A stretch of 64,000 nt of DNA from sequence record PP680570.1; one strand, 5' to 3'. The translations under genes were made by a program, and so were the position numbers. Below are positions 1 to 64,000 of the stretch, in pieces. The notes beneath the pieces are model-generated. The model had not been told where the DNA came from, did not search any database, and saw nothing but the letters and a program-made list of their open reading frames with translations. The DNA comes from Enterococcus phage VRE9_4. How positions within the stretch are numbered: the stretch's first letter is position 1; each line of letters begins with the position of its first letter.

Positions 1-120
1 TGTAAACTATCAACAAAATCAGCTTCATTTACCGCAGCCATCTTAGGATGATCGAATAATGTTGGTTGTACATATAAAGCTCCTAATAACATATTAGCAA
101 TGTCTTTACGATAATACTTC
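1..120 (-). CDS. Hypothetical protein, N-terminal fragment. ATG is at position 120 and the gene runs off the window start.
   Basis: Minus-strand reading frame opens with MKYYRKDIANMLLGALYVQPTLFDHPKMAAV and has no stop before position 1. Same orientation as the downstream genes. Confidence 0.35.
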
Positions 121-126
121 ATTTTT

Positions 127-309
127 TTACTTCACTCCACTCATATCAATAGTAATTCTTTTAGTTTTATCTTCTTGTAAATCAGAAATAATTGTATCAA
201 ACAATTTTTCTAAATCATCTTTTTCTTTTCCCTTAATAAAAATTAATTCTGTCTGATTTGTGTCTGCACTGATATCTTTTACATAAATCCGAAAACATTG
301 CTTAAACAT
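127..309 (-). CDS. hypothetical protein (60 aa)
   Basis: ORF in the operon orientation. The stop overlaps the start of the upstream gene (302..802). Confidence 0.4.
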   Translation of the reverse strand: MFKQCFRIYVKDISADTNQTELIFIKGKEKDDLEKLFDTIISDLQEDKTKRITIDMSGVK

Positions 310-802
310 TTTTATTTTCCTCCTCTGATAATAAAGAATCTAAATCAATTAATTTTTCTAGTCGTTTAGTTTTTTGTGGAGGAACAACAACCTCTTTTGT
401 CTTATATTCTATTTTAGTAACCTGTTCTAAATGTTTTAGCCCTTTATAATAATCTCTTGCCTCATTATAAAAATAAGGAAGTAAAGCTATACCGCTTTCA
501 GGGGTTAATCGTTTCTTTTTAATATCAATTAAATAATAAAGTGTTCCCAAGAGACCAGATTCAGTGTAATTAAATTTTTCAGTAAATTCTTTAATCTGTT
601 TTTGAACGAGAGGATAATTAACCTTACCAGGCGTTAACTGTTCTAATAAATCAGTTATACCCGCTCTCTTGGCTCTTTCTTCCTGCATTGTATCATAACA
701 AGTTTTATGATAATATCCTTTGGAAGTATGTTCAAACAGTTCTTCTTCCCTGCTAAAATGTTGTCTACAATATTGACAAATAACTTTTCTTTGTTTAGCC
801 AT
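302..802 (-). CDS. hypothetical protein with N-terminal Cys/His zinc-finger-like motif
   Basis: 166 aa with CQYCRQHF...HKTCY near the N-terminus. An AGGAGG RBS lies upstream at about 812-820. Confidence 0.5.
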   Translation of the reverse strand: MAKQRKVICQYCRQHFSREEELFEHTSKGYYHKTCYDTMQEERAKRAGITDLLEQLTPGKVNYPLVQKQIKEFTEKFNYTESGLLGTLYYLIDIKKKRLTPESGIALLPYFYNEARDYYKGLKHLEQVTKIEYKTKEVVVPPQKTKRLEKLIDLDSLLSEEENKNV

Positions 803-866
803 TATATGTATCCTCCTTAAAAAAGAAAAGCGAGGAAGTTATTCCTCCTCGCTCATCAAATTAATC

Positions 867-1874
867 TTATTGTTGTGAAGCAGCCAAATCTTTCAAGTTC
901 GTAATTGCTAGATCTACTAATTCAGCTTGTTCAGGTGTAGCATCTGCTACTTTATTATCATGACCTAAAGCTTCATTTACAATTGTACGAATACGAGGAC
1001 CATAGAAATCAGCATTAGCTTCCATTAATTCTCCAGCAAGATTATTGAACGTTTCAATTAATTCTTCGATAGGAGTATCAATTTTATTGTATTTATGAAC
1101 TGTAGAAGAATTATCTGTTACAGAATCAACTCCAAATTGTTGCTCTAGGTGAGAAACTGCATCACTAATTGCTCCTACCAAATTATCATAATTAAATACA
1201 ATATAATCAGGAGTACTATCAAAACGAGAACCAGCGACAAAACGAGGTGTTCCTCGCATATATAGACGAGTTTCCAAACCTTCTTCTGTATTTACTGCTC
1301 GTGAATAACCAATAATATCAGCCATACGAGTGATAATTTTATTACCACGTTTATCTAATGTTGGAATAATTTGGTTATATTCTTCACCAGATTCATCTTT
1401 AAAGACTTTATCTTGAGAATGAGAAATCATAACTAATCCATAATCTTCAGCCATGATAGAACGTAATTGTTCATCAAATTCTTTTTCTACTAATTGATAT
1501 CCTTTACCATAAGGTAATTTCTTTTGATCTGCAATATCTGACGCACCATGTTGATTAACAATAAATTTTTCACATAGTCCGTATGCAATATCTACAGTAT
1601 CAATAATAATATTATCATACATTTCTTTGGCTTGATCTGTTTTTAACTGCCGTAGAACTTTTTTAAATTCAGACCAGCTGTTAATTGGCAAAGCTCTTAC
1701 ACCAGGAATTGCAGAATAACCTTTTTCAAAAGCCAATAGCAAAGACTTAGGAAATCGTGTTGCTGTAGTAGTTTTACCTGATTTAGGTTCTCCGTAAAAC
1801 ATTACTGCATATCCTTTTAAATCTTTAGAAACTTTATGAGGCTCAACATTAAAAATGTCAATTGTGTTTGCCAT
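867..1874 (-). CDS. RecA-like / Sak4-like P-loop ATPase (putative recombination protein)
   Basis: 335 aa with Walker A GEPKSGKTTTA at the N-terminus. A later hhhhD stretch (LVMISHSQD) resembles a Walker B. Position in the replication block is typical. Confidence 0.55.
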   Translation of the reverse strand: MANTIDIFNVEPHKVSKDLKGYAVMFYGEPKSGKTTTATRFPKSLLLAFEKGYSAIPGVRALPINSWSEFKKVLRQLKTDQAKEMYDNIIIDTVDIAYGLCEKFIVNQHGASDIADQKKLPYGKGYQLVEKEFDEQLRSIMAEDYGLVMISHSQDKVFKDESGEEYNQIIPTLDKRGNKIITRMADIIGYSRAVNTEEGLETRLYMRGTPRFVAGSRFDSTPDYIVFNYDNLVGAISDAVSHLEQQFGVDSVTDNSSTVHKYNKIDTPIEELIETFNNLAGELMEANADFYGPRIRTIVNEALGHDNKVADATPEQAELVDLAITNLKDLAASQQ

Positions 1875-1970
1875 TGTATCACTATCCTTTTCTCTTTTTT
1901 TTATTTTATTTTATTAATGTTTCCAACTAGGAAGAGAAACCGAAGCTTCTCTTCCTAAGTAGAGCATTAA

Positions 1971-2849
1971 TTAGAATTCAAAAGTTTTTGCTCTATCAAC
2001 TTTTGGTGCTGTATCTTTTTTAGATGTGTCAGCTGCAAATCCACTTTTACGTTGTTGATTGTCTAAAGCTGCAATTGAAACTTCATAAGCTTTACGTCCA
2101 TCTTGAATTGTTTTAAATAATTCATCTGTGATTTCTTTTGGTTCAATAGCTGCACCAGTAATTACATTTTCTCGTTTTGTACTTTCAAAGATTTCAATAC
2201 GAGTATCACCAAACGCTGATTCTGTTTCACGTTCTTCGTGAATTAGATTATTAATCACTTTACCCCATACTTCAATCAAAACTGGGTTTGTTTGACTTGC
2301 GTCAAGCTGAACAAAATAGTCGTAAGCAGCTTCAGTTTCAATAATAAATTTAGCTGGGAAACAAACGTCACGATAATCAAAGATATTTGCATTCAATACA
2401 TATCGTCCAGTAGGCTCATCTTTATAAATTTCTTCTACAGGTTGAGCTGTTAACAACAAGTCTGTTGTAAATTCTGCTCGAGGAACGCCTGTGTTTCGAT
2501 CATTTAAGAAGCTTGCTCGAATTTGAGTTGCTTCAATTAAATCACCAGCTTGATTTTTAAAAGCACTTGAACTAATAGAAGTTGTCGTCATATAATTTTT
2601 CCCAATAAATGCTTCTGGATTTTGTAACCAATTGCTGATAGTTGCGAACTGTTGATTTGTAGAACCATCTTTGTTCAATTCACGATAAAAACCTTGAAGA
2701 TTTACAGATTGGTCTCCAGTATTCAAAGTTAATGATCCAACCATTGCATTGTAAGGTTCACCAGAGCTTTTATCTTTATACTCTTTAACTGCGAAATCGA
2801 AATCCTCTAATGTACCTGAAATTTTTACTTGATTTTTAAAAGTTGCCAT
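1971..2849 (-). CDS. hypothetical protein, possibly ssDNA-binding/annealing
   Basis: 292-aa ORF immediately after the RecA-like gene with a strong RBS. The functional guess rests on gene context only. Confidence 0.45.
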   Translation of the reverse strand: MATFKNQVKISGTLEDFDFAVKEYKDKSSGEPYNAMVGSLTLNTGDQSVNLQGFYRELNKDGSTNQQFATISNWLQNPEAFIGKNYMTTTSISSSAFKNQAGDLIEATQIRASFLNDRNTGVPRAEFTTDLLLTAQPVEEIYKDEPTGRYVLNANIFDYRDVCFPAKFIIETEAAYDYFVQLDASQTNPVLIEVWGKVINNLIHEERETESAFGDTRIEIFESTKRENVITGAAIEPKEITDELFKTIQDGRKAYEVSIAALDNQQRKSGFAADTSKKDTAPKVDRAKTFEF

Positions 2850-2927
2850 AATTTAATTTCCTCCAATATTTGTTTATCTTTTATATTATATTAATATTAT
2901 AACCTATTTAACTAAAAAAGTCAAATT

Positions 2928-3329
2928 TTATTTTTTTGGACCAGACTCTTTCCATCGTTTTAAAGCTACTTGTAAACGATCATTAATTTCATATTCTTGA
3001 TAATATCTAACTCGTTTACAAACCATAATATCATTTCCTTTATATTCTGCTCCAAAAACTGGTGAACTATGTTTAAAAGATTCTTTGACTAAACCTTCTA
3101 AATCTTCACGACTAAATACTTTATAATATTTATCTAAAGCTTGCACAATACTTGTGTAGTCTTCCCAAGTCATCCCACCATCTGGACTAATTTGAACTCC
3201 TGTGGTATGAACACCTTTCTTGATTGGGAAAATTCCTTCCTTTTTAAGGAACGCATTTAAGTTTCGAGAAAAACTTTTAAAAATTTTCTTTTCTTGCTTT
3301 TCATTTTTTGTCATAATAAAATCCTCCAT
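2928..3329 (-). CDS. hypothetical protein (133 aa)
   Basis: Clean ORF with AGGAT RBS. Followed on the transcript by a TGnTATAAT promoter-leader motif at 3345-3380. Confidence 0.5.
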   Translation of the reverse strand: MEDFIMTKNEKQEKKIFKSFSRNLNAFLKKEGIFPIKKGVHTTGVQISPDGGMTWEDYTSIVQALDKYYKVFSREDLEGLVKESFKHSSPVFGAEYKGNDIMVCKRVRYYQEYEINDRLQVALKRWKESGPKK

Positions 3330-3400
3330 AAATACTTTTTAATATTTCTTATTTAACTTTATAATTAATTATATCATGTTGAACATAAAAAATCAAATTT

Positions 3401-3655
3401 TTAATTAGGAATAACAGCTTTACCTACAATGGCTTTTCCAACCACTGCGTTTGTTGTATCCTCTGGAGCTCCATCATCAATTGTTCGTTCAACATATCTT
3501 GTTAAATCAATATCTTCACTCATTATTAAACCATGTTTTGGACAATATAGGTCTCCTGATTTATCGTCTAATTTGCGATATACATTTCTCATAATTCTTT
3601 CTTCATCATAACAAATTGGACAAAAATTGTCAAGATTCAAATTTACTTTCATCAT
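3401..3655 (-). CDS. small zinc-ribbon protein with C-terminal GKAIVGKA repeat tail
   Basis: CPICYDEE...CPKHG zinc-ribbon motif. The C-terminus VVGKAIVGKAVIPN is shared with ORF 18975..19190. Confidence 0.5.
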   Translation of the reverse strand: MMKVNLNLDNFCPICYDEERIMRNVYRKLDDKSGDLYCPKHGLIMSEDIDLTRYVERTIDDGAPEDTTNAVVGKAIVGKAVIPN

Positions 3656-3710
3656 AAAAGATTCCTCCTTTTCTTATCTTTATAATTTAAAAAGGAGAAA
3701 TCATCCATTA

Positions 3711-3911
3711 TTATTCATCGTCCTCAATAACTAATTCCAATTCACTAGGACTACAATTACAATATTGTTGGAAACCATGATATTTACAATTTAAAGTTTT
3801 TTCTCCATGCTCATTTTTTTCAGAATATAAACGAACTAATTTATCCTTTTCCTGCTTACATACTGGACAAAAATATTTTCTAGAATAATATCTAATCATA
3901 TTACTCACCAA
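3711..3911 (-). CDS. small zinc-ribbon protein
   Basis: CPVCKQEKD...CKYHGFQQYCNC motif in 66 aa. Confidence 0.45.
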   Translation of the reverse strand: MVSNMIRYYSRKYFCPVCKQEKDKLVRLYSEKNEHGEKTLNCKYHGFQQYCNCSPSELELVIEDDE

Positions 3912-4161
3912 ATTCTCGTTTTAACATTAAATTAATTTGTTGAATATTAAAACCAGTTGTTAAAACTGTTCCATCTTCTCTCATTAGCACTGGTAATGAT
4001 AATACATTGCCTTTTTCTACTAATTCATTATATTTTTCTGGATCTTTTTCTTTATGAACACTTACGATATGCTTATTGTATTTTTGCATATTTTTAGTTT
4101 TTAAATAACCTTCCAATTGATTACAATATGGACAATTATCTTTTGATAGTTTATAAATCAA
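3901..4161 (-). CDS. nrdH: NrdH-like glutaredoxin (redoxin for class Ib RNR)
   Basis: 86 aa with a CPYC active-site motif near the N-terminus (NCPYCNQL). Sits directly upstream of nrdI-nrdF. Confidence 0.7.
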   Translation of the reverse strand: MIYKLSKDNCPYCNQLEGYLKTKNMQKYNKHIVSVHKEKDPEKYNELVEKGNVLSLPVLMREDGTVLTTGFNIQQINLMLKREFGE

Positions 4162-4170
4162 ATTATCTCA

Positions 4171-4671
4171 CTACTCCTTAATAAAATTATTAAACATTTC
4201 TAAATCTTCTTTATGCTCTTCTGGAATAAAAGTTAATTCAAACTTAATCTTAGGAATATCTTTCTCTAAAATAATTTGAATATTATCTAATGCTCCACAG
4301 AAATGAGTATAAATTGTAATTCCACTACCAAATAATAAAACTGGTTTGTTTATTAATACATCTCTATTAGAAATTACAAAAGATTTAATATTTTTAGGAA
4401 TCTTTCCATTACTCCATGTGTAAGTTCCTATAATTATTTTATCATATTCTTCTAAATTTGTCAAGTTATCTTTTGTATTTTTTATAATAAAATTAACATT
4501 TGGATAAGCCTTTACTATAAAATCAACAAAAGTTTTTGTATTCCCAGATAGACTCTCATAAACTACAAGCACTTTAGACCCAAGAGAGAGAGATTCTATA
4601 TGGGAAGGAATTGCTTTGGGAGGAGCTAATTTTACTCCACCCGTGCAAAATGTTTTTTCGTTATTATCCAT
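4171..4671 (-). CDS. nrdI: NrdI flavodoxin-like protein
   Basis: 166 aa with the SGNTKTF motif. Lies between nrdH and nrdF, the canonical class Ib arrangement. Confidence 0.7.
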   Translation of the reverse strand: MDNNEKTFCTGGVKLAPPKAIPSHIESLSLGSKVLVVYESLSGNTKTFVDFIVKAYPNVNFIIKNTKDNLTNLEEYDKIIIGTYTWSNGKIPKNIKSFVISNRDVLINKPVLLFGSGITIYTHFCGALDNIQIILEKDIPKIKFELTFIPEEHKEDLEMFNNFIKE

Positions 4672-5762
4672 TATAAATCATCCCAATTATTTTTGTCGTC
4701 TGTTGCTTTAGAATAATTTACTACACGATTTTCAAAGAAATCTGTTTTTGTATTATTGATATTATCTGAATCGTAAGTCTTAATCCAAATCATTGGATTA
4801 GTTAAAGCTTCAGTATAAACTTTGGTTAAGCCCAAGTTTTGCAACAGAATATTAGCACGCCACTCAATATAGTGTTCTAATTCTTCCATATCTAAAACAG
4901 CATAATCTTTATATAAATCTCGAGCTAATTCCTGTTCAGATTTAACTACCTTATCAAAGAACGCATAAACCCAATTACTAAAATCTTCACTCTCTTGGGG
5001 TGAAAGATGTAATTCAGACATAATTTGTCGTACAACTAACGTTTGGAAATAACTATGTTGTACTTCATCACGTTGGATCAACTGAATAATTTGTCCTGTC
5101 CCCAACATTTTTTTGTTTCGGTTTAATAAATAGAATGGAGTAAATCCATTTGTAAACCTAATACCTTCAAGTGCTGCCATAGCTGCTAAGGCTTTAGCCA
5201 TATTTAGCTTTGTTGGAGTTTCTAGAAAAGTTTCAAATGTATCCAAAATCATTTCACTTGAGCCAAGAATATATTTATCTGTTTTAGGGATTTCAAATAC
5301 TTCTTTCGCTTCTTCTTTCGTCATAAAAGTAGTAGCAATATAAGTATAACTTTCATTATGAATTGATTCTTGAGAAGCGATATAAGCCATAATAGCTTTG
5401 ATAGCAGGATTTTTAATATATGCTGCCAATTGACCGTCAATAACAGTAGAAATAGAATCTAGTAATACTAATTGAGAAATAGCTCGTTTATAGAAAGTTT
5501 TTTCAATGTCGCTCATATTATCTCGCCAATCTCTACTATCAGTATTTAACCCTACTTCTTGAGGAATCCAAAAATTTTGTTTTAGTTCTGAATATACATC
5601 ATACCATACAGGATTTTGTTCGTCCCAATATAATAATCCAGAGTGTTCTCCAAAAATTGATTCATTTGTATTTTCTGCATCTTTATTAAATAGTCTAATA
5701 TGTTTTTCTAACATTAAAATCTTCTCCTTTATGTTACTATGAATGATTTGTCCATTCATCAA
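4671..5762 (-). CDS. nrdF: ribonucleotide reductase class Ib beta subunit
   Basis: 363 aa with a ferritin-like R2 fold: conserved E/H iron ligands (EHSGL..., EGIRF..., QRDEVQH) and a C-terminal acidic tail. The start overlaps the nrdI stop. Confidence 0.85.
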   Translation of the reverse strand: MMNGQIIHSNIKEKILMLEKHIRLFNKDAENTNESIFGEHSGLLYWDEQNPVWYDVYSELKQNFWIPQEVGLNTDSRDWRDNMSDIEKTFYKRAISQLVLLDSISTVIDGQLAAYIKNPAIKAIMAYIASQESIHNESYTYIATTFMTKEEAKEVFEIPKTDKYILGSSEMILDTFETFLETPTKLNMAKALAAMAALEGIRFTNGFTPFYLLNRNKKMLGTGQIIQLIQRDEVQHSYFQTLVVRQIMSELHLSPQESEDFSNWVYAFFDKVVKSEQELARDLYKDYAVLDMEELEHYIEWRANILLQNLGLTKVYTEALTNPMIWIKTYDSDNINNTKTDFFENRVVNYSKATDDKNNWDDL

Positions 5763-5940
5763 TTGAATCTAACCATTCAGAAAAATCATTTGTCATTCGA
5801 TTTTCATCAGCAATAAAACAATCATGAAGATAGCTAATAACTTCATCTTCAGTTTTGTACCCTTTACTTTCAGCTTCCTCAGTAAGGTCATATAAATTTT
5901 GATATAAGACCTTACCATTTTCTGTAAATTTTGCTTTCAT
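5737..5940 (-). CDS. hypothetical protein (67 aa)
   Basis: Small ORF between nrdE and nrdF in operon orientation. Confidence 0.4.
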   Translation of the reverse strand: MKAKFTENGKVLYQNLYDLTEEAESKGYKTEDEVISYLHDCFIADENRMTNDFSEWLDSIDEWTNHS

Positions 5941-5943
5941 TTT

Positions 5944-6204
5944 TTACAAATCCTTTACATTAAAATGAATGTTCTTTTGCTTCTTATAAGCATCTAAATA
6001 AATTTCTTTTTTATCTCCATTTAAGGTTACTTCATAGTACATACCATCAGAAATTGCTGTAGACAAAAGTAATTTACTATTTTGTAATACCTTTGTACTC
6101 CAGACAATATACACATCTTCTAAGGTATAGTCTCCTTCTAAATTTTCATTAGAATAATCTAAGACCAATTTTTTAGCTGCCTCTACAAATAATTCATGTT
6201 TCAT
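5944..6204 (-). CDS. hypothetical protein (86 aa)
   Basis: ORF with RBS downstream of nrdE. Confidence 0.45.
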   Translation of the reverse strand: MKHELFVEAAKKLVLDYSNENLEGDYTLEDVYIVWSTKVLQNSKLLLSTAISDGMYYEVTLNGDKKEIYLDAYKKQKNIHFNVKDL

Positions 6205-6294
6205 TTTATTTCCTCTTTTCTTTAACCTTATATATTTATTATATCATAATAAATAAGGAATTTCAAATAAGAAATTCCTTATTTTAATTTTATA

Positions 6295-8724
6295 TTAAGC
6301 TGAGCAAGCAACACAATCATCTACACGAGAAGCGTCATGAGAACGAGTATAGTAAGAAGATTTAATTCCTCTAGACCAAACTTCCATATGAAGACGAAGT
6401 AAGTTTTTAACCTTAATATCATCTAAGATATATAAATTAAATGAAGTAGATTGATCTACCCATTTTTGACGTTCTGCGTTGTGGAGAATAGCCCACATAT
6501 GACCCAAATCTCTCTCTCCTTCAAACTCCATTAACATAGTTGGTTTATAATAGAACCATGTTTCTAAACTTAATTCTGGAGCAATAACAGGTGTACGAGA
6601 ATCTTTCTTACCATCAAAAAAGATAGTGTCGTAAACTGTGTCTGCCGCTGCAGTAGAACCAGCTAACAAGGAAGTAGAACCTGTTGGAGCAACTGCTCTT
6701 AAATATCCATTTCGCATACCTTTTTTAGCTTTGTAATAAACCTCTGCTCGATAAGCATCCTCAATACGATCTTGACAAACTCCTCGACGATCCAACCATT
6801 CTCCTGTATTCCATTGACTTCCCTCAAATAAAGGATAACTTCCTTTTTCTTGAGCTAAATCTGCCGACGCCTCAATGATATTTAGCATGATTCTTTCTTC
6901 TAGCCGAGCAATTAATTTAGTTGCTTCAACTGAATCAAAATGAATTCCTTGTTTAGCCAAAACTGCTGCAATACCTTGTTCACCAATCCCAATAGCACGA
7001 TAACGATTATTTGTATATTGGGCTTGTAAAACAGGTAAATTATTAACAGTGATAACTGCATCAGTAGCACGAACTTGAGTACGTAAAACCTGTCTTAATT
7101 TTTCAAATGCTTTAACATCATCGCTGGTTTGTGGTCCTTCGACAGAAAGGGTAAAATCTTTCAAAACATTGTTAAGAACAATAGAAGATAAATTACATGT
7201 TACAAAATCTCCACTTTGTTTATGGACAATAATTTCTCCTAGTTCATTAATAGTTTCTTTAGTCATAATTGTAGGAGATTGATTTTGTACAATCTCAGAA
7301 CACAAATTAGAGCAGTATACCATTCCTGCATGATTATTAGGATTATCTCTATTTGCAGTATCCCGATAGAACATATAAGGCAAACCAGTTTCTAGTTGAG
7401 AACGCATAATTTTTTTCATAATTTCAATAGCTGGCAAACGTTTCTTTAAATGTAAATCGTTATTATCTACAGCCTTAAAATAGTGATAAGAGAAAGCGTG
7501 ACGATCAGGATCTAGTGGTGATTTCCCATCCCATTTTTCTTTATCGTAGAAATCTTCCAGAGAAAAACCTAATACTTTTTTCACTTCGTGAGGGTCAAAT
7601 AAATACCAGTCTCCTCGTTTTTCTACTTGTTGCATAAATAAATCAGGAATAGAAGCACCTAAAAATAGTTCATGCGCTCGTTTAGATAGATCTCCTGTAT
7701 TTAAACGTAACTCTAAGAAATCTTCTATATCATAATGCCAAACATCCAAATATGCTGCAATAGCACCACTGCGAACTCCTAGTTGGTCTACCGAAACAGC
7801 AGTATTATTTAATTGTTTAAGCCAACCAACAATACCTCCTGCAGCACCGACATTTCCTCTAATATCTGAACCAGCAGCACGAATTTTACCTACATAAATA
7901 CCAATTCCTCCACCAGCCTTGCTTAGGCGAGCAGCATCTGTATTGTCATCATAGATCCCTTGTAAGCTATCATCTGTTGTTAAAATAAAGCAACTAGAAA
8001 ATTGTGCATCTGGTCGTCCAGCATTTGCAAATGTTGGAGTAGCCATAGTAACTTCTTGTTTAGATAGTACATCATATAATTCTTTTACATGTTGTAGTCT
8101 ATCTTGTGTTTCTTCTCTTAATAAAGAAATCGCAATTGTCATATAACGTTCTTGTGGTAATTCAAATACTGAACGTCCTTTGTCTTTAGCTCGAATAAGA
8201 TATCTTTCAGACATATTATATAAACCAGCATAAGTCAAAAGTAAATCTCGTTCTGGCTTAATATATTTACCTAATTCTTGAATTTCTTCTTTAGTATATT
8301 TTACAAAAATTTCTGGTTCAATAAGACCTTGTTCACCAAGAGAAGAAAGAAGACCAAAATAGTCGCCATATTTTGAATCAACATCATAGCTTCTATTTTT
8401 TGAAGCTCGTTTATACAACGAATTTAATAATGCTCTAGCTGCAACAAATTCAAATTGGGTATTGCCTAATTTATCAAAATCCATCATTTCCCCATCTTTA
8501 AAGTCCATGATTCTATCAATTGCATTTTGAATAATAACATCATTGATATCTCGGAAATCAATCTCTTGTCTACCCTGAATTTGTTTAATAACGCCCTTCT
8601 TATATGCTTCAAACGTATCTGGATGAACATCCAGTCCTTCCTTAAAGCTATCTAATTTATTAATTAATCGTTGTGGATCAAATTCCAATTTTCTCAATCC
8701 ATTATCTTTTACTACTACTGTCAA
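6295..8724 (-). CDS. nrdE: ribonucleotide reductase class Ib alpha subunit
   Basis: 809 aa with the catalytic NLCSEI motif and the C-terminal CxxC redox pair (...DDCVACSA). Part of the class Ib operon. Confidence 0.9.
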   Translation of the reverse strand: MTVVVKDNGLRKLEFDPQRLINKLDSFKEGLDVHPDTFEAYKKGVIKQIQGRQEIDFRDINDVIIQNAIDRIMDFKDGEMMDFDKLGNTQFEFVAARALLNSLYKRASKNRSYDVDSKYGDYFGLLSSLGEQGLIEPEIFVKYTKEEIQELGKYIKPERDLLLTYAGLYNMSERYLIRAKDKGRSVFELPQERYMTIAISLLREETQDRLQHVKELYDVLSKQEVTMATPTFANAGRPDAQFSSCFILTTDDSLQGIYDDNTDAARLSKAGGGIGIYVGKIRAAGSDIRGNVGAAGGIVGWLKQLNNTAVSVDQLGVRSGAIAAYLDVWHYDIEDFLELRLNTGDLSKRAHELFLGASIPDLFMQQVEKRGDWYLFDPHEVKKVLGFSLEDFYDKEKWDGKSPLDPDRHAFSYHYFKAVDNNDLHLKKRLPAIEIMKKIMRSQLETGLPYMFYRDTANRDNPNNHAGMVYCSNLCSEIVQNQSPTIMTKETINELGEIIVHKQSGDFVTCNLSSIVLNNVLKDFTLSVEGPQTSDDVKAFEKLRQVLRTQVRATDAVITVNNLPVLQAQYTNNRYRAIGIGEQGIAAVLAKQGIHFDSVEATKLIARLEERIMLNIIEASADLAQEKGSYPLFEGSQWNTGEWLDRRGVCQDRIEDAYRAEVYYKAKKGMRNGYLRAVAPTGSTSLLAGSTAAADTVYDTIFFDGKKDSRTPVIAPELSLETWFYYKPTMLMEFEGERDLGHMWAILHNAERQKWVDQSTSFNLYILDDIKVKNLLRLHMEVWSRGIKSSYYTRSHDASRVDDCVACSA

Positions 8725-8798
8725 ATAAATCTCTCCTTTTTTAATCCTGTAATCTTTATAAAACCCAATATATAGATATTTATACGAAATAAACCACC

Positions 8799-9281
8799 TT
8801 ATATAGAAGCATATTTAATCAAGGCAAGTAAGACATCTACCAGTCCATTATTACAATCAATAAATACTGATTCAGCTTTTCCTTCTCGTCCTATTACAGA
8901 AACCTCTTTTTTGTCTATATCTACAATCATAGCTGTATATTTTCCTGTGGTAGAATATAAAATAAAACCACTAGATTTTCCGTCCTTATCATGTTTAATG
9001 TATATTTCATCTTCACTATATCCTAAAGCATCTATAATATAAAAAACTATAGTTCTCATATTTGTTCCTGTTGTTTCCTTATCAAAATATAAACTCATAG
9101 ATGAAATAAAGTCTTTCTCATAAGAATGACAATCATAAAACATTAAATTTAAAGAATCTTTAGTTATTATAGGACTTACTTCTATTCTTCCTTTTGGAGA
9201 ATATATTTTGCCCTCTACCCTTAAAACTTTAGAGCGGCTAATTTCTTTTACAATTGCACTTACCTCTTCTAATGGTCTCAT
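8799..9281 (-). CDS. hypothetical protein (160 aa)
   Basis: Clean ORF. Confidence 0.5.
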   Translation of the reverse strand: MRPLEEVSAIVKEISRSKVLRVEGKIYSPKGRIEVSPIITKDSLNLMFYDCHSYEKDFISSMSLYFDKETTGTNMRTIVFYIIDALGYSEDEIYIKHDKDGKSSGFILYSTTGKYTAMIVDIDKKEVSVIGREGKAESVFIDCNNGLVDVLLALIKYASI

Positions 9282-9371
9282 ATTTTTTCTCCTTTTAAAA
9301 TCATTATAAAATAAAAATCCTTACTATATAAATTATAACATAGTAAGGATTTTTTGTCAAATTATTTATTT

Positions 9372-9956
9372 TTAGTACCAGCCATTAGCCATCCAAAAAG
9401 CTTGCGCTGCTTCCCATGAACCATAACGTTGAGCTACATAATTTTCTGCAACACGTTCCTGGTTTGCTGGAGAATGATCTCCATTTAGATAAGCTGAATC
9501 TAGTTGATAACGTCCGATGTAACGACCATTTGTTGCTGAGTATGAACCACCTGATTCACGTTGAGCAATCCATTCTTTTGCTGAACTTGTCCCTACTGAA
9601 GGAGCCTGTTCAACAACTGGTGATTGTTCTACTACTGGAGCTTGTTCCACAACATTTTCTTGCACAACTGGAGCTTCAACTACCGCCGCTGTTGCTGGAG
9701 CCTGAACCTCTCCATTGGTTGGAATCAATAATAAATCTCCAACAAAAATCATATTAGCATCACTAACTGTATCAAGGTTAGATTGATGGATCAAACTATG
9801 ATCTAATCCATATTTGTTACCGATAGCAGATAAAGTATCTCCTGCTTCTACTTCGTAATAAGTTTGTCCATCTTTTTGAATTTCTGCTGCGTGAACACCT
9901 GTTCCACCAATAAATAAAGCTCCTGCCAATAGTCCTGCGATAATAATTTTCTTCAA
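9372..9956 (-). CDS. secreted LysM-domain protein with C-terminal IsaA/SceD-like transglycosylase-type domain
   Basis: Signal peptide MKKIIIAGLLAGALFIGGTGVHA. LysM motif (YEVEAGDTLSAIGNKYG...). C-terminal GRYIGRYQLDSAYL...W...W lysozyme-like motif. Confidence 0.7.
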   Translation of the reverse strand: MKKIIIAGLLAGALFIGGTGVHAAEIQKDGQTYYEVEAGDTLSAIGNKYGLDHSLIHQSNLDTVSDANMIFVGDLLLIPTNGEVQAPATAAVVEAPVVQENVVEQAPVVEQSPVVEQAPSVGTSSAKEWIAQRESGGSYSATNGRYIGRYQLDSAYLNGDHSPANQERVAENYVAQRYGSWEAAQAFWMANGWY

Positions 9957-9960
9957 ATTG

Positions 9961-10290
9961 TTATTCTCCTTTTTCTTTTAGTTTTTCGTTAAGCAATGAA
10001 GCATATCCATTTGCTTCATTAAATTCTAAAAACTTAATTTTGGCAACACTTAAGCCAGTAAAACAATTTCGTTGAGAATCTACTAAAGCTTCTCGTTCAA
10101 ATTGTGCTGAATTAAAGTTGTCTTTTACGAAATCGAAAAATGGAAATACAATATCTCCATCTTCTGAAAAAGGAATGTCTAATAGAAAAGCCTCATAAAC
10201 CCAATCATCTAATGATTCCAATTTCTTATTTACAACTTTATACGCCTCTTTACCAAAAATAGTTTTTGTTGCTTCAACGATGTATTCCAT
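9961..10290 (-). CDS. hypothetical protein (109 aa)
   Basis: ORF with RBS. Confidence 0.5.
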   Translation of the reverse strand: MEYIVEATKTIFGKEAYKVVNKKLESLDDWVYEAFLLDIPFSEDGDIVFPFFDFVKDNFNSAQFEREALVDSQRNCFTGLSVAKIKFLEFNEANGYASLLNEKLKEKGE

Positions 10291-10357
10291 ATGAAATTCC
10301 CCTTTTCTTGTTTTAATAAAAAAGACCCTATTACAAAATTATTACAGTTAAATTACA

Positions 10358-10915
10358 TTAAAATAACCGTGATTTTTTCTTTGTAATTTTTACTGAAGTA
10401 TGAACTTTATTATCATCTTCCACAGTAATTTGATTATTTTTAACTACAACAACAGGGTATTGTTCTTCAAGTTTTTCTGCTAATTTTTCTACAAAAGGAT
10501 TTAGTTTTTTAGCCACAATAACTTCTCCTTCTGCAACTTGAGGACTTTTATGTCGAGTTACTTTTACCTCATAAAATGTGTCGCCATCTTTAATACCAGC
10601 AATACGTTTTTGAGAATCCAAAAGTTTAAATTCAATATCTTCATCCTCTTGGAGAAATCCAAATGCCATATTTGCTAATCCCCACTTATCTGCAGTCATT
10701 TGTTTTGTTGGAGTAGCACGACCTGCTTCGATTAAATAATCGTCCCAATTTTTCAGAATTTCATATTCAAACTCTTGATGTCTAGGATCTGGTTTCTTTA
10801 TGCCATTTTTCAAATTCTCTTTAAATTTTCTACTTGCGACAATAGAATTATAATACATAGACATAAATTTTCTATCCTCTGTAGTTTGTTGGAATGCACC
10901 GTATTTGTTTTCCAT
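10358..10915 (-). CDS. hypothetical protein (185 aa)
   Basis: ORF with RBS. Confidence 0.5.
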   Translation of the reverse strand: MENKYGAFQQTTEDRKFMSMYYNSIVASRKFKENLKNGIKKPDPRHQEFEYEILKNWDDYLIEAGRATPTKQMTADKWGLANMAFGFLQEDEDIEFKLLDSQKRIAGIKDGDTFYEVKVTRHKSPQVAEGEVIVAKKLNPFVEKLAEKLEEQYPVVVVKNNQITVEDDNKVHTSVKITKKKSRLF

Positions 10916-11004
10916 AAAATAAAAACTCCTTTTAAAATTCTTTTATTTCTTAACTATATATATATTATATCATTTTTAAATAAGTTTTTCAAATTAAATT
11001 AAAA

Positions 11005-11031
11005 AAGGCTGAGAAAAACTCAGTCTTTTTT
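11005..11031. terminator. bidirectional rho-independent terminator
   Basis: Hairpin GGCTGAG-AAAAA-CTCAGTC flanked by an A-run and a T-run, downstream of the minus-strand gene ending at 11041. Confidence 0.6.
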
Positions 11032-11040
11032 AATTAGAAA

Positions 11041-11295
11041 TTATTCTTCAACTTTTTCTTCGATCTCTTTTTCTTCAGTTGTTGCAGGAGATTGTAGTTG
11101 CTGAATAGCTTCAAGCAATTGTTTATTTACAGTTTCTGACTTAGCCAATAAAACTTCTTGCCTTGCTATTTCACCCATTGCTTGGGTAAGTAATTCTTGT
11201 GTCCCAGTTAATTGTTGTCGAGCAACAGCTAATTCAAATTCTGCTTGTTCTAATAGCTGTTCAACCGTTGGATGTTGACCTGTTTTATTTTCCAT
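11041..11295 (-). CDS. coiled-coil hypothetical protein (84 aa)
   Basis: Heptad-rich, Q/E/L-rich sequence. ATGA overlap with the upstream gene. Confidence 0.45.
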   Translation of the reverse strand: MENKTGQHPTVEQLLEQAEFELAVARQQLTGTQELLTQAMGEIARQEVLLAKSETVNKQLLEAIQQLQSPATTEEKEIEEKVEE

Positions 11296-11744
11296 TATTG
11301 TGTTACCTCCACTGATGTCTTTCCATCTTCTGAAATTGCAAAATGTCGAACTTTATTAGTCATATCTCCAGTACGATTTGCTCTAATACGTTCATACATA
11401 GCTGTTTTTCGGTCAATGAATGCTTGGATTTCATTTTGTAGTTCAGACTTCATTTGTTCTAAGGTTTCAAAAGTTTCATAATCCATTTTGAGATCTCCTA
11501 AATTATTGAGAATATCAATATAAGAACGTAATAAAGCAATACGAGTACCTACTTTTTCTGTTGCCATATCTAAATCATCTGGATGAGTCTGACTAATTCC
11601 GGTGCCTTTGACTATGTTACCATCAATCAGTTCTGCTGTAGTAATAACAGTCACTTTAGATACGACATTAATACCATCTACTTCTACAAACTCTGGAAAA
11701 GAATCAGATGTTATAATTCGTTCTAATACATTTTTAACTTCCAC
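11295..11744 (-). CDS. hypothetical protein (149 aa)
   Basis: Preceded by the TTGACT-17-TATAAT plus conserved leader AATTAATTATAAAGTTAAATAAGGAGG (minus strand, about 11750-11800). Confidence 0.5.
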   Translation of the reverse strand: MEVKNVLERIITSDSFPEFVEVDGINVVSKVTVITTAELIDGNIVKGTGISQTHPDDLDMATEKVGTRIALLRSYIDILNNLGDLKMDYETFETLEQMKSELQNEIQAFIDRKTAMYERIRANRTGDMTNKVRHFAISEDGKTSVEVTQ

Positions 11745-11800
11745 TAAAATTTCCTCCTTATTTAACTTTATAATTAATTATATCATCTTTAATAAAAAAA

Positions 11801-11947
11801 GTCAATAATTGTCTCGCCAAACACCTTTTATTTTTTTTCGTGCTTTTTGTCTAGTTAATGGATACCATTGTTCACTCTTAGCTTTTTTTAAAATTTGAGC
11901 TTCAATTGGAATCCATCTACCATCACTATCTTTTCTATATATTAACA
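11801..11947 (-). CDS. small basic hypothetical protein (48 aa)
   Basis: ATG at 11947 preceded by GGGAGAGAG RBS. Not in the supplied ORF track because it is under 60 aa. Confidence 0.3.
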
Positions 11948-11972
11948 TATTACTCTCTCCCTGTCAAGTAAA

Positions 11973-13274
11973 TTAAATTTTAATCCAAATATCTCCTTCT
12001 CTACCTGCTTTACCTGGATCAGTAACACTAAAGAAAATTCTAACTCCTTTAAATGATATATATGATTGTTCAGAAGATAATGCAGTATCTGTTAATAATT
12101 CACCATCACTCATTCTCAAATAGTGATAATATCCGCTTTCTGTTGGTTGTCCACTACCAGCATAATTTCTTGGGAATAAAATAGCTGCATCACGACTGCT
12201 AGAATAATTTCTAAAAACAAGCTGTCCAATACCATTCATTGCTCCACCATTAATATCAATGGCTGGTTTACGATTTAAATTACCTACATAAGTTAAGTTA
12301 GGCTCAGAAATTTTTAACGCTGGCATACCTAAATATCGTTTAGTATCTCCAATAGTCATTTGACCTGCAGGAATATGAATTCGTCCAAAATTCAATGTTA
12401 AAGAGCCACCAGTATTTCCGTCGACCCCACCAAAAATAATATCATTCAATTCTGTTCCGCCATTACCACTTGTCGCTATAACTAACGAATCTGTTGGGCT
12501 TGTTGGAAATTGAAAATCTAATCTTCCAAAACTATTTCTAATACTTAATGGGAGTCCGGAACGATCTGTATCTAATACAAGACTTCCTGTCATGGTTTGG
12601 TTTATAGTTTTATCTAAATAATTTTCATGTTTATGATTTACTGGGGCTAAATTTGTATGGGTGTGATTGATAGGTGAATATTTTGATTTCATTGTTTCTA
12701 ACAAAGTTTTACCAGCAGATGCTGCTAATGCTCTATCAGAAGCTGAACTATCTAATGTAGAAACTAGTTCATCTTTACGAACATATTGACTGAAATCAAT
12801 TCCACCTTCACTTGGAGATGCACCAGTCACTTCATAAGGAACAAAAGTACTACCATTCCAACCAAGCAATGTATTAACTTTTAAATTTTCTCCCAGTGTA
12901 ACATCTTTAAGTTCTCCAATAGAAGAGTTGGTTGATAATACTGATGCTCCTCCTACTCGCAATGCCCCAGTAAAATTGTTCCAATCTCCTTCCCATATAT
13001 TGTTTCCACCCTTAAGAGCTATTAAGGCTGCTTCTATACCTTGATCTTGAACAATTTTTGTAATCTCTGGCACCAAATCAGAAAAATCTGATACTGTATG
13101 TTTGTGACCTTTTTGAGAAACCTCTTTCCATGATTCGTTATTTTGTCCTGTAGCTACCCAAATAGCTCTAGGATTTGAACCTGTATCAATATAAGTTTGT
13201 CCATAATATTCAGCACTAATAGTTGGTTTACCTGTGCCGTATAACATATTTCCTCTAGTAATATGAATTGACAT
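11973..13274 (-). CDS. tail-fibre-like / receptor-binding-like protein
   Basis: 433 aa with His-rich HTHTNLAPVNHKH motif and G/N/S/T-rich beta-type composition. Unusual location among early genes. Confidence 0.5.
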   Translation of the reverse strand: MSIHITRGNMLYGTGKPTISAEYYGQTYIDTGSNPRAIWVATGQNNESWKEVSQKGHKHTVSDFSDLVPEITKIVQDQGIEAALIALKGGNNIWEGDWNNFTGALRVGGASVLSTNSSIGELKDVTLGENLKVNTLLGWNGSTFVPYEVTGASPSEGGIDFSQYVRKDELVSTLDSSASDRALAASAGKTLLETMKSKYSPINHTHTNLAPVNHKHENYLDKTINQTMTGSLVLDTDRSGLPLSIRNSFGRLDFQFPTSPTDSLVIATSGNGGTELNDIIFGGVDGNTGGSLTLNFGRIHIPAGQMTIGDTKRYLGMPALKISEPNLTYVGNLNRKPAIDINGGAMNGIGQLVFRNYSSSRDAAILFPRNYAGSGQPTESGYYHYLRMSDGELLTDTALSSEQSYISFKGVRIFFSVTDPGKAGREGDIWIKI

Positions 13275-13364
13275 TTATTTGTCCTCCTTTATAATCTTTC
13301 TCTTATGTATATTAAAAAGCTTTTAAACCTAATATAAAAAAAGAACCCTAAAAGATTAAAGGGT

Positions 13365-13877
13365 TCAAAAACTTTCTGACGTTTTTAGAAAAATAATACC
13401 ATTGGAAATAAATTTTTGTCCCCAATAAGTATCTTCTATTTCTTTATACTCATCTTGATTTACAGGAATTGGCAATGTACTTCTTACAATAGTTTGCTGT
13501 TTCATAATCTCTTTTTTTAAACGTTCCCTTTTTGTATATTTGGTTACCATATAAGGTAATATAAATATAGCAGGGAAAACTAAAAGCATTGAAAGCAAAA
13601 TTATAAGAAAAGAACGGAAAGTAAAAATAGAAGCTACTCTATCTTCTTGCTCCCATCTTTTGGCTGGAAGTAAAATTGATTGCTCATCAAAATTCCAGCG
13701 TTCAATTAATAAATCTCTTTTTTCGATTGCATTTCGAGCTTTTTCTAGTTCTACTTGATGCCGAACTAAAACTCTACTATTGAATAGCTCCACTTTTAAC
13801 CCTCCTAACCAATCAGGAATCCTGTGTTTTTCTATAAAATTCTTTAACATGCGAAAAACAAGCTCGTCCTCCTTCAT
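13365..13877 (-). CDS. membrane protein (170 aa)
   Basis: Central hydrophobic helix FLIILLSMLLVFPAIFILPYMV. Confidence 0.5.
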   Translation of the reverse strand: MKEDELVFRMLKNFIEKHRIPDWLGGLKVELFNSRVLVRHQVELEKARNAIEKRDLLIERWNFDEQSILLPAKRWEQEDRVASIFTFRSFLIILLSMLLVFPAIFILPYMVTKYTKRERLKKEIMKQQTIVRSTLPIPVNQDEYKEIEDTYWGQKFISNGIIFLKTSESF

Positions 13878-13889
13878 CTATCTGGTTTT

Positions 13890-14510
13890 TTAAAACAATT
13901 TAATTTGGTGTGAAGAACCTTTCACATAATTTACTACTAACATAGCTAATTTACCAGGATCTACATAAATAGAATTTAATCTATTATAAATGAAATTTAT
14001 TTCGGTTAGATTTGAATCTTTTGGCTCGTTTAATAAAAGATTATAATTTTCTGACAAGTGGTGTCCTAATCCAGAAATGTTTTCAATAAAGACTGAGGTG
14101 CCATCATAAGTATAATCAAAATACTTATTAGCAACTTTATCAAACCATAATACATCTTTCTCTGCTAGTAAATACATGTCTGGATCTTCTAACAATTCCA
14201 TGAAGAAAATAATAGAATCTCTCGCCACCTTATTTCCTGCTTCTCTTGGAAGAATATTGCCATATATACTATAAAAAACTAGATATAAATCTTCTTTAGT
14301 TTTTATAGAACAAGCTTCTTTGTCTTTTGCAGTATATTCTATTATATTATAGTTTATAAATGAATTTAGAATAGGTCCAATAGGTTTATCAGCCACAAAA
14401 AATTTAATATCTTCCATTGAACGATTTTCTAAATATTGATTAAAATATTCTGTATAGACCAAAGGCCCGCTACCAAAGATAGCAGGCTGTCCAGTAAAAT
14501 CTAACATCAT
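13890..14510 (-). CDS. hypothetical protein (206 aa)
   Basis: ORF in an operon with 4-bp overlaps. Confidence 0.5.
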   Translation of the reverse strand: MMLDFTGQPAIFGSGPLVYTEYFNQYLENRSMEDIKFFVADKPIGPILNSFINYNIIEYTAKDKEACSIKTKEDLYLVFYSIYGNILPREAGNKVARDSIIFFMELLEDPDMYLLAEKDVLWFDKVANKYFDYTYDGTSVFIENISGLGHHLSENYNLLLNEPKDSNLTEINFIYNRLNSIYVDPGKLAMLVVNYVKGSSHQIKLF

Positions 14511-14809
14511 AAAATCCCATCTCCTTCAGATTCTACATAGGCTTTAATAGCTGTATAGAACTCTGATGGTGCCTCAAAACCAGCATAATTTGCTACAACT
14601 AAACATTGTTGTACATAATCAATAAATCTATCAAAAATCTCTGGATTGTCCTTGAAATATTCATCAGTATCCTTTTCCATAGTAAAGGCAAGCTTTGCTT
14701 CGCCATCTTCTTCTAAGTATTGAATACCAACTTTTTCATCAACAATTAATTCAAAGAAAAATTTCTCATATTGTATATTGTCCAATTTTATCACTCCAAT
14801 TTCCTTCAT
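14507..14809 (-). CDS. hypothetical acidic protein (100 aa)
   Basis: ORF overlapping its neighbours by 4 bp. Confidence 0.5.
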   Translation of the reverse strand: MKEIGVIKLDNIQYEKFFFELIVDEKVGIQYLEEDGEAKLAFTMEKDTDEYFKDNPEIFDRFIDYVQQCLVVANYAGFEAPSEFYTAIKAYVESEGDGIL

Positions 14810-15785
14810 AGGTTTTTAACTCACAATCTCCGCATATAGGCATATCAGAAAAAGCGTTTGTTTTATCACAAGATAAACATTTTACTACAGATCCATATTT
14901 TAATATCTCAGATTCCTTTGGCTCTCCTATATATAAATTCTCTCTTTTCGATTTTATACCTAAAGTAAAATCATTATATACTTGACTTAAATTTGTTTTA
15001 TAAGTCTTTATATTATCATCATGGACTGAGACAAAATTCTCTCCAAGAGAAGAGAAGAAGGTGCCTTGTAGAGTATTTATTGTAAATTCTTCAATTCCAT
15101 TATTTTTATATGGATATTGCGTAGATAACATTGCTCCCTTATAGTCTTTTGAAAAAACTCCTAGACGTCTATAAATTTTTTTATCTACATATTCAACATC
15201 ATTAAAGTTAGGTTTTTCTGTCATAACATAAGTTAAAAATGTATAATTATCTAACGCTGCAGAATATCCTCCAGTATAATGTTCTCCCATCGGTTTATAA
15301 CATGTCGTCCATCCTCTGCCGACACCCATCATTATGAAATCATAAGGATGAACAGATATAACCAAATAACTGGATGGAAGTATATATGAATTCTTTATTT
15401 GAGAATACATTAATACGATTTCTTCTCCTAATTCTGGAGTTTGATTAATAACCTTAGATAATTTTTTGCCAGAAGAATGTTTATTCTCTATTAAATCTGA
15501 ATCATTTAATAGTCCTGCTAATTTAAAGAAGCCAGCATCTATTTTCCTGGTTTCTTTATATCGTTCCTTAAACTCTTTTTTAAAGTCTCTTTCTGCTTGT
15601 GTTTTTATAGCCTTTATGTTATCTATCTTAAAAACTAATCTTAGATTATTATCCATCATAGCAATTATTTCTTTTTTCTTTTCAGTAACTTGACTGAAAA
15701 AATTTTCATAATTATTATACGAAAAGAGACTAACCCCTTGAGAGAGGTTAATCTTTTCGTACTGACTTTTCATATTTTCTGTCAA
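14766..15785 (-). CDS. paralog family A member 1 (uncharacterized core domain + C-terminal zinc ribbon)
   Basis: Core motif SVHPYDFIMMGVGRGWTTCY...KKIYRRLGVFSKD...YP is shared with 16892..18091 and 19288..21159. C-terminal CLSCD...CGDC. Confidence 0.6.
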   Translation of the reverse strand: MTENMKSQYEKINLSQGVSLFSYNNYENFFSQVTEKKKEIIAMMDNNLRLVFKIDNIKAIKTQAERDFKKEFKERYKETRKIDAGFFKLAGLLNDSDLIENKHSSGKKLSKVINQTPELGEEIVLMYSQIKNSYILPSSYLVISVHPYDFIMMGVGRGWTTCYKPMGEHYTGGYSAALDNYTFLTYVMTEKPNFNDVEYVDKKIYRRLGVFSKDYKGAMLSTQYPYKNNGIEEFTINTLQGTFFSSLGENFVSVHDDNIKTYKTNLSQVYNDFTLGIKSKRENLYIGEPKESEILKYGSVVKCLSCDKTNAFSDMPICGDCELKTYEGNWSDKIGQYTI

Positions 15786-15797
15786 ATTTCCACCATC

Positions 15798-16871
15798 TTA
15801 CTTTCCGTCGTTATTTATAGCTTCAGTATAACGTTCTTTTTGTGATACGTCTTCTAAGTATTTTTCTCGACATTCATCGCACAAATGCGACAATACTTCA
15901 TTATCTGTATCAGACCAAGGAACGGTCCCTTTGTCTAAAAAGCAAAATTCGCATTGTTCAACTTCTTTTTTTTTATTACGACTTTTATAGGGAATAAAAC
16001 TCGTTTCATCATCGTTATAATTTAGATAATCCGATTCATCATAAACGTCTTCATCTCCCCAGTAACAATAAGAACCATTTTGGTAATAGTTAGAATATCC
16101 ATAATTACCATATCCAGCATAAGAATCTTCTTTATACTCATAAAATTTAGGATTTTGATATTGATCTTCTAAAATTTCCTTTACTTTTCTCTGAGTCTTA
16201 TACATTTCGTTAATATAAATACGTTCATAACATGTATGTTCATCCATATAGCCTGCAGATAAATTTACTCCTGCGAAACCAAATTCAGGACAAACTTGAC
16301 AAATATCTGTATAAGATCCATTGTGAGTTTTGAAACCAAAGCTGTTAATATATTCTTCAAAATCTATATTATCTAAATAATAATAGACAGACTCTCCAAA
16401 GCCTTTACGATCCAATTGAATAGCGAAATTAATCTCTGTCAAGGCTGTTTGCACATCTTCTCCAAAATAATTTTCTACATTTTTTGTAAAGAAACTAGAC
16501 CCAATAGTTCCAATTTCCTCATCCCAACAAAATAATACATGAGGACGATAACCTTGTGTTAGCATATCTAAAATGCTAAAAACCCCACAACGGTCATCCC
16601 CACCAATGCCATCGGGACACCATAAAACATTTTTTTCTTTATCATGGAAAATAGTTTCCTCTGTTGGAGCTACTGTATGGACTGTATCTAAATGAGCCAA
16701 CATAAGAACAGGAATATCTCCTTTAGCATAAATAAAACTACCATCAACACGATAAATATCTCTAGAATCATACATTGATTCTATTTGACCTAATAAATAA
16801 AAATGAAGTCCCTCTTGTGTCATTTGTAAAATGTTTTTGAAGGTTTGTAAACCTAATTCTTTCTTTTGCAT
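15798..16871 (-). CDS. M20/M28-like zinc metallohydrolase-like protein
   Basis: Motifs in order: AHLDTVH, GGDDRCG, WDEEIGTIGS. C-terminal CEFC...CDEC zinc ribbon. Preferred start is ATG 16871 (MQKKELGL) with a G-rich RBS; the track ORF extends to 16922. Confidence 0.5.
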   Translation of the reverse strand: MQKKELGLQTFKNILQMTQEGLHFYLLGQIESMYDSRDIYRVDGSFIYAKGDIPVLMLAHLDTVHTVAPTEETIFHDKEKNVLWCPDGIGGDDRCGVFSILDMLTQGYRPHVLFCWDEEIGTIGSSFFTKNVENYFGEDVQTALTEINFAIQLDRKGFGESVYYYLDNIDFEEYINSFGFKTHNGSYTDICQVCPEFGFAGVNLSAGYMDEHTCYERIYINEMYKTQRKVKEILEDQYQNPKFYEYKEDSYAGYGNYGYSNYYQNGSYCYWGDEDVYDESDYLNYNDDETSFIPYKSRNKKKEVEQCEFCFLDKGTVPWSDTDNEVLSHLCDECREKYLEDVSQKERYTEAINNDGK

Positions 16872-16891
16872 TTTATAAAATTCCCCCTTTT

Positions 16892-18091
16892 TTAATAATC
16901 CCAACCATCTTCGTCGTCCCAATATTCATCTTCGTCATAGTAAGCCTCTTCGTCAAAAAGACCTCCAGCTTCAATTGATCCATCAATAAAGAAATTACAA
17001 GTTGGACTTATAACTGAATCAACGCCTACTTCGAAACGAACATTGCATAATTCAGTTTCATCAGTTTCGTCATAAAAATCCTTATTGAAATGTTTTCTTA
17101 AAATATTTTCAGAATTATTTTCTCCTTCAACATTGTATTTTTGTTTGTCTAAAATAATCATTGGAACTTTACTCATAGCTCCATGTGTAATATCATTATA
17201 GTGAATTTCACTACTTTCTCTAATAGTATCTTCTGCATCAGAAGAATCAATAAATCCATAGGCAACATTATCTTCTCCAAAAGTATCTACAAATAATTTA
17301 CGTAAAGCTTTAGTATTATTTTTATTAACTCCTGGATATGAGCGAGATAAAAAGATAGCATCTAACTCTGTATTGAACATGCCCATTCTACGCCAAATTT
17401 TATCTGGGATACTATCTTGACTTCCTAAAATGATTTGACAAATAAAACTTGAACCATCTAGTAAATAAGAAACTGGTCCAGCCCCATAACAACCATCAAT
17501 AATAGAATGACAAGAAGACCATTCTCTGGTTTTGTTTACAGACATCATTAAAATATCAAGGGGATCAATAGAAACTTCTAAAACTCCACGAGCCAATAAT
17601 GATTCATTAAAAGCTGATAGATAAATTTGTATTTGGTTAACTAGTTTTTTATTTTTTAAAACACGCTTAAGAGATTTAGAAATTTTTGCTCCAGCTTGAA
17701 ATGATTCACCTAAAATTTCTTTATTTGTCATAAAACGGTTTTTTTGTAACTCTTCTAAAGAAAAACTACTAAAATAAAGTGCTATAATTTTCCCTTCGTT
17801 TTCTTCCATAGTCATTGATTTAACTTTAGACAAAAATGAAGAATAAAAAGCATCTTTAATTTCTGAATTTGACAATGCGTTTTCAACGCTTCCTTCTAGT
17901 CTTAGTTTGTTTCCAAATTTCTGAAAAATAGGAAATTTTGCTTGAGCCCAATCTCTTGCCCATGCTCGTCTAGTATCTGTATCGAAACCACCATTGATGC
18001 TATATAAAATATTATCAATTTCTTCCCAAGATTTTTTCATCATTGGTTCCATCAATTTTAATTTTTCTTCGATAGTATATGTTTTTTTCAT
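16892..18091 (-). CDS. paralog family A member 2 with highly acidic C-terminal tail
   Basis: Core motif SIDPLDILMMSVNKTREWSSCH...DKIWRRMGMFNTE...YP. C-terminus EEAYYDEDEYWDDEDGWDY. Confidence 0.6.
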   Translation of the reverse strand: MKKTYTIEEKLKLMEPMMKKSWEEIDNILYSINGGFDTDTRRAWARDWAQAKFPIFQKFGNKLRLEGSVENALSNSEIKDAFYSSFLSKVKSMTMEENEGKIIALYFSSFSLEELQKNRFMTNKEILGESFQAGAKISKSLKRVLKNKKLVNQIQIYLSAFNESLLARGVLEVSIDPLDILMMSVNKTREWSSCHSIIDGCYGAGPVSYLLDGSSFICQIILGSQDSIPDKIWRRMGMFNTELDAIFLSRSYPGVNKNNTKALRKLFVDTFGEDNVAYGFIDSSDAEDTIRESSEIHYNDITHGAMSKVPMIILDKQKYNVEGENNSENILRKHFNKDFYDETDETELCNVRFEVGVDSVISPTCNFFIDGSIEAGGLFDEEAYYDEDEYWDDEDGWDY

Positions 18092-18118
18092 TGCAAAATC
18101 TCCCTTTTTTTTATTTTA

Positions 18119-18361
18119 TTATTGTAAATTAAAATTTACTCCTTGCTCTGTTAAAAAATATTTTCGAGGAGTATCTGAAGTTTTGTCTACCAACCCTTTT
18201 TTATTCAATGAAGTCAATACACCTGGAACACCATTAGGCATCATAAATGCTAATTCTGCCACACGTTTAGAAAACACTGCATCTTCTTCTTTGTCAATAT
18301 GAGCTTCTTGTAAAGCTTTTAAAACTTGCGTACCTTTTTCTGTTAATTTAATTTCTTCCAT
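18119..18361 (-). CDS. small winged-helix-like protein (80 aa)
   Basis: ORF with RBS. Weak helix-turn-helix-like segment. Confidence 0.4.
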   Translation of the reverse strand: MEEIKLTEKGTQVLKALQEAHIDKEEDAVFSKRVAELAFMMPNGVPGVLTSLNKKGLVDKTSDTPRKYFLTEQGVNFNLQ

Positions 18362-18570
18362 TTAAAATCCGCTCCTATTTTTTATTTATTAACTCATTTT
18401 CTATAATATAATTATAACAAATTGAACTAACTTTTTCAAATTGTTATTTCTCATAAGCTATTTTATCTTTTTGTTTCTTTCATTTAACTTATAATTAATT
18501 ATATCATCTAATATATAAAAATTCAAATAAAAAATCCCAATCGTCTAGATTGGGATTAATTTTAAATAAT

Positions 18571-18912
18571 TTATGCGCCAGCTTGACTAACTGTAATTTC
18601 AATTGTAGATTGATCAGAAAGAGTAGCTGTTCCTCCAGTTACTTGACCACCTTCATTTGTTCTTAAAGCAATAGCTGTAATAGATTTTCCATCTTCCCCT
18701 TTTGCTCCAGGAACTCCTTGGTCTCCTTTAGGTCCTGCAGGTCCGACAGGTCCAGTTTCCCCAGCAGGTCCAGCAGGTCCAGTTTCACCTGGTTCCCCTT
18801 TATCTCCCTTAGGTCCTTTTTGCTCTTGTAAGAAATCTACTAAAGAAGCAAATGATTCCTGTGTCATAGTTTTCCCAGCGGCAAATAATGCTTTAATTTG
18901 TTCTGCGCTCAT
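18571..18912 (-). CDS. collagen-like (Gly-X-Y repeat) protein
   Basis: About 20 GXY triplets ([43 protein letters not shown]). Confidence 0.6.
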
Positions 18913-18974
18913 TTTATTTCCTCCTATTTTTTAAATATATTTGAGAGTTTATCTCTTTTTATTATGAAAAAGTC

Positions 18975-19190
18975 TTATTCTGCTTTTCCAACTTTTGCCT
19001 TACCTACTATAGCTTTTCCCACAATAGGTTCCTCACCTGAGTCCTCTTCTTTTTTATAAGCAATAGCTTTATCAGTGGGACAAATCATATAATAGAAATC
19101 TTCCATCTTGTTTTTACGATAATTGACAACCATATAATTTTCTTCATATTCTCGTCCGCAATGAGAACATACATAAATATCTTTTTTCAT
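18975..19190 (-). CDS. small zinc-ribbon protein with C-terminal GKAIVGKA repeat tail
   Basis: CSHCGREYEE...CPTD motif. C-terminus IVGKAIVGKAKVGKAE is a paralog of 3401..3655. Confidence 0.5.
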   Translation of the reverse strand: MKKDIYVCSHCGREYEENYMVVNYRKNKMEDFYYMICPTDKAIAYKKEEDSGEEPIVGKAIVGKAKVGKAE

Positions 19191-19287
19191 TCTCTTTCCT
19201 CCTTTTGGTAATCGCTAATATTATTAAAAAGACCTAATTTGAAACAATAAAATAAAGCCCTATTATAAAATAGGGCTTTAAATCATA

Positions 19288-21159
19288 TTATTCTTTTACT
19301 TCGTCAGTTAATAAGAAATCAATAAATTCTTTATTAATAGGATTGTCTCCAGTCAAACGAAATTCAAAGGAACTATCTTCAAGAGGCTCCCATGAAAAAC
19401 CTAAAGAATCTAAAATAATTTTAGTTTTTAATTGAAATTCTTCTTCCCGATTTTCACATTTGAAAATATAATCCTTTAAAATTTTAAAGCAATCTTTTTT
19501 AGATGCACCTAATTCTTGATACTGTCTGAAAGTTTCATTCATTTTCCAAGCTTCATCAAGAATGTTTGGCAATTCCTGAGAAAAGATTTCTTTCCATTCA
19601 TCAGAATTAATATCTTCTTCATCCTCATGATATTTTCCATCAACTCTCCAAATAAAGCAGTCATGGATACAAGCAGTTGCTCCATCTGACAATTCTACAA
19701 CATCTTCTTGAAGAATATAACTATCAAGAGTTTCACACCATGCAGCATCAGAATTCAAGATATATTCCTCTAAATAATCTGAGTAAGTAGCATCTTTTGC
19801 ATAAACCCAAGAGTCTTCTTTAGATCCAATGGCATGAACAGCTTCTTCACTCCAAATATTTTGTCCTTCTTTAGTAGACCAAACGGTTTCTTCTCCACAA
19901 TATTCGCAAACATAGACGATATCTCCAAAAATATCTAATACTCGAATACCATAATCTTCATCAAAACGTTCTTCACAACATGGACAGATTGATCTTGAAC
20001 CATAGTAGCATTCTTCACAAAGACCTGAGGAACTTGCAGGATCATCTTTAGAGCCACATTCGAGACAAACAAAAGTACTTTGTGCATTAATTGGGATAGT
20101 TTTACCTTCTTCAGCTTGGAAAATAACCGGAGATCGTAAACCTCGAATTGCATCATTCCAGTTGAAAGCATCTACATAACCATATTCATTACAATCTGAA
20201 CCATTTCTCCAACGAAAACGAGTTAAATTTTCTTCAATTTGGTTAATTTTCGCATTACCTTCCCAACCTAATAAAGATAAAGTTGCATTACTAATCATAT
20301 TTTGCAACCCATTATTCAAACGAGGATATCCTTTTTGAGATAAAAGAACTGGAACAGTTTCTTCTTCATAGTCAACTTCAGAAACGAACATCATTTGACG
20401 CCATACTTTTGGAGCTAAATAACCAAATTCTTCTAAATCTTTTTCCATTACAGTAAAACCAACAAAAGCGTCTGGTCCAACCATATAACCTAGTGTACCA
20501 TTGTTGTATTCACCTTCGTCAGGATGCATACATGAACGCCAACTATTACCATAACTAATTAAGAATAAATCTTCTGGTCTGATAGATAGAACAATTTTTC
20601 GTCCATCAAAATTTGCTCCCGAAGCAAAACTAGCCATCTCCCCACCAATAATTTTATTTTTAATATCAGAAACAGCTTCTTTTACTCCTTTAACTGAAGA
20701 AATGTTCTGAGCAGTTAATACCGACATATCAACTAAAGAGTTTAAAACTTTAGTTAAACGTTGTCCATGGAAAGGTAACATTTTAAATTCATCTTTCATA
20801 ATTACCTTTTTATTTTCAACTCTAATTTTGTCTAAAGTATTACAAACCGATGTTTTAAAAACGTCAATGAAATTATAAGAAATATTCAAACCACGTAAAT
20901 CAGAATATAATTCATCTTCTACATAATTTTTCATTTCTTCAAATGAAAATTCTTCCATAAAATCTTTGAAATCTTTAGGATCTAAAACAATTCTTCCATT
21001 TGTTCCATCAAAGATTTTTTGTAGATAAGAGTTTTTCATTTCCATTCCTTTTGCGTAATAATCTAAATATTGTGAGTCAGATAATGAACCCCACTCATAA
21101 AATTCATTAAAGATTTCTTTTAAATTTGCTTTAACCTCTTCAACGTTATAATTTAGCAT
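19288..21159 (-). CDS. paralog family A member 3 (623 aa) with multiple C-terminal zinc ribbons
   Basis: Core SIRPEDLFLISYGNSWRSCMHP...PKVWRQMMFVSEVD...YP. Cys clusters CLECG...CEEC...CPCCEE...CEYCGEE. Confidence 0.65.
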   Translation of the reverse strand: MLNYNVEEVKANLKEIFNEFYEWGSLSDSQYLDYYAKGMEMKNSYLQKIFDGTNGRIVLDPKDFKDFMEEFSFEEMKNYVEDELYSDLRGLNISYNFIDVFKTSVCNTLDKIRVENKKVIMKDEFKMLPFHGQRLTKVLNSLVDMSVLTAQNISSVKGVKEAVSDIKNKIIGGEMASFASGANFDGRKIVLSIRPEDLFLISYGNSWRSCMHPDEGEYNNGTLGYMVGPDAFVGFTVMEKDLEEFGYLAPKVWRQMMFVSEVDYEEETVPVLLSQKGYPRLNNGLQNMISNATLSLLGWEGNAKINQIEENLTRFRWRNGSDCNEYGYVDAFNWNDAIRGLRSPVIFQAEEGKTIPINAQSTFVCLECGSKDDPASSSGLCEECYYGSRSICPCCEERFDEDYGIRVLDIFGDIVYVCEYCGEETVWSTKEGQNIWSEEAVHAIGSKEDSWVYAKDATYSDYLEEYILNSDAAWCETLDSYILQEDVVELSDGATACIHDCFIWRVDGKYHEDEEDINSDEWKEIFSQELPNILDEAWKMNETFRQYQELGASKKDCFKILKDYIFKCENREEEFQLKTKIILDSLGFSWEPLEDSSFEFRLTGDNPINKEFIDFLLTDEVKE

Positions 21160-21461
21160 AAATGAAAAACTCCCTTTCTTTAACTTATATAAATATTATA
21201 TCATTTTAAAAATTACTTTTCAAATAATGTTTTTAAAATCTAAACTTTATTTGAAGTTTCGTTTCTAAAACTTGATTACAAAACTATTATATAATTTTAA
21301 AAAAAGTTTTTCAACCAAGAGCAACGAAAGGTTTAGCCTCTAGTCAAAAACATATTTGATTTTTTTTGTTTAATATATATTTTTATAAATATTTTTTTAT
21401 TTAAAAAGGAAGTTTTTTGTTCATGTATTACAAATCCGCTCCCCATTATCGCTCTCTTGGG

Positions 21462-21490
21462 TTGACTTTATTATATTTAATATATATAAT
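21462..21490 (+). promoter_or_regulatory. sigma-A-type promoter (TTGACT-17-TATAAT)
   Basis: Exact -35/-10 hexamers with 17-bp spacer. CGCTCTCTTGGG motif immediately upstream (21450-21461). Confidence 0.6.
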
Positions 21491-21518
21491 TAATATAGAG
21501 TTTTGAGTAATCTTAAGA

Positions 21519-21547
21519 GTAAAAATTCTTGACTTTTTGATTATTAT
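21519..21547 (+). promoter_or_regulatory. sigma-A-type promoter (TTGACT-17-TATAAT) with conserved leader
   Basis: Second tandem promoter followed by TAATTATAAAG...AAGGAG leader upstream of ORF 21608. Confidence 0.6.
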
Positions 21548-21607
21548 ATGTTATAATTAATTATAAAGATAAATAAAGAACTAAAATTTGAAGGAGTGTA
21601 TTTTTAA

Positions 21608-21976
21608 ATGAAAGAAGAAATTATTAAAAAATTTATGAACGCCTTAAACATTTCAAGAGAAGCAGCTTTGGAGTTATACGACTATGATGAACGAGTAGAA
21701 AAAAGTAATAAGCCTGTAGAAGGAGAAATTATAGTTAAAAAGACTCCTAAAACTTCAAAGAAAAAAGGTATTCAAAAAGAAGAATTAGATGCAATGAAAG
21801 ATTTGTTGTCTAAAATGTTCCCTAATGGAGAAGAGTTTAAAAATAATCAATTATCTCCATTATGCGAAGAATTAAATTTAACCAACAGACAAACTCCTTC
21901 AAGATTAAAAGCATTAAAAGAAGAAGGTTTCTTAGAAGACTTAGGTGGTTCACCTAAAAAATATAAGATTAAATAA
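21608..21976 (+). CDS. small DNA-binding-like protein (paralog of 56639..57046)
   Basis: C-terminal LTNRQTPSRLKALKEEGFLEDLGGSPKKYKIK is nearly identical to the C-terminus of the 56639 gene. Confidence 0.55.
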   Translation: MKEEIIKKFMNALNISREAALELYDYDERVEKSNKPVEGEIIVKKTPKTSKKKGIQKEELDAMKDLLSKMFPNGEEFKNNQLSPLCEELNLTNRQTPSRLKALKEEGFLEDLGGSPKKYKIK

Positions 21977-22060
21977 GACAGAATGTCTTGGTTTTTTCAG
22001 AGAAACTTTCTTATATTGAGTTTTAAATAAACTACCGATATAGGAGAGGATGAAAGTTTT

Positions 22061-24193
22061 ATGTTAAATGTAATGAAAAAAGATGGTCATATTGAAGTTT
22101 TTGATACGAAGAAAATTCAGGAGGCAATTTTAGCTTCTGCAAGGAAAATTCTTTCTAACGAAGAAGAATATGATATGCAGCAAAAAGCTTTAATTATTGC
22201 GAATGAGGTAACTCGTTTCTTAAATTCAACTGAAGATGAAAATGCAGTTATTATGACATCTAAAATTCATAATGTTGTTCTTGAGATTCTGTCTAAGGAA
22301 TGGGAAGTTGTTGGAGCTTCTTATGGGATGTATAGAAATTATAGAAAACAAATGGCTAAAACATTTTTAAAAAGTTATGAGGAATCCGAAACTGTTCTTC
22401 ATGATGGAGATAAAGAAAATGCTAACAAAGACAGTGATTTGAATAGTACAAAACAAGCCTTAATTGCAAACAATAATATGCGTGGTTATATGGAAACATT
22501 TGAAATGGATAAAGATTGGATTGAAGCTCATAAACAAGGTTGGATACACATCCATGACTTGGCAGAGCGTTATTTACGCCAGCAAAATTGTTGTTTGTTT
22601 AACATGGCAGGTTTATTAGATGGTGGTTTTCAATTAAATGGAACAGTTTATGCAGAACCTAAACATTTTGATTCTGCTATTAATGTAGTAGGAGATGTTA
22701 CTTTATTTGCTTCTGCACAGCAATATGGTGGTTTTACTATTCCTGAGATAGATACTGTTTTAGCTAAATATGCTGAAAAAAGTTATCAATCGAACTTAAA
22801 ATTTATTTTAGATAAATTTGGGAGTATTACCAATGAAAATATTATGGAAACGCTAGAACAAACAGCTTATGACATGACTGTTAGAGAGCTAGAACAAGGA
22901 TTCCAAGGCTTTGAAACAAAATTAAATACAATTAGTAATTCTTTAGGACAAATCCCTTTTGTAACAATTACTTTTGGCTTGGATACGACCCAATGGGGGA
23001 GAGAAATTTCTAAAGCTATTTTGAATGTACGAATTAAAGGAATTGGAGAAAATAAATCAACAGCCGTATTTCCTAAATTATCTTTTTTACATAGAGAGGA
23101 AATTAATGGAAGTCCAGAATCTCCTAACTATGACATTAAACAATTAGGAATTCAATGTTCTCGATTAAGACTATACCCTGATTGGTTATCACTAGATAGT
23201 GGAAACCTTGCAGAAGTATATGAAAGATCTAATCAAGTTGTATCTGGGATGGGTTGTAGGGCATATTTAAGTCCATTCTGGGATGAACAAGGAAACGAAA
23301 TTTATACTGGACGATCTAATATTGGAGCTGTTACGTTGAACCTTCCTAAAATTGGCTTAGAGTCAAAAGGAGATTGGAATAAATTTTTTGATCTAATAGA
23401 TAAATATTCTGATATTGTTTTTGCTATTCATGAAGATTACTATACTAAAATTAGTAAAACAAAAGGCTCTTCTAATCCTCTATATTTTTGTGAAGGTGGA
23501 GCTTGGACAAAAGTAGGCTATGATGAAGAAGTTGGAAAAATATATGAAGCTTCAACTGCTTCATTAGGATATATTGGAATTTATGAAACATTAAAAGCAA
23601 TGGATGTTCCAAAAGAGGAATATCTTAAATACGGAACTAAAATTGTTGCATATTTGAAAAAATTAACAGAAAAAGCTACAATTAATTATAATCATTTATA
23701 TGCACTTTATTCAACCCCAGCAGAAAGTTTGTGCTATAGATTCCAGAAAATTAATCGTAAAGACTATGGGGTAATTGAAGATGTAACTGATAGAGAATAC
23801 ATTACAAATTCTTTCCATGTTCCTGTATGGGAAGATGTTAGCGTTCCTGAAAAAATTGCTTTTGAAGCACCTTTCCATAAACTTGCAACAGGTGGGCGAA
23901 TTTCTTATAATGAATTTGTTTATGGAGTAGATAATTCTGTACTAGAACAAGCAATTAATTTTGCTATGGAAAAAGGAATGTATTATGGAGTTAACGTTGT
24001 TGCAGGAACTTGTAATCAATGTGGCTATAGTGGAGATTTTCATGATAACTGTCCTAAATGTGGAACTCATGATATTACCGTAGTAACGAGAGTTTGCGGC
24101 TATCTTTCCTTTGATCAGATTCATGGTGACTCACGTTATAATCCTGGTAAACAAAAAGAAGTTAAAGAAAGAGTTAAACATAATTTCAAATAA
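22061..24193 (+). CDS. nrdD: anaerobic ribonucleoside-triphosphate reductase (class III)
   Basis: 710 aa with C-terminal zinc ribbon CNQCGYSGDFHDNCPKCG and glycyl-radical motif RVCGYLS. Confidence 0.9.
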   Translation: MLNVMKKDGHIEVFDTKKIQEAILASARKILSNEEEYDMQQKALIIANEVTRFLNSTEDENAVIMTSKIHNVVLEILSKEWEVVGASYGMYRNYRKQMAKTFLKSYEESETVLHDGDKENANKDSDLNSTKQALIANNNMRGYMETFEMDKDWIEAHKQGWIHIHDLAERYLRQQNCCLFNMAGLLDGGFQLNGTVYAEPKHFDSAINVVGDVTLFASAQQYGGFTIPEIDTVLAKYAEKSYQSNLKFILDKFGSITNENIMETLEQTAYDMTVRELEQGFQGFETKLNTISNSLGQIPFVTITFGLDTTQWGREISKAILNVRIKGIGENKSTAVFPKLSFLHREEINGSPESPNYDIKQLGIQCSRLRLYPDWLSLDSGNLAEVYERSNQVVSGMGCRAYLSPFWDEQGNEIYTGRSNIGAVTLNLPKIGLESKGDWNKFFDLIDKYSDIVFAIHEDYYTKISKTKGSSNPLYFCEGGAWTKVGYDEEVGKIYEASTASLGYIGIYETLKAMDVPKEEYLKYGTKIVAYLKKLTEKATINYNHLYALYSTPAESLCYRFQKINRKDYGVIEDVTDREYITNSFHVPVWEDVSVPEKIAFEAPFHKLATGGRISYNEFVYGVDNSVLEQAINFAMEKGMYYGVNVVAGTCNQCGYSGDFHDNCPKCGTHDITVVTRVCGYLSFDQIHGDSRYNPGKQKEVKERVKHNFK

Positions 24194-24205
24194 AAGGAGA
24201 AATGT

Positions 24206-24499
24206 ATGAAAGAAAAGGAACAAGAGGTTATTGAAAAGTTATATGCTTATGTATCAGAAATGGATATTGTTTTAGCAGAAAAGAAACTACAAACAATTTC
24301 TTTAATACTTTTTATTCTTATAGGAGGATATTGTTTAATCTTTTCTTGCCCTGTATTTATTAATATTGTTTCTTTATCTGGCTTAGCTTATTTTGCTTTT
24401 ACTTTATTTGCAAATTTAATGCTTGAACGACTTTTGGATAAAGAAATTTCAAAAAATGAAGTTTTATTAGAACAAATTCTTAAAAATAAAGAAAAATAA
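24206..24499 (+). CDS. membrane protein (97 aa)
   Basis: Two hydrophobic helices. RBS AAGGAGA. Confidence 0.5.
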   Translation: MKEKEQEVIEKLYAYVSEMDIVLAEKKLQTISLILFILIGGYCLIFSCPVFINIVSLSGLAYFAFTLFANLMLERLLDKEISKNEVLLEQILKNKEK

Positions 24500-24520
24500 A
24501 AAGGAAGGAAGTTTTTTAAA

Positions 24521-24688
24521 ATGATGTTTATTGCAGTTTTTTGTGGGATTTGCGTCCTATTATTAATTGGTTCTGGAATGAAAGCAAATATAGGAAGAGA
24601 TACTACGAGATTAGAGAATATGGCTTACTTAATGTTTGCCATATTCTTAATTTTGTTTATCCTAATTTTAATTGGGGGAGCATAATAT
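24521..24688 (+). CDS. small membrane protein (55 aa)
   Basis: RBS AAGGAAGGAAG followed by ATGATG. Two transmembrane segments. Below the ORF-track size cutoff. Confidence 0.35.
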
Positions 24689-25208
24689 GGCTTATTTACA
24701 CAATATAAAAAAATATGATATGGAAAACAGTGGTTTAAAAGGAGCCTCGGTTTCTTTATGGTTTAACCATTGTCCACATCATTGCCCAGGATGCTGGAAT
24801 TCAGAAACTTGGAAAAGAAATGAAAACTTATATGAGGACAACCAAGAGGTAATAGAAGAGGTGCTCGATGGTCTTGATGGCGGACCGATGAGATTAAATA
24901 CTCTTGCTCTTTTGGGAGGAGACCCTCTTAGCCCTAAAAATATAAAAGATACATTAGAGATTTTATCAGCAGTTAAAGCAAAAAGACCAGAGACAGAAGT
25001 TATTTGTTGGACTGGTTTTACTTGGGAACAGGTAACTAAAAGTAAGCTACTTAAACCAGTATTAGAATATTTAGACGTATTGATTGATGGTCGTTTTATG
25101 ATAGACCGTAGAATCGAAGGCAAAAAATATGGCTCTGACAATCAAAGATGTATTGATGTGAAAAAATCTCTTCAATGTGATAAAATATATTTAATGGAGG
25201 GATTTTAA
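24687..25208 (+). CDS. nrdG: anaerobic RNR activating protein (radical SAM)
   Basis: CPHHCPGC (CxxxCxxC) near the N-terminus. Start moved to ATG 24687 with GGGGGAG RBS. Confidence 0.8.
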   Translation: MAYLHNIKKYDMENSGLKGASVSLWFNHCPHHCPGCWNSETWKRNENLYEDNQEVIEEVLDGLDGGPMRLNTLALLGGDPLSPKNIKDTLEILSAVKAKRPETEVICWTGFTWEQVTKSKLLKPVLEYLDVLIDGRFMIDRRIEGKKYGSDNQRCIDVKKSLQCDKIYLMEGF

Positions 25209-25516
25209 TGTTTAATTTTAATAAAAAAACAGAAAAAAGCTCTGTAAAAAAATATCGTAAAAAACCTGTTGAGGTAGAGGTATGGCTTTTTAACAGAGAA
25301 AATTTAGAAACAGCAGAAAGTTGGGTACGTAAGTATTCAGATAAAATGGCTTTATTTTCTCAATATGGTGGGGAAAAAATTTGGATAGAAATAAAAACTT
25401 TAGAAGGTGTAATGAAAGCTTCTGAAGGAGATTATATTATAAAAGGGGTTAATGGGGAATTATATCCTTGTAAACCAGATATTTTTATTAAAACTTATGA
25501 AGAGGTGACAAATTAA
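25208..25516 (+). CDS. hypothetical protein (102 aa)
   Basis: ORF with ATGA overlap with nrdG. Confidence 0.5.
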   Translation: MFNFNKKTEKSSVKKYRKKPVEVEVWLFNRENLETAESWVRKYSDKMALFSQYGGEKIWIEIKTLEGVMKASEGDYIIKGVNGELYPCKPDIFIKTYEEVTN

Positions 25517-26439
25517 TGTATGAAACAATAGTTATAGGTGGCGGACCAGGAGCGATGTCTGCCATTCTTTATTTATCTCGGCTTGGTTTAAAAACTGCGT
25601 GGATCTATGGTTATGGTTTTGGAGGACAAATTCAAAATACAGAAGTTGTAGATAATTATCTGGGGAAGGGGAAAATTTATGCCCCAATCTTAGTAAAAGA
25701 TATGTACTCTCATGTAGAAGACTTAGAACATATTACACAAATTTTTGGTATGGCTGAAGATGTTAATAAAATTGATGATTCAACCTTTGTAGTTACTACT
25801 GATATGGGAGAAAAAATTAGTGGTAATACTGTATTGGTTGCAACTGGAGCTTCTCCTAGAAAACTTGGAGTTAAAGGAGAAGAAGATTTTGCTGGTTTTG
25901 GCGTCTCTTATTGTGCTATTTGTGATGCTCCTTTGTTTAAAGATAAAGAAGTAGCAATTGTTGGTGGTGGACAAACTGCTTTAGAAGACGCACAAATCCT
26001 ATCTCGTCATGCAAAAAATGTATATTTAATTCATAGACGACAAGAATTTAGAGCAACAAATGCTGAAGTAAAACAAGCAAAAAATACTCCAAATATCCAT
26101 TTTCTCTTGGATACACAAGTTACTTCCATTATGGGAAAAGACGATGTTGATTTTATTGTTATTAATGAAAAGGGAATTGGTCATAGAACTTTATCAGTGG
26201 ATGGTATTTTTATAGCTATAGGACAAGTTCCTCAAACTGATTTTTTAACTGAAAACTTTGATTATATTTTACGAGATGGTTATGTAGAAACGATGAGGAA
26301 TAATAAGGTAGAAGATTTAGGCATTTTTGCCATTGGGGATGTAGTTTATGGGAATAATAAACAAATTGCTATTGCTGTAGGAGAAGGTGCAAATGCCGCA
26401 ATAGAAATTAATAAATATTTATCAGACCCTAATTTTTGA
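25516..26439 (+). CDS. trxB: thioredoxin reductase
   Basis: FAD motif GGGPGAMSA, redox-active CAICD, NAD(P) motif GGGQTALEDA. 307 aa. Confidence 0.8.
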   Translation: MYETIVIGGGPGAMSAILYLSRLGLKTAWIYGYGFGGQIQNTEVVDNYLGKGKIYAPILVKDMYSHVEDLEHITQIFGMAEDVNKIDDSTFVVTTDMGEKISGNTVLVATGASPRKLGVKGEEDFAGFGVSYCAICDAPLFKDKEVAIVGGGQTALEDAQILSRHAKNVYLIHRRQEFRATNAEVKQAKNTPNIHFLLDTQVTSIMGKDDVDFIVINEKGIGHRTLSVDGIFIAIGQVPQTDFLTENFDYILRDGYVETMRNNKVEDLGIFAIGDVVYGNNKQIAIAVGEGANAAIEINKYLSDPNF

Positions 26440-26494
26440 TTTTTTATGTATAAAATGTTAATATAAATATATAATAAAATAGGAGGACAAAATT

Positions 26495-27307
26495 ATGACT
26501 GTATATGCTATGTCAGATATCCATGGAAATTTTCAAGCCTTAGAAAAAGCTTTAGATTTCTTATTTAATAAAACAAAAATTTCTATTGGTGAGGATAAAC
26601 TTATTTTTCTTGGAGATTATGTTGATCGTTCTCCTGATGGATATTCTGTTTTAAAAACTATTTATGACTTACAGCAAAAATATGGAAAAGAAAACATTAT
26701 TGTTTTAATGGGGAATCATGATGAAATGTTTTTGGAGTGGTTAAAAGAGCCCTCTAATACTCTTCATTTAATTAATGATAAGCAATTAACGACTGTCAAA
26801 AGTTTTATAAAGCCTCTTAATAAGGGGTGGAACTTAATTTTTGATGGAGTAAATGCCATTTATGACATAAGTGATCCTAATAATCAAATTAAAGTTACAC
26901 AAGAAGTTATTGATACAATTAAAACAGAATATAAAGAATTATTAGATTGGTATCAAAACTTAGATTATTTTTATGAATATGGAAATGCCTTGTTTGTTCA
27001 TGCGGGTTTTGAAGAAGTGCCAAGTGGGCTCTGGACAGATTCCTCCAAAGACGAAATGACTTGGAAATACCCAGCTTCTCTTGGTTATACTCCGTGGAAT
27101 AGAGAAATTGTAGCAGGTCATATAATGACAAGAGAATTGCATCCAGAAGGAGTTCCCCAAGAGAAGAAAGATTCAATTTATAGAGATAAGGATCATATTT
27201 TTATTGACGGGGCTGCGCCGATTACAAATCATATTAATATTTTGGCTTATGATGAAAATGGTTATTTATACTATGATGCTGAGACAGGAGAAATTTTACC
27301 AGAATAA
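26495..27307 (+). CDS. calcineurin-like metallophosphoesterase (PrpA/ApaH-type phosphatase)
   Basis: Motifs DIHGN, GDYVDR, GNHD in canonical order. Confidence 0.7.
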   Translation: MTVYAMSDIHGNFQALEKALDFLFNKTKISIGEDKLIFLGDYVDRSPDGYSVLKTIYDLQQKYGKENIIVLMGNHDEMFLEWLKEPSNTLHLINDKQLTTVKSFIKPLNKGWNLIFDGVNAIYDISDPNNQIKVTQEVIDTIKTEYKELLDWYQNLDYFYEYGNALFVHAGFEEVPSGLWTDSSKDEMTWKYPASLGYTPWNREIVAGHIMTRELHPEGVPQEKKDSIYRDKDHIFIDGAAPITNHINILAYDENGYLYYDAETGEILPE

Positions 27308-27385
27308 CCTAACCTTTTTATTGTCATTATTAATTTTCCCTTTTTATTATCTTTAGCAGAGATAAATAAGGAGAGGAGAATTAAT

Positions 27386-27616
27386 ATGAGAATCAATGCA
27401 GATAAAATAAGAGAATATAGAGAAGAACATGGAATTAGCATCGATGAGATGGCTGAAATTCTTAATATAGATGGAGAAGCACTTTATGAATACGAAAGTG
27501 GAGTTCCATGGTTTGAAGAAGATGCCTTAACTATTTTTACGATTAATAATATTTGTGATAATTTAGATTTTATTGCTATAGATGTTGATGAATTATTTGA
27601 AGAATATAATATTTAA
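27386..27616 (+). CDS. small HTH (XRE-like) protein
   Basis: Helix-turn-helix segment EHGISIDEMAEILNIDGEALYEYESG. Confidence 0.45.
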   Translation: MRINADKIREYREEHGISIDEMAEILNIDGEALYEYESGVPWFEEDALTIFTINNICDNLDFIAIDVDELFEEYNI

Positions 27617-27812
27617 TTTTATAAAATTCAACTATTGGATTTCCTTTAGTTGAATTTTTTTATTTAAAATTATATAATATATATATAAGTTAATTAAGGA
27701 AGGAAGTTGTTTAATGAAAGAAGAAATTTTGAACATCCTATTAGTTGATTTAAAAGAAGATTTAGATAGAGAATTAATTGTAGCAGTAGACTTACTTTAG
27801 GAGGCGAAAAGT

Positions 27813-28259
27813 ATAAAAAAGACTATTAAGATTCATGTAGATGGAAGTTACAAACAGAAAGTTAATCCTAATGTAGCTGGTTGGGGCTTCTGCGTTGAAG
27901 CAGAAGAGCAAGAAGTTTTGTATACTGCTTCTGGTATCGTAAGCAATCCAGTCTCTAGACAGATTGACGGAGAAATTCAAGCCGCTAAGGAAGCTATTAA
28001 TTGGTGCCTTGAAAATATTATAGATAAAGTAAATACAAAAATTGAAATATATCACGATTATGAAGGCTTAGGAAAATGGGCTGATAATCTTTGGAAGACA
28101 AATAAACCCTTAACTACAGAATATAAACTTTTTGTTTCTAATGCTCGATTCTCAGGACTTAAGGTTTATTTCATATGGGAAAAAGGTCATAATAATAATT
28201 TTTTTAATGAAATTGCAGATGAATTAGCAACTTCTGCCGTTGAAAATTCTGTTGGTTGA
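27813..28259 (+). CDS. RNase H-like protein (start codon uncertain)
   Basis: In-frame N-terminal sequence KTIKIHVDGSYKQKVNPNVAGWGFCV, typical of RNase H. AGGAGG RBS at 27799-27804, followed 8 nt later by ATA rather than ATG. The track ORF starts at TTG 27918. Confidence 0.55.
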   Translation: MKKTIKIHVDGSYKQKVNPNVAGWGFCVEAEEQEVLYTASGIVSNPVSRQIDGEIQAAKEAINWCLENIIDKVNTKIEIYHDYEGLGKWADNLWKTNKPLTTEYKLFVSNARFSGLKVYFIWEKGHNNNFFNEIADELATSAVENSVG

Positions 28260-28291
28260 AATATCCAATATAAAAAATAGGAGGTTTTAAA

Positions 28292-29017
28292 ATGAATAAA
28301 GATTTATTAGTAAAAGGTGTAAAAAGTACAGTAAAAACAGTAGAAACAAAATTAAATAGAAAAGTTCATTCTGTATATTTGACAGGTAGTGTTCTTTATG
28401 GGGTTTCTACTCCCGAAAGTGATTTTGATTTTAAGGTCTATGTATACCCCACTTTTTCAGATTTATGCTTTAACGAAAAGCTCTCTAAAGAGGTGGCTGT
28501 CAATGAAAACAATGTAGAACATGTCTCTGTAAGAGATGTTCGATTCCAGTATGATGAGCTCAATAAATTGTCCCTCAATAGTGCCCACTTACTTCATCCT
28601 CCTCTTTTGGGGAAAAGATTATTTACAAAAGAACAATTAACACAAGTTTTAGAAGAGAGAAAAGATAATTTTCTTTTTAGTCTTGCTGGTGTCTCTTTAT
28701 CAGAGTCTAAAAATGAAGATTCAGGGAAAAAACTTTCAAGAATGTTATTGTTAGAAAATATGTTTACTACTGTTTTAGAGGATAAATTTACTCTAAATTA
28801 TTTCTTTGATAAAGATTCCTATAAAGAAGTATTGGTTAGAGAAAATCTTCATAGATATACAGACTTTGCTAAATTGACTCCTGAAGAATTGATGTTGACA
28901 GCCAAAGACTTTAAAAAACAATATAAGGTTGACTATAAAAAATTGGAGAATGTTTTAAAAAATCAATTATTAGAAACAGTAAAAACATTTTACAATGTAG
29001 GAAAGGAAGTATATTAA
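28292..29017 (+). CDS. minimal nucleotidyltransferase (Pol-beta superfamily) protein
   Basis: LTGSVLYGVSTPESDFDF matches the hG[GS]-x(9-13)-DhD[hE] nucleotidyltransferase signature. Confidence 0.55.
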   Translation: MNKDLLVKGVKSTVKTVETKLNRKVHSVYLTGSVLYGVSTPESDFDFKVYVYPTFSDLCFNEKLSKEVAVNENNVEHVSVRDVRFQYDELNKLSLNSAHLLHPPLLGKRLFTKEQLTQVLEERKDNFLFSLAGVSLSESKNEDSGKKLSRMLLLENMFTTVLEDKFTLNYFFDKDSYKEVLVRENLHRYTDFAKLTPEELMLTAKDFKKQYKVDYKKLENVLKNQLLETVKTFYNVGKEVY

Positions 29018-29214
29018 TGTTTAACATATTAATTACAAAAGATATGGTAATGAATGGAATTACAATCAAAAATGTTCCTGTTAAACAATTAGAAGGTAAG
29101 GATGCTCCTGGAATTACAAAAGGGGTTGCTAGTAAAATTCAAGATTTGGTTTGGAAAGCTAATGCTCTTAAAATTGATGTAATAGATTTTAGCTATAATT
29201 TAGGAAAAGAATAG
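29017..29214 (+). CDS. hypothetical protein (65 aa)
   Basis: ATGA overlap with the upstream gene. Confidence 0.45.
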   Translation: MFNILITKDMVMNGITIKNVPVKQLEGKDAPGITKGVASKIQDLVWKANALKIDVIDFSYNLGKE

Positions 29215-29226
29215 GAGAGTTTTTTT

Positions 29227-29598
29227 ATGATTATTTATTATGATGAAGGTTTAGTGGAAGATTATATAGACAAAAATATCGTTAAACCTGTATTAAAATT
29301 AATTGAACAGACAATAGAAGATGCTGGTAAAGATCCTTCAGAATGGGAATTTTTGAATTTATCTATTTCTTTAAATGATACTGAATTAAAGTATATTGAG
29401 GCTTTTGGAGAAAACAAATTTTATTTTCGGTTCATGGAAGAAAATATTCATGTGTATATTCGCAATAAAGAATTGTATATCACAAAAAAGAGAAGATCTG
29501 GAATTCAGCTTTCTGATTACTTAAACGAAGAAAATATGGAGCTAACAGCAAATCAAATTAGTGATTTTTTAGAACAATATTTTAAGGAGGAAGAATAA
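29227..29598 (+). CDS. hypothetical protein (123 aa)
   Basis: ORF with RBS. Confidence 0.5.
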   Translation: MIIYYDEGLVEDYIDKNIVKPVLKLIEQTIEDAGKDPSEWEFLNLSISLNDTELKYIEAFGENKFYFRFMEENIHVYIRNKELYITKKRRSGIQLSDYLNEENMELTANQISDFLEQYFKEEE

Positions 29599-30459
29599 TT
29601 GAACACATTAAAAATGGATCATTTTGTTGCATCTAGTATTTCTGAAATCCTAGACAATGGAGTTAATTCTTTAGGAGCTCGTCCTAAATACGCCTCTGAT
29701 GGAAAAACCGCTAATAGTAAATATATAACAGATGTATTTATCAAATTTTATTTAGATAAAGGAGAGTTACCCATTAGTAGATTGCGTCCTGTATATACGG
29801 GATTAGCTAGACAAGAGCTTTTTTGGATATACCAAGATCAAACATCTGATTTACAGCCATTAAGAGATAGAGGGGTTCATTGGTGGGAAGATTGGGCTCT
29901 AGAGGATGGAACTATTGGACAACGTTACGGAGCAACAGTTAATCGCTATAATCTAATTGATAGATTAATAGAAGGGTTAGAAAAAAATCCATATAATCGT
30001 AGAAATATTATTAATTTATGGCAATATAAAGACTTAGATGAAACAGAAGGTTTAATGCCATGCGCTTTTCAAACTATTTGGGATGTTAGAGAAGTCAATG
30101 GAGAAACGTTTTTGGATATGAGTTTAATTCAACGCAGTTCAGACTTTCTTGTAGCTGGTATGGGTATTAATCAAATCCAATATGTAGCATTACAAATGAT
30201 GGTAGCTAAACATTTTGGGTGGAAAGTAGGAACTTTTTCTTGGCACGTAATGAACTTGCATATTTATGATAGATATTTTGCTCAAGCTCAAGAATTAGTT
30301 ACTAGATTTAAAAAGATGAACCAAGAGAAGCAAAAAGAAATTGAGTTTTATTTAGACGTTCCTGACAAAACTAATTTTTATGATATAAAACCAAGCGATT
30401 TTGTACTAAATGGCTATTCCTCTGTAGGAGATCAGATGAAATTTGATATGGCAATTTAA
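29599..30459 (+). CDS. thyA: thymidylate synthase family protein (ThyA / pyrimidine hydroxymethylase-like)
   Basis: Motifs NPYNRRNIINLW, catalytic Cys in LMPCAFQ (canonical is LPPCH), QRSSDFLVAGMGINQIQY (canonical is RSCDV...FNIASY). TTG start after GGAGG. Confidence 0.75.
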   Translation: MNTLKMDHFVASSISEILDNGVNSLGARPKYASDGKTANSKYITDVFIKFYLDKGELPISRLRPVYTGLARQELFWIYQDQTSDLQPLRDRGVHWWEDWALEDGTIGQRYGATVNRYNLIDRLIEGLEKNPYNRRNIINLWQYKDLDETEGLMPCAFQTIWDVREVNGETFLDMSLIQRSSDFLVAGMGINQIQYVALQMMVAKHFGWKVGTFSWHVMNLHIYDRYFAQAQELVTRFKKMNQEKQKEIEFYLDVPDKTNFYDIKPSDFVLNGYSSVGDQMKFDMAI

Positions 30460-30569
30460 TAATAAATTAAGACACCTTAAATGGTGTCTTTTTTTTGTAC
30501 TTTTTGGCTATAGGATTTTAACGTATTTGAGCTAGGGAAGTCTCAAAAAATAAAAGGAAGGTGTAAAAT

Positions 30570-30884
30570 ATGTTTAAAGAAAAAGATTTACTTATTCCAA
30601 TTGGCGTATTTACAGTCGGGGAGTCTAAAGAAGATTATATCGAAATGGACCCGTATGAAAAAGGTACTGTTGACAAGTTAAAAGAATATAATGAAAATGG
30701 CGTAGTAGAAATGACTGCAGAAGGCGAAAAGAAAGATTTTGATGGATATTCAAAAGGAGATTTCTTCTCTTTTGGAGATAAGGGATTCCCAGTAGTTCGA
30801 AGCAATGAAATTTTTACTAAACTAAATGTTGATGGACAATTACTATCATTCCCTAATCATAAACTTATGGAAGGTGATAAATAA
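30570..30884 (+). CDS. hypothetical protein (104 aa)
   Basis: ORF with AAGGAAGG RBS. Confidence 0.5.
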   Translation: MFKEKDLLIPIGVFTVGESKEDYIEMDPYEKGTVDKLKEYNENGVVEMTAEGEKKDFDGYSKGDFFSFGDKGFPVVRSNEIFTKLNVDGQLLSFPNHKLMEGDK

Positions 30885-32110
30885 TGACTCGTTTTTATAA
30901 AGGAATCGCTGGTCGTCGAGGAGCTAATCCATCAGGAGTAGTTATTCACAATGATGCAGGCTCTGTTTATGCTAATGCTGCATTTTATCGTGGATGGTTA
31001 CCTTCTCATGATGCAGAAAATGGTTTTGCTCATTATTATGTAGCTAGCGATGGAACATTCCAAGCAGAAGATGAAATGAATATGGCATGGCATACTGCAA
31101 ATTCAACTGGTAATGCGTATTATATCGGTATTGAAGCATGTCAGTCAATGGGACCAGAAAATATTTTTCGACAAAATGAAGAAAATTCTATTAAATTAGC
31201 AGCCCAAATCTTAAAGAGATATGGTTTACAACCTAATAGAAATACTGTAAAATTGCACAAGCAATTTTCACCAACTTCTTGTCCTCACCGTTCTGTTGCT
31301 TTACATGGTGATGGATACGTAATGCAAGATTATTTTATTGCTCGTATTAAATCTTATATGGGTTCTAATCCAACTCCAGCCCCAACCCCAGCACCAAGTA
31401 CTGGAACTAGAAAATATAATATTGACCTAGTTAATATCAATTCAAAAGCTTTCCAAATCAAAGGTTGGTTTACCCCAGCTAAAGCTACGAAAGGTCAAGA
31501 TATTTGGGTTTATATTATGAAAAAAGGTGGACCAGAAATTGCCCGCTTTAAAGCGAAAAAAATTCAACGTCCAGACGTTCAAAAAGCAGTTTCAAATCCT
31601 AACGGAGCAGATGTTGGTTTCCAAGTAGATGCTCCTACACCAGAAGGCGTTCTAGGGAAAGATTTTGATTTGTTGCTTCGTTACAATAACGATAACAAAG
31701 AAGAAATTCGCACTAAAGAGCATTGGAAAGCTCCTGCATTAATTAACGAAGGATATCTAGACAAAGTTGCTGGAGATGCTAAAGGTGTTACATTTGCTGG
31801 ATGGCATCTAAATACACGTCAAAAAGATGGATTTAGACATTATCTATTTGTAACTGATGCAAAAACTGGAAAAGAATATGTACGATTCGATATTACAGGA
31901 GGGTCTTACTTAGCTTCTCCAGATATCGCTAAGAAATATGGTCCAGAAATCGCTCAACGTGGTAACTGCCGCTTCCATAATTGGTGCGCATTACCAGCAA
32001 ATCATCCAGCTAGAGGTAAAACTGTTAATATTATTAGCCGTTATGCTCCTGCAAAAGAAATTGATACAAAAACTTCTACAGACAAACTGTGGGGAACTTA
32101 TAGACTATAA
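30884..32110 (+). CDS. endolysin, N-acetylmuramoyl-L-alanine amidase (Amidase_2/PGRP-type) with C-terminal cell-wall-binding domain
   Basis: N-terminal amidase motifs (VVIHNDAGS...H...C), PTPAPTPAPS linker, C-terminal roughly 230-aa binding domain. Confidence 0.8.
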   Translation: MTRFYKGIAGRRGANPSGVVIHNDAGSVYANAAFYRGWLPSHDAENGFAHYYVASDGTFQAEDEMNMAWHTANSTGNAYYIGIEACQSMGPENIFRQNEENSIKLAAQILKRYGLQPNRNTVKLHKQFSPTSCPHRSVALHGDGYVMQDYFIARIKSYMGSNPTPAPTPAPSTGTRKYNIDLVNINSKAFQIKGWFTPAKATKGQDIWVYIMKKGGPEIARFKAKKIQRPDVQKAVSNPNGADVGFQVDAPTPEGVLGKDFDLLLRYNNDNKEEIRTKEHWKAPALINEGYLDKVAGDAKGVTFAGWHLNTRQKDGFRHYLFVTDAKTGKEYVRFDITGGSYLASPDIAKKYGPEIAQRGNCRFHNWCALPANHPARGKTVNIISRYAPAKEIDTKTSTDKLWGTYRL

Positions 32111-32214
32111 AAATAAGATTAAAAATACCCTTAGAAATAAGGGTATTTTTTTGCTTTTTATAGATAAATTTGTTATAATAATAACAAATAGAATTAAAAA
32201 AGGAAGTGTTTTTA

Positions 32215-32721
32215 TTGATTTATGCTGTAGCAGCAATTGGACCAAATGGAGAGTTAGGGCTAAATAATAAATTAATTTACCATTCTTCAGAAGATATGAA
32301 AAGATTTAAAACTCTAACTTGGAATAGAAATATTTATATGGGGTATAAAACTTGGGAATCTCTGCCAGTAGAAGCATTACCCAACAGGATGAATACAGTG
32401 GTTCTGGATATGGAAAGAGGAATATCGAAAAAACTCCAGACAGCTATGAAAAACAATGACAATTTAAAAGTTATAGACGAGTCCATGTTTCTTGCTCTCT
32501 TGGAGATTCATTCATTGTCTTCAGATATTATTATAATTATTGGAGGAGGAAGATTATATTCTCAAACTCAATATTATTGGGATAGGCTTTATTTAACCAA
32601 ATTTTATGAATCAAAATTAGCAGATACGTATTTTCCAGAAATAGATTATGATAATTATACCATGAAGAGTTTCCAAAAGCAAGAAGATTGTGAATTTATT
32701 GATTTTTATCGTAAAAAATGA
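32215..32721 (+). CDS. folA: dihydrofolate reductase
   Basis: IYAVAAIGPNGELGLNNKLIYHSSEDMKRFKTLT matches the DHFR signature. Start is TTG 32215 (9 nt after AAGGAAG) or GTG 32206. Confidence 0.75.
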   Translation: MIYAVAAIGPNGELGLNNKLIYHSSEDMKRFKTLTWNRNIYMGYKTWESLPVEALPNRMNTVVLDMERGISKKLQTAMKNNDNLKVIDESMFLALLEIHSLSSDIIIIIGGGRLYSQTQYYWDRLYLTKFYESKLADTYFPEIDYDNYTMKSFQKQEDCEFIDFYRKK

Positions 32722-32756
32722 TATAATTAATATATACTTAAAAAGGAGATAATAAA

Positions 32757-33158
32757 ATGGGAAAAATTGTAGAATATATTTTAGTTAATAAAGAATTAAA
32801 TATGAGTGTTGGTAAAATCGCTGGTCAAGTTGCTCATGTACAAACAGTTATTGATAATAAAATTTTTGAATTAGTTTCATCAGAAGAAATTCTTGACGAA
32901 GATATTATGGGTATTCGTTTTGATAAAGAAAAAGAAATAACCAATAATTATTATGATTGGTTTTATTCTGGATCTCAAACAAAAATTATCTTACGAGCCA
33001 AAGAAAAAGATTTGCTTAAAGCAATTGATATGGGAGCAGTATACATTAGGGATAATGGTTTAACTGAGATTCCTTCAGGTTCATTAACAGCTGTTGGTTT
33101 TTTCCCACAACCAAAAGATAATTTAGTAGATTTTACCAAAAAATTCCAATTGTTGTAA
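32757..33158 (+). CDS. peptidyl-tRNA hydrolase, PTH2 family
   Basis: KELNMSVGKIAGQVAHV and DNGLTEIPSGSLTAVGFFP align with the PTH2 catalytic core (DLxMGKGKIAAQCSHA ... DAGRTQIAPGS.TVLGIGP). Confidence 0.6.
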   Translation: MGKIVEYILVNKELNMSVGKIAGQVAHVQTVIDNKIFELVSSEEILDEDIMGIRFDKEKEITNNYYDWFYSGSQTKIILRAKEKDLLKAIDMGAVYIRDNGLTEIPSGSLTAVGFFPQPKDNLVDFTKKFQLL

Positions 33159-33173
33159 AAGGAGATTAATATA

Positions 33174-33758
33174 GTGAAAATTATCGCATATGTTTTAATG
33201 GAAAGAACTTCCTATAACCAAACTTTTGTAAAACTCGAATTTAATTTAAAAGGTGAATTTTTGAGATGGTTAAAATTTATGGAAGAATTTGAGTCTTTAG
33301 AATTAAATAATTTACCAGATTCTAGACTAGATAATCTAATCGAAAAATGGTATCCTGAAGAAGAAGAAGATATTTGTTATGATTTTGGTTTAATTGATAA
33401 TCATGGAGAATATGTAAATTATATGTATTCAAAAGATTTCTTTATAGAAACCCATGACGGACTATATAAAAAACTTAATACTAATAGTTTAGACCAATTA
33501 GAATATTCAAAACAAGATTTAGATCTTGCATATCGAACTATTATACCAAAAGCCTTAGAGGATTATACTTCTTATGTTTTAGGATTAAATCCAACATTGG
33601 ATGGGTTAATTCAATTTGGTAAACTTCCTGATTTACACAAATTTTTCCCTTCTTTGTATTCCTCTTTAGATTTAATTTTAAAAGTGGTTGATACTTTCTT
33701 GGCAAAAGGGTACGAGGTTATCAAAAATTCTGAAGGCTGGTTTGTTAAAGTGTTTTAA
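33174..33758 (+). CDS. hypothetical protein (194 aa)
   Basis: GTG start after AAGGAGA. Confidence 0.5.
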   Translation: MKIIAYVLMERTSYNQTFVKLEFNLKGEFLRWLKFMEEFESLELNNLPDSRLDNLIEKWYPEEEEDICYDFGLIDNHGEYVNYMYSKDFFIETHDGLYKKLNTNSLDQLEYSKQDLDLAYRTIIPKALEDYTSYVLGLNPTLDGLIQFGKLPDLHKFFPSLYSSLDLILKVVDTFLAKGYEVIKNSEGWFVKVF

Positions 33759-33825
33759 TTTGATTTTTTTGGAATAAGATGATATAATATTATTATAATA
33801 AATGATAAAAAGGAGAAAAAACATT

Positions 33826-34053
33826 ATGAAGAAAACAAAATTTTATGGAGTTGTCTCTACAAGTAAAAAAGTACGTGAGGTAGTGCGAACAAAAGATTCA
33901 AAAGGACGTTGGGCTTCTGAGGTTCAAGAAATTTCTCGTCCAATTGATATTTTAGTAACTTCTGATTTTACTAATCGTATTGATGCTTTAAATGATATTG
34001 AAGCACAAGCAGCTAAATTAGGTACACTAAAATTTACTAGTGCTTTTAAATAA
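33826..34053 (+). CDS. hypothetical protein (75 aa)
   Basis: ATG 33826 with AAAGGAGAAAA RBS. The track ORF begins earlier at a non-ATG codon. Confidence 0.45.
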   Translation: MKKTKFYGVVSTSKKVREVVRTKDSKGRWASEVQEISRPIDILVTSDFTNRIDALNDIEAQAAKLGTLKFTSAFK

Positions 34054-34129
34054 CATATAATATTGAAAGGGAATTTTTATAATTCCCTTTTTACATAGAA
34101 ATATAAAAATAAAGGAGAGTGGAGTTCCA

Positions 34130-34276
34130 TGAAAATTAAACCTTCTCACAAAATGAAATTGGATGAAGTAGGAGATTACCTACAAAAGGTTTCTCGTGGA
34201 GTAGGAACTATTAAGCCAAAAAAGGGTAAAGGCTCGTATAAAAGAAAGCCTAAACATAAAGGGAAGTGGGATTAAT
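34130..34276 (+). CDS. small lysine-rich protein (48 aa)
   Basis: RBS AAAGGAGAGTGG followed by ATG. KPKKGKGSYKRKPKHKGK tail. Below the ORF-track cutoff. Confidence 0.35.
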
Positions 34277-34505
34277 GGATAAAGATATAAAATATACGAT
34301 CTCAAGTGGAGGCGAAACAATTGGTTATTGGACGCAAGAAGAATATGAAATCTGGATGGCGAAGATTCATGGTACTCACGAATACTCTGAAGAAGAACAA
34401 AGAAAAATTGAAGAAGTTAGAAAAAGATTAAATAATATATCTATGATAAAAAATAGTGATGGTAGTTATAGATTTATTAAAGAGGAGGAAAACAGTGTCG
34501 ATTAA
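34266..34505 (+). CDS. hypothetical protein (79 aa)
   Basis: ORF with GGGAAGTGGG RBS. Confidence 0.45.
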   Translation: MGLMDKDIKYTISSGGETIGYWTQEEYEIWMAKIHGTHEYSEEEQRKIEEVRKRLNNISMIKNSDGSYRFIKEEENSVD

Positions 34506-35346
34506 TTTATTATATGGTAAACCAGTAGCAGATTCAATTTATAAAGATATTCATTATCCAAATAAAAAAGTTTTGCATATTTTCCAGGTTGGAGATCTAG
34601 AGGAATCTAATCGCTATATCAAAAATAAGATTAAAAAGGCTGAATCTTTAGGTATTCCAACTCAGCTACATAAGGCTGAAACTAAAGAAAAGGTCGGTAA
34701 AATTTTAGAAGAACTTGTATCTTTGACAAAGATTCCTAATCGAGATAAAGTATCTGGTATATTTGTTCAACTTCCTTTTGAATTTGATCGCTTTATGGAA
34801 GATACATTTTTGCGTGTAATTCCCCCAGAATTTGATGTTGACGGTTTAACACATTATAATTTAGGACGTCTACTAGATGGAAGCAGAACTGACCTAAATT
34901 TTGTCCCAGCAACAGCGCATGGGGTAGTAGATATGCTAAAATATTATAACATCCCAATAGAAGGGAAAACAGTAGGTATCATTGGTCGCTCAAACTTGGT
35001 CGGGAAGCCACTTATTCCTCTTCTTTTGGAAGAAAATGCAACTGTCATTAGCATGAACTCTTATACTGATAAAAAGAATTTAGCTTCTCTTAGTAAACAA
35101 TGTGATATATTAGTGGTAGCAATTGGAAAAGCTAACTTTATAGATAGTAATTTTATTAAAGATAATGCTACTGTTATAGATGTTGGCATTAATTTTGATG
35201 AGTCTGGAAAGTTAGTTGGAGATGTAGATTCTGATTCTTTGAAAAAAGAAGGTTGGAATGGTAATCTTTCTCCAGTACCAGGTGGGGTTGGACCTTTGAC
35301 AATTGCTAATTTAATGAGAAATGTAAGTATAGGAGCGTGGAGATAA
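34495..35346 (+). CDS. folD: bifunctional methylenetetrahydrofolate dehydrogenase/cyclohydrolase
   Basis: FolD motifs: GKPVADSIY, VPATAHGVV, GIIGRSNLVGKPL, PVPGGVGPLTIANL. GTG start after AGGAGG. Confidence 0.75.
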   Translation: MSINLLYGKPVADSIYKDIHYPNKKVLHIFQVGDLEESNRYIKNKIKKAESLGIPTQLHKAETKEKVGKILEELVSLTKIPNRDKVSGIFVQLPFEFDRFMEDTFLRVIPPEFDVDGLTHYNLGRLLDGSRTDLNFVPATAHGVVDMLKYYNIPIEGKTVGIIGRSNLVGKPLIPLLLEENATVISMNSYTDKKNLASLSKQCDILVVAIGKANFIDSNFIKDNATVIDVGINFDESGKLVGDVDSDSLKKEGWNGNLSPVPGGVGPLTIANLMRNVSIGAWR

Positions 35347-35594
35347 TGATGGATTATTTTAGTACGGAGCAGGTTAAAGATATTTTATCATTAAAAGATT
35401 TACAGGGTTATACTATTGATGCTATTTTCCGAGATGATACTCCAGACCAGGGATATAATAGTTTAATCAAAGTATTTTTGGGATTAGAAAATGTTTTTAT
35501 TTGTCAAAGAAAAGATTATCTTACTAAGGAAGATTTATATTCTGATAATGCTATGGTAGAATCTATTGCCAAAAAAATTAAAGAATGCCTGTAA
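35346..35594 (+). CDS. hypothetical protein (82 aa)
   Basis: ATGATG start after a GGAG RBS. Confidence 0.45.
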   Translation: MMDYFSTEQVKDILSLKDLQGYTIDAIFRDDTPDQGYNSLIKVFLGLENVFICQRKDYLTKEDLYSDNAMVESIAKKIKECL

Positions 35595-35667
35595 AAAGGT
35601 ATTCTTTAATTGAAATTTTTAATTTAAAATGATATAATTAATTATAAAGTTAAATAAGGAGGTAAAA

Positions 35668-36120
35668 ATGATAGAGTTAGCCTCTCATATTGTAGATGTG
35701 AGTTTAGAACATAAAAAATATATTTATCACTTACAGTTACAAAAAATCACGTATTATACTGTATTACAAGGACTAAAATTAAATTTAATAGATAAAGATA
35801 CCTTTGAAGAATTATATAAATTTGAGCTTGATAGATTTACACCATCAAGGTATGGTCCTCGGTCTGAAGCTATATTTCTTCGATATGGTGTTTTTGGAGC
35901 GGAAAGGATTTTTACTAATTCTTTTAGCAATTTTTGTCTAAGGGATATGGATTTTTCCCATTTAAATCCTATTATTCTTCCTCTTTTGGAAGAACAGACA
36001 ATGGATTTATGTAGAAAAAGTATGAAAAATCCTATTTTTGAAGAACGATTTAAAGATAATAAAGAACTTAGTATTGAAGATATATTTGAACTTAGCAAAA
36101 AATATTCAGATTTGAAATAA
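35668..36120 (+). CDS. hypothetical protein (150 aa)
   Basis: Preceded by the conserved TGATATAATTAATTATAAAGTTAAATAAGGAGG promoter-leader. Confidence 0.5.
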   Translation: MIELASHIVDVSLEHKKYIYHLQLQKITYYTVLQGLKLNLIDKDTFEELYKFELDRFTPSRYGPRSEAIFLRYGVFGAERIFTNSFSNFCLRDMDFSHLNPIILPLLEEQTMDLCRKSMKNPIFEERFKDNKELSIEDIFELSKKYSDLK

Positions 36121-36173
36121 AAAATATAAAATGATATAATTAATTATAAAGTTAAATAAGGAGGAAATTTTAA

Positions 36174-36704
36174 ATGAAAAAAAGTTTAGTAGGGTTCTCA
36201 ATTGTTGCAATGTTTGGTTTAGGTTTAGTAGGATGTACTAAAGGAGAAGTTCCTGATGAACAATGGAAAAGCGAAAATTCTACTGAACAGACAGTAGAAA
36301 GTAGCACAGTAGAATCGTCTGAGCAAAAAGAACCTTATAAAAAAGATGAGGTTCAATTATCTACACTAGAACAACAAGTTTTAGATGCTTTTCAACAAAG
36401 TTTTCAATCAACAGGACCGGTTCGTTTTGATTCTGTAAACAAATATTATATTATTACACCAACAGACCCTCAATTTACGCAAGAAATGGCAGCTATCATG
36501 GATGGCACATTAAGTTTAGATGTATGGACTAATTTAGTTCAAAATGTTCAACAAACATCCTTAGGTTTACAAGATACTCTTGGTAGTGGATATACAATTA
36601 TTATTGAAAATCCATTTGAAACAGGTCAGATGTTTTTGGCGGTAAGTGATGGAAAAGTTGTTTTTGATGGTTTAACAGAATATATGACTGGTCAAAACAC
36701 ATAA
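36174..36704 (+). CDS. lipoprotein
   Basis: Signal peptide with lipobox LGLVGC (MKKSLVGFSIVAMFGLGLVGCTKG). Preceded by the conserved promoter-leader. Confidence 0.6.
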   Translation: MKKSLVGFSIVAMFGLGLVGCTKGEVPDEQWKSENSTEQTVESSTVESSEQKEPYKKDEVQLSTLEQQVLDAFQQSFQSTGPVRFDSVNKYYIITPTDPQFTQEMAAIMDGTLSLDVWTNLVQNVQQTSLGLQDTLGSGYTIIIENPFETGQMFLAVSDGKVVFDGLTEYMTGQNT

Positions 36705-36705
36705 C

Positions 36706-36734
36706 TTGAAAAAATATGAATAACATGTTATAAT
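36706..36734 (+). promoter_or_regulatory. sigma-A-type promoter (TTGAAA-17-TATAAT) driving the tRNA-like/ncRNA block
   Basis: Hexamers at 36706-36711 and 36729-36734 with exact 17-bp spacing. No ORF follows. Confidence 0.55.
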
Positions 36735-36753
36735 ATTTATATAAGATAAAGTT

Positions 36754-36829
36754 ACTTGAGTGGTCTTAAAAAGGAAAGACGCATGGTTTAATCTTCCATG
36801 AAACGTTGGTTCGAGTCCAACCTCAAGAA
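36754..36829 (+). ncRNA. tRNA-like element with non-canonical (9-nt) anticodon loop
   Basis: Acceptor ACTTGAG/CTCAAGA (6 bp, 1:72 mismatch), D-arm GTCT...AGAC, T-arm GTTGG-TTCGAGT-CCAAC. Anticodon stem CATGG/CCATG encloses TTTAATCTT. Confidence 0.4.
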
Positions 36830-36905
36830 TACCAGGACTGGCTATCCTTTCACCTTATAGCTAGAGGTTGATAAAGATAAAGTGGAATTAACCACAGTTG
36901 GCTGC

Positions 36906-37029
36906 TCCCTAGGTTAAAGAAGATACCTATTGGGTCGGGGCATAAGCTAAGTTAACTAATAAACAACTTCTTTTGGTTAGCTTTTCTCACGAGTGATTGT
37001 TGAGGTTCAATTCCTTCTTAACCTATGGG
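36906..37029 (+). ncRNA. structured RNA module: 12-bp bulged terminal helix enclosing a T-arm-like hairpin (Y-RNA-like candidate)
   Basis: CCCTAGGTTAA (36907-36917) pairs with TTAACCTATGGG (37018-37029) with one bulged A. Internal TGAGG-TTCAATT-CCTTC T-arm mimic and AAGCTAA/TTAGCTT helix. No canonical anticodon arm. Confidence 0.3.
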
Positions 37030-37090
37030 CGGGGCAACACTCTACCGGAGATAAAAATATATAATTTAGTTTAATATTCTCGAGAACGGT

Positions 37091-37189
37091 TGAGATATGG
37101 CGGAAAGGTAGACGCAAGGAGAGTCTCCCCATTGGAGACCCCTGTGCATGACGATGCAGTGTAGGTTCGAATCCTACTATCTCAGTTAA
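37091..37189 (+). ncRNA. class II tRNA-like element with disrupted anticodon region (tRNA mimic or pseudogene)
   Basis: Perfect acceptor TGAGATA/TATCTCA, Leu/Ser-type D-arm TGGCGGAAAGGTAGACGC, variable-arm hairpin TGCATGACGATGCA, T-arm GTAGG-TTCGAAT-CCTAC. Extra nucleotides between the D-stem and the anticodon-like hairpin GTCTCC-CCATT-GGAGAC. Confidence 0.3.
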
Positions 37190-37246
37190 ACAGGGACTTG
37201 AGCTAATTCATTTTAGCCAGTCCTTATCCCGAAAGGGAAAAATAAT

Positions 37247-37275
37247 TTGACATTTTAAGCATAATATGTTATAAT
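37247..37275 (+). promoter_or_regulatory. sigma-A-type promoter (TTGACA-17-TATAAT) for tRNA-Glu
   Basis: Consensus hexamers with 17-bp spacer, 32 nt upstream of the tRNA 5' end. Confidence 0.6.
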
Positions 37276-37306
37276 TATTATATAATAAAGATAAGAAATA
37301 TAAAAC

Positions 37307-37378
37307 GGCTTGTTGGTCAAGAAGTTAAGACGCTCGACTTTCACTCGGGAATCACAGGTGCAAATCCTGTACAAGTCA
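37307..37378 (+). tRNA. tRNA-Glu (anticodon TTC)
   Basis: Cloverleaf: acceptor GGCTTGT/ACAAGTC, anticodon stem CTCGA/TCGGG with loop CTTTCAC, T-arm ACAGG-TGCAAAT-CCTGT. 72 nt. Confidence 0.7.
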
Positions 37379-37466
37379 TTAACATTATTTGAAAAAAATC
37401 TTTCAAAATGTTATAATTAATATGTAAAAAGAAATAAAAAACTTATTTTAAAAGGAGAGATTCATC

Positions 37467-37859
37467 ATGGAAAAACAAACTAAAGCAGATATGTATCGTA
37501 ACGCAGCAAAATTGTTGGAAGTAAATGCTCCTGAATATGCAGAAATGTTATTGGAAGATGCTCAAAGAATTGAAGCTCGTAACGCAAGTCGTCGGAATGT
37601 TGATACTAAAGTTCAAAAAGAAAATAAACACATCGCTGCTTTAGTAATTGAGTTTTTCCATAATGATGCTGAAAATGGAATCGCTTATGACAGTGGCGAA
37701 ATTGCAAATGCTGTTGGAATCGAAGTTTCTCCTCAGAAAATGTCAGCAATTATGCGTTTAGTTGGGGATGAAGTAGATAAGGTAAATCAAGCTACTAACA
37801 ATAAAGATCATATTGGATATAAAAAGAAAGGAACTGAATTAGTTTCTGATGAAAATTAG
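37467..37859 (+). CDS. small DNA-binding-like protein, family B (paralog of 53094..53483 and 58683..59096)
   Basis: Lys-rich centre and C-terminal VSPQKMSAIMRLVGDEV...IGYKKK shared with the two paralogs (TPQKMTPRLKGLVEEG; TPQKLTAIMKPLVDNE). Confidence 0.55.
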   Translation: MEKQTKADMYRNAAKLLEVNAPEYAEMLLEDAQRIEARNASRRNVDTKVQKENKHIAALVIEFFHNDAENGIAYDSGEIANAVGIEVSPQKMSAIMRLVGDEVDKVNQATNNKDHIGYKKKGTELVSDEN

Positions 37860-37880
37860 GACAAAATGTCCTAATTAAAT

Positions 37881-37903
37881 ATCCCCATATTTTATTGGGG
37901 ATA
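37881..37903 (+). terminator. rho-independent terminator
   Basis: ATCCCCA-TATTTTAT-TGGGGAT hairpin after the stop of 37467..37859. A second short hairpin TAGGACAAAATGTCCTA lies immediately before it. Confidence 0.55.
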
Positions 37904-37906
37904 CAC

Positions 37907-37981
37907 CAGGGTATAGGAGAATTTGGTTAATCCGCTGCATTTGGGATGCAGAGATTGTTGGTTCAAATCCAGCTACCCTGA
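37907..37981 (+). tRNA. tRNA-Pro (anticodon TGG)
   Basis: Acceptor CAGGGTA/TACCCTG with C1:G72 (typical of bacterial tRNA-Pro), anticodon stem CTGCA/TGCAG with loop TTTGGGA, T-arm GTTGG-TTCAAAT-CCAGC. Confidence 0.75.
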
Positions 37982-37988
37982 TTGAAAC

Positions 37989-38050
37989 AACGTGTTAGAA
38001 CGTTGGGCGTGAAGGGATTTATCCTATGAAGGGATTTATCCTAACACGTT
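37989..38050 (+). repeat. 10-bp inverted repeat (AACGTGTTAG/CTAACACGTT) enclosing a tandem duplication GAAGGGATTTATCCTA x2
   Basis: Direct reading. Lies between tRNA-Pro and tRNA-Asn. Confidence 0.6.
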
Positions 38051-38057
38051 TAAACAT

Positions 38058-38128
38058 TCACCTATGATGAAATGGTATCATGACTGGCTGTTAACCAGTT
38101 CTTGTAGGTTCGAATCCTGCTGGGTGAG
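38058..38128 (+). tRNA. tRNA-Asn (anticodon GTT)
   Basis: Acceptor TCACCTA/TGGGTGA (one G-U), D-arm ATGA-AATGGTA-TCAT, anticodon stem ACTGG/CCAGT with loop CTGTTAA, T-arm GTAGG-TTCGAAT-CCTGC. Confidence 0.6.
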
Positions 38129-38134
38129 TATTTT

Positions 38135-38217
38135 GCGAGAGTGGCGGAATTGGCAGACGCACTAGATTTAGGATCTAGCGTTTTCATAACGTGTGGGTTC
38201 AAGTCCCACCTCTTGTA
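38135..38217 (+). tRNA. tRNA-Leu (anticodon TAG)
   Basis: Class II tRNA: acceptor GCGAGAG/CTCTTGT (two G-U), D-arm TGGCGGAATTGGCAGACGC, anticodon stem CTAGA/TCTAG with loop TTTAGGA, long variable arm, T-arm GTGGG-TTCAAGT-CCCAC. Confidence 0.7.
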
Positions 38218-38226
38218 TAATAAAAT

Positions 38227-38310
38227 GGAGAGTCCCTGTTGGCTAAAGGAAGAATGTTTTGAAAGCATTTGGCGGTAACACGTCCAAGGGTTCGATTCCC
38301 TTACTCTCCT
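38227..38310 (+). tRNA. tRNA-Ser (anticodon TGA)
   Basis: Acceptor GGAGAGT/ACTCTCC, anticodon stem AATGT/GCATT with loop TTTGAAA, long variable arm, T-arm AAGGG-TTCGATT-CCCTT. Confidence 0.7.
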
Positions 38311-38420
38311 TAAAGAATCTTACAGCAAATATCATATGTTTAATAGGCTAATTCAAATATATTATATAAGATTCTTGAAGTTATTTTTAGCCGATTAAGA
38401 GATAAAGGAGATAAATAACT

Positions 38421-39932
38421 ATGACATTTTTAGATAATTTGAAAGAGGAAGCAACAGTTGGACGCACTTTTAATGGTGCAACCACTTATACTACTTCATT
38501 AAATGCTAATGTTGACTTTTTTGCATTAGGTGGGTCTATGCGATACCAAAATATTGGAGATAAGATTTCATTATTTGAAAAAGCATATAATGAAGACAGA
38601 GCTATTGCATTGAGAAACCTAGTTTATATGCGAGATATTCGTAATGGTGGACTAGGTGAAAGAGATATGTTCCACGCAGGAATTTGGTTCTTAGCTAAAA
38701 AGAAAGATGAAAAAGCACTTCATGTTATCATGGATAATGTAGCTGATTTTAGTCGCTGGGACGATCTATTTTTCATTATGAAACAAGACGAAAAATTGTT
38801 TGATTATGGACTAATTATCATTAAAACTCAGCTTTTGAAAGATATGGATAATATGCGAAAAGGCAAAGAAATTTCTTTATTAGGAAAATGGTTGCCTAAT
38901 ATCAATGCTAAAAACGAAGAACGAAGAGCTTTTGGTCTTAGAGTTGCTAATGCTTTAGGATACACTAAGCCTAGTGATTATAAGGTTTACCGAAAAATGT
39001 TGGTTAACCTAAGAGAAAAATTAGATTTAGTAGAAGTAAAATTAGCTGCTAAAGATTATGACTCAATTGATTTTTCTAAACTACCTTCTCGAGCAGGATT
39101 CAAGTATCGCTCAGCATTTTGGCGCCATATTTCAGATCGCTATTCTGAATTTTTGGAAGCTGTGAATAATGGCGAAGCTACAATGAACGGAAGTTTGGTA
39201 ATGCCAGATGAAATTATTAAAGCTTATGGATATCGAGGGTATTTTTCTTATGGATATTCTTCTTATGAAGAAAAACCTGAATTAGAAGCTGCATGGAAAT
39301 CTCTAAAAGATACTGTTAAGGGTTCTGATGAGAATGTAATTGTAGTCGCAGATACTTCTGCTTCTATGTGGGGTAAACCATGGGAAGTGGCTGAAGGTTT
39401 AGCAATTTATACTGCTGAACGCTTGGAAGGACCGTTCAAGAATAATTTTATCACTTTCTCTAGACGCCCACAATTGGTAACTCTACCAAGTAATTGTTCC
39501 TTACGAGATAAAATGAACGAATATTCTCGTCATTCTATTATCGAAAACACAGATATTGAAGCAGTATTTAATCTTATTTTAGATACTGCTATCAAGAATA
39601 ACACTCCAAAAGAGGAAGTTCCATCTAAAATTATCATTGTTTCAGATATGGAATTTGATCTTCAACGAGGAAATGACGTTACACATTTCAAACTTGCAAA
39701 ATCTCGTTTTGAGAACGCTGGTTATGAAATGCCAGATGTAGTCTTTTGGAATGTAAATGCTAGATTAGGAAACTTACCTGTTCGTTATAATGAACAAGGA
39801 GTAGCATTAGTATCTGGATTCAGCACAAATATTCTAACTTCCATCTTAAATGGGAAACTAGAAACTCCAGAAGCTATGATGTTAGAAACGTTATCTAATC
39901 CAGCATTTGACTTCATTGATGAAGCCATCTAA
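38421..39932 (+). CDS. Ro60/Rsr-like protein (TROVE-like N-terminal region + vWA domain with MIDAS)
   Basis: 503 aa. N-terminal FNGATTYTTSLNANVDFFALGGSMRY...RNGGLGERDMFHAG resembles TROVE-domain motifs. vWA MIDAS VVADTSASMWG and IIIVSDMEFD in the C-terminal half. Confidence 0.5.
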   Translation: MTFLDNLKEEATVGRTFNGATTYTTSLNANVDFFALGGSMRYQNIGDKISLFEKAYNEDRAIALRNLVYMRDIRNGGLGERDMFHAGIWFLAKKKDEKALHVIMDNVADFSRWDDLFFIMKQDEKLFDYGLIIIKTQLLKDMDNMRKGKEISLLGKWLPNINAKNEERRAFGLRVANALGYTKPSDYKVYRKMLVNLREKLDLVEVKLAAKDYDSIDFSKLPSRAGFKYRSAFWRHISDRYSEFLEAVNNGEATMNGSLVMPDEIIKAYGYRGYFSYGYSSYEEKPELEAAWKSLKDTVKGSDENVIVVADTSASMWGKPWEVAEGLAIYTAERLEGPFKNNFITFSRRPQLVTLPSNCSLRDKMNEYSRHSIIENTDIEAVFNLILDTAIKNNTPKEEVPSKIIIVSDMEFDLQRGNDVTHFKLAKSRFENAGYEMPDVVFWNVNARLGNLPVRYNEQGVALVSGFSTNILTSILNGKLETPEAMMLETLSNPAFDFIDEAI

Positions 39933-39970
39933 AATGCCCCCCTTTTCTACCTCTTAATTGAGGTAGTTAC

Positions 39971-40044
39971 GCTTCTTTAGCTCAGTAGGTAGTAGCGCCA
40001 GTCTGAAGAACTGGAGGTCCCTGGTTCGATTCCAGGAGGAAGCA
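39971..40044 (+). tRNA. tRNA-Phe (anticodon GAA)
   Basis: Acceptor GCTTCTT/AGGAAGC, D-arm AGCTCAGTAGGTAGT, anticodon stem CCAGT/ACTGG with loop CTGAAGA, T-arm CCTGG-TTCGATT-CCAGG. Confidence 0.85.
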
Positions 40045-40101
40045 TTAATTCAGCCCAGGAAAGTGCCAATACTATATTCGCTCTCTTGGGCTTTTTCATA
40101 T

Positions 40102-40130
40102 TTGAAAAAATATATTAATCATGTTATAAT
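40102..40130 (+). promoter_or_regulatory. sigma-A-type promoter (TTGAAA-17-TATAAT) for tRNA-Cys
   Basis: Consensus spacing. CGCTCTCTTGGG motif at 40079-40090 just upstream. Confidence 0.55.
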
Positions 40131-40162
40131 TAATCATAAAGTTAATTAAGAACTTTAAAAAT

Positions 40163-40236
40163 GTCCCTGTCGCCAAGAGGCTTAAGGCTATGGATTGCAA
40201 ACCCATAATACGTGAGTTCGAATCTCACCAGGGACT
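40163..40236 (+). tRNA. tRNA-Cys (anticodon GCA)
   Basis: Acceptor GTCCCTG/CAGGGAC, anticodon stem ATGGA/CCCAT (4 bp plus mismatch) with loop TTGCAAA, T-arm GTGAG-TTCGAAT-CTCAC. Confidence 0.7.
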
Positions 40237-40263
40237 TTTAAATAAAAAGGAGTCGATAATGGA

Positions 40264-40560
40264 ATGGATAAGGAAAAAATTAAAGAATCTTGGAGCTATT
40301 GTTTAACCCGAAGCACTAACATCAGAAAATTAGCTTCTAAAAATGAAGCTATTAGGAAAGATAGTTTAGAAAAAAACATTGCTACTAAAACTGCTTTAGA
40401 AATTTTAAAAGAGCAATTAAATGTTTTAATTGAGATGCTGGAGAAAATTGATTTAGAAGAAGAACTTCTCTTAACTTATCAAGAGAAAGCTGCGGTAGAG
40501 TATCTTATTGAAGTATATGAAAATCTTATTATTGTGAAAGAGGGGGAGCAACTTGACTAA
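40264..40560 (+). CDS. hypothetical protein (98 aa)
   Basis: ORF with AAAGGAG RBS. Confidence 0.45.
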   Translation: MDKEKIKESWSYCLTRSTNIRKLASKNEAIRKDSLEKNIATKTALEILKEQLNVLIEMLEKIDLEEELLLTYQEKAAVEYLIEVYENLIIVKEGEQLD

Positions 40561-41194
40561 ATTTATTACAAGTGATTGGCATTTCTTTCATAATAATGCT
40601 TGTGGTCCAGAAGGATTCATTTCTACTAGAAAAAAGTTTTCCTCTGTAGAAGAGATGAACGATAGTATTATTAAAACTATTAATCAAAAGGTTGGTAGAG
40701 ATGATACCATTATTCATTTAGGAGATATTGGCTTTGGTAAACCTAAAAAATTGTTTGAAACATTAGAAAAAATCAATGGACAAATTATTTTAATTAAAGG
40801 AAATCATGATAGTTCAAAATTATTTAAGTATATTGTAAATAATAATTATCATTATCCATATAGTAACCCTAAAAAACGTAAACAATCTCCTGACCGAGTT
40901 AAATTTTTAGTTGAAGAAGTTGGTTTAAGGGAAAAAATGAATGGTAAGGTTTACTATTTAACTCACTACCCATTTCAGTTAGGAGAACAACGTAAAAATA
41001 TGCGTTCAATTTGTGGACATATTCATGAGCAAATTGCTCCTGAGGCTAATATGATTAACGTAGGTATTGATTCTCCTGAAATTACTTCAAAGATTTCTAA
41101 TTTTGGAGAACCTCTTCTTCTGGAAGATGCAATAGAATTAGTTGATAAAAAATGGGAAAAATGGTATAATACTATAAGATTTTTGGGAAGTTAA
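40553..41194 (+). CDS. metallophosphoesterase (calcineurin-like)
   Basis: N-terminal SDWHFFH motif, GDIGFG, GNHD motifs. 213 aa. Confidence 0.65.
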   Translation: MTKFITSDWHFFHNNACGPEGFISTRKKFSSVEEMNDSIIKTINQKVGRDDTIIHLGDIGFGKPKKLFETLEKINGQIILIKGNHDSSKLFKYIVNNNYHYPYSNPKKRKQSPDRVKFLVEEVGLREKMNGKVYYLTHYPFQLGEQRKNMRSICGHIHEQIAPEANMINVGIDSPEITSKISNFGEPLLLEDAIELVDKKWEKWYNTIRFLGS

Positions 41195-41207
41195 TCTTCC
41201 CTTTTAT

Positions 41208-41297
41208 GGAGCTATGACTGAGAGGTTGAAGGTGACGCACTGCTAATGCGTTAGTCGACATAAAGTTGGCTCATGGGTTCGAATCCCATTAGCTCCT
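41208..41297 (+). tRNA. tRNA-Ser (anticodon GCT)
   Basis: Acceptor GGAGCTA/TAGCTCC, anticodon stem ACGCA/TGCGT with loop CTGCTAA, long variable arm, T-arm ATGGG-TTCGAAT-CCCAT. Preceded by terminator hairpin GGGAAG-TTAATC-TTCCC followed by TTTT. Confidence 0.75.
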
Positions 41298-41323
41298 TTT
41301 ATTAAAAATAGGGGGGTTTTTAT

Positions 41324-41539
41324 ATGTTCCGTACTAGTTTAGCATTTTTCTTATCTGCTCTAGCAATGATCGTAATTATGATTCTATTTGCTCCATTTCT
41401 GTTATATTTAATTTGGAATTTTGTAGTAGTAATAGCGTTTCCAGGATTGTTTACTCTAACCTTTTTCCAATGTTTTAGTATAACATTATTGCTTGCTTTT
41501 TTGAGAGCAGTTTTCACTAATAAAAAATCTAACGACTAA
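41324..41539 (+). CDS. small membrane protein (71 aa)
   Basis: RBS GGGGGG. Two hydrophobic helices. Confidence 0.5.
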   Translation: MFRTSLAFFLSALAMIVIMILFAPFLLYLIWNFVVVIAFPGLFTLTFFQCFSITLLLAFLRAVFTNKKSND

Positions 41540-41565
41540 AAAATTAAAGGAGAATGATATAAATA

Positions 41566-41706
41566 TGGCGAAAAAACAAAACACTACTAAAGAACCAGTT
41601 GAATTGACACAAAAGATTGATTTTACTGAATGGTTGAAAAAACAGGAAGCAGCCTTTAGAAGTAAAGTTTATAAAGAACATAAGAAATCTAAGCCCGTTA
41701 AATAGG
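41566..41706 (+). CDS. small basic protein (46 aa)
   Basis: RBS AAAGGAGAATG followed by ATG. Terminator hairpin AGCCC-GTTAAATA-GGGCT plus T7 (41692-41716) immediately after. Confidence 0.4.
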
Positions 41707-41778
41707 GCTTTTTTTCTTGACTTTATTTGAAGCATATGTTATAATATAAGTATAATAGAAATAAGGAGGAATATAACA

Positions 41779-42090
41779 TTGCCAGATAAAACTAATACAG
41801 TAGATGTTGAATATTTAACGTATTGGAAACTAACTCCAACAGAAAAAGATAGGCTAAAAACAGATTATGGTATTTCTAGAAATAAAGCTAAATATGATAT
41901 TGATAAACATATTGTTGTACCGCAACCAGTAAATGCAGAAGATTTAAATTTCTTTCCTGGTGAATTTGTAGCTTCTTTTGTTATCTACGAAGGACAAAAT
42001 TATCCAGTATTTTTAAAAATTAATGATCCTAATGAATACGTTGATTTACCAATTGAATCAACACCAAAAGGAGATGAGTTAATTGATTAA
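41779..42090 (+). CDS. hypothetical protein (103 aa)
   Basis: TTG start after AAGGAGG. Upstream TGTTATAAT extended -10. Confidence 0.5.
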   Translation: MPDKTNTVDVEYLTYWKLTPTEKDRLKTDYGISRNKAKYDIDKHIVVPQPVNAEDLNFFPGEFVASFVIYEGQNYPVFLKINDPNEYVDLPIESTPKGDELID

Positions 42091-42310
42091 TGACAAATAC
42101 GCCTTTCAACAAGAAATGAACGCCCGCACAAAATTAGTATTTAAAAATCCTATGGATGGAATTAATTTCTATGATATAGCTTTTGTTGAAGCTAAAAAAC
42201 TTGATAAAAAGCTTAAATCTGAAGGAAATCCATTAAAATCTTGGGATGATGAACGATTACTGTTGTTTTTTGAAGAAATCGCTAATAGATATAATGTAAA
42301 CATGGGGTAG
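42083..42310 (+). CDS. hypothetical protein (75 aa)
   Basis: Translationally coupled ORF. Confidence 0.45.
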   Translation: MINDKYAFQQEMNARTKLVFKNPMDGINFYDIAFVEAKKLDKKLKSEGNPLKSWDDERLLLFFEEIANRYNVNMG

Positions 42311-42429
42311 CGTATGCTGCCCTTTTTTGATTTTTTGTATATAAAGTGATATAATTAATTATAAAGTTAAATAAGAAATCTTTCCTTTTTCATAGAGAGT
42401 ATAAAGATATGTAGAAAAGGAGGGGTTGT

Positions 42430-42684
42430 ATGGCTATTAGAAAAGATTATAATTGGCTTTCTAGTGAATCTAATAAGAAAGCACTAGAAGAAAAACTTTC
42501 TTTCTTCAAAGAAAAAACTGGTCTTGATATAAAACATTATTACGACAAAGGAAATTTTTGTTCTGGTTTTGCTCATGACCATGTAGTGATAGAAGCAAAT
42601 AAGCAGATTTTTGCTATTTCAGACGATAAAACTATTTACATTAATAGGAATAATCATTGGGAGGTCTTTAAATATGAAAGTTAG
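42430..42684 (+). CDS. hypothetical protein (84 aa)
   Basis: RBS AAAAGGAGGGG. Confidence 0.5.
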   Translation: MAIRKDYNWLSSESNKKALEEKLSFFKEKTGLDIKHYYDKGNFCSGFAHDHVVIEANKQIFAISDDKTIYINRNNHWEVFKYES

Positions 42685-43021
42685 TTTAGAATTAAATAAC
42701 GTGGAACCAGGATTACTTGATTCAATTGTAAGATTAGTAGGAGATAATCAAGTAAAATTTGATATGACAGAAGAAGTAGAAGCCTCCTTAGAAGAAATTA
42801 TTTTAGATCCATCTTATTTATATCAAATTAATGGAGAATACCATTCTATTGTAGATATTGAACAAGATGCTCAGATTGTTATTTTTTCTGATGTATATGC
42901 AAACATTCGTACATTTTTCTTGGATACTTTGCAATTTTATAATATTAAAAGAATGGCAGACCCAAGTTTATTAGATAAGTTTTTAGAAAAACAAATTGAG
43001 CTTGATGGGGGACTAGAATGA
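42672..43021 (+). CDS. hypothetical acidic protein (116 aa)
   Basis: ATG 42672 (MKVSLELNN) overlapping the upstream stop. The track ORF starts earlier in-frame. Confidence 0.5.
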
Positions 43022-43281
43022 AAGTAATTACAGACCCAGTAAGTTCAACGCCGTATATAGTTTTGAAAGAAAATCCCAATATTCTTGCTCTCTTGGTTTT
43101 TAACAAAAATGTTTTTAGTGATTTGGATATTGTATATTTAGAGCCTGAAAAAGTTAAACATTTTCATGAAGTAGAATTAAATGATTTTTTTATAGAAATT
43201 ATGAAATTTACTCGAGAACGAGAAGGTAAAATAGTAAAAAGTATTGAATCATATAGAATTTTGCCAAAGGAGGATAATTAA
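43018..43281 (+). CDS. hypothetical protein (87 aa)
   Basis: ATGA-coupled ORF. Confidence 0.5.
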   Translation: MKVITDPVSSTPYIVLKENPNILALLVFNKNVFSDLDIVYLEPEKVKHFHEVELNDFFIEIMKFTREREGKIVKSIESYRILPKEDN

Positions 43282-43282
43282 T

Positions 43283-43534
43283 TTGAGAGAATATCTTGAT
43301 TTTATTATGTATAAGATTAATCATCTAATTGGACCAATTTTAATTGGAGGAATAGCTTTTGTTGCATTAATTGCTCTTGCTTGTCCGCAAATAGCTTCTG
43401 TTACTATATTTGGATATGCCTTAGTATTTTTAGTAGGATTGATAATTTCAGTTTTAGGAGTAGCTTTAACCAATACAATATATTTTCTTGTCGTAAAACA
43501 AGAACGAAAGAAAGAAAAGAGGCGAGAAAAATAA
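43283..43534 (+). CDS. membrane protein (83 aa)
   Basis: TTG start 9 nt after AAGGAGG. Two transmembrane helices. Confidence 0.45.
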   Translation: MREYLDFIMYKINHLIGPILIGGIAFVALIALACPQIASVTIFGYALVFLVGLIISVLGVALTNTIYFLVVKQERKKEKRREK

Positions 43535-43743
43535 TGAGAGATTTAGATTTGGAAAGCCTAGAAGAACATAAACCCCCACGGACAATTACAATTCCTGATG
43601 GGATTAATATTAAACTTGATTACTTTAAAAGGCAGAATGAGGATAAAAAACCAGTCACACTATCAAAAAATCCAGGATTGAGCGAATTAGAAAAAATGTT
43701 TACAGATCCTAATACAAAAATTTATGGATGGAAAAAAGACTAG
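43534..43743 (+). CDS. hypothetical protein (69 aa)
   Basis: ATG after AAGAGG. Overlaps the upstream stop (TAATG). Confidence 0.4.
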   Translation: MRDLDLESLEEHKPPRTITIPDGINIKLDYFKRQNEDKKPVTLSKNPGLSELEKMFTDPNTKIYGWKKD

Positions 43744-43762
43744 AAAAATCTAGTCTTTTTTA
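43738..43762. terminator. bidirectional rho-independent terminator
   Basis: GACTAG-AAAAAT-CTAGTC plus T6. Lies between convergent genes. Confidence 0.65.
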
Positions 43763-44445
43763 TTTTGCCAATATTCTTTTATACCTACATTAATTTCTTC
43801 TTCATCAGGAATGTAGATATCCCCAAAAACTTCTTCAATAGTTGGAAAATTACTTCTAATAATTTCATCTTTGACTTCAATTACAGCATATACTTTATAT
43901 TCTCCAAATTTACCTTTTTTCTTTTGACACGCTAATTTAACTAAACCCAATTTATCTAGTAAATCTAAAATAGAGTCCATAGCGTCATAAGCTGAACCTG
44001 AAGATTTTTTGCCCAATATTTCAGTAATTAAATAACGTTTAGTAAAGAAGAAAATTTTATTCTTATCTTGATAGTACCATTGCATTGCTCGAAGAAAAGA
44101 ATATATTGTGATAACATTATCTGTTTGTATTTGATATAGATATTTAAGTGTTTCTGGATGAATAGTAGTAAATAAATGTTTTATAGGAAGCTTCATTTTA
44201 TCATTTTCTTCCAAAATAAAACCATATTCTTTTAACTTATTAATTTGACGATTTATGGTTCGACTTGATACACACAATTCGTTCGCAGCCTCTTGACTAG
44301 AAAAGTCTTTTTTATTAATATATCTTGGCTCTCCCTTTTTCCCATTCCATTTAGAAATTACTTGTAAATACCCATATAATCTATCAATATTTCTTAAACT
44401 TGTAAAATCTTGTGTCGTTGGAATTTGATTTTTATGATTGTTCAA
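43750..44445 (-). CDS. HTH-domain DNA-binding regulator (231 aa), opposite strand to its neighbours
   Basis: Helix-turn-helix ELCVSSRTINRQINKLKEYGFI. TTG start after AAAGGAGG. Confidence 0.55.
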   Translation of the reverse strand: MNNHKNQIPTTQDFTSLRNIDRLYGYLQVISKWNGKKGEPRYINKKDFSSQEAANELCVSSRTINRQINKLKEYGFILEENDKMKLPIKHLFTTIHPETLKYLYQIQTDNVITIYSFLRAMQWYYQDKNKIFFFTKRYLITEILGKKSSGSAYDAMDSILDLLDKLGLVKLACQKKKGKFGEYKVYAVIEVKDEIIRSNFPTIEEVFGDIYIPDEEEINVGIKEYWQNKKD

Positions 44446-44573
44446 ACTTTCTGACCTCCTTTCTACTGAAATACAAAAAAATTAGGACAGTTTGTCTTGA
44501 GATACCCATTTGATTTTTTATATATAGCATGATATAATTAATTATAAAGTTAAATAAGGAGGGCAAACAGTAA

Positions 44574-45128
44574 ATGATATTTTTTATTATAGTATTTGCT
44601 GCAATATTTGTCAATATGTATCGGCGTGGACGAAAAGTAATTGATGAAGAAGATCAGGGCGTAACCTTTCTATTTTCTGTCGCTATTGGGAGTATATTTC
44701 AAGCTACTGCTATTTCTTTAATAGCTATATTTTTAACATTAAGCTATTATAAAATAACTAATAGTTATGAATTATCTATGGTAGTTACCCCATTGGCATA
44801 TATTAATTCAGAGCAAGACTATATTGTTCATAAAGATGGTGAATCAGATGAAGTTGATTTTTATACTTTTGCTACATTAGATGTAGATGGGAATACAAAA
44901 TTATATAAAAACATACAAATGAATGAAAATACTGATGTTGTTATAGATAATAAAACAAAAAGACCTAGATTAGAAAGAGCAGTGGGTTTAATCCCAACAA
45001 CCCCATGGACATATATTATAAGTTTAAATCGCAAAGAAGCTACTACTATTGGTTATAAATTAATAGTACCAGAAGGAACTGTTATAGAAATACATGAACA
45101 GGAGGAATTAGATGCGGGTGGAAAATAA
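44574..45128 (+). CDS. membrane-anchored protein (184 aa)
   Basis: Two N-terminal transmembrane helices. Preceded by the conserved promoter-leader. Confidence 0.55.
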   Translation: MIFFIIVFAAIFVNMYRRGRKVIDEEDQGVTFLFSVAIGSIFQATAISLIAIFLTLSYYKITNSYELSMVVTPLAYINSEQDYIVHKDGESDEVDFYTFATLDVDGNTKLYKNIQMNENTDVVIDNKTKRPRLERAVGLIPTTPWTYIISLNRKEATTIGYKLIVPEGTVIEIHEQEELDAGGK

Positions 45129-45312
45129 GGCAATTAAAGAACTAATTAAAGAAATGGATCAATCATTTGAAGAGTTTGAAAAGAATATGAGTTATACTTT
45201 ATCTGCAACGCCTCTTATTCAAGAAATTAAAGAAGCAATGGATCAGCAAAAAGAAACCCAAAAGAGCAAGAAAAGGAGCTGGCGTGATTGGTTAAAGAAA
45301 TTGTGGCATTAA
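45112..45312 (+). CDS. hypothetical protein (66 aa)
   Basis: Overlapping coupled ORF. Confidence 0.4.
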   Translation: MRVENKAIKELIKEMDQSFEEFEKNMSYTLSATPLIQEIKEAMDQQKETQKSKKRSWRDWLKKLWH

Positions 45313-45503
45313 TTACTGTTTTGTTTTTAGGTATTATTGGTGGTTTTATTATTTTGTTTAGCATAGTTGGGACGCTTATATTAGTACCGACCAATGTTAT
45401 TGGAATGGTCATTGTTATTATTGTTGGACTAGCTATGAGTAAATTATATTCAATTGCAGTTCAAAAAATTATGCCTTATATAAGTGATAAATTAATCAAC
45501 TAA
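45288..45503 (+). CDS. small membrane protein (71 aa)
   Basis: TTG start. Two transmembrane helices. Confidence 0.4.
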   Translation: MVKEIVALITVLFLGIIGGFIILFSIVGTLILVPTNVIGMVIVIIVGLAMSKLYSIAVQKIMPYISDKLIN

Positions 45504-45578
45504 GAGTGATTCTTAGTTGATTTTTCTTTTTTAAAATGATATAATTAATATATAAGGAAATGAAATGGAGAAAAGAAA

Positions 45579-46085
45579 ATGAATTTTTTAGATTTTATTT
45601 TTAAAAAATTAAACCCTAAAGAAGCACAAACTAAAAATATTTCTTTAAATAAAAAAGGTAGAGATTTAATAGTTAAATTATATACCGAAACAGAGAATGA
45701 AAATGATATTACGTTTAGAAAAATATTTCATTATGAAATAAGTTTATTAGAACATGGTTTAGAAATTTCTAAAATAGAAGAAACTTTTACTTATTTTCGA
45801 TTAGAATCAGAAGAAGATGAAAATAAAGCTGTTCGAGCTATTGCTTCGGGTTATTTTTATCCAGGAGTTTTCATAGGAAATCAAGGAGACAATCCTTATA
45901 TTAAAAATAAATTAAAAGAATTAGCTTACGAAAATGAACGATTAAAAAGATTTCATTGGGCTTTATATAATACAGAAATTTCTGGAATTCTTGATATTGA
46001 ACTTGAAAAGAAATTTAAAGATATTGATGACCCAGATAATCAAAATATAGATTCTATTGGATTTTTGTTTTGGAATAATAAATAG
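45579..46085 (+). CDS. hypothetical protein (168 aa)
   Basis: Preceded by TGATATAAT plus leader. Confidence 0.5.
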   Translation: MNFLDFIFKKLNPKEAQTKNISLNKKGRDLIVKLYTETENENDITFRKIFHYEISLLEHGLEISKIEETFTYFRLESEEDENKAVRAIASGYFYPGVFIGNQGDNPYIKNKLKELAYENERLKRFHWALYNTEISGILDIELEKKFKDIDDPDNQNIDSIGFLFWNNK

Positions 46086-46101
46086 AAAAGGTGATAGTCT
46101 T

Positions 46102-46218
46102 ATGTTGTTAAATATATTTTGCACGATAGGATTGATATTTTGTGGGTATATTTATATTATGTTTACAATCGAAGAATTTCTTAAAAGAATACGAAAACGA
46201 CCATATCGTAGAAAGTGA
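46102..46218 (+). CDS. small membrane protein (38 aa)
   Basis: RBS AAAGGTGA followed by ATG. One transmembrane helix. Below the ORF-track cutoff. Confidence 0.3.
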   Translation: MLLNIFCTIGLIFCGYIYIMFTIEEFLKRIRKRPYRRK

Positions 46219-46231
46219 GCTGATTCTATAA

Positions 46232-46432
46232 GTGATAGAATTTCTATTATTAATCTTTATTGCTATTATCGCCCCGATATTTCTTTTAATATCTTTGCTT
46301 CCTCTTGGAATAGCATTTATTTTAATGAATTTAGTACATTTCTTTATTTTAAAAGTAATAATGTTAGGAGTAGGTTTTTATTTAACAATAAAGTTAGGAA
46401 ATTTAATGGGAATGATTTTATTTATAGGATAG
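46232..46432 (+). CDS. small membrane protein (66 aa)
   Basis: Hydrophobic throughout. GTG start. Confidence 0.35.
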   Translation: MIEFLLLIFIAIIAPIFLLISLLPLGIAFILMNLVHFFILKVIMLGVGFYLTIKLGNLMGMILFIG

Positions 46433-46446
46433 AAAGGAATTTAAAT

Positions 46447-46587
46447 AATGGTAGAAGAATTAAGAAAAGATTTAGATAGTCTAATAAAAGACTATGAAGA
46501 AGAAATTGGATCTTCTTATTTTATTGAAGTTAAAATTTCAATAATTGATAAAGATTTTTACATGAAATTAATAAAGGAGGAAAAATA
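46447..46587 (+). CDS. small hypothetical protein (46 aa)
   Basis: RBS AGAAAGGAA followed by ATG. Below the ORF-track cutoff. Confidence 0.35.
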
Positions 46588-46590
46588 AAA

Positions 46591-46923
46591 ATGTTAATGA
46601 TTAGTGGTTCAAGAGGCAGTGGAAAAACTTTTAGTGCTTTATTATATGCTAGTAAAATGGCTTATCCTTTGGTGGTTAGAGATAAACGAATGGTTAAATA
46701 TGTAAGAACCTTAGCAAATGCAACGAATATTCCTTTAACTAAGGAACCAATTACCTTTAAAGAATATGCTAAAATTTGTAAAAGAGAATTTGGTGAATCT
46801 AATGATGAGTTAGAATTTGGTTATGTAGTTGATGAACTTCAAGATTTTGAGCAATCTTTTTCTGAAGTTGAATTATTTAATTGTCGAGCCTATACATGTA
46901 CTTTAGTAGAGAGTTTTTTTTAA
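46591..46923 (+). CDS. small P-loop-containing protein (110 aa)
   Basis: Walker A-like ISGSRGSGKTFS at the N-terminus. Confidence 0.45.
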   Translation: MLMISGSRGSGKTFSALLYASKMAYPLVVRDKRMVKYVRTLANATNIPLTKEPITFKEYAKICKREFGESNDELEFGYVVDELQDFEQSFSEVELFNCRAYTCTLVESFF

Positions 46924-46947
46924 AAATGAAAAATGAGGGAGATAAAA

Positions 46948-47142
46948 ATGACAATTGATCAGATAATTAAACAATTAGAATCTCTGCCAGAGGACGAAAA
47001 GAAATTAAAGTTATATGTTTGTGATATAAATGGAGACAATTATGAGATTGATTCTATTTCTCTATACGACGAAGAAGCTAAGCATAGTCCTACTAATCCT
47101 CTTGGTTTTAATTATTCAATCAAAAGAGGTACTGAAAAATGA
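46948..47142 (+). CDS. hypothetical protein (64 aa)
   Basis: ATG 46948 after GAGGGAGA. Confidence 0.4.
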   Translation: MTIDQIIKQLESLPEDEKKLKLYVCDINGDNYEIDSISLYDEEAKHSPTNPLGFNYSIKRGTEK

Positions 47143-47399
47143 AATATGTAGCAATTTTTATGCCAGATTTGCTTTACATGGATGATAAGATAGGGGACTT
47201 CCATTTCATCTGGAATCCCCAGACAAGAATGTTTCACCAGCGTAGTGATTCTGATACAACTTATCCACCACTTGTTATTCTTGAAGGTTCTGATTGGTTG
47301 TTGTTCTTAGTTGATGGACGTGATGGTTGGGGAGAAATTAAAAAAGCGTCCAAAACTCAATTTATAATTTCACAAATTGCTATGGAGGATCAGCTATGA
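47139..47399 (+). CDS. hypothetical protein (86 aa)
   Basis: ATGA-coupled. Confidence 0.5.
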   Translation: MKYVAIFMPDLLYMDDKIGDFHFIWNPQTRMFHQRSDSDTTYPPLVILEGSDWLLFLVDGRDGWGEIKKASKTQFIISQIAMEDQL

Positions 47400-47608
47400 A
47401 CGTAAACTTAAAAGCATTTTTAATTACCGCTGGACTAGTTTTGCTTGCAGCATTTTCATTTCTTTTTATAGTTCAGAATATGGCATTAGCCGGTAATTTA
47501 TTTATAATTGCTTGTTTGGTTGGCGCTGTTTATGTTTTATTTGGTATTGTAAAAGAAATATTAATATACAAAGAAAATAATAAAAATAAAAAGGATGATG
47601 AAAAATGA
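47396..47608 (+). CDS. small membrane protein (70 aa)
   Basis: Two transmembrane helices. ATGA-coupled. Confidence 0.5.
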   Translation: MNVNLKAFLITAGLVLLAAFSFLFIVQNMALAGNLFIIACLVGAVYVLFGIVKEILIYKENNKNKKDDEK

Positions 47609-48207
47609 ACGATTTTCTAAGTATAGGTTCAAAAGTTATCATTACTGTGGAGGGAATGTTCAAGAACGAAATAGGAACTGTTGAACAGATTTACTTTGAT
47701 GATTTAAGTGCTAGTGTTTTCTTAGATTCTTATGGAGCGCCAGAGATCTTTAGTTTTTCTTGTTTACGTCTTATCAATGATGATCGCTTACCTAGCGTAG
47801 AAGAAATGGTTAAAGAAGCCAAAGAAGTTCTTGCAATTGATAAATTTGAAATTGGTGGCAAGGTTGAGATTCTTACTGGAGAATTTACTGGTTCTATTGG
47901 AACAGTTAAATGTATTAATCAAGATAAGAACTCTGTCGATATTGTACTTCCAATTAGCACCACCTATTCTAAAACTCTTGATTTTAAACCAGATGAATTA
48001 GCTGTAGTTTATACTAAAGATAGTTTACCAATTAATGTCCTCAAGATCTCCGAACTTGAAGAAGTTCTTCGCTTGAAAAAGGATATTCAAACCAAGAAAA
48101 TTTTGCGAAAATCCACAATGAACAAGCTGAAAAATTCAAAAAACAACTTGAAGAATTTTACATCAAGCTTCAAGATAAGTATGGGGGCCCACGGCAATGA
48201 AAACTAA
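47605..48207 (+). CDS. hypothetical protein with duplicated G-K-V-x-I small-barrel-like motif (200 aa)
   Basis: Internal repeat: IGSKVIITVEGMFKNEIGTVEQ and IGGKVEILTGEFTGSIGTVKC. Confidence 0.55.
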   Translation: MNDFLSIGSKVIITVEGMFKNEIGTVEQIYFDDLSASVFLDSYGAPEIFSFSCLRLINDDRLPSVEEMVKEAKEVLAIDKFEIGGKVEILTGEFTGSIGTVKCINQDKNSVDIVLPISTTYSKTLDFKPDELAVVYTKDSLPINVLKISELEEVLRLKKDIQTKKILRKSTMNKLKNSKNNLKNFTSSFKISMGAHGNEN

Positions 48208-48484
48208 AGTAATTGCCATTTGCGCCACCATATTAGTAATACTTACTCTCTTGGGTTTATTATTTCTTCCAACACTTATAGGAATATATCCAATCTTAGG
48301 AGATTATATTTTTTGGACAGTTATGACTATGGCTAGTATATCTCTGATTGTTCTGATATACCAAGAAATATTATATAGATTAAACAAGCGTAAGAAAGAA
48401 AAAGAATTTGAAAAACTTCAACAGTATCTTTATAGCGATAAATCTGAAAAACCAAAGGTTAAAGGAATTGTATTCCATAAGTGA
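48197..48484 (+). CDS. membrane protein (95 aa)
   Basis: Two transmembrane helices. Confidence 0.5.
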   Translation: MKTKVIAICATILVILTLLGLLFLPTLIGIYPILGDYIFWTVMTMASISLIVLIYQEILYRLNKRKKEKEFEKLQQYLYSDKSEKPKVKGIVFHK

Positions 48485-48643
48485 GGACATATTTCTCGCA
48501 CATGAAAGTACTTTTGCCGACATATTTCGCGACTAAGTAATATATAGCGTTCCCTTCGGGAACGTAAATAATAGCCTTATATTTTACTCACTTCGTTCGT
48601 AAAATATAAGGTACTGGGCGGCTTCGTACGTGGTGATTTTTAT

Positions 48644-48672
48644 TTGAAATTTTTAGTTTTGCGTGTTATAAT
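48644..48672 (+). promoter_or_regulatory. sigma-A-type promoter (TTGAAA-17-TATAAT) with conserved leader
   Basis: Followed by TAATTATAAAGTTAAATAAGGGG and a TTG start at 48696. Confidence 0.55.
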
Positions 48673-48695
48673 TAATTATAAAGTTAAATAAGGGG

Positions 48696-49049
48696 TTGAA
48701 AGTGTTGAGGAAATATTTCATTGATTCACTATTAAGCGATGCGCCACGAGTTCGTGGTAGAAAAAGAATTATTTTTTATGTTGATGATGATAGTGCATTG
48801 GAAGAAGATTTATTGGAAGCCTTACAAGAATCTAAATTCGATGTTAAATGGCAATCTGGTGCTTCTCCAACACTTTTTAGTGCTATTGAAATGAATGGAT
48901 CAGTTGCGATTCTTTGTACTGAAAGAGAATCAATGGATAACTTTGTATTAACTTTTTGTGATTTAGATTCTGCTTTTTCTTGTGACCATGAAGAAGTCTC
49001 TCGTAAACTTAAATATAGGCTTTTTGCTAGGGCTTGGAGGGGTAGATAA
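48696..49049 (+). CDS. hypothetical protein (117 aa)
   Basis: TTG start after AAGGGG. Confidence 0.5.
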   Translation: MKVLRKYFIDSLLSDAPRVRGRKRIIFYVDDDSALEEDLLEALQESKFDVKWQSGASPTLFSAIEMNGSVAILCTERESMDNFVLTFCDLDSAFSCDHEEVSRKLKYRLFARAWRGR

Positions 49050-49050
49050 T

Positions 49051-49368
49051 ATGAGTATGTTACAATATTATTTATCGAATTTATTAAGACAATGCCGAAA
49101 AGATGGTATTTTTTATATACAATTTGATGTAAGTAATAATAGAAATGTAATGAAGAAACTATTATCTTCACTTGCGTCAATGGAAGGTTATAATATTATT
49201 TGGGGTGGTTCAGGATTTTCTCTTACAAACTACTGTCCTGAGATTGCTCAAACGATTGTTCTAGTTAAAGAGCAGACTGTATTTACAACTTGTCTTATTA
49301 GTCCTGAAGACGATCATTCTGTATATATTCCATTTCATTTAATAAGTAAAGTATTGGAGGAAGGATAA
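49051..49368 (+). CDS. hypothetical protein (105 aa)
   Basis: ATG 49051 after GGAGGGG. The track ORF starts earlier and overlaps the upstream gene. Confidence 0.45.
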   Translation: MSMLQYYLSNLLRQCRKDGIFYIQFDVSNNRNVMKKLLSSLASMEGYNIIWGGSGFSLTNYCPEIAQTIVLVKEQTVFTTCLISPEDDHSVYIPFHLISKVLEEG

Positions 49369-49610
49369 TGGCAATTAAGATAGTAGGACCCATTAAAGAA
49401 TTAACGGAAGGGGAAGATCGTATAGGTTGGATCTCTCCTGCAATGGATGTTTTTAAGGGTGAGATTTTTCAAAAAGGCGATTTTGAGAAAACAAAGGCTT
49501 GGAGGATTAATATAGAGACATACATTCCTAGGGCTAGTGGCTTTTCTTTTGCAAAAAGATGGGTCTTGAACACAGAAGATATTAGGTCTGATTGGTTCAA
49601 ACACGAGTAA
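49368..49610 (+). CDS. hypothetical protein (80 aa)
   Basis: TAATG overlap coupling. Confidence 0.45.
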   Translation: MAIKIVGPIKELTEGEDRIGWISPAMDVFKGEIFQKGDFEKTKAWRINIETYIPRASGFSFAKRWVLNTEDIRSDWFKHE

Positions 49611-49931
49611 AATCCTCCGTCTTGGTAAAAAAATGAAGAAAAATAAAAAAGAAAAAATCCGTGTGATAGACGGTTAAGACGCACAAAACCTAGCCTAGAG
49701 GACACATTAGACGGGAAAATATACGAAAAACTATTCAAGAGCGTCGGAAATTAGCGAAAATCCTCGAAAATCTTTAATCTTGAAATAAAAACCCTCAATG
49801 TTGAGATAAAGATTATTGAAAACCCTCAATGTTGTGTGGCACCCTCCAGTCACAGTTTAACGCAAGGCTGGCCCCGTCCTCCCTTACAGCAAACACGACA
49901 ATACGCGACAAACCTAGAAAGGATGATTTAT

Positions 49932-50309
49932 TTGAATAAACAGCTTAAAATGGCAGTAATCAATGAATATAAAATGGTATGCTACTATGACGATGGCTCT
50001 AGTGAGACTCACTACTCTGGCGAATGGAATGTAGACCAGATGAGGCTCCATGCAATTAAACAGGGCGCCGCCTTCGTATATGCAATATCAGTCCCTAATG
50101 GACACATAGTAGAATATTATGTTAATGATAAGCCAAAAGTGCAAAGCATATCTACGAGCGAGCTATTTAAATTTGGTATCGACAACACTGGGCTGGCCCA
50201 GCCCCACAACCCATGGAAAGAAGACAAGGGCATATCTATGAGCGAGCTCACAGAAACTGACAGTCCCTACTGGTGGCCCCAAACAAAGAGCAACGGCCCC
50301 ACTCAATAA
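49932..50309 (+). CDS. hypothetical protein inside a GC-elevated island (start uncertain)
   Basis: TTG 49932 lies 8 nt after AAAGGA. An alternative ATG is at 49950. The first roughly 30 codons of the track ORF lack an RBS. Confidence 0.4.
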   Translation: MNKQLKMAVINEYKMVCYYDDGSSETHYSGEWNVDQMRLHAIKQGAAFVYAISVPNGHIVEYYVNDKPKVQSISTSELFKFGIDNTGLAQPHNPWKEDKGISMSELTETDSPYWWPQTKSNGPTQ

Positions 50310-50339
50310 ATCCCATTCTTCTCTCTTGGGTGACAACGT

Positions 50340-50368
50340 TTGAAAAATTATATTCATAATGATATAAT
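50340..50368 (+). promoter_or_regulatory. sigma-A-type promoter (TTGAAA-17-TATAAT)
   Basis: CTCTCTTGGG motif at 50321-50330 upstream. Drives the 389-aa gene. Confidence 0.5.
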
Positions 50369-50507
50369 TAATATATAAATGAGATATGAAAAATAAATAA
50401 AAAACATAGGGGGTGGATATGTCCCCCTAGTTTACTCCCCCAGTTTCGGGAGGAGCATTTAGGATTTTCAATTTTCGTTTTTCAATTTTGAAAGGGGATT
50501 TTAGATT

Positions 50508-51677
50508 ATGAAATTATCACGACTAACTCAAGAAGATGTTATTAAAATTATAGAAGGCACTCCAAGAGCACAATTATTTCAAAAACAAAAATCTGGAGAA
50601 GGGTTCACATTAGGATTCATTCTTAATAGATTGGCTCGTAGTATGGTAGTAGCAGAAGATGGAGAAGAGTTTTCTACTTACCAAACTAATGGAGAAGATT
50701 TTTTAATTGGAGAGCGCTATAATGGAGCTACTAGTTTCTATGTTATGGCTGAAAAAGATGTTGACGGACATGACATCAATATTAGTCAATCTGATAGTAT
50801 CTCTAATTTAATCTTGTATCCCCAAATTTATACTCGTGAAGAAGCTAAGGTAATTGGAATGCGCCTGCGTAATACAATTAATGAATTATTAACTTATAGC
50901 TCTAACCTTACAGTAGAAACGAAAGTAGATCCATATGCAATTATTCAAAAAGGATTATTAAACTATCTAATGCCTAAAGAAAGTAGAGTTATTCCAGGCG
51001 CCTATGAATACATGTACAATAATTTAACAGATAAAAAGATTGGAGATATCGTTAGTCCTTTCTATCTATCTGAAGAAGTACGTGCAGGAGCTCCATTCTC
51101 TGTTAAGAAATCATTAGAAAAGATTGACCCTGAACTTGAAATTAAGAATCATGTTGGCTTATATGCAATCTGGTCATGGTCTCAACTATTTACTTCTATT
51201 GAGGAAACTGGTTGGGAAGGCTCATCTACATTAGATGACCTAGGTATTGATCGAAGCTTTATCCAAAAAACACTTGAAAAATTTGATGAAGATATTAAAA
51301 AACATATTGTAGAGATGCAATACGTATATACTTCACGCAAATATGTGAGCGAAGACCATATACGCGATCATCTGGCTAACCTTCAAGTCCCTACAAAGAT
51401 GGGTCCACTTGAGTATGGAATGGTAGCTAACTTTAGTGGTACTACAGGAGTTTATAATTTAGTATCTATTCTAGGCAAACATACACTCTCTAACCCTCGC
51501 CACATGAGAGGATTCCTTCAACCTGCAACTTATGAAGAAGCAATTGATGATCTAACTATTGGAAATATTATTTCAACTGAACCTTATGGACAAAACAAAG
51601 TTGTCTTTGACAGAGCAAGTAGTAGTGTGTCTCGTCATATCTTAAACAGCTTAAGCTATACTGAAGAAGAAGAATAA
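50508..51677 (+). CDS. hypothetical protein (389 aa)
   Basis: RBS GAAAGGGGA. Followed by terminator GGACCC-CTTGT-GGGTCT plus T7 (51684-51707). Confidence 0.6.
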   Translation: MKLSRLTQEDVIKIIEGTPRAQLFQKQKSGEGFTLGFILNRLARSMVVAEDGEEFSTYQTNGEDFLIGERYNGATSFYVMAEKDVDGHDINISQSDSISNLILYPQIYTREEAKVIGMRLRNTINELLTYSSNLTVETKVDPYAIIQKGLLNYLMPKESRVIPGAYEYMYNNLTDKKIGDIVSPFYLSEEVRAGAPFSVKKSLEKIDPELEIKNHVGLYAIWSWSQLFTSIEETGWEGSSTLDDLGIDRSFIQKTLEKFDEDIKKHIVEMQYVYTSRKYVSEDHIRDHLANLQVPTKMGPLEYGMVANFSGTTGVYNLVSILGKHTLSNPRHMRGFLQPATYEEAIDDLTIGNIISTEPYGQNKVVFDRASSSVSRHILNSLSYTEEEE

Positions 51678-52252
51678 AGGTAAGGACCCCTTGTGGGTCT
51701 TTTTTTGTATTAGGCAGGATAATTTATCCTCTCTGTTTTATTATAACATTTTATACAGAAAAAATCAAGGGGTGCTGAGTTTTAGGAAAAAATCCTGGCT
51801 TTACGAGGCAAGCCTTTAACGGGGAAAAAATCTAGCGTGGTGGTCGACATTAGGCTGGGTTCCGGCCGTGCGCGGCCGGCCAAAAAATAACACCCCATTA
51901 TGAGAGAATTCTAATTTTCACAAATTAAAATAACAGTTTTGGGATTTTGGTTTTTTATTCATGTTATTGAATATTAATTCAAGAAGCTGAAAAGCCCGTC
52001 ATATCAACGTTTTGGGACGGTGTTATTTTATAAATTAAGTTTTTTCTGTTATTTTACGTTTTTTAAATAACAAGAGAATTTTAATTTTTCACAAACTATT
52101 ATTAAAAAATAACAAAAAAATTATTAGAAATCTCTAATTTTACAATTTTAAGAAAAATTTGATTTTCAGAAAATTTCATGAAAACTTTCAAAAATATTTT
52201 CATTTTCATAGATTAAAAAATAGTGAGATTTCTCTCACCATTTTCTCATTTA

Positions 52253-53011
52253 TTAATTTTGAAAACTTGCTTCAAATTCTTTCATATTAATTTCAGCAAT
52301 TTTTTCAGAATGAACTTTTGTAGGGATACGCCAGCACATTCTATTTATTTTTCGATTCATTTTTTTGTGTTGTTTATAGCACCATGCCATTATTGCCACT
52401 TCTATATATACATCTGCCAACCCTGTATGTTCCTCTACAAAATCAGTTGTTTTCATCATCCAATTGTAAGCGACTTCTGCATTAGTTTTTAGGTTACCAG
52501 CTTTTGAATAGTAACCATTTTCAAACGCCCACTTTGGAAAACTTTTCTGCGAAAAAATTGTCTGGCAAGCCATATGCCAAATACAATTTATTTCTAAATT
52601 TTTTCCTACTTCATAAGGGAAGAAAAATGGATAGTTTGTCAATTCTTGCCATGTATTATTTAAAGCTTTGACAAAATCAAAATAAGCGTTATAGGCTGCC
52701 ACCGTTTTGATATTGTATTTTTCTATAATGTTAAGAATAACTCTTCTAACATATCTAAACGGCTTCACTTTCATAATTCCCTGAGAAATTTTTTCACGAT
52801 ACAAAGGCAATTTTGCATAGTAATAAGCGCTACGCATTAAAGCATCATCATCAAAAATTTCTGAAATTGCGAACGAATGTTCTTCATAGATATTCCCTTT
52901 TTTGTCAGCTACAACAAAACCTACATCGTAACATAATGGATTTTTTTCAACATCCCCAGCTGTTTCTACATCTAAAACTAAAATATATTTTTTTCTTTTG
53001 TCAATTTTCAT
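52253..53011 (-). CDS. DEDDh 3'-5' exonuclease (DnaQ-like), copy 1
   Basis: Exo motifs LVLDVETAG (I), AYNAYFDF (II), HTGLADVY (III). Confidence 0.7.
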   Translation of the reverse strand: MKIDKRKKYILVLDVETAGDVEKNPLCYDVGFVVADKKGNIYEEHSFAISEIFDDDALMRSAYYYAKLPLYREKISQGIMKVKPFRYVRRVILNIIEKYNIKTVAAYNAYFDFVKALNNTWQELTNYPFFFPYEVGKNLEINCIWHMACQTIFSQKSFPKWAFENGYYSKAGNLKTNAEVAYNWMMKTTDFVEEHTGLADVYIEVAIMAWCYKQHKKMNRKINRMCWRIPTKVHSEKIAEINMKEFEASFQN

Positions 53012-53093
53012 GCTTACCTTTTTCCACCTTTTTAATAAAATATTTTTTGAAAAAATTAAAGGCTAGGTTTTTACGCCTAGCCCTCGGCGTTTC

Positions 53094-53483
53094 TTAAATA
53101 ATTTTGTAACCCACTTTTTTCTTGTCGCTTGTTGCGATTCCTTTTTCTAGGATTCCTTCTTCTACTAAACCTTTTAGGCGTGGGGTCATTTTTTGTGGAG
53201 TGTAGTCAAACTCTAAAGCTTCATTCACTTCTTGACTTGTGTAAAATGTTTCTGGATCAGCTTCTTCAAAGAACCATTCTTGAATTTTTTGCATGTCTGC
53301 GATTTTTTCTTTGTTTGTCTTGCTTTGGCTAGGTTTGCGGTTAGCGTTACGTTTTTGAGCTTGTTCGCCTTTTTCTACGACAAAATCAATAACTTCTTGC
53401 GGTGCTTTTACATTTGACAAGATACGAGCAACTTCTGCAAATTTTTCAGCTACGACTAGTTTTTCAAATTGTGTTTTTTCCAT
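53094..53483 (-). CDS. small DNA-binding-like protein, family B, copy 2
   Basis: ATG 53483 after AAAAAGGTGGAATTTATC. C-terminal TPQKMTPRLKGLVEEGILEKG...KKVGYKII. Confidence 0.55.
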   Translation of the reverse strand: MEKTQFEKLVVAEKFAEVARILSNVKAPQEVIDFVVEKGEQAQKRNANRKPSQSKTNKEKIADMQKIQEWFFEEADPETFYTSQEVNEALEFDYTPQKMTPRLKGLVEEGILEKGIATSDKKKVGYKII

Positions 53484-53765
53484 GATAAATTCCACCTTTT
53501 TAAAATTTTGTTAGTAAGTTGTTCCCTTACTACTCTTTAAGTATAAACGATTTTCAATTATTTTGCAAGTCTTTTTTTTGCTTTATTAGAAAATTCTCAT
53601 TTAAGCTTAAAGAGTAACAAGTGAACTTCCCTCTTAAGTATATCATACTTTTTTTAACTTTGCAAGTATAAAGTTTATTTATTTTTCAAAGAACTTTTTG
53701 CAATCTCTTTCCTTATCTCTAATACTATTATAGCAAACTTGAAAAGAGATTGCAAGCATAAAGTC

Positions 53766-54392
53766 TTAAATAATTTTGTCAATCGTGATTTTTTTGATTA
53801 GTGTTTCAAGTGTTTGTTTGGTTGGTTCGACTAGTAAACGATAATCAGCATGTTTGAATAAACCGAAATCGCTCGCAGTATCTCCCCACGCCTCTATATA
53901 ACTATATTCGTTTGTGTTTATGTTCCACTGAATGCAATCATCTTTTTGTGATTCTGAAAACATGCCCTTAACCTTTCCAGTGAAACGATCATCTGCTTTC
54001 AAATATTCAGTTGCATAGTATGAACAGCCCAAAAAGTCAGCTAAATGTTTAATTAGAAAATCGCTCGAACCTGTAACAAGAACAACTTCAAAGCCTTGTA
54101 AAATTTTTTCTTTTAAATCGTCCAACGTTTCATACCAATTTTTCCCATTTTCTAAAAATTGAGAAACAAACTCTTTTGCATGCATTTCTTTTTCTGTTTT
54201 CCCTGTTATCTCGTTGCGATAATTTTCGGCAACGGCAACAATCAGACTTTCATTTTTAACATCTTTTTTCCATGCTTTAAAAGAGCCATCATCTTTTATG
54301 ATTCCTTTTTCAATTAAAAAACCCGCATGAGATAAAACAACGCTTTTCCTTGTTAGTGTTCCATCTACATCTGTTAGAATTAAATTTTTCAT
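53766..54392 (-). CDS. HAD-superfamily hydrolase (phosphatase-like)
   Basis: Motif I LTDVDGTLT at the N-terminus. Later VLVTGSS and GD...SD motifs. Confidence 0.65.
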   Translation of the reverse strand: MKNLILTDVDGTLTRKSVVLSHAGFLIEKGIIKDDGSFKAWKKDVKNESLIVAVAENYRNEITGKTEKEMHAKEFVSQFLENGKNWYETLDDLKEKILQGFEVVLVTGSSDFLIKHLADFLGCSYYATEYLKADDRFTGKVKGMFSESQKDDCIQWNINTNEYSYIEAWGDTASDFGLFKHADYRLLVEPTKQTLETLIKKITIDKII

Positions 54393-55209
54393 TTCTTTCG
54401 TCCTCCCTTTATCTTATATACTTATTATAGGGGATAAACGATAAAAAGTAAAGCATTTTACACATTAAAATTATTAAAGTTTAATGAGAATTGTTTCTAA
54501 TTTACACACAATTCACCAGGCGTTATTTTATAATTAAATAACAGCTTTTCTTCGGACACATGTTATTTTATAAACCTGTAAGCGCTTACAAACTGCGTCA
54601 GATCAAGCTTTCAATAGATTTTCAGAAATTTTCATTGTTGTTTCAATAACAGGCAAAAAAATACATGTGAAATAATTCACAAACATAAAATAACACCCAA
54701 GAGCAGAAAAAATAACACACTTTGGCTCGTGCGCACATTCACATTCTCTTGCTCTCTTGGAATGAAAAGGCTGTGAAAGCTTGGTATAATAGGCTTCCTG
54801 GGTTGCGAAAAAATTCACATGCATGGACTTTTGGGATATTAAAATAACATTAAAAAACAATTAAATAACGAGCCAAAAACTTGACAGGGATAAAATAACA
54901 CAGTAAAATGGCGCTCGCCAGCGAGCGGCCGAAAAATAACGTCCTCTATTTGTTATTTTATTCATTTCACAAACTTTAGTTTCAGGATTCTGTTATTTTA
55001 TTTTTGAAAATCATTTTTCAATTTATGAAAATGAAAATGAAAGCTTGATACATCAAGGTTTTGGGAGCCTCGCCCCACAATGTTATTTTATCTTCTTCCT
55101 TTGGGGCTGTTATTTTATTTTATACATTTCATAAACTTTACTTTTAAAATAACACGTATTTCTTTGTGAAAAAATTCACAAGCAAAATTAAAAAAAGATG
55201 AGAAGAATC

Positions 55210-55467
55210 TCATCTTTCAAAAATACGCCCTAAATTATAATCAATGTTATAATTAAAATCTGAATAGTCATTAACAACATCAACAAAGTTGAAAAACTCA
55301 ACTACTATTTTTTCGGCTTCTTCTGGCTCTAAACAACCACTCATAATTTCATCATTCAAAATTAATAAATCTTCAATTTTTCGATATAACACTGAAAACT
55401 CATCTTTATCATATACCTCAACTAAAAAAATTTTTCCTGTAGGCATTTTTACAATTACGTTTCCCAT
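55210..55467 (-). CDS. hypothetical protein (85 aa)
   Basis: Own promoter TTGACT-17-TATACT and RBS on the minus strand (55470-55535). Confidence 0.5.
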   Translation of the reverse strand: MGNVIVKMPTGKIFLVEVYDKDEFSVLYRKIEDLLILNDEIMSGCLEPEEAEKIVVEFFNFVDVVNDYSDFNYNIDYNLGRIFER

Positions 55468-55536
55468 TTAATTCATTCCTTTCCTTTACTATATATATAG
55501 TATAACATATAAGTAAAAGGGAGTCAACCCTTTTAC

Positions 55537-55794
55537 TTAATTTTCTTGATTAAATTTTTCTAATCGTTTTAACAAAATTTTTCCATTTATTTTAGCTATT
55601 AATTTGCCAATTAAACTTTTTGACATAGATAAATTTTTAAATCTGAAATAATAGAAATCACTTCTATTTTCTCCTTTTCTAAATTCATAAGCCAGCTTAC
55701 CATTTAAAATTTGATTGTGGAGAAAAATCTTTACTTCTGGGAAACTCTCAATAATATAATAGTTACCATTGTTTACAAAAACATTCATTTGCAT
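55537..55794 (-). CDS. hypothetical protein (85 aa)
   Basis: Own consensus promoter. See promoter feature 55827..55855. Confidence 0.5.
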   Translation of the reverse strand: MQMNVFVNNGNYYIIESFPEVKIFLHNQILNGKLAYEFRKGENRSDFYYFRFKNLSMSKSLIGKLIAKINGKILLKRLEKFNQEN

Positions 55795-55826
55795 TTAATT
55801 CATTCCTTTCTTAACTTTCTATAATT

Positions 55827-55855
55827 ATTATATCAAGGAAAGGGCTGTTTGTCAA
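55827..55855 (-). promoter_or_regulatory. consensus sigma-A promoter TTGACA-17-TATAAT (minus strand), with the -35 inside a hairpin
   Basis: Minus strand reads AGGGTTGACAAACAGCCCT...TATAAT...AAAGGAATGAATTAAATG. Confidence 0.65.
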
Positions 55856-56154
55856 CCCTTTTCCTCAATTTCTTTGATAATTCTTTTTTCGTCCTCTGGT
55901 AACATTTGAATAACAGTCTTTACTACTATAGTTTTATCTGTTTCATTACAGACATATAAGCGAGAACCGAAAACCCACAATTTAAATTCATTCTCTTCAT
56001 TTTTTGGCGTTTTCTTCCTTACGTTCTTAATTTGAAAATCGTTAAGAATTGCCGAACGAACTTGTCTATTATTCATTTGTTCTTTAGCTACTCTTTCTAA
56101 GTAGCGCTCTTTGGCGTGTTGTGTGATAATAACTTTTTTAGTAAATAAAAGCAT
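55852..56154 (-). CDS. hypothetical protein (100 aa)
   Basis: Own promoter TTGACT-17-TATAAT at 56155-56212 (minus strand). Confidence 0.5.
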   Translation of the reverse strand: MLLFTKKVIITQHAKERYLERVAKEQMNNRQVRSAILNDFQIKNVRKKTPKNEENEFKLWVFGSRLYVCNETDKTIVVKTVIQMLPEDEKRIIKEIEEKG

Positions 56155-56212
56155 TTGTTACAACTCCTTTCTATATTCTTATTATATATTATAAGGGTTG
56201 AAAAGTCAACCC

Positions 56213-56593
56213 TCAACCCTCAAAAAACTTTTTAGTAATTTTTTCCTTTACATTAATTTTTTCAATTTTTTCTTTTGCAGAAAAATCTGTCACGTCAATA
56301 CTGTGGATTCTGTGCTTGTCATTGTCACTAATAAAATTATTCGACCCGAAAAAATTATATACTTCTGTTAATTCATCAGCTTCATTATCCTCAAAAAATT
56401 CGACTAGTTTATAATCATATTCATTTTGAATTTTCCGTTTTCTTTTTGCAACTAAAGAACCTTTATAATATAATTTAACAGTCATATTATTAGTTAATAA
56501 GTTAAATTTCCCAGTGTAAACACAAAGTTCGTCCACTCCAATTAGTTTTACTTTCTTTTCTTCAAATGTTTTAAAAATTTGCATTTCGTTCAC
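56213..56593 (-). CDS. hypothetical protein (126 aa)
   Basis: Own promoter at 56614..56642. Confidence 0.5.
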   Translation of the reverse strand: MNEMQIFKTFEEKKVKLIGVDELCVYTGKFNLLTNNMTVKLYYKGSLVAKRKRKIQNEYDYKLVEFFEDNEADELTEVYNFFGSNNFISDNDKHRIHSIDVTDFSAKEKIEKINVKEKITKKFFEG

Positions 56594-56613
56594 TCCTTAT
56601 TCTTTATATTATT

Positions 56614-56642
56614 ATTATAACAGGTGGTAAAGGGTTTGTCAA
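56614..56642 (-). promoter_or_regulatory. consensus sigma-A promoter TTGACA-17-TATAAT (minus strand)
   Basis: Minus strand reads GGTAAAGGGTTGACAAACCCTTTACC...TATAAT. Confidence 0.65.
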
Positions 56643-57046
56643 CCCTTTACCTTATATTTTTTAGGACTTCCGCCTAAGTCTTCCAGATATCCCTTTTCTT
56701 TCATTTTTTTCAATCTGCTAGGGGTCTGACGGTTTGTGTATTTATCAGCAACTAACAAATGAAAATCTTTATTTTGAAAATACTCTTTGCCACCGAAAGC
56801 AATTTTCACTACATTGTTAAATAAGTCGTCAATTTCATCTTCTGTAATTTTTGCCTTTGCATTTTTAGCTTTCTTGATTTCTTTTTGTTCTTTTTCAAAG
56901 TCTGTTTTCTTGTCACTTTCAAACTTATCAAACTCTCTTAACTCGATAGCTTCGGCAAGATTCAACTCTAATTTTTCAACCATTTCATCAATTAATTTCC
57001 AATCATGAGAAGTAATCTTTTCGCCGTTAGAAAATGTTTCTTGCAT
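56639..57046 (-). CDS. small DNA-binding-like protein (paralog of 21608..21976)
   Basis: ATG 57046 after AAAGGAAAGGAATGG. C-terminal TNRQTPSRLKKMKEKGYLEDLGGSPKKYKVKG. Confidence 0.55.
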   Translation of the reverse strand: MQETFSNGEKITSHDWKLIDEMVEKLELNLAEAIELREFDKFESDKKTDFEKEQKEIKKAKNAKAKITEDEIDDLFNNVVKIAFGGKEYFQNKDFHLLVADKYTNRQTPSRLKKMKEKGYLEDLGGSPKKYKVKG

Positions 57047-57107
57047 ATAACACCATTCCTTTCCTTTACTATATATATAGTATAACATGAAAACTTTTTT
57101 GTGTCAA

Positions 57108-57353
57108 CTATTTTTCACTTTTTTCCCAAAGATAATTATCGCATGCCACAAAAAGACTTTCTAAAAATTTTAAGGCTTCAAAAAAAGGTTTTTGCATATA
57201 GTTTTTATAAATAGGATTTTCGTCAAAAGGCGTTGCCCAATTAGAAACATAATAGACCAATCCTTCCCAATCAGCTTTACCATAAAAATCGCTAATTTGT
57301 TCATCTGTAGAATTTTCTAAAATGGTATTAATATCTTTTTTCATTTTATCCAT
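57108..57353 (-). CDS. hypothetical protein (81 aa)
   Basis: Own promoter TTGATT-17-TATAAT plus AAGGAGGGGA RBS. Confidence 0.5.
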   Translation of the reverse strand: MDKMKKDINTILENSTDEQISDFYGKADWEGLVYYVSNWATPFDENPIYKNYMQKPFFEALKFLESLFVACDNYLWEKSEK

Positions 57354-57579
57354 TTTCGTCCCCTCCTTAACTTTCTATAATAATTATAACAGATAAAACT
57401 AAAAAAATCAAATAATAAATACATGAGTTTTAGGATATTTTTTCTCATTAAACTTTTAGAAAAAATTTTGATTTTTTTCTTGATATAGACCTAATTTTGT
57501 GGTAAAATTTCCGCCCGAAAACGGCAAATTTGCTCACTATTTCACAAGAAAGCTAAATAAAAAAAGGCTTTTCAGCCTT

Positions 57580-57828
57580 TTAAAAATGATTGCCAAGTAT
57601 AGAATACAAACCTCCCCAGCCAATAAAGAAAATATACAAAATACCAAGAAAACCGCTCAAAGTGAAAAATTTACCAGATATAATAATAAAAATAAAATAT
57701 ATAATAGGTATAAAAAACATAGTACCAAACAAAACCGATGATACAATCCCCCAAAAAAATAAGCTTGCTCTTTCTTTGGACTTTCTTTTCTTTCTATTTC
57801 TGATTTCAATTCTATTCATTCTTATCAT
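57580..57828 (-). CDS. membrane protein (82 aa)
   Basis: Basic N-terminus followed by two transmembrane helices. Terminator hairpin at 57563-57584. Confidence 0.5.
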   Translation of the reverse strand: MIRMNRIEIRNRKKRKSKERASLFFWGIVSSVLFGTMFFIPIIYFIFIIISGKFFTLSGFLGILYIFFIGWGGLYSILGNHF

Positions 57829-57869
57829 TCCTTTCTATAGTTATATTATAGCAAATAAAAAGAGTTGTG

Positions 57870-58591
57870 TCAACTCTTTTTATTATTTAAATTTTCTTCG
57901 TTTACAATTCGCCACGCTTGAGGATTAATAGAATAAGCATGAATAGGAATTTCTTTTTCTTGACTTAATAGACAATGTAAAATTTTTGTTTCATCTATGC
58001 TATCCTGTAAAGCAGTATGCTCTTCAATGTAACCTGTATCATTAAACAAAAATTTGTAAGTTGCTTCTGCACCAGTTTGATAATTTCCTTTTTCTGTCAA
58101 AAGGTTGTGAGTTTTTGCGAACTCTTTATATTCTGGCGTATTTAATACAGTATAAGCGGCAACTGGATAAATATCAATCAAAAAGAAATTATCAAAGAAA
58201 TCAAAATCCTTCCCTGAAAAAAAGAAATGAGTTTTTGCAATTACACGAGTGTCAAAACCTAAGTTATAAGCACCAATGTAAGCAACATTATATTTTTTAC
58301 AGTCTTTTTTAAGTTGTCCGATAATGTTCGCCCACTTGCTAACAATGATTCTTTTTTCAAGTAATTTTGTAAAATATATTTTTCCATCAACTACATTTTC
58401 ATCAATCAAGAAAGCACGTTTTTTATTCAACGCTTGAAATTTGAATTGTTCTACCATGTAAGAACGTTCTACTAAAATATTTCCCTTTTTGTCTGAAATA
58501 GCCCAACCAATATCGAAAACTGATTGATAAGGCATTCCCTCGCCTTCTTTTGTTGTTTCAGTATCTAAAATCAAAAATGTTTCTTGCATGT
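57870..58591 (-). CDS. DEDDh 3'-5' exonuclease (DnaQ-like), copy 2
   Basis: Motifs LILDTETT, AYNLGFDT, HTALQDSI. ATG 58591 after AAAAGGTGGAAAATTAC. Confidence 0.7.
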
Positions 58592-58682
58592 AATTTTCCA
58601 CCTTTTCAATAAATTTATTTGTTCCTTAACTACTATTTAAGTATAACAAAAGGGCTTGAGCTTGTCAAGCCCTTTTACTAAC

Positions 58683-59096
58683 TTATTTCAATTTGTAAGC
58701 TACTTTTTTATCCTTTACAACTTTTTCAAATTCTTCATTATCAACTAATGGTTTCATGATTGCCGTCAATTTTTGAGGTGTAGCACCAACAAGCCCAATT
58801 AATTCAGAAATTTCGTGCAATGTTAAGGCTGTTTCTGGTTCTAAGTCAAGAAATGCTTTTCGTACTTTATCCATATTTTCGGCTTTTTCTTTTGCTGTTT
58901 TGCTTACGCCTTTTTTACCACGTTTTGCCTTGTCTTGTTTCACTTGTTGAGTGTGCATAGCTTTCAATTTGTCTAATAATTCAATATCAACTTTTTCAAA
59001 TAAGTCAGTATTTAAAAATGTTTTGTCCTCGATTGCTTTGCTTACTACTTTAACCGCTAATTCCAATGCTTGTGCTTTTGTAATTTGTTTTTCCAT
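58683..59096 (-). CDS. small DNA-binding-like protein, family B, copy 3
   Basis: ATG 59096 after an RBS/leader identical to copy 2 (CATGATAAATTCCACCTTTTTAAAAT on the plus strand). C-terminal TPQKLTAIMKPLVDNE...KKVAYKLK. Confidence 0.55.
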   Translation of the reverse strand: MEKQITKAQALELAVKVVSKAIEDKTFLNTDLFEKVDIELLDKLKAMHTQQVKQDKAKRGKKGVSKTAKEKAENMDKVRKAFLDLEPETALTLHEISELIGLVGATPQKLTAIMKPLVDNEEFEKVVKDKKVAYKLK

Positions 59097-59258
59097 GATA
59101 AATTCCACCTTTTTAAAATATTTTTTTGTAACAATTTCTTATTACATTCTTAGTATAAAACATTTTGATTTGTTTGTCAAGTGTTTTATACTAATTTCTA
59201 ACAAGAAATTTTTGTTGTTTTCTTTATACTCTTATTATAGAGTATTGAGAAAGGCTTG

Positions 59259-59462
59259 TCAAGCCTTTTCCCAATTTTCTTTTAAGAAAGTAACAACGCT
59301 ATAACTTGTAATAGTTGTTAAGGCAATAAGTAACAAGCTTTGAATAGAGAAGAAACCAGTGTACAAAATAGCTTGATAAGTAAAGTAGAATGGTACTAAG
59401 ATACCTCCAGCGACTAAAATTCCTACAAAAACAATTAATAATACTAATTCAGATAATTTCAT
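59259..59462 (-). CDS. small membrane protein (67 aa)
   Basis: Two transmembrane helices. Own promoter. Confidence 0.5.
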   Translation of the reverse strand: MKLSELVLLIVFVGILVAGGILVPFYFTYQAILYTGFFSIQSLLLIALTTITSYSVVTFLKENWEKA

Positions 59463-59535
59463 TTTAAAACTTCCTTTCCTTTTCTATATATTAAGTATAT
59501 CATTGTTAAAATGTTTTGTCAATACTTTTTGTTAA

Positions 59536-59699
59536 ATAATTTCAAATTTTCTATTTTTAAATTCTTCTTTGAAGTCTTGAACGGCTTGTTCATAAGTATC
59601 ACCTTCAACAAAAATTTCTTCAATTTTAGGATAACCACTATCCAAACTAATTTCATCTAAGAATTTAACAAGTAAAATATATTTATTCATTTTTTTCAT
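59536..59699 (-). CDS. small hypothetical protein (54 aa)
   Basis: ATG 59699 after GGAAAGGAATG. Promoter TTGACA-17-TATAAT at 59700-59760. Below the ORF-track cutoff. Confidence 0.4.
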
Positions 59700-60146
59700 T
59701 CCTTTCCTTATCTTGATTCTATTATAACACGACTTAATTCATCTGTCAACACTTTTATCATTTTATCAGCTTTTTCTTTTCGGTCAATTTCTTTTTCTCT
59801 TTGGTTCTTTCTAGCAATCAATTTCAATCTTAAATATTTATTTTTCATTTTAAATCGTTCCTTTCTATAATTCTATATTAGCAAACCTCAATGCTTTTGT
59901 CAAGCATTTTATTAAATTTATTTTTTTATTTTATTTTTTGTTCCCTCCTTAACTTTCTATAATTATTATAGCATAGACCAAGAGGAAAGACAATAATAAA
60001 ACACTGTAATTTTAATTAGAATTTTCTCATTTTGTATGAAAGATGTAAGCGCTTTCATTTTATGGTTTCCTCCCTGTTTGCGGGGCGTTCTCACCTCTCC
60101 TTATATTTATATTATAGCAGAAAAAAATAAGCCCGTCAAGGCTTAT

Positions 60147-60557
60147 TTATAAGTTTTTCCATTTTTTTCTTTGTTCTCGATAGGTTTTTGCTGTTTGCTC
60201 TTCAGTATCATGATGAGCAACCATGTTTGCGCCGATGTTAGTTCCTTGAATTGTTTTTGTTTGTTTGATTTGTGCTAATTCATCTAAGTTTTTTTGCGAG
60301 TATTTTTCAACAGTTTTATATAAACTAGCCTCATTTAAAATTTTAATAACTTTTTTTCGTTTTAAGAAGAAAGTTTTGTATTCTTCTTCCTCTAATCTGA
60401 TAAGCTGAATTATTAAATTATCATCAAACCAATCCAACCTTACCTTTAAAACATTATACCCAAAGCATTTTTCAGGACTTACCTCGATCAATTTTACATC
60501 GTCTTCTTTTTTATAATGATATTTTTTGATATATTCTAAATCATTCATTCTTGTCAC
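60147..60557 (-). CDS. hypothetical protein (136 aa)
   Basis: Promoter TTGACT-17-TATAAT plus AAGGAGTG RBS. Confidence 0.5.
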   Translation of the reverse strand: MTRMNDLEYIKKYHYKKEDDVKLIEVSPEKCFGYNVLKVRLDWFDDNLIIQLIRLEEEEYKTFFLKRKKVIKILNEASLYKTVEKYSQKNLDELAQIKQTKTIQGTNIGANMVAHHDTEEQTAKTYREQRKKWKNL

Positions 60558-60721
60558 TCCTTATTCTTTATATATTTATTATAGCATGAGTTTTGGGACA
60601 AGTCAACAGAAAAACGCCAAAATAAATAAAAAAAATTTTCTATGAAAGCGCTTTCATTTTATGGTTTCCTCCCCCCTTACAAGTTCAGTATAACAAAAAA
60701 ATAGGGGTTTGTCAACCCCTA

Positions 60722-61144
60722 TTACTTAAATTCATTATATAAATTTTCTAATTCAATTTCTTTCTTTTTCTGTTTCTCTCTATCTTCCACACAATAAAAC
60801 ATATCTCTTACAAAAGGTAAGTCAATCAATCTGAGATTTCCTTTTTTATATTCTGATAACATTAATAAATTTTCTTTTTCTGTATCTTCTTCCCACTTAT
60901 CTGTATAATGATATTTTTCAGAATAAAGGATTTCTACTTTCTTCTTTTTTGAAAATATTTTTTTCTTTTCTCTAAAATTCATTAGTGAGATTTTAAATAA
61001 TCCTGTTCTCCATTGAGAAATAAAGACATTTTCAATTATAAGAAATTTATATCCCTCTATCTCTTCATGTAATTCTACTATCGCAGTTTTTTCATCTAAT
61101 TTCTTGATATATTCTTTTTGTTCTACTGTAAGCATTTCATTCAC
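60722..61144 (-). CDS. hypothetical protein (140 aa)
   Basis: Own promoter and AAGGAGTG RBS. Confidence 0.5.
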   Translation of the reverse strand: MNEMLTVEQKEYIKKLDEKTAIVELHEEIEGYKFLIIENVFISQWRTGLFKISLMNFREKKKIFSKKKKVEILYSEKYHYTDKWEEDTEKENLLMLSEYKKGNLRLIDLPFVRDMFYCVEDREKQKKKEIELENLYNEFK

Positions 61145-61196
61145 TCCTTATTCTTTATATTATTATCATAACAGAAAGGGATAATCCTGTCAAGGA

Positions 61197-61523
61197 TTAT
61201 CTTCTTAAAATTTTTCCAACAAACACATCTTGTCTTATTTGTTCAGCTTGTTCAAGATATATTAATTCAAATGAATCTTTATAGATACGATGATTTTTTA
61301 TATCTAAAGTCTTTTTTGTTGAGAAAAAAGCATCTAAAGCATCTTTTGAAGCCTCTGTTATATCTTCATCATAGAAATCTCCTTTCAATTGTTCTTTTAT
61401 ATATTCTGCAAAATCTTTATAAAGCGTTGTAATTAAAAGATGATGATTGCGTAAACGTTTTTCAGTTCTTTCAACCTCTTTCTTCATTTCATTAATTTTT
61501 TCTTTCATTTCTTTTTCTAGCAT
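61197..61523 (-). CDS. hypothetical coiled-coil protein (108 aa)
   Basis: Own promoter and AAGGAGTG RBS. Confidence 0.5.
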   Translation of the reverse strand: MLEKEMKEKINEMKKEVERTEKRLRNHHLLITTLYKDFAEYIKEQLKGDFYDEDITEASKDALDAFFSTKKTLDIKNHRIYKDSFELIYLEQAEQIRQDVFVGKILRR

Positions 61524-61691
61524 ATTTAGTCACTCCTTATTCTTTATAATATAATTATATCATAGTTATAGGATAAGTCAATAGAAAAGCGCCAAAAAGT
61601 TTAAAAATTTTTTTCAGTGAAAGCGCTTACATTTCTTTCCTCTCTTGGTACAATATTATTATAGCACAAAAAAAGGACTTTTGCAAGTCCT

Positions 61692-62177
61692 TTATACTAA
61701 TTCTTTTCCGATTACACTTCTTTTTAATACGTCAATTTTTTCTTTCATTTCTTCACTATCTAAAAATTTATTCAAGTTTTCTTTATTAAAATTCTTAGAT
61801 AATTCAAGAGCCAAAATTTCGCTATCTGTCAATGGATAGTTATGATTGTTTATTCTTCCGCCAACTACTGAAAAGCATACCTGTTCGTTAGTATCGAAAT
61901 CTATTAAATATATATCTAAAATTGAAACTTGAAGCCATGAAATAGCAGAATCAGCGTTTCTTACAATTTTTTTAGAAACTTCTTGATTTGCTCGAAACAT
62001 TATTACATCAGTAACTCGATTATTTATTGTTGTTACTGTTGTTTTTTTATCCATTAATTTTGGGTCATGATTGTATATTCTTCTTCTATACCATGCCTCA
62101 CTAATACTATAACCAATCATAAACAACATAAGACCTATTAAGACAGCTAAACAAATACTACCAATAACTATTCTCAT
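61692..62177 (-). CDS. membrane-anchored protein (161 aa)
   Basis: N-terminal transmembrane helix MRIVIGSICLAVLIGLMLFMIGY. Confidence 0.5.
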   Translation of the reverse strand: MRIVIGSICLAVLIGLMLFMIGYSISEAWYRRRIYNHDPKLMDKKTTVTTINNRVTDVIMFRANQEVSKKIVRNADSAISWLQVSILDIYLIDFDTNEQVCFSVVGGRINNHNYPLTDSEILALELSKNFNKENLNKFLDSEEMKEKIDVLKRSVIGKELV

Positions 62178-62248
62178 TTTAAAATCATTCCTTTCTTTTA
62201 ACTATAATTAGTATAACATGGTTAGAGGTTGATGTCAACCCCTAACAT

Positions 62249-62608
62249 CTATCTTTTTCTTTCCCAGTAGTATTTTTCAAGAAAATCACAAAAATCTGTT
62301 TTTTCATCAATTTTCCATACTATTTTAATTTCATTCGTATTATTGAGCAAACAAATTCTTTCAGTTATAAAGCCGAGAAAGTCATGAAATTTATTTGTGT
62401 CACTTGCTCGCTGTTTATTTCTAAAGAACTTTTTGGGAAGTTCTACATAACTACATCTTTCAGGTAACCAGCTAGTATAAGCTTTTAAATATAAACTTTT
62501 TTTGTTTTCATTCCAAAACATTTCTTCATTATATTGTGACTTTGTTATTACTTGTATAGGATATTTCTCATTAGTTTTTAAATTAACTATTTCAATAATC
62601 TCTATCAT
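62249..62608 (-). CDS. hypothetical protein (119 aa)
   Basis: Own promoter: TGTCAACCCC hairpin at about 62225. Confidence 0.5.
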   Translation of the reverse strand: MIEIIEIVNLKTNEKYPIQVITKSQYNEEMFWNENKKSLYLKAYTSWLPERCSYVELPKKFFRNKQRASDTNKFHDFLGFITERICLLNNTNEIKIVWKIDEKTDFCDFLEKYYWERKR

Positions 62609-62659
62609 ATATTATCATTCCTTTCTATATATCTAATATACCATAGTTTCGGGGTGGTG

Positions 62660-62896
62660 TCAATAAATATTTTCATTTAACCATTTAATAAAATCATTAT
62701 ACACTTGATGAATGTCAAATCTATTTTGGAATTGCATATTAAAATCATATTTATTTCGTAACCATTCACTAAGTGCATAGCTATCAACTAAAGGGCTAGT
62801 AAGCTCTTTCTTATATTTAGATAGGTACTTTCGTTCTAGTTCATATTCTAAAGCAAATTCTAAAATCTCGATAGCTTCAAGAGTTTCATTATTCAT
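62660..62896 (-). CDS. hypothetical protein (78 aa)
   Basis: Last gene before the repeat-rich non-coding end of the window. Confidence 0.5.
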   Translation of the reverse strand: MNNETLEAIEILEFALEYELERKYLSKYKKELTSPLVDSYALSEWLRNKYDFNMQFQNRFDIHQVYNDFIKWLNENIY

Positions 62897-63303
62897 TTTG
62901 AATACCTCTTTTCAATAGGTTTTAGGGCTATTCATCTAACCCCTATAAATAGTATAATATATAAAACCCTAATTGTCAAATGATTTTTAACATTAGACAA
63001 AATATTTTTATATACATTATGTATGTATATATGCATTCGATAACAGATGTTATTTTAATAGACTATCGAGAGATGTAAGCGCTTACAAAAGATTTACTTA
63101 AACAGATGAATTGAAAGCGCTTTATTTTACGTTTTAAGAGCTTTTCATATTATTTGGCATAATTATCTATTAAGCATTATAAAACCCAAGAGAAGAGCAA
63201 AGAAGTGTATTGTGGGCGCTATTATTAACTTTTATTAAGGTGTTAGAATAAATAGTCTTATATAAAATAACACTTATCAGTTATTATAACAAGTGTTATG
63301 TTT

Positions 63304-63527
63304 GGTGGCAGAGATGTGATGAGCTAATACATTGTGAAACATTTCACACATGTACAATCATTCATATAATAATTTATTCATATGTATGAATGAACAGATG
63401 TACATATATTCATATGTGGCAGAGATGTGATGAGCTAATACATTGTGAAACATTTCACACATGTACAATCATTCATATAATAATTTATTCATATGTATGA
63501 ATGAACAGATGTACATATATTCATATG
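63304..63527. repeat. 111-bp tandem direct repeat (2 near-identical units) with degenerate additional units downstream
   Basis: Units start GTGGCAGAGATGTGATGAGC at 63304 and 63415 and are identical through ...TTCATATG. Partial copies begin at about 63767 and 63877. Confidence 0.8.
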
Positions 63528-64000
63528 TACTCACTGCCAGTCTGTGAGCATTGTCACAGATGTAAGCGCTTACAACTCATTGACGCAAGGTGTCAAGCAA
63601 AGATACTTGGCGCACATATGTTCGGCTAGCTCCCAGCAACTTGATGAATAACAAAGGTTATTTAATTTTATAGTTCGGCATTTAAAATAACAAGTGTTAT
63701 TTAAACATACTTAAATACTTGAACAGATGTACATATGAACATATATTCATATATTGTGGCAGTAGGTACAGATGGACTAGACCAATCGTAACCCTAAACG
63801 ATTGTGAAATATTTCACAAGGATTCCACTCAACGTTAGAAATTAGTTGATATTATTAAATAACAAGTGTTATTTATGGTGGCAGCAACATAGACGAGTGT
63901 TATTTAATTAATAAGGGAGTTAGTGGTAAGGGATGCAGAGGTCGTTATTTAATTAGGTCAATAAGTTTTTACAATAGTAATAAAAGGCTTGTTATCATTA

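What the first reader, a model, noticed from the sequence alone, without database searches (positions are those of the whole stretch)
36700..39932. Candidate phage Ro60/Rsr - Y RNA system: Ro60-like TROVE+vWA protein next to a promoter-driven block of tRNA-mimic non-coding elements
ORF 38421..39932 (503 aa) has a C-terminal vWA domain with MIDAS motifs (VVADTSASMWG; IIIVSDMEFD). Its N-terminal half has motifs resembling the TROVE domain of Ro60/Rsr (FFALGGSMRY; RNGGLGERDMFHAG). About 1.2 kb upstream, a roughly 450-bp ORF-free segment has its own TTGAAA-17-TATAAT promoter (36706-36734).

That segment holds three elements with near-perfect acceptor-like stems and canonical T-arms (GGTTCGAGTCC, GGTTCAATTCC, GGTTCGAATCC). 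None of the three folds into a canonical anticodon arm.
- Element 36754-36829 has a 9-nt loop, TTTAATCTT.
- Element 36906-37029 is closed by a 12-bp helix with a single bulged A.
- Element 37091-37189 has a class II D-arm and variable arm but extra nucleotides before an anticodon-like hairpin GTCTCC-CCATT-GGAGAC.

An 11-bp long-range helix (36834-36844 pairing with 37215-37225) brackets the last two. Bacterial Y RNA-like RNAs that accompany Rsr are known to be modular tRNA mimics with a bulged protein-binding helix, and are typically encoded next to rsr. A Ro-Y RNA RNP encoded by a low-GC Firmicutes-type virulent phage inside its tRNA cluster would be an unusual RNA quality-control or host-manipulation system. 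A PTH2 peptidyl-tRNA hydrolase gene (32757..33158) lies in the same plus-strand block, about 3.5 kb upstream of the ncRNA segment.
Basis: partly seen in the sequence, partly recalled or inferred. Interest (0 to 1): 0.85.

Follow-up and report, generated by a model that had tools for sequence, protein, structure and literature searches.

The report
Phage Ro60-like gene, minimal Y-RNA

Summary

The RNA assignment is not supported. Across 84 DUF2828 loci, the gene-strand motif ACAGC(A/G)A occurs 228 times in the 1 kb upstream, against 5 on the other strand. It usually sits at the inner 5' edge of a covarying helix (AAGAnnnnn/nnnnnUCUU). The helix encloses either nothing or a permuted YrlA-type tRNA-like domain; elsewhere the motif is inserted into the anticodon loop of an otherwise canonical tRNA.

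The window has exactly one such element, at 38313-38376, 99 nt before the ATG. All close relatives also carry a full YrlA-like RNA (91-98 bits with my model). The window lost it in a 4.3-kb deletion between two 35-nt repeats.

- lacks the motif;
- has its own promoter;
- lies 6-8.7 kb from the gene in relatives;
- is half deleted in four relatives that keep the gene.

It is a conserved tRNA operon of non-canonical tRNA-shaped RNAs of unknown role. A Ro60-like fold has already been suggested for a DUF2828 homologue, Bas63 gp130.

The parts
38421..39932 (+). Gene for a Ro60-like RNA-binding protein (Pfam DUF2828 + DUF7788, PHROG 850): an N-terminal helical-repeat ring and a C-terminal vWA domain with a MIDAS site.
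38313..38376 (+). Minimal Y-RNA-like stem-loop, or mRNA leader element. The 9-bp closing stem is 38313-38321 (AAGAAUCUU) paired with 38368-38376 (AAGAUUCUU). The motif ACAGCAA lies at 38322-38328, abutting the 5' strand. The element is 99 nt upstream of the ATG and its stem ends 44 nt before it.
   Evidence: It is the only + strand ACAGCRA in an intergenic stretch near the gene. Stem found. It is the best hit of model R2 in 36000-41500: 29.9 bits, E 1e-4, with the tRNA-like domain skipped. The L004 homologue has a compensatory change, AAGAACC/GGUUCUU.
38227..38310 (+). tRNA-Ser(UGA) directly 5' of the stem-loop. In relatives this tRNA is followed by a full YrlA-like RNA, and a 57-nt anticodon-arm-less tRNA-like element precedes the last stem-loop.
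   Evidence: ARAGORN. Alignments with VRE9_3 and L005.
38311..38345 (+). Junction of a 4.3-kb deletion. This 35-nt stretch matches two places in VRE9_3 (L003 3598-3632 and 7891-7925).
   Evidence: blastn.
36706..36734 (+). Promoter P1 of the non-coding block: TTGAAA, 17 nt, TATAAT, with an extended -10.
   Evidence: Near-identical promoters lie at 37247, 37389 and 40102.
36754..36829 (+). Element 1: a tRNA-shaped RNA with a 9-nt anticodon loop and an A1-A72 mismatch. It occupies the position of tRNA-Gln(UUG) in L004. It is annotated as a tRNA pseudogene in phage EF1.
36893..37045 (+). Middle element: an unclassified structured RNA. It has hairpin H1 (36910-36914 / 36925-36929, purine-rich loop), hairpin H2 (36949-36958 / 36974-36983) and a T-loop-like hairpin around 37004-37014.
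   Evidence: H1 and H2 covary with L004 and L152. There is no Rfam family. It is deleted in EF1, EF5, VRE9_3 and H1.
37091..37185 (+). Element 3: a class-II tRNA-shaped RNA with an extended, bulged anticodon arm capped by the invariant CUCCCCAUUGGAG.
   Evidence: Rfam tRNA 38.5 bits. The homologue in L004 at 1264-1358 is 85% identical, with compensatory pairs in the acceptor, variable and T stems.
36834..36844 (+). 5' arm of the 11-nt perfect complement. The partner is 37214-37224. It is not conserved in L004.
37214..37224 (+). 3' arm of the 11-nt complement. It also forms a local hairpin with 37193-37212.

Best explanation
The window comes from an Enterococcus myophage of the VRE9/EF1/H1 group. 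ORF 38421-39932 encodes a Ro60-like ring protein of the DUF2828/DUF7788 family.

In this family the partner RNAs carry the motif ACAGC(A/G)A at a helix-to-single-strand junction. I infer this from genomic association, and it is not shown biochemically. Most often the motif sits at the inner 5' edge of a closing stem AAGAnnnnn/nnnnnUCUU. I infer that it is the counterpart of the GNCGAA/CGAA Ro-binding motif of YrlA and Yrl RNAs. The stem encloses either a permuted tRNA-like domain (T arm, closed acceptor-like stem, D arm: the YrlA architecture) or only a short loop.

The window keeps one short copy, at 38313-38376, in the leader of the Ro-like mRNA. That mRNA is probably co-transcribed with the upstream tRNAs from the promoter at 37389 and released by tRNA processing. 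The copy most likely serves as a binding site for the protein, either as an autoregulatory operator or as a minimal YrlB-like RNA. The tRNA-like Y RNAs that all close relatives have were lost in a 4.3-kb deletion between two copies of the element's 5' half.

By analogy with phiLo Ro60 and Bas63 gp130, the RNP would recruit host RNA enzymes or counter a host defence. This step is inferred.

The block at 36741-37245 is a separate tRNA operon of non-decoding tRNA-shaped RNAs. It is conserved but dispensable, and has no specific link to the Ro-like gene.
For: Protein:
- DUF2828 + DUF7788 and PHROG 850 matches.
- Model pLDDT 91.
- Ro60/Rsr are the five best Foldseek hits, with TM 0.41-0.60 against about 0.2 for vWA-only hits.

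RNA signature across the family:
- ACAGCRA occurs 228 times on the + strand against 5 on the - strand in the 1 kb upstream of 84 DUF2828 genes. Inside the genes the counts are 23 and 21.
- 59% of 192 unique sites have an abutting enclosing stem of at least 7 bp, against 9.6% of control positions.
- 42 of 84 loci have such a short stem-loop within 200 nt of the start codon.
- The YrlA-like form: 96.7% of cells paired, and 20 of 21 pairs show compensatory changes.
- Rfam YrlA gives sub-threshold hits at these sites, 35.6 and 40.9 bits.
- Models R1 and R2 give 145 and 105 hits in DUF2828 loci, all on the gene strand.
- In 481 kb of unrelated viral DNA they give 3 weak tRNA hits and 0 hits.

Window and relatives:
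- Stem and motif at 38313-38376.
- Relatives carry the full YrlA-like RNA at 91-98 bits, while the window has none.
- Deletion junction.

External link:
- Bas63 gp130 is a homologue.
- Its tRNA cluster holds the same two RNA forms.
Against: - Nothing shows that the protein binds ACAGCAA RNAs. The association is genomic only.
- The window's element is short and AT-rich. Its fold is not exceptional (z -1.6) and it scores only 29.9 bits.
- The closing-stem covariation in alignment A8 is partly built in, because I selected sequences that had a stem. The T and acceptor-like helices were not selected that way.
- The equivalence of ACAGCAA with GNCGAA rests on one Rfam alignment and on similarity.
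- Element 3 and the middle element are under structural constraint, so they could still be clients of the protein.
- Only 64 kb of a roughly 140-kb genome is visible. A YrlA-like RNA could lie outside the window.
- The 4.3-kb deletion could be an assembly collapse on a 35-nt repeat.
Confidence: 0.6

Rival explanations
1. One reading: the three tRNA-like elements at 36754-37189, transcribed from P1, are the Y RNAs bound by the Ro-like protein.
For: - The elements are tRNA mimics with non-decoding anticodon regions.
- They lie on the same strand, 1.2 kb from the gene.
- Element 3 and the middle element are conserved in a phage whose Ro-like protein is only 58% identical.
- Ro60 proteins also bind misfolded or non-canonical RNAs (background in PMC12135203).
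Against: - The block has no ACAGCRA motif.
- There is no significant hit with Rfam YrlA or with models R1 and R2.
- Its topology is that of a normal tRNA, not the permuted YrlA form.
- It lies 6 kb (VRE9_1) and 8.7 kb (L004) from the gene.
- A 287-bp deletion removes the middle element and half of element 3 in four relatives that retain the gene and the YrlA-like RNA.
- The proposed closing and long-range helices are not conserved.
Confidence: 0.1
2. The block consists of decaying tRNA pseudogenes and spacer with no function, and the window's ACAGCAA stem-loop is a leftover scar of the deletion.
For: - Element 1 is annotated as a tRNA pseudogene in EF1. It sits where L004 has an intact tRNA-Gln.
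- Half of the block is deleted in four viable phages.
- The window's stem-loop is a recombinant of two copies.
Against: - Element 3 keeps all its helices through compensatory changes between clades, and its loop is invariant.
- Hairpins H1 and H2 of the middle element covary.
- The recombinant stem-loop is identical to the intact gene-proximal copy of relatives.
- That gene-proximal position is conserved in 42 of 84 loci.
Confidence: 0.15
3. ACAGCAA stem-loops are signals for something other than the Ro-like protein, such as an RNase processing site, a transcription or antitermination signal of phage tRNA clusters, or the site of another phage protein. They co-occur with DUF2828 only because both live in tRNA regions.
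For: - Many copies directly follow tRNA 3' ends.
- The elements occur in tandem arrays within tRNA clusters.
- No binding data exist.
Against: - The elements are concentrated next to the DUF2828 gene, on its strand, in loci from very different phages. These include loci with few or no tRNAs, such as L008, L014, L019 and L046.
- They share YrlA architecture and give Rfam YrlA hits.
- None was found in 481 kb of other viral DNA, although that control was not chosen to be rich in tRNA clusters.
Confidence: 0.15

Closest known systems
Bacterial Rsr (Ro60) with YrlA/YrlB Y RNAs (Chen et al. 2014, PMC4201824; Rfam RF02553)
   Same: - A ring protein with a vWA/MIDAS domain.
- The partner RNA is encoded next to the gene on the same strand.
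- The RNA is modular: a terminal stem with a short conserved motif near the 5' end, plus a permuted tRNA-like domain (T arm, closed acceptor-like stem, D arm).
- A shorter RNA (YrlB) carries the motif without the tRNA-like domain.
   Different: - The protein has no detectable TROVE sequence match.
- The motif is ACAGC(A/G)A rather than GNCGAA.
- RNAs come in arrays of 2-7 per locus.
- One form inserts the module into the anticodon loop of a non-permuted tRNA.
- The window has only the domain-less form.
Thermus phage phiLo Ro60 with Yrl1 and Yrl2 (Hu et al. 2025, PMC12135203; PDB 9l5y)
   Same: - Two small stem-bulge RNAs with a short conserved motif lie just upstream of the gene.
   Different: - phiLo Ro60 is annotated as a TROVE-domain protein.
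- Its RNAs carry CGAA and are not described as tRNA-like.
- Binding to the RNAs and to host PNPase has been shown there; nothing has been shown here.
Escherichia phage Bas63 (JohannRWettstein) gp130 (PhageMaP preprint, PMC11482910)
   Same: - It is a true homologue of the window's protein (33% identity over 95%).
- It sits next to a tRNA cluster.
- The authors noted the Ro60-like fold and guessed that some 'tRNAs' are Y RNAs.
- I find an ACAGCAA stem-loop and a YrlA-like RNA in that cluster.
   Different: - In Bas63 the RNAs lie downstream of the gene.
- A phenotype is reported there (it counters the Ppl defence system). None is known for the Enterococcus phage.
Small stable RNAs of unknown function inside phage tRNA clusters, such as T4 species 1 and 2 RNAs (from my own knowledge, not checked here)
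   Same: The block at 36741-37245 consists of non-decoding, structured, partly tRNA-shaped RNAs that are transcribed and presumably processed together with tRNAs.
   Different: No sequence relation was tested. The comparison is by kind only.

Membership tests
Ro60 / TROVE (Pfam PF05731) | Sequence match to the TROVE domain | tested here: not met
   A Pfam scan at E up to 1 lists only DUF7788, DUF2828 and VWA_2. phmmer and a 40-sequence profile against PDB sequences find no Ro60.
Ro60 / TROVE (Pfam PF05731) | Helical-repeat ring followed by a vWA domain (the Ro60 fold) | tested here: met
   [not shown]
Ro60 / TROVE (Pfam PF05731) | MIDAS motif (DxSxS...T...D) in the vWA domain | tested here: met
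   D311, S313, S315, T377 and D409 are invariant in 40 homologues.
Ro60 / TROVE (Pfam PF05731) | Binds Y RNA or misfolded RNA | not testable with these tools
   Only genomic association is available.
DUF2828/DUF7788 phage proteins (PHROG 850) | Full-length profile match | tested here: met
   PF25043 E 7e-44 and PF11443 E 1e-27. phrog_850 E 2e-148 over residues 1-497. There are 696 phage records with a homologue.
YrlA (Rfam RF02553) | Score at or above the gathering threshold (69 bits) | tested here: not met
   No YrlA hit at E up to 10 in window 36000-42000 or 36730-37260. Relatives' RNAs reach only 34-41 bits.
YrlA (Rfam RF02553) | Permuted tRNA-like domain: T arm, then a closed acceptor-like stem, then a D arm | tested here: not met
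   It is absent from every element in the window. Elements 1 and 3 have normal tRNA topology, and 38313-38376 has no tRNA-like domain. It is present in VRE9_1, VRE9_3, EF1, L086, L004, EFDG1 and Bas63.
YrlA (Rfam RF02553) | Terminal 5'/3' stem with a short conserved motif (GNCGAA) near the 5' end | tested here: inconclusive
   38313-38376 has the stem and a related but different motif, ACAGCAA. Rfam aligns ACAGCAA of L004 to the acggCga positions of the model. The block elements have neither feature.
YrlA (Rfam RF02553) | Encoded within about 4 kb of the Ro gene on the same strand (criterion of Chen 2014) | tested here: met
   38313-38376 ends 44 nt upstream of the ATG. The block also meets this in the window (1.2 kb) but not in relatives (6-8.7 kb).
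tRNA (Rfam RF00005), for elements 1 and 3 | Cloverleaf scoring above the gathering threshold | tested here: met
   41.0 and 38.5 bits against a threshold of 29.
tRNA (Rfam RF00005), for elements 1 and 3 | 5-bp anticodon stem with a 7-nt loop that gives a readable anticodon | tested here: not met
   Element 1 has a 9-nt loop. Element 3 has an extended bulged helix with a 5-nt loop. ARAGORN calls neither.

The most novel reading that the evidence does not exclude
DUF2828/DUF7788 proteins and ACAGC(A/G)A-motif RNAs may form a distinct, widespread and so far undescribed branch of Ro-Y RNA ribonucleoproteins in tailed phages.

Its RNAs would come in three architectures built around one protein-binding module:
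- a bare stem-loop in the mRNA leader;
- a permuted YrlA-type tRNA mimic;
- an otherwise canonical tRNA with the module inserted in its anticodon loop.

The window would then show the minimal state, a natural deletion mutant that keeps only the leader copy. That would point to autoregulation of the Ro-like gene by its own RNA-binding site.
Probability: 0.5. Interest if true: 0.75.

Novelty: new variant of a known kind. Interest (0 to 1): 0.55.

Why it matters
Homologues of this protein occur in at least 696 sequenced phages, including Felix-O1-like, Listeria P100-like, Staphylococcus, Campylobacter, Vibrio and mycobacterial phages. One homologue, Bas63 gp130, has been reported to counter a bacterial defence system, but no RNA partner has been defined.

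A sharply defined RNA signature next to these genes gives a concrete ligand to test by binding assays, structures and RIP-seq. That signature is ACAGCRA at a helix junction, often on a tRNA-shaped scaffold.

The signature also explains many mis-annotated 'tRNA-OTHER', pseudo-tRNA and tiny-ORF calls in phage tRNA regions.

It further provides natural genetic material. The window phage appears to lack the tRNA-like Y RNAs but keeps the protein. Sister phages keep both, and others lack half of the upstream block.

Tried and rejected
- **Sequence route to Ro60.** Pfam, phmmer and a 40-sequence HMM against PDB sequences found no TROVE or Ro60 hit. Only structure comparison showed the relation.
- **Literature search for DUF2828.** The hits were plant and tardigrade papers only. 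A first search with 'TROVE' was swamped by the ordinary English word.
- **My early note that VRE9_1 lacks the gene was wrong.** It has the gene 6 kb downstream. The correction is in the notebook.
- **More homologues of the block.** An exact-pattern scan of viral contigs gave one close relative (L086) plus chance hits in coding DNA (L088-L090). The 15-mer TCTCCCCATTGGAGA gave 61 hits, and none but L086 had a T arm nearby. The first metagenome scan failed because I set the gap range wrongly. The second gave L151 (window type) and L152 (L004 type).
- **tmRNA-like or known-family identity for the middle element.** ARAGORN finds no tmRNA. Rfam gives nothing for either version. The short reading frames inside it are not conserved between the window and L004.
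- **The Rfam YrlA hit in L028 (2636-2749).** It is a junction of two tandem tRNA-like elements, not a YrlA.
- **Model R1 (tRNA with an ACAGCAA insert).** It finds nothing specific in the window. Its hits there are ordinary tRNAs at 24 bits or less.

Full report
**What the window is.** The region matches Enterococcus phages VRE9_1, VRE9_2, VRE9_3, EF1, EF5 and H1 (138-142 kb) at 94-98% DNA identity. It is a plus-strand block of small genes interleaved with tRNA genes. ARAGORN finds eight tRNAs between 37307 and 41297.

**Checking the observation.**
- The ORF, the promoter, the three T-loop motifs, the 9-nt loop of element 1, the odd anticodon arm of element 3 and the PTH2 gene are all present as described.
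- Elements 1 and 3 score above the Rfam tRNA threshold (41.0 and 38.5 bits against 29).
- ARAGORN calls neither of them, and the middle element matches no Rfam family.

**The protein.**
- Pfam gives DUF7788 (E 7e-44) and DUF2828 (E 1e-27), with only a weak VWA_2 hit and no TROVE hit.
- PHROGs places it in phrog_850, 'RNA-binding protein'.
- Sequence and profile searches of PDB sequences find no Ro60.
- An AlphaFold2 model built on 40 homologues is confident (pLDDT 91.2, pTM 0.90).
- Foldseek ranks five Ro60/Rsr entries first, with E 4e-7 to 1e-5 and TM 0.41-0.60. vWA-only hits reach TM of about 0.2.
- The MIDAS residues D311, S313, S315, T377 and D409 are invariant.
- So the protein has the Ro60 fold without a TROVE sequence signature.
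- Homologues occur in 696 phage records. Some mycobacteriophage records already call it 'Ro-like RNA binding protein'.

**Where the RNA partner really is.** The first clue came from a 138-kb metagenomic contig (L004) whose DUF2828 protein is 58% identical. Rfam's YrlA model hits 110 nt upstream of that gene (35.6 bits, below the 69-bit threshold). The hit has a true permuted arrangement: T arm, closed stem, D arm.

I then fetched 80 DUF2828 loci from IMG/VR. Many of them have arrays of T-arm motifs, outside the tRNAs that ARAGORN calls, just upstream of the gene. Rfam shows these as 111-141-nt 'tRNAs' with 43-65-nt insertions in the anticodon loop. The insertions share a covarying hairpin followed by an invariant ACAGCAA.

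The motif is the common thread:
- On the gene strand, ACAGC(A/G)A occurs 228 times in the 83.5 kb lying within 1 kb upstream of 84 genes, against 5 on the opposite strand. Inside the genes the counts are 23 and 21.
- 59% of 192 unique sites have an ungapped stem of at least 7 bp whose 5' strand abuts the motif. The figure for control positions is 9.6%.
- The consensus is AAGAnnnnn-ACAGCAA-loop-nnnnnUCUUG.
- In 15 cases the loop holds a T arm, a closed acceptor-like stem and a D arm, which is the YrlA architecture.
- On their alignment 96.7% of cells pair, and 20 of 21 pairs show changes on both sides. The covariation score is 0.80, against 0.19 in shuffles and at most 0.18 when partners are slid. 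The closing stem was a selection criterion, so only the other two helices are independent evidence.

I built two covariance models:
- R1, for the tRNA with the insert, gives 145 hits in DUF2828 loci.
- R2, for the YrlA-like form, gives 105 hits.
- All hits are on the gene strand. By my manual count of those tables they cover roughly 60 of the 80 IMG/VR loci.
- In 481 kb of unrelated viral loci, R1 gives 3 weak ordinary-tRNA hits and R2 gives none.

**The window's copy.**
- Only one plus-strand ACAGCAA lies in non-coding DNA near the gene, at 38322-38328.
- It abuts AAGAAUCUU (38313-38321), which pairs perfectly with AAGAUUCUU (38368-38376).
- This is the best R2 hit in 36000-41500: 29.9 bits, E 1e-4. 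The stem and motif match and the tRNA-like domain is skipped.
- L004 has the same element at the same place with a compensatory change, AAGAACC/GGUUCUU.
- 42 of 84 loci have such a short stem-loop within 200 nt of the start codon.
- No consensus promoter lies between the element and the promoter at 37389. The element is therefore probably part of a tRNA-mRNA co-transcript and ends up in the mRNA leader. This is an inference.

**What the relatives have that the window lacks.** VRE9_1, VRE9_3, EF1 and contig L086 each carry a full YrlA-like RNA right after tRNA-Ser(UGA), scoring 98.3, 97.8, 92.0 and 90.8 bits on R2. The whole window gives no such hit. VRE9_3 also has, on the same strand:
- a 170-nt ACAGCAA RNA with other internal hairpins;
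- a second short stem-loop;
- a 57-nt anticodon-arm-less tRNA-like element just before the gene-proximal stem-loop.

Window 38311-38345 matches both L003 3598-3632 and L003 7891-7925. The window therefore lacks about 4.3 kb through recombination between two copies of TAAAGAATCTTACAGCAAATAT. This removed those RNAs, about eight tRNAs and several ORFs.

- It has its own strong promoter and is followed by another promoter.
- It lacks ACAGCRA and is not significant with Rfam YrlA, R1 or R2.
- EF1, EF5, VRE9_3 and H1 have a 287-bp deletion (window 36858-37145) that removes the middle element and the 5' half of element 3. All four keep the Ro-like gene at 94-95% identity.
- The block is nevertheless conserved as a unit in L004 and L152, 8.7 kb upstream of the gene. 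The order there is promoter, tRNA-Gln(UUG) in place of element 1, a homologue of the middle element, a homologue of element 3, then tRNA-Met.
- Element 3 is 85% identical between the clades. It has compensatory changes in the acceptor (two pairs), variable and T stems, and an invariant CUCCCCAUUGGAG. It is a constrained tRNA-shaped RNA, not a decaying pseudogene.
- In the middle element two hairpins covary: 36910-36929 and 36949-36983.
- I could not classify the middle element.

**Comparison with what is known.**
- Chen et al. [quoted passage not shown] It has a GNCGAA motif near the 5' end (PMC4201824).
- Hu et al. 2025 solved the Ro60 of Thermus phage phiLo. They showed that it binds two upstream Yrl RNAs carrying a CGAA motif, and that it forms complexes with host PNPase (PMC12135203).
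- The PhageMaP preprint reports that Bas63 gp130 resembles Ro60 in structure, lies next to a tRNA cluster and counters the Ppl defence system. The authors guess that some of the annotated tRNAs are Y RNAs (PMC11482910).
- bas63_0130 is a homologue of the window's protein (33% identity). Its tRNA cluster holds an ACAGCAA stem-loop and a YrlA-like RNA at 5927-6052 of locus L153, under two annotated mini-ORFs.
- I found no paper that describes the ACAGCAA RNAs. The library does not hold most subscription-journal papers, so this is absence in what I could search.

**Verdict.** The locus is a member of a Ro60-like and Y-RNA-like system, of a variant kind: a DUF2828 protein with ACAGCAA-motif RNAs. 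The window holds only the minimal gene-proximal stem-loop, having lost the tRNA-like Y RNAs by deletion. The upstream block is a separate set of non-decoding tRNA-shaped RNAs. It is interesting but unexplained, and dispensable.

Noticed in passing
Loci L009, L012, L016, L028, L033, L035, L038, L060 and about 45 more; for example L028 2575-2688, 2695-2809 and 2814-2927: Tandem arrays of two to four tRNA-like RNAs, 111-141 nt long, lie next to DUF2828 genes. They have canonical acceptor, D and T arms (Rfam tRNA 44-58 bits). Each carries a 43-65-nt insertion in the anticodon loop: an A-rich linker, a covarying 7-bp hairpin, an invariant ACAGCAA and a second small hairpin. Each array holds three recognisable subtypes in a fixed order. 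ARAGORN does not call them, and Rfam has no family for them beyond tRNA.
   Followed up: partly
L003 (VRE9_3) 3599-3726; L002 (VRE9_1) 5615-5742; L001 (EF1) 5723-5852; L087 (EFDG1) 2440-2561 and 2625-2744; L153 (Bas63) 5927-6052: YrlA-like RNAs occur in published phage genomes. They have a closing stem, ACAGCRA, a T arm, a closed acceptor-like stem and a D arm. They are unannotated or overlaid by tiny hypothetical ORFs such as bas63_0137 and bas63_0138.
   Followed up: yes
L003 4348-4517 and L004 3646-3806: A third ACAGCAA RNA type, 161-170 nt long, has the closing stem AAGAACGA/UCGUUCUU and internal hairpins that are not tRNA-like. It is conserved between the two Enterococcus-phage clades.
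   Followed up: no
L005 1501-1557, and the same sequence in L003 around 7830-7890: A 57-nt tRNA-like element has acceptor, D and T arms but no anticodon arm (Rfam tRNA 40.4 bits). It lies directly 5' of the gene-proximal ACAGCAA stem-loop in relatives. In the window, tRNA-Ser(UGA) occupies that place.
   Followed up: partly
window 38311-38345: This is the junction of a roughly 4.3-kb deletion relative to all relatives. The 35-nt stretch is repeated in VRE9_3 at L003 3598-3632 and 7891-7925. It could be a natural deletion or an assembly collapse.
   Followed up: partly
window 36858-37145: This 287-bp stretch is absent from EF1, EF5, VRE9_3 and H1. The deletion leaves a truncated element 3, with only the variable arm, T arm and 3' acceptor strand.
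   Followed up: yes
window 36706-36734, 37247-37275, 37389-37417, 40102-40130: Four near-identical consensus promoters (TTGAMA, 17 nt, TATAAT, each with TG before the -10) each head a short tRNA or small-gene unit. L004 has the same promoter type at 801-830 and 884-913.
   Followed up: no
window 36893-37045; L004 about 1077-1228: The middle element is an unclassified structured RNA. It has two covarying hairpins, a conserved single-stranded UUGGGNCGGGGCA, a T-loop-like hairpin (AGGUUCRAUUCCU) and a purine-rich hairpin loop. That loop (AAGAAG in the window, AAGAC in L004) is complementary to a stretch just 3' of the T-loop hairpin, which suggests a possible pseudoknot.
   Followed up: partly
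window 36754-36829 against L004 945-1016: Element 1, with its 9-nt anticodon loop (UUUAAUCUU), sits exactly where the L004-type phage has an ordinary tRNA-Gln(UUG). It may be a derivative of that tRNA.
   Followed up: partly
window 32757-33158 and 40553-41194: The PTH2 peptidyl-tRNA hydrolase domain is confirmed (E 3.5e-16). A calcineurin-like phosphoesterase gene lies just downstream of the Ro-like gene, between tRNA-Cys and tRNA-Ser(GCU). The same phosphoesterase follows the gene in VRE9_3 and L005.
   Followed up: no

Follow-up and report, generated by a model that had tools for sequence, protein, structure and literature searches.

The leftward early arm of Enterococcus phage VRE9_4 carries two paralogous units, each made up of promoters, a gene for a small winged-helix protein, a terminator and a gene for a DEDDh exonuclease, and we tentatively propose that the exonucleases break down host nucleic acids early in infection to supply nucleotide salvage. 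The window analysed here is the whole 64,000-nt stretch of record PP680570.1, to which the ~140-kb Enterococcus phages EF1, EF5, H1 and VRE9_1-3 show ~94% identity; its relevant features are collected in Table 1. Both gene pairs are genuine and are kept in close relatives. Their products are divergent representatives of folds already known, with a function that we infer.

Table 1. Genes and expression signals of the two units and their paralogues (positions in the window).
Feature	Position	Strand	Description
Exo1	52253-53011	(-)	252 aa ORF; stand-alone DEDDh (DnaQ-fold) 3'-5' exonuclease, PHROG 20187
Terminator-like hairpin between Small1 and Exo1	53058-53085	(-)	10 pairs, then T-rich tail
Small1	53094-53483	(-)	129 aa ORF; phrog_19455, C-terminal winged helix
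Identical 32-nt block, copy 1	53475-53506	(-)	Shine-Dalgarno AAAGGTGG, spacer, ATG, two codons
Tandem sigma-A-type promoters 5' of Small1	53540-53782	(-)	Scan: 53782-53755, 53755-53727
Two further Small1 promoters	53665-53637, 53568-53540	(-)	TTGCAA-17-TATACT; by eye, unscored
HAD-family phosphatase	53766-54392	(-)	208 aa, PF12710 E=2e-9; just 5' of Small1-Exo1
Small4	56639-57046	(-)	Possible distant small-family paralogue, phrog_20625; start M15 inferred
Exo2	57870-58589	(-)	239 aa ORF; diverged DEDDh exonuclease paralogue of Exo1
Exo2 promoter	58640-58668	(-)	TTGACA-17-TATACT, 11/12; overlaps terminator hairpin 3' of Small2
Small2	58683-59096	(-)	137 aa ORF; basic Small1 paralogue, phrog_30233
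Identical 32-nt translation-initiation block, copy 2	59088-59119	(-)	Match to 53475-53506
Two tandem consensus Small2 promoters	59152-59262	(-)	59262-59234, 12/12; 59180-59152, 11/12
Small3	37467-37859	(+)	Solo paralogue within tRNA cluster, between tRNA-Glu and tRNA-Pro

The two pairs of a small gene and an exonuclease gene stand as the initial annotation described them, except for the start of Exo2, which lies at 58589 and not at 58591. The latter position is out of frame, with 17 stops; the longer GTG-started versions given by the ORF finder were also rejected, their starts falling inside the Shine-Dalgarno sequence. In pairwise comparison, Exo1 and Exo2 share 29% identity over 240 aligned aa (E=4e-20), and Small1 and Small2 share 37% over the C-terminal ~90 aa only (E=3e-11). 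The MEK start and the TPQK[ML]T...LV[ED] motif attributed to the small proteins are found in both Small1 and Small2, and Small3, already recognised as a third, solo paralogue, matches phrog_19455 at E=1.6e-67 and the family profile at E=4.9e-44. Small4, whose start was set at M15 from the position of its promoter, is possibly a fourth, more distant paralogue: a PHROG search gave a weak cross-match to Small1 (E=0.009), and the small-family profile search did not detect it. Of the 26-mer leader previously reported as identical there are exactly two copies (53481 and 59094), where 100 shuffles led us to expect none, and alignment extends the identity to 32 nt. It is a real identity, but represents one case of a general sharing of leaders among early-arm paralogues. 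The order of both pairs, Small4 and the HAD phosphatase gene is kept in EF1, H1 and two further loci (L103 and L104), in which the identity of Exo2 is just ~65%. Exo1 is the final gene of the leftward arm. Most likely, a segment of two genes was duplicated long ago to give the two pairs, and Exo2 then diverged faster; a neighbour-joining tree groups the divergent copies, a grouping that pairwise scores do not back.

Both exonucleases match phrog_20187 end to end (E=1.7e-138 for Exo1, E=1e-129 for Exo2), and their family has no Pfam or NCBIfam match. The Exo I, II and III motifs are intact, as had been noted (DVET, YNAYFD and HTGLAD in Exo1; DTET, YNLGFD and HTALQD in Exo2). The assignment of both enzymes to the DEDDh type is corroborated by the alignment, in which D14, E16, D112, H195, D200 and the Exo II residue N108 (Exo1 numbering) are invariant in 99-101 of 101 relatives and the full D-E-D-D-h catalytic set is kept in both copies, and by the Foldseek matches of Exo1. 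The predicted fold of Exo1 (AF2 model, pLDDT 92.8) is DnaQ-like, with matches to the Cas2-DnaQ domain, Orn, ERI3, ExoI and TREX1 (E 2e-5 to 1e-3) and to DnaQ; among viral proteins the best match (TM 0.84) comes from a gut phage and bears the name 'Exoribonuclease 3'. When set against structures of the DnaQ-like DEDDh superfamily (Pol III epsilon, Orn/REXO2, RNase T, ExoI, TREX1, ERI; Cas2-DnaQ, PDB 8h18), it shares Exo I (DxE), Exo II (NxxxD), Exo III (HxxxxD) and the RNase H-like alpha/beta fold, at a Foldseek probability of 1.0 and a TM of at most 0.69 on the target, with an identity of just 12-16%. Beyond the superfamily, the phage proteins have extra helices, inserted between the Exo I and Exo II motifs (~residues 50-100) and added at the C-terminus, and K67 and E179 are invariant; roughly two in three members also have four Cys, which Exo2 lacks. 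By analogy with the enzymology of the superfamily, Exo1 and Exo2 would be active and depend on metal, digesting nucleic acids 3'->5' from a free 3' end into 5'-mononucleotides.

In the small proteins, of 129-137 aa, N-terminal helices and a basic linker precede the winged helix, which is C-terminal. Their winged-helix character, suspected from the outset, is supported by the AF2 model of Small1 (pLDDT 86 overall, >90 over the winged helix), by its Foldseek matches to MarR-type wHTH proteins and Z-alpha, and by weak Pfam matches among 51 small-family members, mostly to wHTH families (TrmB, MarR_2, HTH_24 and Crp_2, none at Pfam threshold). The winged helix of Small1 superposes on ZitR, MepR and MarR with an rmsd of 2.2-3.0 Å over 66-68 residues and on Z-alpha with 1.6 Å over 70, and shows the H1-b-H2-H3-hairpin wing topology of these folds. 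Unlike MarR-type proteins, the small proteins have no C-terminal dimerisation helices past the wing and carry an N-terminal helical hairpin and the basic linker. The description 'Lys-rich' holds for their composition (14-19% K), but Small1 (pI 5.7) and Small3 (pI 5.25) are net acidic, whereas Small2 is basic (pI 9.2). Nucleic-acid binding is consequently not assured, and the notion of a DNA-binding partner is weakened by the poor fit of the acidic members.

The placement of these genes in a host-takeover region agrees with the promoter scan, which found 12 promoter-like sites at 11-12 of 12 positions in the early arm, 11 of the 12 sites on the minus strand, and with the 18 terminators found there (3.3 expected); terminator-plus-promoter units recur along the arm. 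The promoter at 58640-58668 gives Exo2 its own transcription start. No promoter was seen between the Small1/Exo1 hairpin and Exo1, which is therefore probably expressed via read-through. Since strong promoters of its own precede each small gene and a terminator hairpin comes after it, the pairs are not tight operons, and the term 'two-gene module', given these hairpins and the separate Exo2 promoter, was overstated. This layout suggests that the small proteins would be made early and in large amounts and the enzymes at lower levels, Exo1 through read-through and Exo2 from its own promoter.

The genetic context is consistent with a link to salvage. Class Ia and class III ribonucleotide reductases are encoded in the window, the annotation of H1 includes a thymidine kinase, a guanylate kinase and a dUTPase, the HAD phosphatase gene shares the block of the exonucleases, and a T5-type dNMPase (PF26880) lies immediately 5' of a distant exonuclease homologue (locus L105). 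The pre-early host-DNA-degradation set of phage T5 comparably includes the 5'-deoxyribonucleotidase Dmp (PF26880); unlike Dmp, the HAD phosphatase of the window matches PF12710 and not PF26880. The link to phosphatases is thin, the HAD gene being conserved in loci L009, L093, L103 and L104 only, with a synteny limited to the clade of VRE9_4, and the dNMPase neighbour having been seen once. In function, the closest parallel to what we propose is DexA (exonuclease A) of phage T4, an early, non-essential 3'-5' exonuclease that aids the digestion of host DNA. Like Exo1 and Exo2, DexA is a stand-alone phage DEDDh enzyme of ~230 aa that is not linked to a polymerase. It is an analogy and not family membership: a DexA homologue is a remote fold match (rank 46, TM 0.41-0.49) with no sequence-family match, and T4 is not known to have a paired winged-helix gene.

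The evolution of the exonucleases also bears on a second reading, to which we assign a low probability, in which Exo1 and/or Exo2 destroy host immune nucleic acid whose 3' end is free (for instance retron msDNA, reverse-transcribed defence DNA, guide RNAs or linear oligonucleotide signals) and the second copy, evolving fast, follows host variation. The family is uncurated and apparently phage-restricted: IMG/VR has 374 relatives, but a search of 185,579 species genomes gave just 10 loci, every one on a MAG contig. It is accessory, lies in early arms among small unannotated early genes, and varies in copy number; the two-copy state pointed out earlier recurs in ~22 of 91 loci, distant phages included. 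For the same phage pairs, Exo2 orthologues share 63% identity against 81% for Exo1 orthologues, a roughly twofold faster divergence. Against an anti-defence role, no PADLOC model matched, in a library of defence systems rather than anti-defence proteins, the gene context points to no target, and our literature search on DEDDh phage counter-defence found nothing relevant. DEDDh enzymes require a free 3' end, so that an attack on cyclic (oligo)nucleotides, which the initial annotation had envisaged for signalling molecules, is chemically implausible.

An RNA-directed role, either 3' trimming of the many phage tRNA precursors or host mRNA/nanoRNA decay, is doubtful. The closest folds include Orn, ERI3, REXO2 and RNase T, a related viral protein bears an exoribonuclease name, and the window encodes at least 9 tRNAs, with Small3 inside their cluster. 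However, such database names are automatic, the fold does not tell RNase from DNase, the structural neighbours of Exo1 being a mixture of DNases (ExoI, TREX1, DnaQ) and RNases (Orn, ERI3, RNase T), and the tRNA cluster is 14-20 kb from the exonuclease genes.

More doubtful is a two-component arrangement, in which each winged-helix protein would bind the downstream exonuclease and regulate it or direct it, perhaps to specific DNA sites. Both exonucleases have one of the three clear small paralogues directly upstream, in pairs conserved across the clade, 61 of 91 loci and 7 of 10 independent genome loci have a small-family gene no more than 5 kb from the exonuclease, and the adjacency reappears in a few distant phages (e.g. 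L077, L082 and L101). On the other hand, a small gene lies within 300 bp upstream of only 7 of 99 exonuclease genes and downstream of 10, 30 of the 91 loci have no detectable small gene nearby, and terminators and separate promoters uncouple expression of the partners. The strict order is mainly a feature of VRE9_4's own clade, the small family being scattered and multi-copy elsewhere; among the best 150 of its 900 representatives, none is fused to another domain. The small proteins belong to a big, multi-copy early family and are probably not obligate enzyme subunits; they would act on their own, as regulators or as binders of DNA or protein, within the expression class of the exonucleases.

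Least probable is a proofreading role like that of epsilon, exerted in trans on the phage DnaE-type Pol III alpha. E. coli epsilon (~240 aa) is similar in size to Exo1 and Exo2, the 1284-aa polymerase of H1 lacks a DEDD domain, its domains being PHP, NTPase, finger and HhH, and Exo2 gives a weak match (E=7e-5) to phrog_192, 'DNA polymerase exonuclease subunit'. EF1 has been grouped with gut phages having Pol III alpha as a signature gene (PMC10607447), and phAss-1 likewise carries the exonuclease family. Nevertheless, proofreading is unlikely, as the initial annotation had argued: in H1 the polymerase and replication module lies ~65-70 kb from the exonucleases, which belong to the host-promoter-driven early arm, and the ten largest ORFs of the window include no polymerase gene. 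The exonucleases have two copies of variable presence and match neither the dnaQ NCBIfam nor the RNase_T Pfam, and tblastn detected no exonuclease-family member in the phages with the most closely related polymerases (SPbeta YorL, 38.7%; Enterocloster phages). Intact PHP motifs go with proofreading in cis, and those of the polymerase (HxH, DH, E, H, C, DxH) seem intact by eye.

PHROG 20187, 19455 and 30233, which hold the two exonucleases and the small proteins, have no functional annotation, and the fold assignment and the neighbourhood pattern described here are new with respect to them. In our preferred reading, host nucleic-acid breakdown for salvage, the exonucleases might act early in infection, independently of replication, on fragments of host DNA or RNA, and the products may feed the large nucleotide-salvage set of the phage.

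The reading frames reported in the initial annotation are borne out by ORF calling: all four minus-strand genes exist, and their coordinates hold with one exception, the ATG of Exo2, which lies at 58589, 58591 being out of frame with 17 stops. The two exonucleases are 29% identical (E=4e-20), and every motif that had been quoted for them and for the small proteins is present. The Exo I motif (DxE; D14 and E16, read as DVET or DTET) is found in 99 of 101 relatives, the other 2 being gapped, while Exo II (NxxxD; N108 and D112) and Exo III (Hx4D, of the 'h' subtype; H195 and D200) are found in all 101, and K67 and E179 are likewise invariant in this 101-member family alignment. Searches of PDB chain sequences with both exonucleases and with the family profile returned nothing meaningful, so a fold search was needed. 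The AF2 model of Exo1 (pLDDT 92.8) has an RNase H-like fold that superposes on solved members, with 67 PDB matches at E<=1e-3 (TM on target 0.5-0.69, identity 12-16%). DnaQ-fold exonucleases, or proteins containing that domain, dominate among the 50 matches listed; the model matches the Cas2-DnaQ domain, Orn, ERI3, ExoI, the DinG exonuclease domain, REXO2, TREX1 and RNase T. In a viral structure library only two close proteins were found, the better being an 'Exoribonuclease 3' of a gut siphovirus. The T4 DexA family differs in giving no family match to the exonucleases, a DexA homologue ranking 46th in BFVD with a TM of 0.41-0.49. The motifs and, for Exo1, the modelled fold thus support the assignment of Exo1 and Exo2 as DEDDh (DnaQ-like) exonucleases.

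Coordinates of the genes and sequence features considered in the window
Feature	Position	Strand	Description
Exo1	52253-53011	-	DEDDh-type exonuclease, 252 aa
Exo2	57870-58589	-	DEDDh-type exonuclease, 239 aa
Small1	53094-53483	-	winged-helix protein, precedes Exo1
Small2	58683-59096	-	winged-helix protein, precedes Exo2
Small3	37467-37859	+	winged-helix protein
Small4	56639-57046	-	weaker, fourth paralogue candidate; missed by small-family profile
HAD gene	53766-54392	-	equivalent of EF1 protein ASZ76769.1
Terminator hairpin	between Small1 and Exo1		
Terminator overlapping consensus promoter	between Small2 and Exo2		
Second set of small early paralogues	56213-56593, 60147-60557, 60722-61144, 61197-61523		no Pfam match
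tRNA cluster	36754-41297		nine tRNA genes, interleaved with Small3
TGTTATTTTAT clusters	51882-52114, 54521-55154, 63048-63908	both	11-mer, non-coding stretches
Operator-like palindromes	54665, 54803, 55164, 63332, 63443, 63802		TTGTGAAA-N2-TTTCACAA (TGTGAA-N4-TTCACA)
Tandem duplication	63305-63528		perfect, 111-bp unit, one palindrome per copy
GC-rich segment	51820-51890		short, very GC-rich (GGCCGGCCGCGCACGGCCGG...)
ctRNA match	51677-51748		sub-threshold, Rfam

The family of Exo1 and Exo2 is a divergent DEDDh branch without a curated model. At E<=1, Pfam (including RNase_T, PF00929) and NCBIfam hold no family for either protein, the single PADLOC match to the exonucleases is non-significant (E=0.07), and none of the three resources assigned a usable family to any of the six proteins queried. 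Both exonucleases match PHROG 20187, of unknown function, from end to end. The family comprises at least 884 relatives of Exo1 in a 5.8-billion-cluster protein collection (90% identity), none of the 120 listed carrying a Pfam domain, and 374 loci in IMG/VR. Two family members stand within 10 kb of each other in about 22 of 91 loci, phAss-1 among them. Within the clade of the phage, Exo2 diverges about twice as fast as Exo1 (63% against 81% identity for the same phage pair). A neighbour-joining tree groups Exo2 with the second copies of other phages, and an ancient 'type 1 / type 2' paralogy was considered on this basis and set aside, the group not being backed by pairwise scores: no divergent copy scores better against its fellow divergent copies than against members of the main clade, so that the grouping is likely due to long-branch attraction. 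The duplication may have been a single ancient one or may have happened several times. Exo1 has four cysteines (C143, C149, C211 and C226) that about two thirds of the family share and Exo2 lacks; they may make up a structural Zn or Fe-S site.

The small proteins constitute a second family. Small1 and Small2 are 37% identical over the C-terminal ~90 residues (E=3e-11), and the solo third paralogue that had been proposed is real, Small3 lying between tRNA-Glu and tRNA-Pro. The same tRNA cluster holds a calcineurin-like phosphoesterase and a 503-aa DUF2828/DUF7788 protein with a weak VWA match and the PHROG label 'RNA-binding protein'; apart from tRNAs, Rfam returned a single sub-threshold ctRNA match, which is also the only match on 51600-55300. 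The model of Small1 begins with a short helix and two long helices, followed by a lower-confidence linker and a predicted winged helix (H55-73, H83-90, H96-108, b112-116, b124-128; pLDDT above 90), which superposes on the DNA-binding domains of ZitR, MepR and MarR with an rmsd of 2.2-3.0 A over 66-68 residues and on a Z-alpha domain with 1.6 A over 70 residues, although the Foldseek E-values are weak (4.5e-3 at best). No curated wHTH or MarR model of Pfam matches the small proteins of the window; a minority of 51 diverse relatives give sub-threshold Pfam matches, mostly to wHTH models (best 3.8e-5, HTH_24). Whereas MarR dimerises through N- and C-terminal helices, Small1 has N-terminal helices only and ends at the wing. 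A HMMER scan of 1.84 billion representatives recovered 900 relatives; among the 150 listed (97-174 aa), nearly all match over the greater part of their length. DNA binding by the small proteins is plausible and not assured, since Small1 (pI 5.7) and Small3 (pI 5.25) are net acidic and basic in the central linker only, Small2 having a pI of 9.2; winged helices also mediate protein contacts.

The duplicated two-gene module proposed in the initial annotation stands as synteny within the phage's own clade, but not as a tightly coupled expression unit, nor as an adjacency common elsewhere. The order Small -> Exo2 ... Small4, HAD ... Small -> Exo1 is kept in EF1, H1 and two metagenomic relatives (L103 and L104) whose Exo2 is about 65% identical. 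A terminator separates the members of each pair, and Small1 and Small2 each have two or more strong promoters of their own. In the wider sample of 91 loci, 80 of which came from IMG/VR with the exonuclease as the only query, a profile search found 1-4 small-family copies within 5 kb of the exonuclease in 61. These counts come from local HMM searches of the exonuclease-fetched loci, which replaced an IMG/VR profile scan for the small family: its back-translated pattern was too specific, the single locus retrieved being a contig that matches Small1 at 100% identity. Small-family genes are also near the exonuclease in 7 of 10 independent genome-derived loci. Direct adjacency is rare, a small gene lying within 300 bp upstream of 7 and downstream of 10 of 99 exonuclease genes. 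A better description is therefore that of two families, both found in the early arm across a broad group of large phages of Bacillota and paired in a fixed manner in a single clade.

The identical 5' leader that had been noted is confirmed: a 26-mer is exact at both sites, where none is expected by chance, and the identity reaches 32 nt. The block of Shine-Dalgarno sequence, spacer and start is kept in orthologues of two relatives (L009 and L010) whose protein identity is only about 50%, and partly in Small3 and Exo2. Hairpins predicted in the leaders of the small genes are weak (z -0.9 to -1.8), and none is predicted for Exo2. Since members of the second set of small early paralogues have leaders in common as well (95% identical over 43 nt for 56581 and 61132), leader sharing is a general property of the early arm, most simply explained by selection for strong translation initiation or by gene conversion among paralogues.

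The surrounding 7.4-kb region is 94% identical to the Enterococcus phages VRE9_1, VRE9_2, VRE9_3, EF1, EF5 and H1, whose genomes measure 138-142 kb, and nearly all genes under this match are annotated as hypothetical; the counterpart of Exo1 in H1 is annotated as 'exodeoxyribonuclease'. The 208-aa EF1 protein ASZ76769.1 (7855-8481 of the EF1 locus L001) bears the GenBank product name 'diguanylate cyclase/phosphodiesterase (GGDEF & EAL domains) with PAS/PAC sensor(s)', a name without Pfam support, the protein matching HAD-family hydrolase models only. A published comparison relates EF1 distantly to the phAss-1 group, siphovirus-like phages of the gut that have the DNA polymerase III alpha subunit as a signature gene (PMC10607447); no other literature was found on these genes, searched by phage accessions, or on DEDDh counter-defence in phages.

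The non-coding stretches around these genes are rich in repeats. With at most 1 mismatch, the 11-mer TGTTATTTTAT has 38 matches against 11.2 expected, and its nine exact copies all fall inside the three non-coding stretches tabulated, where all six palindromes lie too (11 strand-matches against 2.1 expected). In two relatives (L009 and L093), similar arrays are found in non-coding gaps on the upstream side of Small1 and on the downstream side of Exo1, and in L103 in a non-coding gap on the upstream side of Small1; the distant phages compared have none. The palindrome is conserved in L009, L093, L103, L104 and L010. Both arrays and palindromes flank the HAD-Small1-Exo1 block, and both are kept in relatives. 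The arrays may serve for protein binding, as iterons or as a promoter-like element, and the palindrome might be bound by a dimeric regulator. The 111-bp duplication stands where GC skew levels off, at the upstream end of the leftward early arm; an origin, a regulatory region and a genome-end feature are all possible readings of it. The GC-rich segment, in a genome otherwise of ~30% GC, lies downstream of Exo1, in an intergenic region between convergent genes.

The Small/Exo pairs are real and conserved, and consist of divergent members of known folds; their function is inferred from context only. We tentatively favour, at somewhat less than even confidence, an early, replication-independent role, in which the exonucleases would digest host nucleic acid in the 3'->5' direction early in infection and the products would supply nucleotide salvage. 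The context consists of class Ia and class III ribonucleotide reductases in the window, which also encodes an endolysin and the tRNA cluster, of a HAD phosphatase in the same block as the exonucleases, and of an annotated thymidine kinase, guanylate kinase and dUTPase in H1. A T5-type dNMPase directly upstream of one distant exonuclease homologue was seen once. A general phosphatase-exonuclease linkage was discarded, the HAD gene being limited to its own clade and the dNMPase neighbour to this single case, and the phosphatase link is thin.

Among the alternatives, an anti-defence role of the exonucleases is unlikely, and RNA processing is improbable; the structural neighbours mix DNases and RNases, so the substrate is not readable from the fold. 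DEDDh enzymes start from a free 3' end, which makes the cleavage of cyclic oligonucleotides, suggested earlier as a possible activity, unlikely. A true complex between the small proteins and the exonucleases is slightly less probable than RNA processing. About as improbable as such a complex is a proofreading subunit of the Pol III epsilon type, a role that the 1284-aa DnaE-type polymerase of H1 would accommodate in having PHP, NTPase, finger and HhH domains and no DEDD domain. However, its PHP metal-binding motifs look intact by eye, and intact PHP motifs go with proofreading in cis. The exonucleases, moreover, are not neighbours of the polymerase: in H1 they lie about 65-70 kb away from it, in a host-promoter-driven arm, and the nearest polymerase relatives (SPbeta YorL, 38.7%; Enterocloster phages) are without the exonuclease family at tblastn sensitivity. 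By eye, no clamp-binding motif of the QxxLxF type was seen in the C-terminus of Exo1 or Exo2. The polymerase gene itself is continuous in H1 and VRE9, and in three pieces in EF1 and EF5 (L020/L021), with an HNH homing endonuclease annotated between. Very improbable is a phage-specific, sequence-targeted system for host takeover or counter-defence, in which the small proteins would be adaptors that recognise specific DNA, with the TGTGAA-N4-TTCACA palindromes and TGTTATTTTAT arrays as candidate sites, and recruit or license the adjacent exonucleases, the Cys-bearing and the Cys-less, fast-evolving types having split roles or forming a heterodimer.

The outcome is an advance in annotation rather than a new principle: two sizeable phage protein families, covered in the window by no Pfam or NCBIfam model, gain a fold-level assignment. 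These families co-localise in the early arms of large gut-Bacillota phages, some of which are being studied against vancomycin-resistant Enterococcus. Should the exonucleases drive turnover of host nucleic acid or counter defence, the host range and yield of therapeutic candidates would be affected.

Follow-up and report, generated by a model that had tools for sequence, protein, structure and literature searches.

Palindromes matching host CcpA and Rex operators in the early-gene region of Enterococcus phage VRE9_4

Short palindromes recur between the genes of the minus-strand early array of phage VRE9_4 (genome about 140 kb; host genus Enterococcus), and the question is which protein reads them. 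We examined this within the window, i.e., the whole 64,000-nucleotide stretch of phage DNA analysed, and in related genomes. A sequence-only reading had proposed operators for a phage-encoded dimeric regulator; we consider it probable that the palindromes are operators for two host global regulators, CcpA and Rex, coupling early transcription to the carbon and redox state of the host.

Two palindrome families and the consensus operators they match

The sequence TGWAAGCGCTTWCA occurs exactly six times in the whole window, at 54577..54590, 60044..60057, 60643..60656, 61618..61631, 63074..63087 and 63561..63574, and not once in 100 dinucleotide-preserving shuffles of it; allowing two mismatches gained only the half-degenerate, cre-like TGAAAGCGCTTTAT at 63112..63125, 38 bp from the 63074 site. 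The seven copies that the sequence-only reading had put forward are thus borne out. Its description of perfect palindromes holds for four of the six exact sites, those at 54577, 63074 and 63561 (each TGTAAGCGCTTACA) and at 60643 (minus strand, ATGAAAGCGCTTTCAT), but not for 60044 (ATGAAAGCGCTTACAT) and 61618 (ATGTAAGCGCTTTCA), both also minus strand, which are asymmetric at positions 3 and 12. Where chance would give 0.5 copies of the core AAGCGCTT in 64 kb there are seven, each of them in one of these cre-type sites. Including flanks this family reads ATGWAAGCGCTTWCAW, with a central CG, and fits the cre or LacI-GalR type. The Enterococcus faecalis cre consensus WTGWAARCGYWWWCW (PMC2941500) and the cre consensus WTGNAANCGNWNNCW each match all six sites (0.06 and 0.69 expected by chance), and the 16-mer consensus WTGNNARCGNWWWCAW (PMC8262876) matches four (0.16 expected); the loosest cre consensus, scanned over the 64 kb, gave no match beyond the six known sites. 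Over 15-16 bp, central CG included, the phage sites are identical to the cre consensus of Bacillota, including E. faecalis, and their degeneracy is likewise confined to the W, R and Y positions. Host cre lie at carbohydrate-catabolism operons, whereas these lie on a phage genome, are far more uniform and nearer consensus, and number six in 9 kb versus 34 intergenic matches in the whole E. faecalis V583 genome (PMC2941500).

The second family had been taken for a spacing variant of the same half-site; its flanks do not bear this out, giving TTGTGAA-N4-TTCACAA, a separate motif of Rex-operator type where the first family fits cre. TTGTGAAW4TTCACAA is the Staphylococcus aureus Rex operator (PMC2883068), and the Rex operator is conserved among Gram-positives (PMC6018154). 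The three copies of GTGAAAYATTTCAC reported earlier, at 63334, 63445 and 63804, are present, but the first two are one site duplicated in tandem, and three further members, at 54665-54682, 54803-54820 and 55164-55181, had been missed. In all, two boxes are perfect (TTGTGAAAAAATTCACAA at 55164..55181 and TTGTGAAATATTTCACAA at 63802..63819), three have one mismatch (ATGTGAAATAATTCACAA at 54665..54682, TTGTGAAACATTTCACAC at 63332..63349 and its copy at 63443..63460) and one has two (TTGCGAAAAAATTCACAT at 54803..54820; one mismatch in VRE9_1, H1, EF1 and VRE9_3), versus 0.85 expected, and all lie in two non-coding hubs. A further perfect box stands just beyond the window end (VRE9_1 L001 19650-19667). 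The copy at 63443 was made by a perfect tandem duplication of 2 x 111 bp (63305..63526, i.e., 63305-63415 and 63416-63526) specific to this genome, the unit being single-copy in all five relatives (VRE9_1, VRE9_3, H1, EF1 and an IMG/VR relative). The boxes share with the Rex operators of Gram-positives the 18-bp inverted repeat and the AT-rich 4-bp spacer; they differ in lying on phage DNA, with no fermentation or respiration gene downstream. Rex boxes in a phage were not reported in any of the papers that our literature searches, aimed at other questions, brought up. The control motifs ARG-box and CodY-box were not enriched, and the first 50 kb of EFDG1, an unrelated member of the Herelleviridae infecting the same host genus, had cre at chance level and no Rex box.

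Placement among leaders, promoters and non-coding hubs

The sites fall between minus-strand ORFs, and their equivalents in H1 fall between the CDSs of the curated annotation, in agreement with the non-coding placement claimed before; the early-gene region is about 30% non-coding (H1 annotation, summed CDS lengths). Near-consensus host sigma-A promoters occupy the same part of the genome as both motifs, i.e., the early-gene array and the two hubs. Hub A (54393..55210) holds one cre, three Rex-type boxes and 11 copies of a third motif, AAATAACA/TGTTATTT, and its equivalent has no annotated CDS in H1 or EF1. Its cre at 54577 lies upstream of a HAD-hydrolase gene (53766-54392, minus strand), and its perfect Rex box at 55164 just downstream, on the minus strand, of the terminator of the gene at 55210-55467. 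Hub B (63037..64000, extending about 300 bp beyond the window end) holds three cre-type sites (63074, 63112, 63561), Rex boxes and AAATAACA motifs, and, as a divergent region, separates the leftward early array from genes read rightward (tail-fibre-like, sigma factor, PhoH, terminase). The Rex box at 63332 shares bases with the -35 (TTCACA) of a promoter-like sequence on the plus strand, 63343-63370 (TTCACA-16-TATAAT), and Rex operators in Gram-positives are placed comparably; for most hub sites the promoter scan found no convincing promoter adjoining.

The cre at 60044, 60643 and 61618 all lie within one repeated intergenic cassette, which is present in two or three copies in relatives and has recombination joints at it, so that the cre copies are not all independent; the other four sites lie outside it in unrelated contexts. 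Within the cassette each cre stands downstream of one sigma-A promoter (P1) and upstream of the -35 of another (P2), as host cre also may. The centre of 60044 is at about +53.5 from P1 (60139-60111) and about -92 from P2 (59993-59965); that of 60643 at +30.5 from P1 (60715-60687, its -35 inside a terminator loop) and -78.5 from P2 (60606-60578); and that of 61618 at about +27 from P1 (61686-61658) and -77.5 from P2 (61581-61554). For 63074 the reference is the first leftward early promoter (62979-62951), and the centre is at -136.5. This geometry is non-canonical, with centres at -77.5/-78.5, about -92 and -136.5 versus about -55.

The overlap with mini-ORF start codons noted earlier is real in that an ATG immediately precedes all three leader palindromes on the minus strand, opening ORFs of 30 codons (ATG at 60058-60056, 60044 site), 5 codons (MKALS, starting at 60643..60656) and 0 codons (ATG TAA at 61632-61627, kept in 6/6 genomes). 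It is largely accounted for by the extended cre consensus, which itself opens A-TG; that 5' A is present in 66 of the 76 cre sites (87%) that make up our set from other phage contigs, namely seven cre-dense contigs, four of them distant relatives of this phage.

Conservation in close and distant relatives

Six genomes at about 94% identity, a shallow depth within the clade, were compared. In hub B none of the 42 cre columns varied, against a background of 13.2%, so 63074, 63112 and 63561 are unchanged in all six; in hub A one of 14 varied, against 33%, the cre at 54577 being kept in five of six genomes and reading TGTAAGCGCTTAGA in EF1. Apart from a single case in EF1, changes within the 14-mers are limited to the W positions, 3 and 12. 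The arms of the Rex boxes are kept while the N4 spacer drifts, as in Rex operators generally (at 55164, AAAA, ATTT or AAAT). The motifs are thus kept across relatives and change at positions that the consensus leaves free, and this pattern indicates that the sites are under purifying selection. In the close relative VRE9_1 (140,269 bp) loose cre matches and Rex boxes with at most one mismatch occur only at 122.8-132.4 kb; the other 112.7 kb has neither. Non-coding confinement, numbers far above chance and purifying selection together uphold the earlier view of the palindromes as operator-like, of the type read by dimeric DNA-binding regulators.

At 28-42% amino-acid identity, distant uncultured relatives keep the same synteny, and in the place that corresponds to hub B several of them have 5-18 cre; in the wider lineage, Geobacillus E3 and Phass-1 had no cre in the syntenic region sampled. 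The free positions of the 76 sites follow the degeneracy of cre (W 75/76, R 70/76, Y 76/76, W 76/76), and 76% have a 3' T. In three of the cre-dense contigs (L066, L086, L020) cre are centred at stereotyped positions, -54.5 and -64.5 to -67.5, upstream of TTGAC(A/T)-17-TATAAT promoters, and for a cre a place upstream of the -35 counts as an activating one (PMC9784791).

Host regulators and the alternatives to them

For the proteins that the sequence-only reading had nominated, the case did not hold up. The "family B" paralogs, which we took as 53094-53495, 58683-59108 and 37467-37859, are true paralogs (32-38% identity) with a confident C-terminal winged helix, but nothing ties them to the motifs; the 231-aa protein (43750-44445) is a ScpB-like or replication-initiator-like winged-helix protein (phrog_3396, E 3.6e-71). 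The earlier choice of binding protein was probably wrong, and host CcpA and Rex are better candidates because both motifs equal consensus operators of host global regulators. That a phage-encoded dimeric regulator has cre- or Rex-like specificity by coincidence is, in our estimate, unlikely. Several winged-helix proteins, candidate readers of the sites, are encoded, and a small XRE-type repressor annotated in VRE9_1 is a further candidate; the uniform AAGCGCTT core, invariant across the clade where host cre are heterogeneous, is a counterpoint to CcpA and suggests a stringent reader. This uniformity could reflect a different protein with more stringent recognition, or recent cassette copying. 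Yet such a coincidence would be needed twice, each of two unrelated motifs agreeing at all its specified positions with the consensus of a separate host global regulator; the closest fold match of family B, to the MarR family, is generic (E about 2e-3, TM about 0.4); neither family-B nor ScpB-like homologues were found in the partly covered, cre-dense contigs of distant relatives; and the third hub motif, AAATAACA, is available as a natural target of a phage protein. A tblastn search with the CcpA N-terminus found no LacI/CcpA-like protein in the window, in all of VRE9_1 or in 125 other loci (best E 0.99), whereas the same query recovered E. faecalis ccpA (75% identity) in a host-contaminated record.

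Unlikely, too, is titration, by which replicating phage DNA would bind host CcpA and Rex as a sponge and de-repress their regulons. It would suit perfect-consensus sites, presumably of maximal affinity, several of them far from any promoter, and the head-to-tail cre arrays without promoter room in the relatives L092 (4 x 27 bp) and L096 (about 13 units) and in L063 (6 x 24 bp; relatedness to this phage not detected). But the sites in this genome are few, 6-7 cre and 5-6 Rex, and three of the cre hold a conserved, precise position between tandem promoters; the fixed -54.5 register in L066, L086 and L020 likewise points to promoter control. We give very little credence to the hubs being replication origins or packaging regions, with the palindromes as structural or iteron elements independent of transcription. 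The hubs are AT-rich, non-coding and 0.8-1.3 kb long, with several repeat families, the ScpB-like, replication-initiator-like protein is encoded and the Spo0A boxes of phi29 also affect replication (PMC2731898), but it would be left unexplained why the palindromes equal the cre and Rex consensuses exactly and why three leader sites sit within the promoter array. Least credible of all, and largely refuted, is action at the RNA level (hairpin, attenuator, mini-ORF translation), as restriction-modification or recombination sites, or as a by-product of cassette duplication: in 5' leaders three sites do follow a Shine-Dalgarno-like purine tract and ATG, cassette copies recombine and AGCGCT lies inside the core, but leader folds are no stabler than shuffled sequence (z +0.3 to -1.8), Rfam gave no hits, the mini-ORFs vary in length with ATG TAA as the conserved form, GCGC is as frequent as expected (34 versus 34.7), with no sign of selection for or against it as a restriction site, and four sites stand outside the cassette.

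CcpA is a LacI/GalR-family global regulator whose dimer, with HPr-Ser46-P, binds cre at high glycolytic flux; Rex is a redox repressor that binds DNA at low NADH/NAD+. Under the host-regulator reading, both proteins would occupy the phage sites after DNA entry, and early transcription would vary with the infected cell's carbon and redox state, as might whatever the hubs control, such as rightward transcription or replication. The three leader sites would be in a roadblock or repressing position with respect to P1 and, upstream of the -35 of P2, in one regarded as activating; in sugar-replete cells CcpA would be predicted to move transcription away from P1 and read-through and towards P2. What the sequences show is motif identity, confinement within the genome, conservation and the lack of a LacI-like phage protein; that host proteins bind, whether they repress or activate, and what the phage gains are inferred.

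There is precedent for host-regulator operators on phage DNA in the Spo0A sites of phi29 (PMC2731898). Both phi29 and Nf are lytic Bacillus phages, and in them, too, sites for a global regulator of the host lie near early promoters and tie development to the host's physiological state; they differ in that the regulator is Spo0A, the signal the sporulation phosphorelay and not carbon and redox, and the phage a protein-primed podovirus of small size, for which experiments have shown binding and its effects. In the S. aureus prophage PhiSa3XN host CcpA binds a cre at the cI promoter and phage behaviour is glucose-dependent (PMC12607152), the same arrangement of host CcpA at a cre in a phage regulatory region that is predicted here. 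PhiSa3XN is temperate, and its lysogeny switch has just one cre, a degenerate one (ATGAAAATTTCGTATA), whereas the present phage has multiple perfect sites in its early-gene array, plus Rex boxes; no integrase is among the products annotated in VRE9_1. CtrA-binding sites occur in phages of Alphaproteobacteria (PMC9437464). There the regulators, hosts and signals differ, and the common principle is that host transcription-factor sites on phage promoters keep the lytic programme in step with the state of the host. Cyanophages with NtcA and PhoB boxes and temperate phages with LexA boxes follow the same general principle. Since the two motifs match the sites of CcpA, which reports sugar status, and of Rex, which reports NADH/NAD+ status, the phage probably reads or manipulates the energy state of its host and does not rely on its own regulator.

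Cre-type sites and Rex-type boxes in the non-coding DNA of the early-gene array

With its flanks, the 14-bp palindrome in which a sequence-only reading had seen the operator of a dimeric regulator reads (A/T)TG(T/A)AAGCGCTT(A/T)CA(A/T), and it fits every published consensus form retrieved for the catabolite-responsive element (cre), the operator of CcpA. The forms compared are of 14-16 bp with a central CG (TGWAANCGNTNWCA, WTGNAANCGNWNNCW, WTGWAARCGYWWWCW and WTGNNARCGNWWWCAW). The 15-mers, WTGNAANCGNWNNCW and the E. faecalis-derived WTGWAARCGYWWWCW (PMC2941500), are both matched by all six exact sites (54577, 60044, 60643, 61618, 63074 and 63561), with chance expectations of 0.69 and 0.06, respectively; the 16-mer WTGNNARCGNWWWCAW (PMC8262876) is matched by 4/6 of them, with 0.16 expected. 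The six sites and a degenerate seventh (63112-63125) were each confirmed where they had been placed, their enrichment was upheld by zero matches in any shuffle, and they are non-coding as claimed, since all lie between ORFs in the window and, in the relatives, in the gaps separating annotated CDSs. The description as a perfect palindrome holds for four of the sites; the remaining two lose their symmetry at positions 3 and 12. The loosest cre consensus gave no further match in the 64-kb window, and within the complete 140,269 bp genome of the close relative VRE9_1 it was found at five places only, all at 122.8-131.8 kb.

A second palindrome, present as reported at 63334, 63445 and 63804, had been taken for a spacing variant of the first, built from the same half-sites. 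When two bases are added on each side it becomes TTGTGAA-N4-TTCACAA, which is the operator of the redox repressor Rex: the S. aureus Rex operator is TTGTGAAW4TTCACAA (PMC2883068), and the operator is highly conserved among Gram-positive bacteria (PMC6018154). The idea of shared half-sites is therefore unsupported, the two families being different operators, one of Rex type and one of cre type. The window contains six Rex-type boxes (0.85 expected), all of them 18-bp inverted repeats with A/T-rich spacers: two are perfect (55164 and 63802), three have one mismatch (54665, 63332 and 63443) and one has two mismatches (54803). Rex of E. faecalis was reportedly studied by Vesic and Kristich in 2013. 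Five boxes with no more than one mismatch occur in VRE9_1, all within the same two non-coding regions, and none in its other 112.7 kb; across the clade the arms of the boxes are conserved while the 4-bp spacer drifts (AAAA, ATTT, AAAT). At 63332 and at 63443 the box overlaps the -35 of a promoter-like TTCACA-16-TATAAT on the plus strand, and the remaining boxes have no convincing promoter. In the region 63305-63526 a stretch of 111 bp is perfectly duplicated in tandem (2 x 111 bp), a duplication that none of the five relatives has and that doubles one Rex-type box along with its overlapping plus-strand promoter-like site; the palindromes at 63334 and 63445 are thus one site doubled.

The region 54000-64000 shares 94% identity with six Enterococcus phage genomes of ~140 kb (VRE9_1/2/3, H1, EF1 and EF5), and one IMG/VR contig is a further close relative of the phage. 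This clade falls within a broad assemblage of large Bacillota siphophages, and a sigma-factor / PhoH / terminase / portal block is common to the clade, Geobacillus E3, and the Tsamsa- and SPbeta-like phages. Genes from ~52 to 63 kb are on the minus strand, where some 20 sigma-A-type promoters close to consensus, or roughly one for each small gene, are predicted between 54000 and 63000; the -35 TTGACA of many of them is within the intrinsic terminator loop of the upstream gene (e.g., 60723-60700, 60148-60125 and 61693-61672). From these promoters we infer that ~52-63 kb is an early array read by host RNA polymerase; a phage-encoded sigma factor is located immediately past the end of the window. 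It is to this host-promoter part of the genome that both operators are restricted. Hub A (~54393-55210), non-coding and upstream of a HAD-hydrolase gene, contains one cre and three Rex-type boxes, and hub B (~63037 to ~300 bp beyond the window end), likewise non-coding, separates the early array, read leftward, from the divergent rightward genes and contains three cre-type sites together with three or four Rex boxes.

The three cre within the array, at 60044, 60643 and 61618 (leader sites), are flanked by tandem predicted promoters: each is downstream of a terminator-embedded promoter, P1, at +27 to +53.5, and upstream of a near-consensus promoter, P2, at -77.5, -78.5 and, for the site at 60044, about -92. 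The cre sites in the hubs have no clear partner among the predicted promoters. The leader sites share a repeated intergenic cassette, present in two or three copies per genome in the clade, and are therefore not independent occurrences. The cassette (a Shine-Dalgarno-like tract, an ATG and the cre) is also a recombination joint, as VRE9_1 (L001 15783 in our numbering of loci), which is without the gene 60147-60557, joins the upstream flank of 60643 to the downstream flank of 60044. Conservation in related phages was borne out, the cre columns varying less than those surrounding them: within this shallow clade 0/42 cre columns are variable in hub B, compared to 13.2% of background columns, and 1/14 in hub A, compared to 33%. 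Substitutions within the 14-mer are found in the clade at the W positions 3 and 12, with the sole exception of a C-to-G change in EF1. As a feature of the sequence, the sites are well supported.

Cre clusters and arrays in uncultured phage contigs

A pattern scan of IMG/VR for TGTAAGCGCTTACA gave, among the matches listed, many contigs with single matches, as chance predicts, and low-GC contigs with clusters of cre, i.e., 18 sites in 3.4 kb (contig L020), 17 in 2.8 kb (L086) and 16 in 4 kb (L066). Tandem head-to-tail arrays with a period of 24-28 bp were seen in L063 (3605-3738, 6 x 24 bp), L092 (421-515, 4 x 27 bp) and L096 (848-1168, ~13 units). Contigs L066, L092, L096 and L020 are distant relatives of the window phage, with 28-42% amino-acid identity for the terminase-small-like and neighbouring genes, whose PHROGs and gene order are shared with it; the arrays of these contigs are situated a few kb upstream of the terminase-small-like block, at a position equivalent to hub B. 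No similarity to the window phage was detected for L063. For 76 sites drawn from seven cre-dense contigs (four being the distant relatives), positions 3, 6, 9 and 12 were W in 75, R in 70, Y in 76 and W in 76, and the four unconstrained positions plus both flanks follow the cre degeneracy, giving ATGWAARCGYTTWCAT.

The sites within L066, L086 and L020 are at fixed distances upstream of TTGAC(A/T)-17-TATAAT promoters, with centres at -54.5 for nine promoters, which is the canonical position of about -55, and elsewhere at -64.5 to -67.5; a further site is frequently present at about -86.5 to -90.5. Paired cre are frequent in L066 (240-4134), L086 (647-2710) and L020 (5080-8404), spaced 32-36 bp centre to centre, with the proximal site at -54.5 from a consensus promoter and a GC-rich spacer with CCGG between the sites (e.g., TGAAAACGTTTTCAtaaaaatcgcgcccggtccgaaTGAAAGCGCTTACA). 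The cre centres of the CcpA-activated ackA, pta and ilvB promoters of B. subtilis are near -56, -55 and -88. For a cre, the position upstream of the -35 is considered the activating one (PMC9784791), and from the placement of its predicted sites CcpA in the distant relatives looks like a classical upstream activator.

Neither motif was in excess in the first 50 kb (early region) of EFDG1, an unrelated Enterococcus phage, and no cre was present in the regions sampled from Geobacillus E3, Phass-1 and MT836163, i.e., the sites are not universal in the wider lineage. When the cre pair and the tandem arrays were compared to isolate phages by BLAST nothing matched, which may be due to low-complexity masking; L020 and L066, compared in the same way, had no informative relatives among the isolates. 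Phass-1 (OQ749652.1), distantly related and from the human gut, is classed in the "code 15" (TAG-recoded) clade, and the ORFs of the cre-dense relatives L066 and L092 look fragmented under table 11 (the portal homologue, for example, is only 270 aa); for both reasons, some of the cre-dense IMG/VR relatives may also be recoded.

Candidate regulators and alternative readings of the sites

The most economical reading of these motifs is that host CcpA and host Rex bind the phage DNA. A query with the N-terminal part of B. subtilis CcpA matched E. faecalis DNA within a host-contaminated record with 75.5% identity over residues 4-150; E. faecalis CcpA is discussed in PMC8924694. Several records labelled as phage (OR846607.1, OR846605.1 and similar, among them Enterococcus phage Efs 1-1-1 and Listeria phage LM 4-x) carry host chromosomal DNA that includes ccpA, and the ccpA in records of this type is host contamination rather than a phage gene; the host DNA of OR846607.1 has one loose cre match only, which is uninformative on host cre sites. 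In the proposed mechanism, CcpA with HPr-Ser46-P, signalling high glycolytic flux, would act on the phage cre, and Rex, signalling low NADH/NAD+, would act on the Rex boxes; with the leader geometry, CcpA would block P1 and the read-through transcripts while being seated upstream of P2.

Another possible role for the sites is titration of the host regulators, and this is favoured by the tandem arrays in the relatives. We consider it improbable that replicating phage DNA goes so far as to be a high-affinity decoy for host CcpA (and for Rex in the Enterococcus clade), relieving catabolite and redox repression and letting the infected cell burn every available substrate for the phage; were this true, the sites would represent a protein-free, DNA-encoded host-takeover device, and more so in the uncultured relatives with tandem arrays of up to 13-18 consensus cre. 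An effect of the hub sites on replication is possible by analogy with phi29, where Spo0A affects replication (PMC2731898).

The readers proposed earlier were phage proteins. The three family-B paralogs, 53094-53495 and 58683-59108 on the minus strand and 37467-37859 on the plus strand (~130-140 aa, 32-38% identity), do deserve the label winged-helix-like, because a helical N-terminal part is followed by a confident C-terminal winged helix, for which the nearest solved folds are MarR-family domains (weak scores), but nothing links them to either motif. The other candidate, the 231-aa protein (43750-44445), turned out to be ScpB-like / replication-initiator-like, and its proposal as the cognate regulator is not supported. 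A phage LacI/CcpA-like protein was rejected after the CcpA/LacI N-terminus, a query that does recover E. faecalis ccpA from the contaminated record, was run by tblastn on the window, the whole of VRE9_1 and 125 other loci (best E 0.99), and no LacI-type HTH was among the annotated products of VRE9_1. For the genes on either side of the leader cre (60147-60557, 60722-61144 and 61197-61523), no family, known domain or paralogy was detected.

A third motif, AAATAACA/TGTTATTT, often the palindrome AATAACA(A/G)(G/A)TGTTATT, is concentrated in three non-coding zones, 51885-52114 (the strand-switch zone at 51.9-52.1 kb), 54536-55154 (hub A) and 63048-63905 (hub B), with 24 of its 27 window copies (10.3 expected overall) and, for the whole genome of VRE9_1, 27 of 40 copies in the corresponding zones. 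No host regulator consensus was recognised in AAATAACA/TGTTATTT, which would be a natural candidate target of phage DNA-binding proteins, as an operator or an iteron. Sequences resembling a CodY box were seen at 54617-54631 (GATTTTCAGAAATTT, two mismatches), at a distance of 26 bp from the cre in hub A, and at 52161-52175 (GATTTTCAGAAAATT, one mismatch); over the whole window CodY boxes were not significantly enriched (9 compared to 4.2 expected), and the ARG-box control was at chance level in the window.

Three of the sites had been said to overlap the start codons of mini-ORFs. There is an ATG at each leader cre, and the ORFs that it opens on the minus strand are of 30 codons (60058-59966), 5 codons (60657-60640) and 0 codons (61632-61627, the start-stop ATG TAA). 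A role for an encoded peptide was rejected given these lengths, with the ATG belonging to the extended cre consensus and ATG TAA being the conserved form. At each leader cre start there is a purine-rich, Shine-Dalgarno-like tract and then the ATG. SP82 and cryIIIA have 5' mRNA stabilisers of a purine-rich, Shine-Dalgarno-like type, and the leader purine tract could, by analogy, be a stabiliser of the same kind. A role of the sites at the RNA level was rejected, the folds of the six site contexts being no better than those of shuffles (z +0.3 to -1.8), and the only Rfam match (E 0.97) was located elsewhere, with no family at the sites.

Reading the palindromes as restriction sites fails, GCGC being at its expected frequency and not depleted. 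Over the whole window CGCG (4), GGCC (10) and CCGG (8) are very scarce relative to the 34.7 expected from base composition, with GCGC at 34, and this scarcity suggests avoidance of particular restriction sites.

Precedents and implications for infection

Use of a global host regulator by a phage is already known from phi29, with Spo0A (PMC2731898), and from alphaproteobacterial phages with CtrA sites (PMC9437464); a staphylococcal prophage has one degenerate cre at its cI promoter (PMC12607152). The literature searched was mostly without subscription journals, and is weak evidence in this respect, but it contained no report of multiple consensus cre in the early array of a lytic phage, no report of cre arrays in phages, and no paper with the exact 14-mer. 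No paper in the literature searched combined CcpA, "catabolite responsive element" and "phage genome", and exploitation of CcpA by a phage was found described there only for one temperate prophage. The dense cre of uncultured low-GC contigs (four of these being distant relatives), arranged in tandem or in a fixed -54.5 register, are the reason for thinking that CcpA exploitation may be a recurrent phage strategy.

If host CcpA and host Rex do bind these sites, a large lytic phage of vancomycin-resistant enterococci would tie its earliest transcription to two independent indicators of host metabolism, glycolytic flux and NADH/NAD+. Mutations of ccpA and ptsP have been observed in E. faecalis under pressure from other phages (PMC8924694), and such binding may be relevant to them. 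It would provide a concrete mechanism for the dependence of infection upon carbon source and host physiology, and would be of importance for phage therapy in the gut, with its varying levels of sugars and oxygen.
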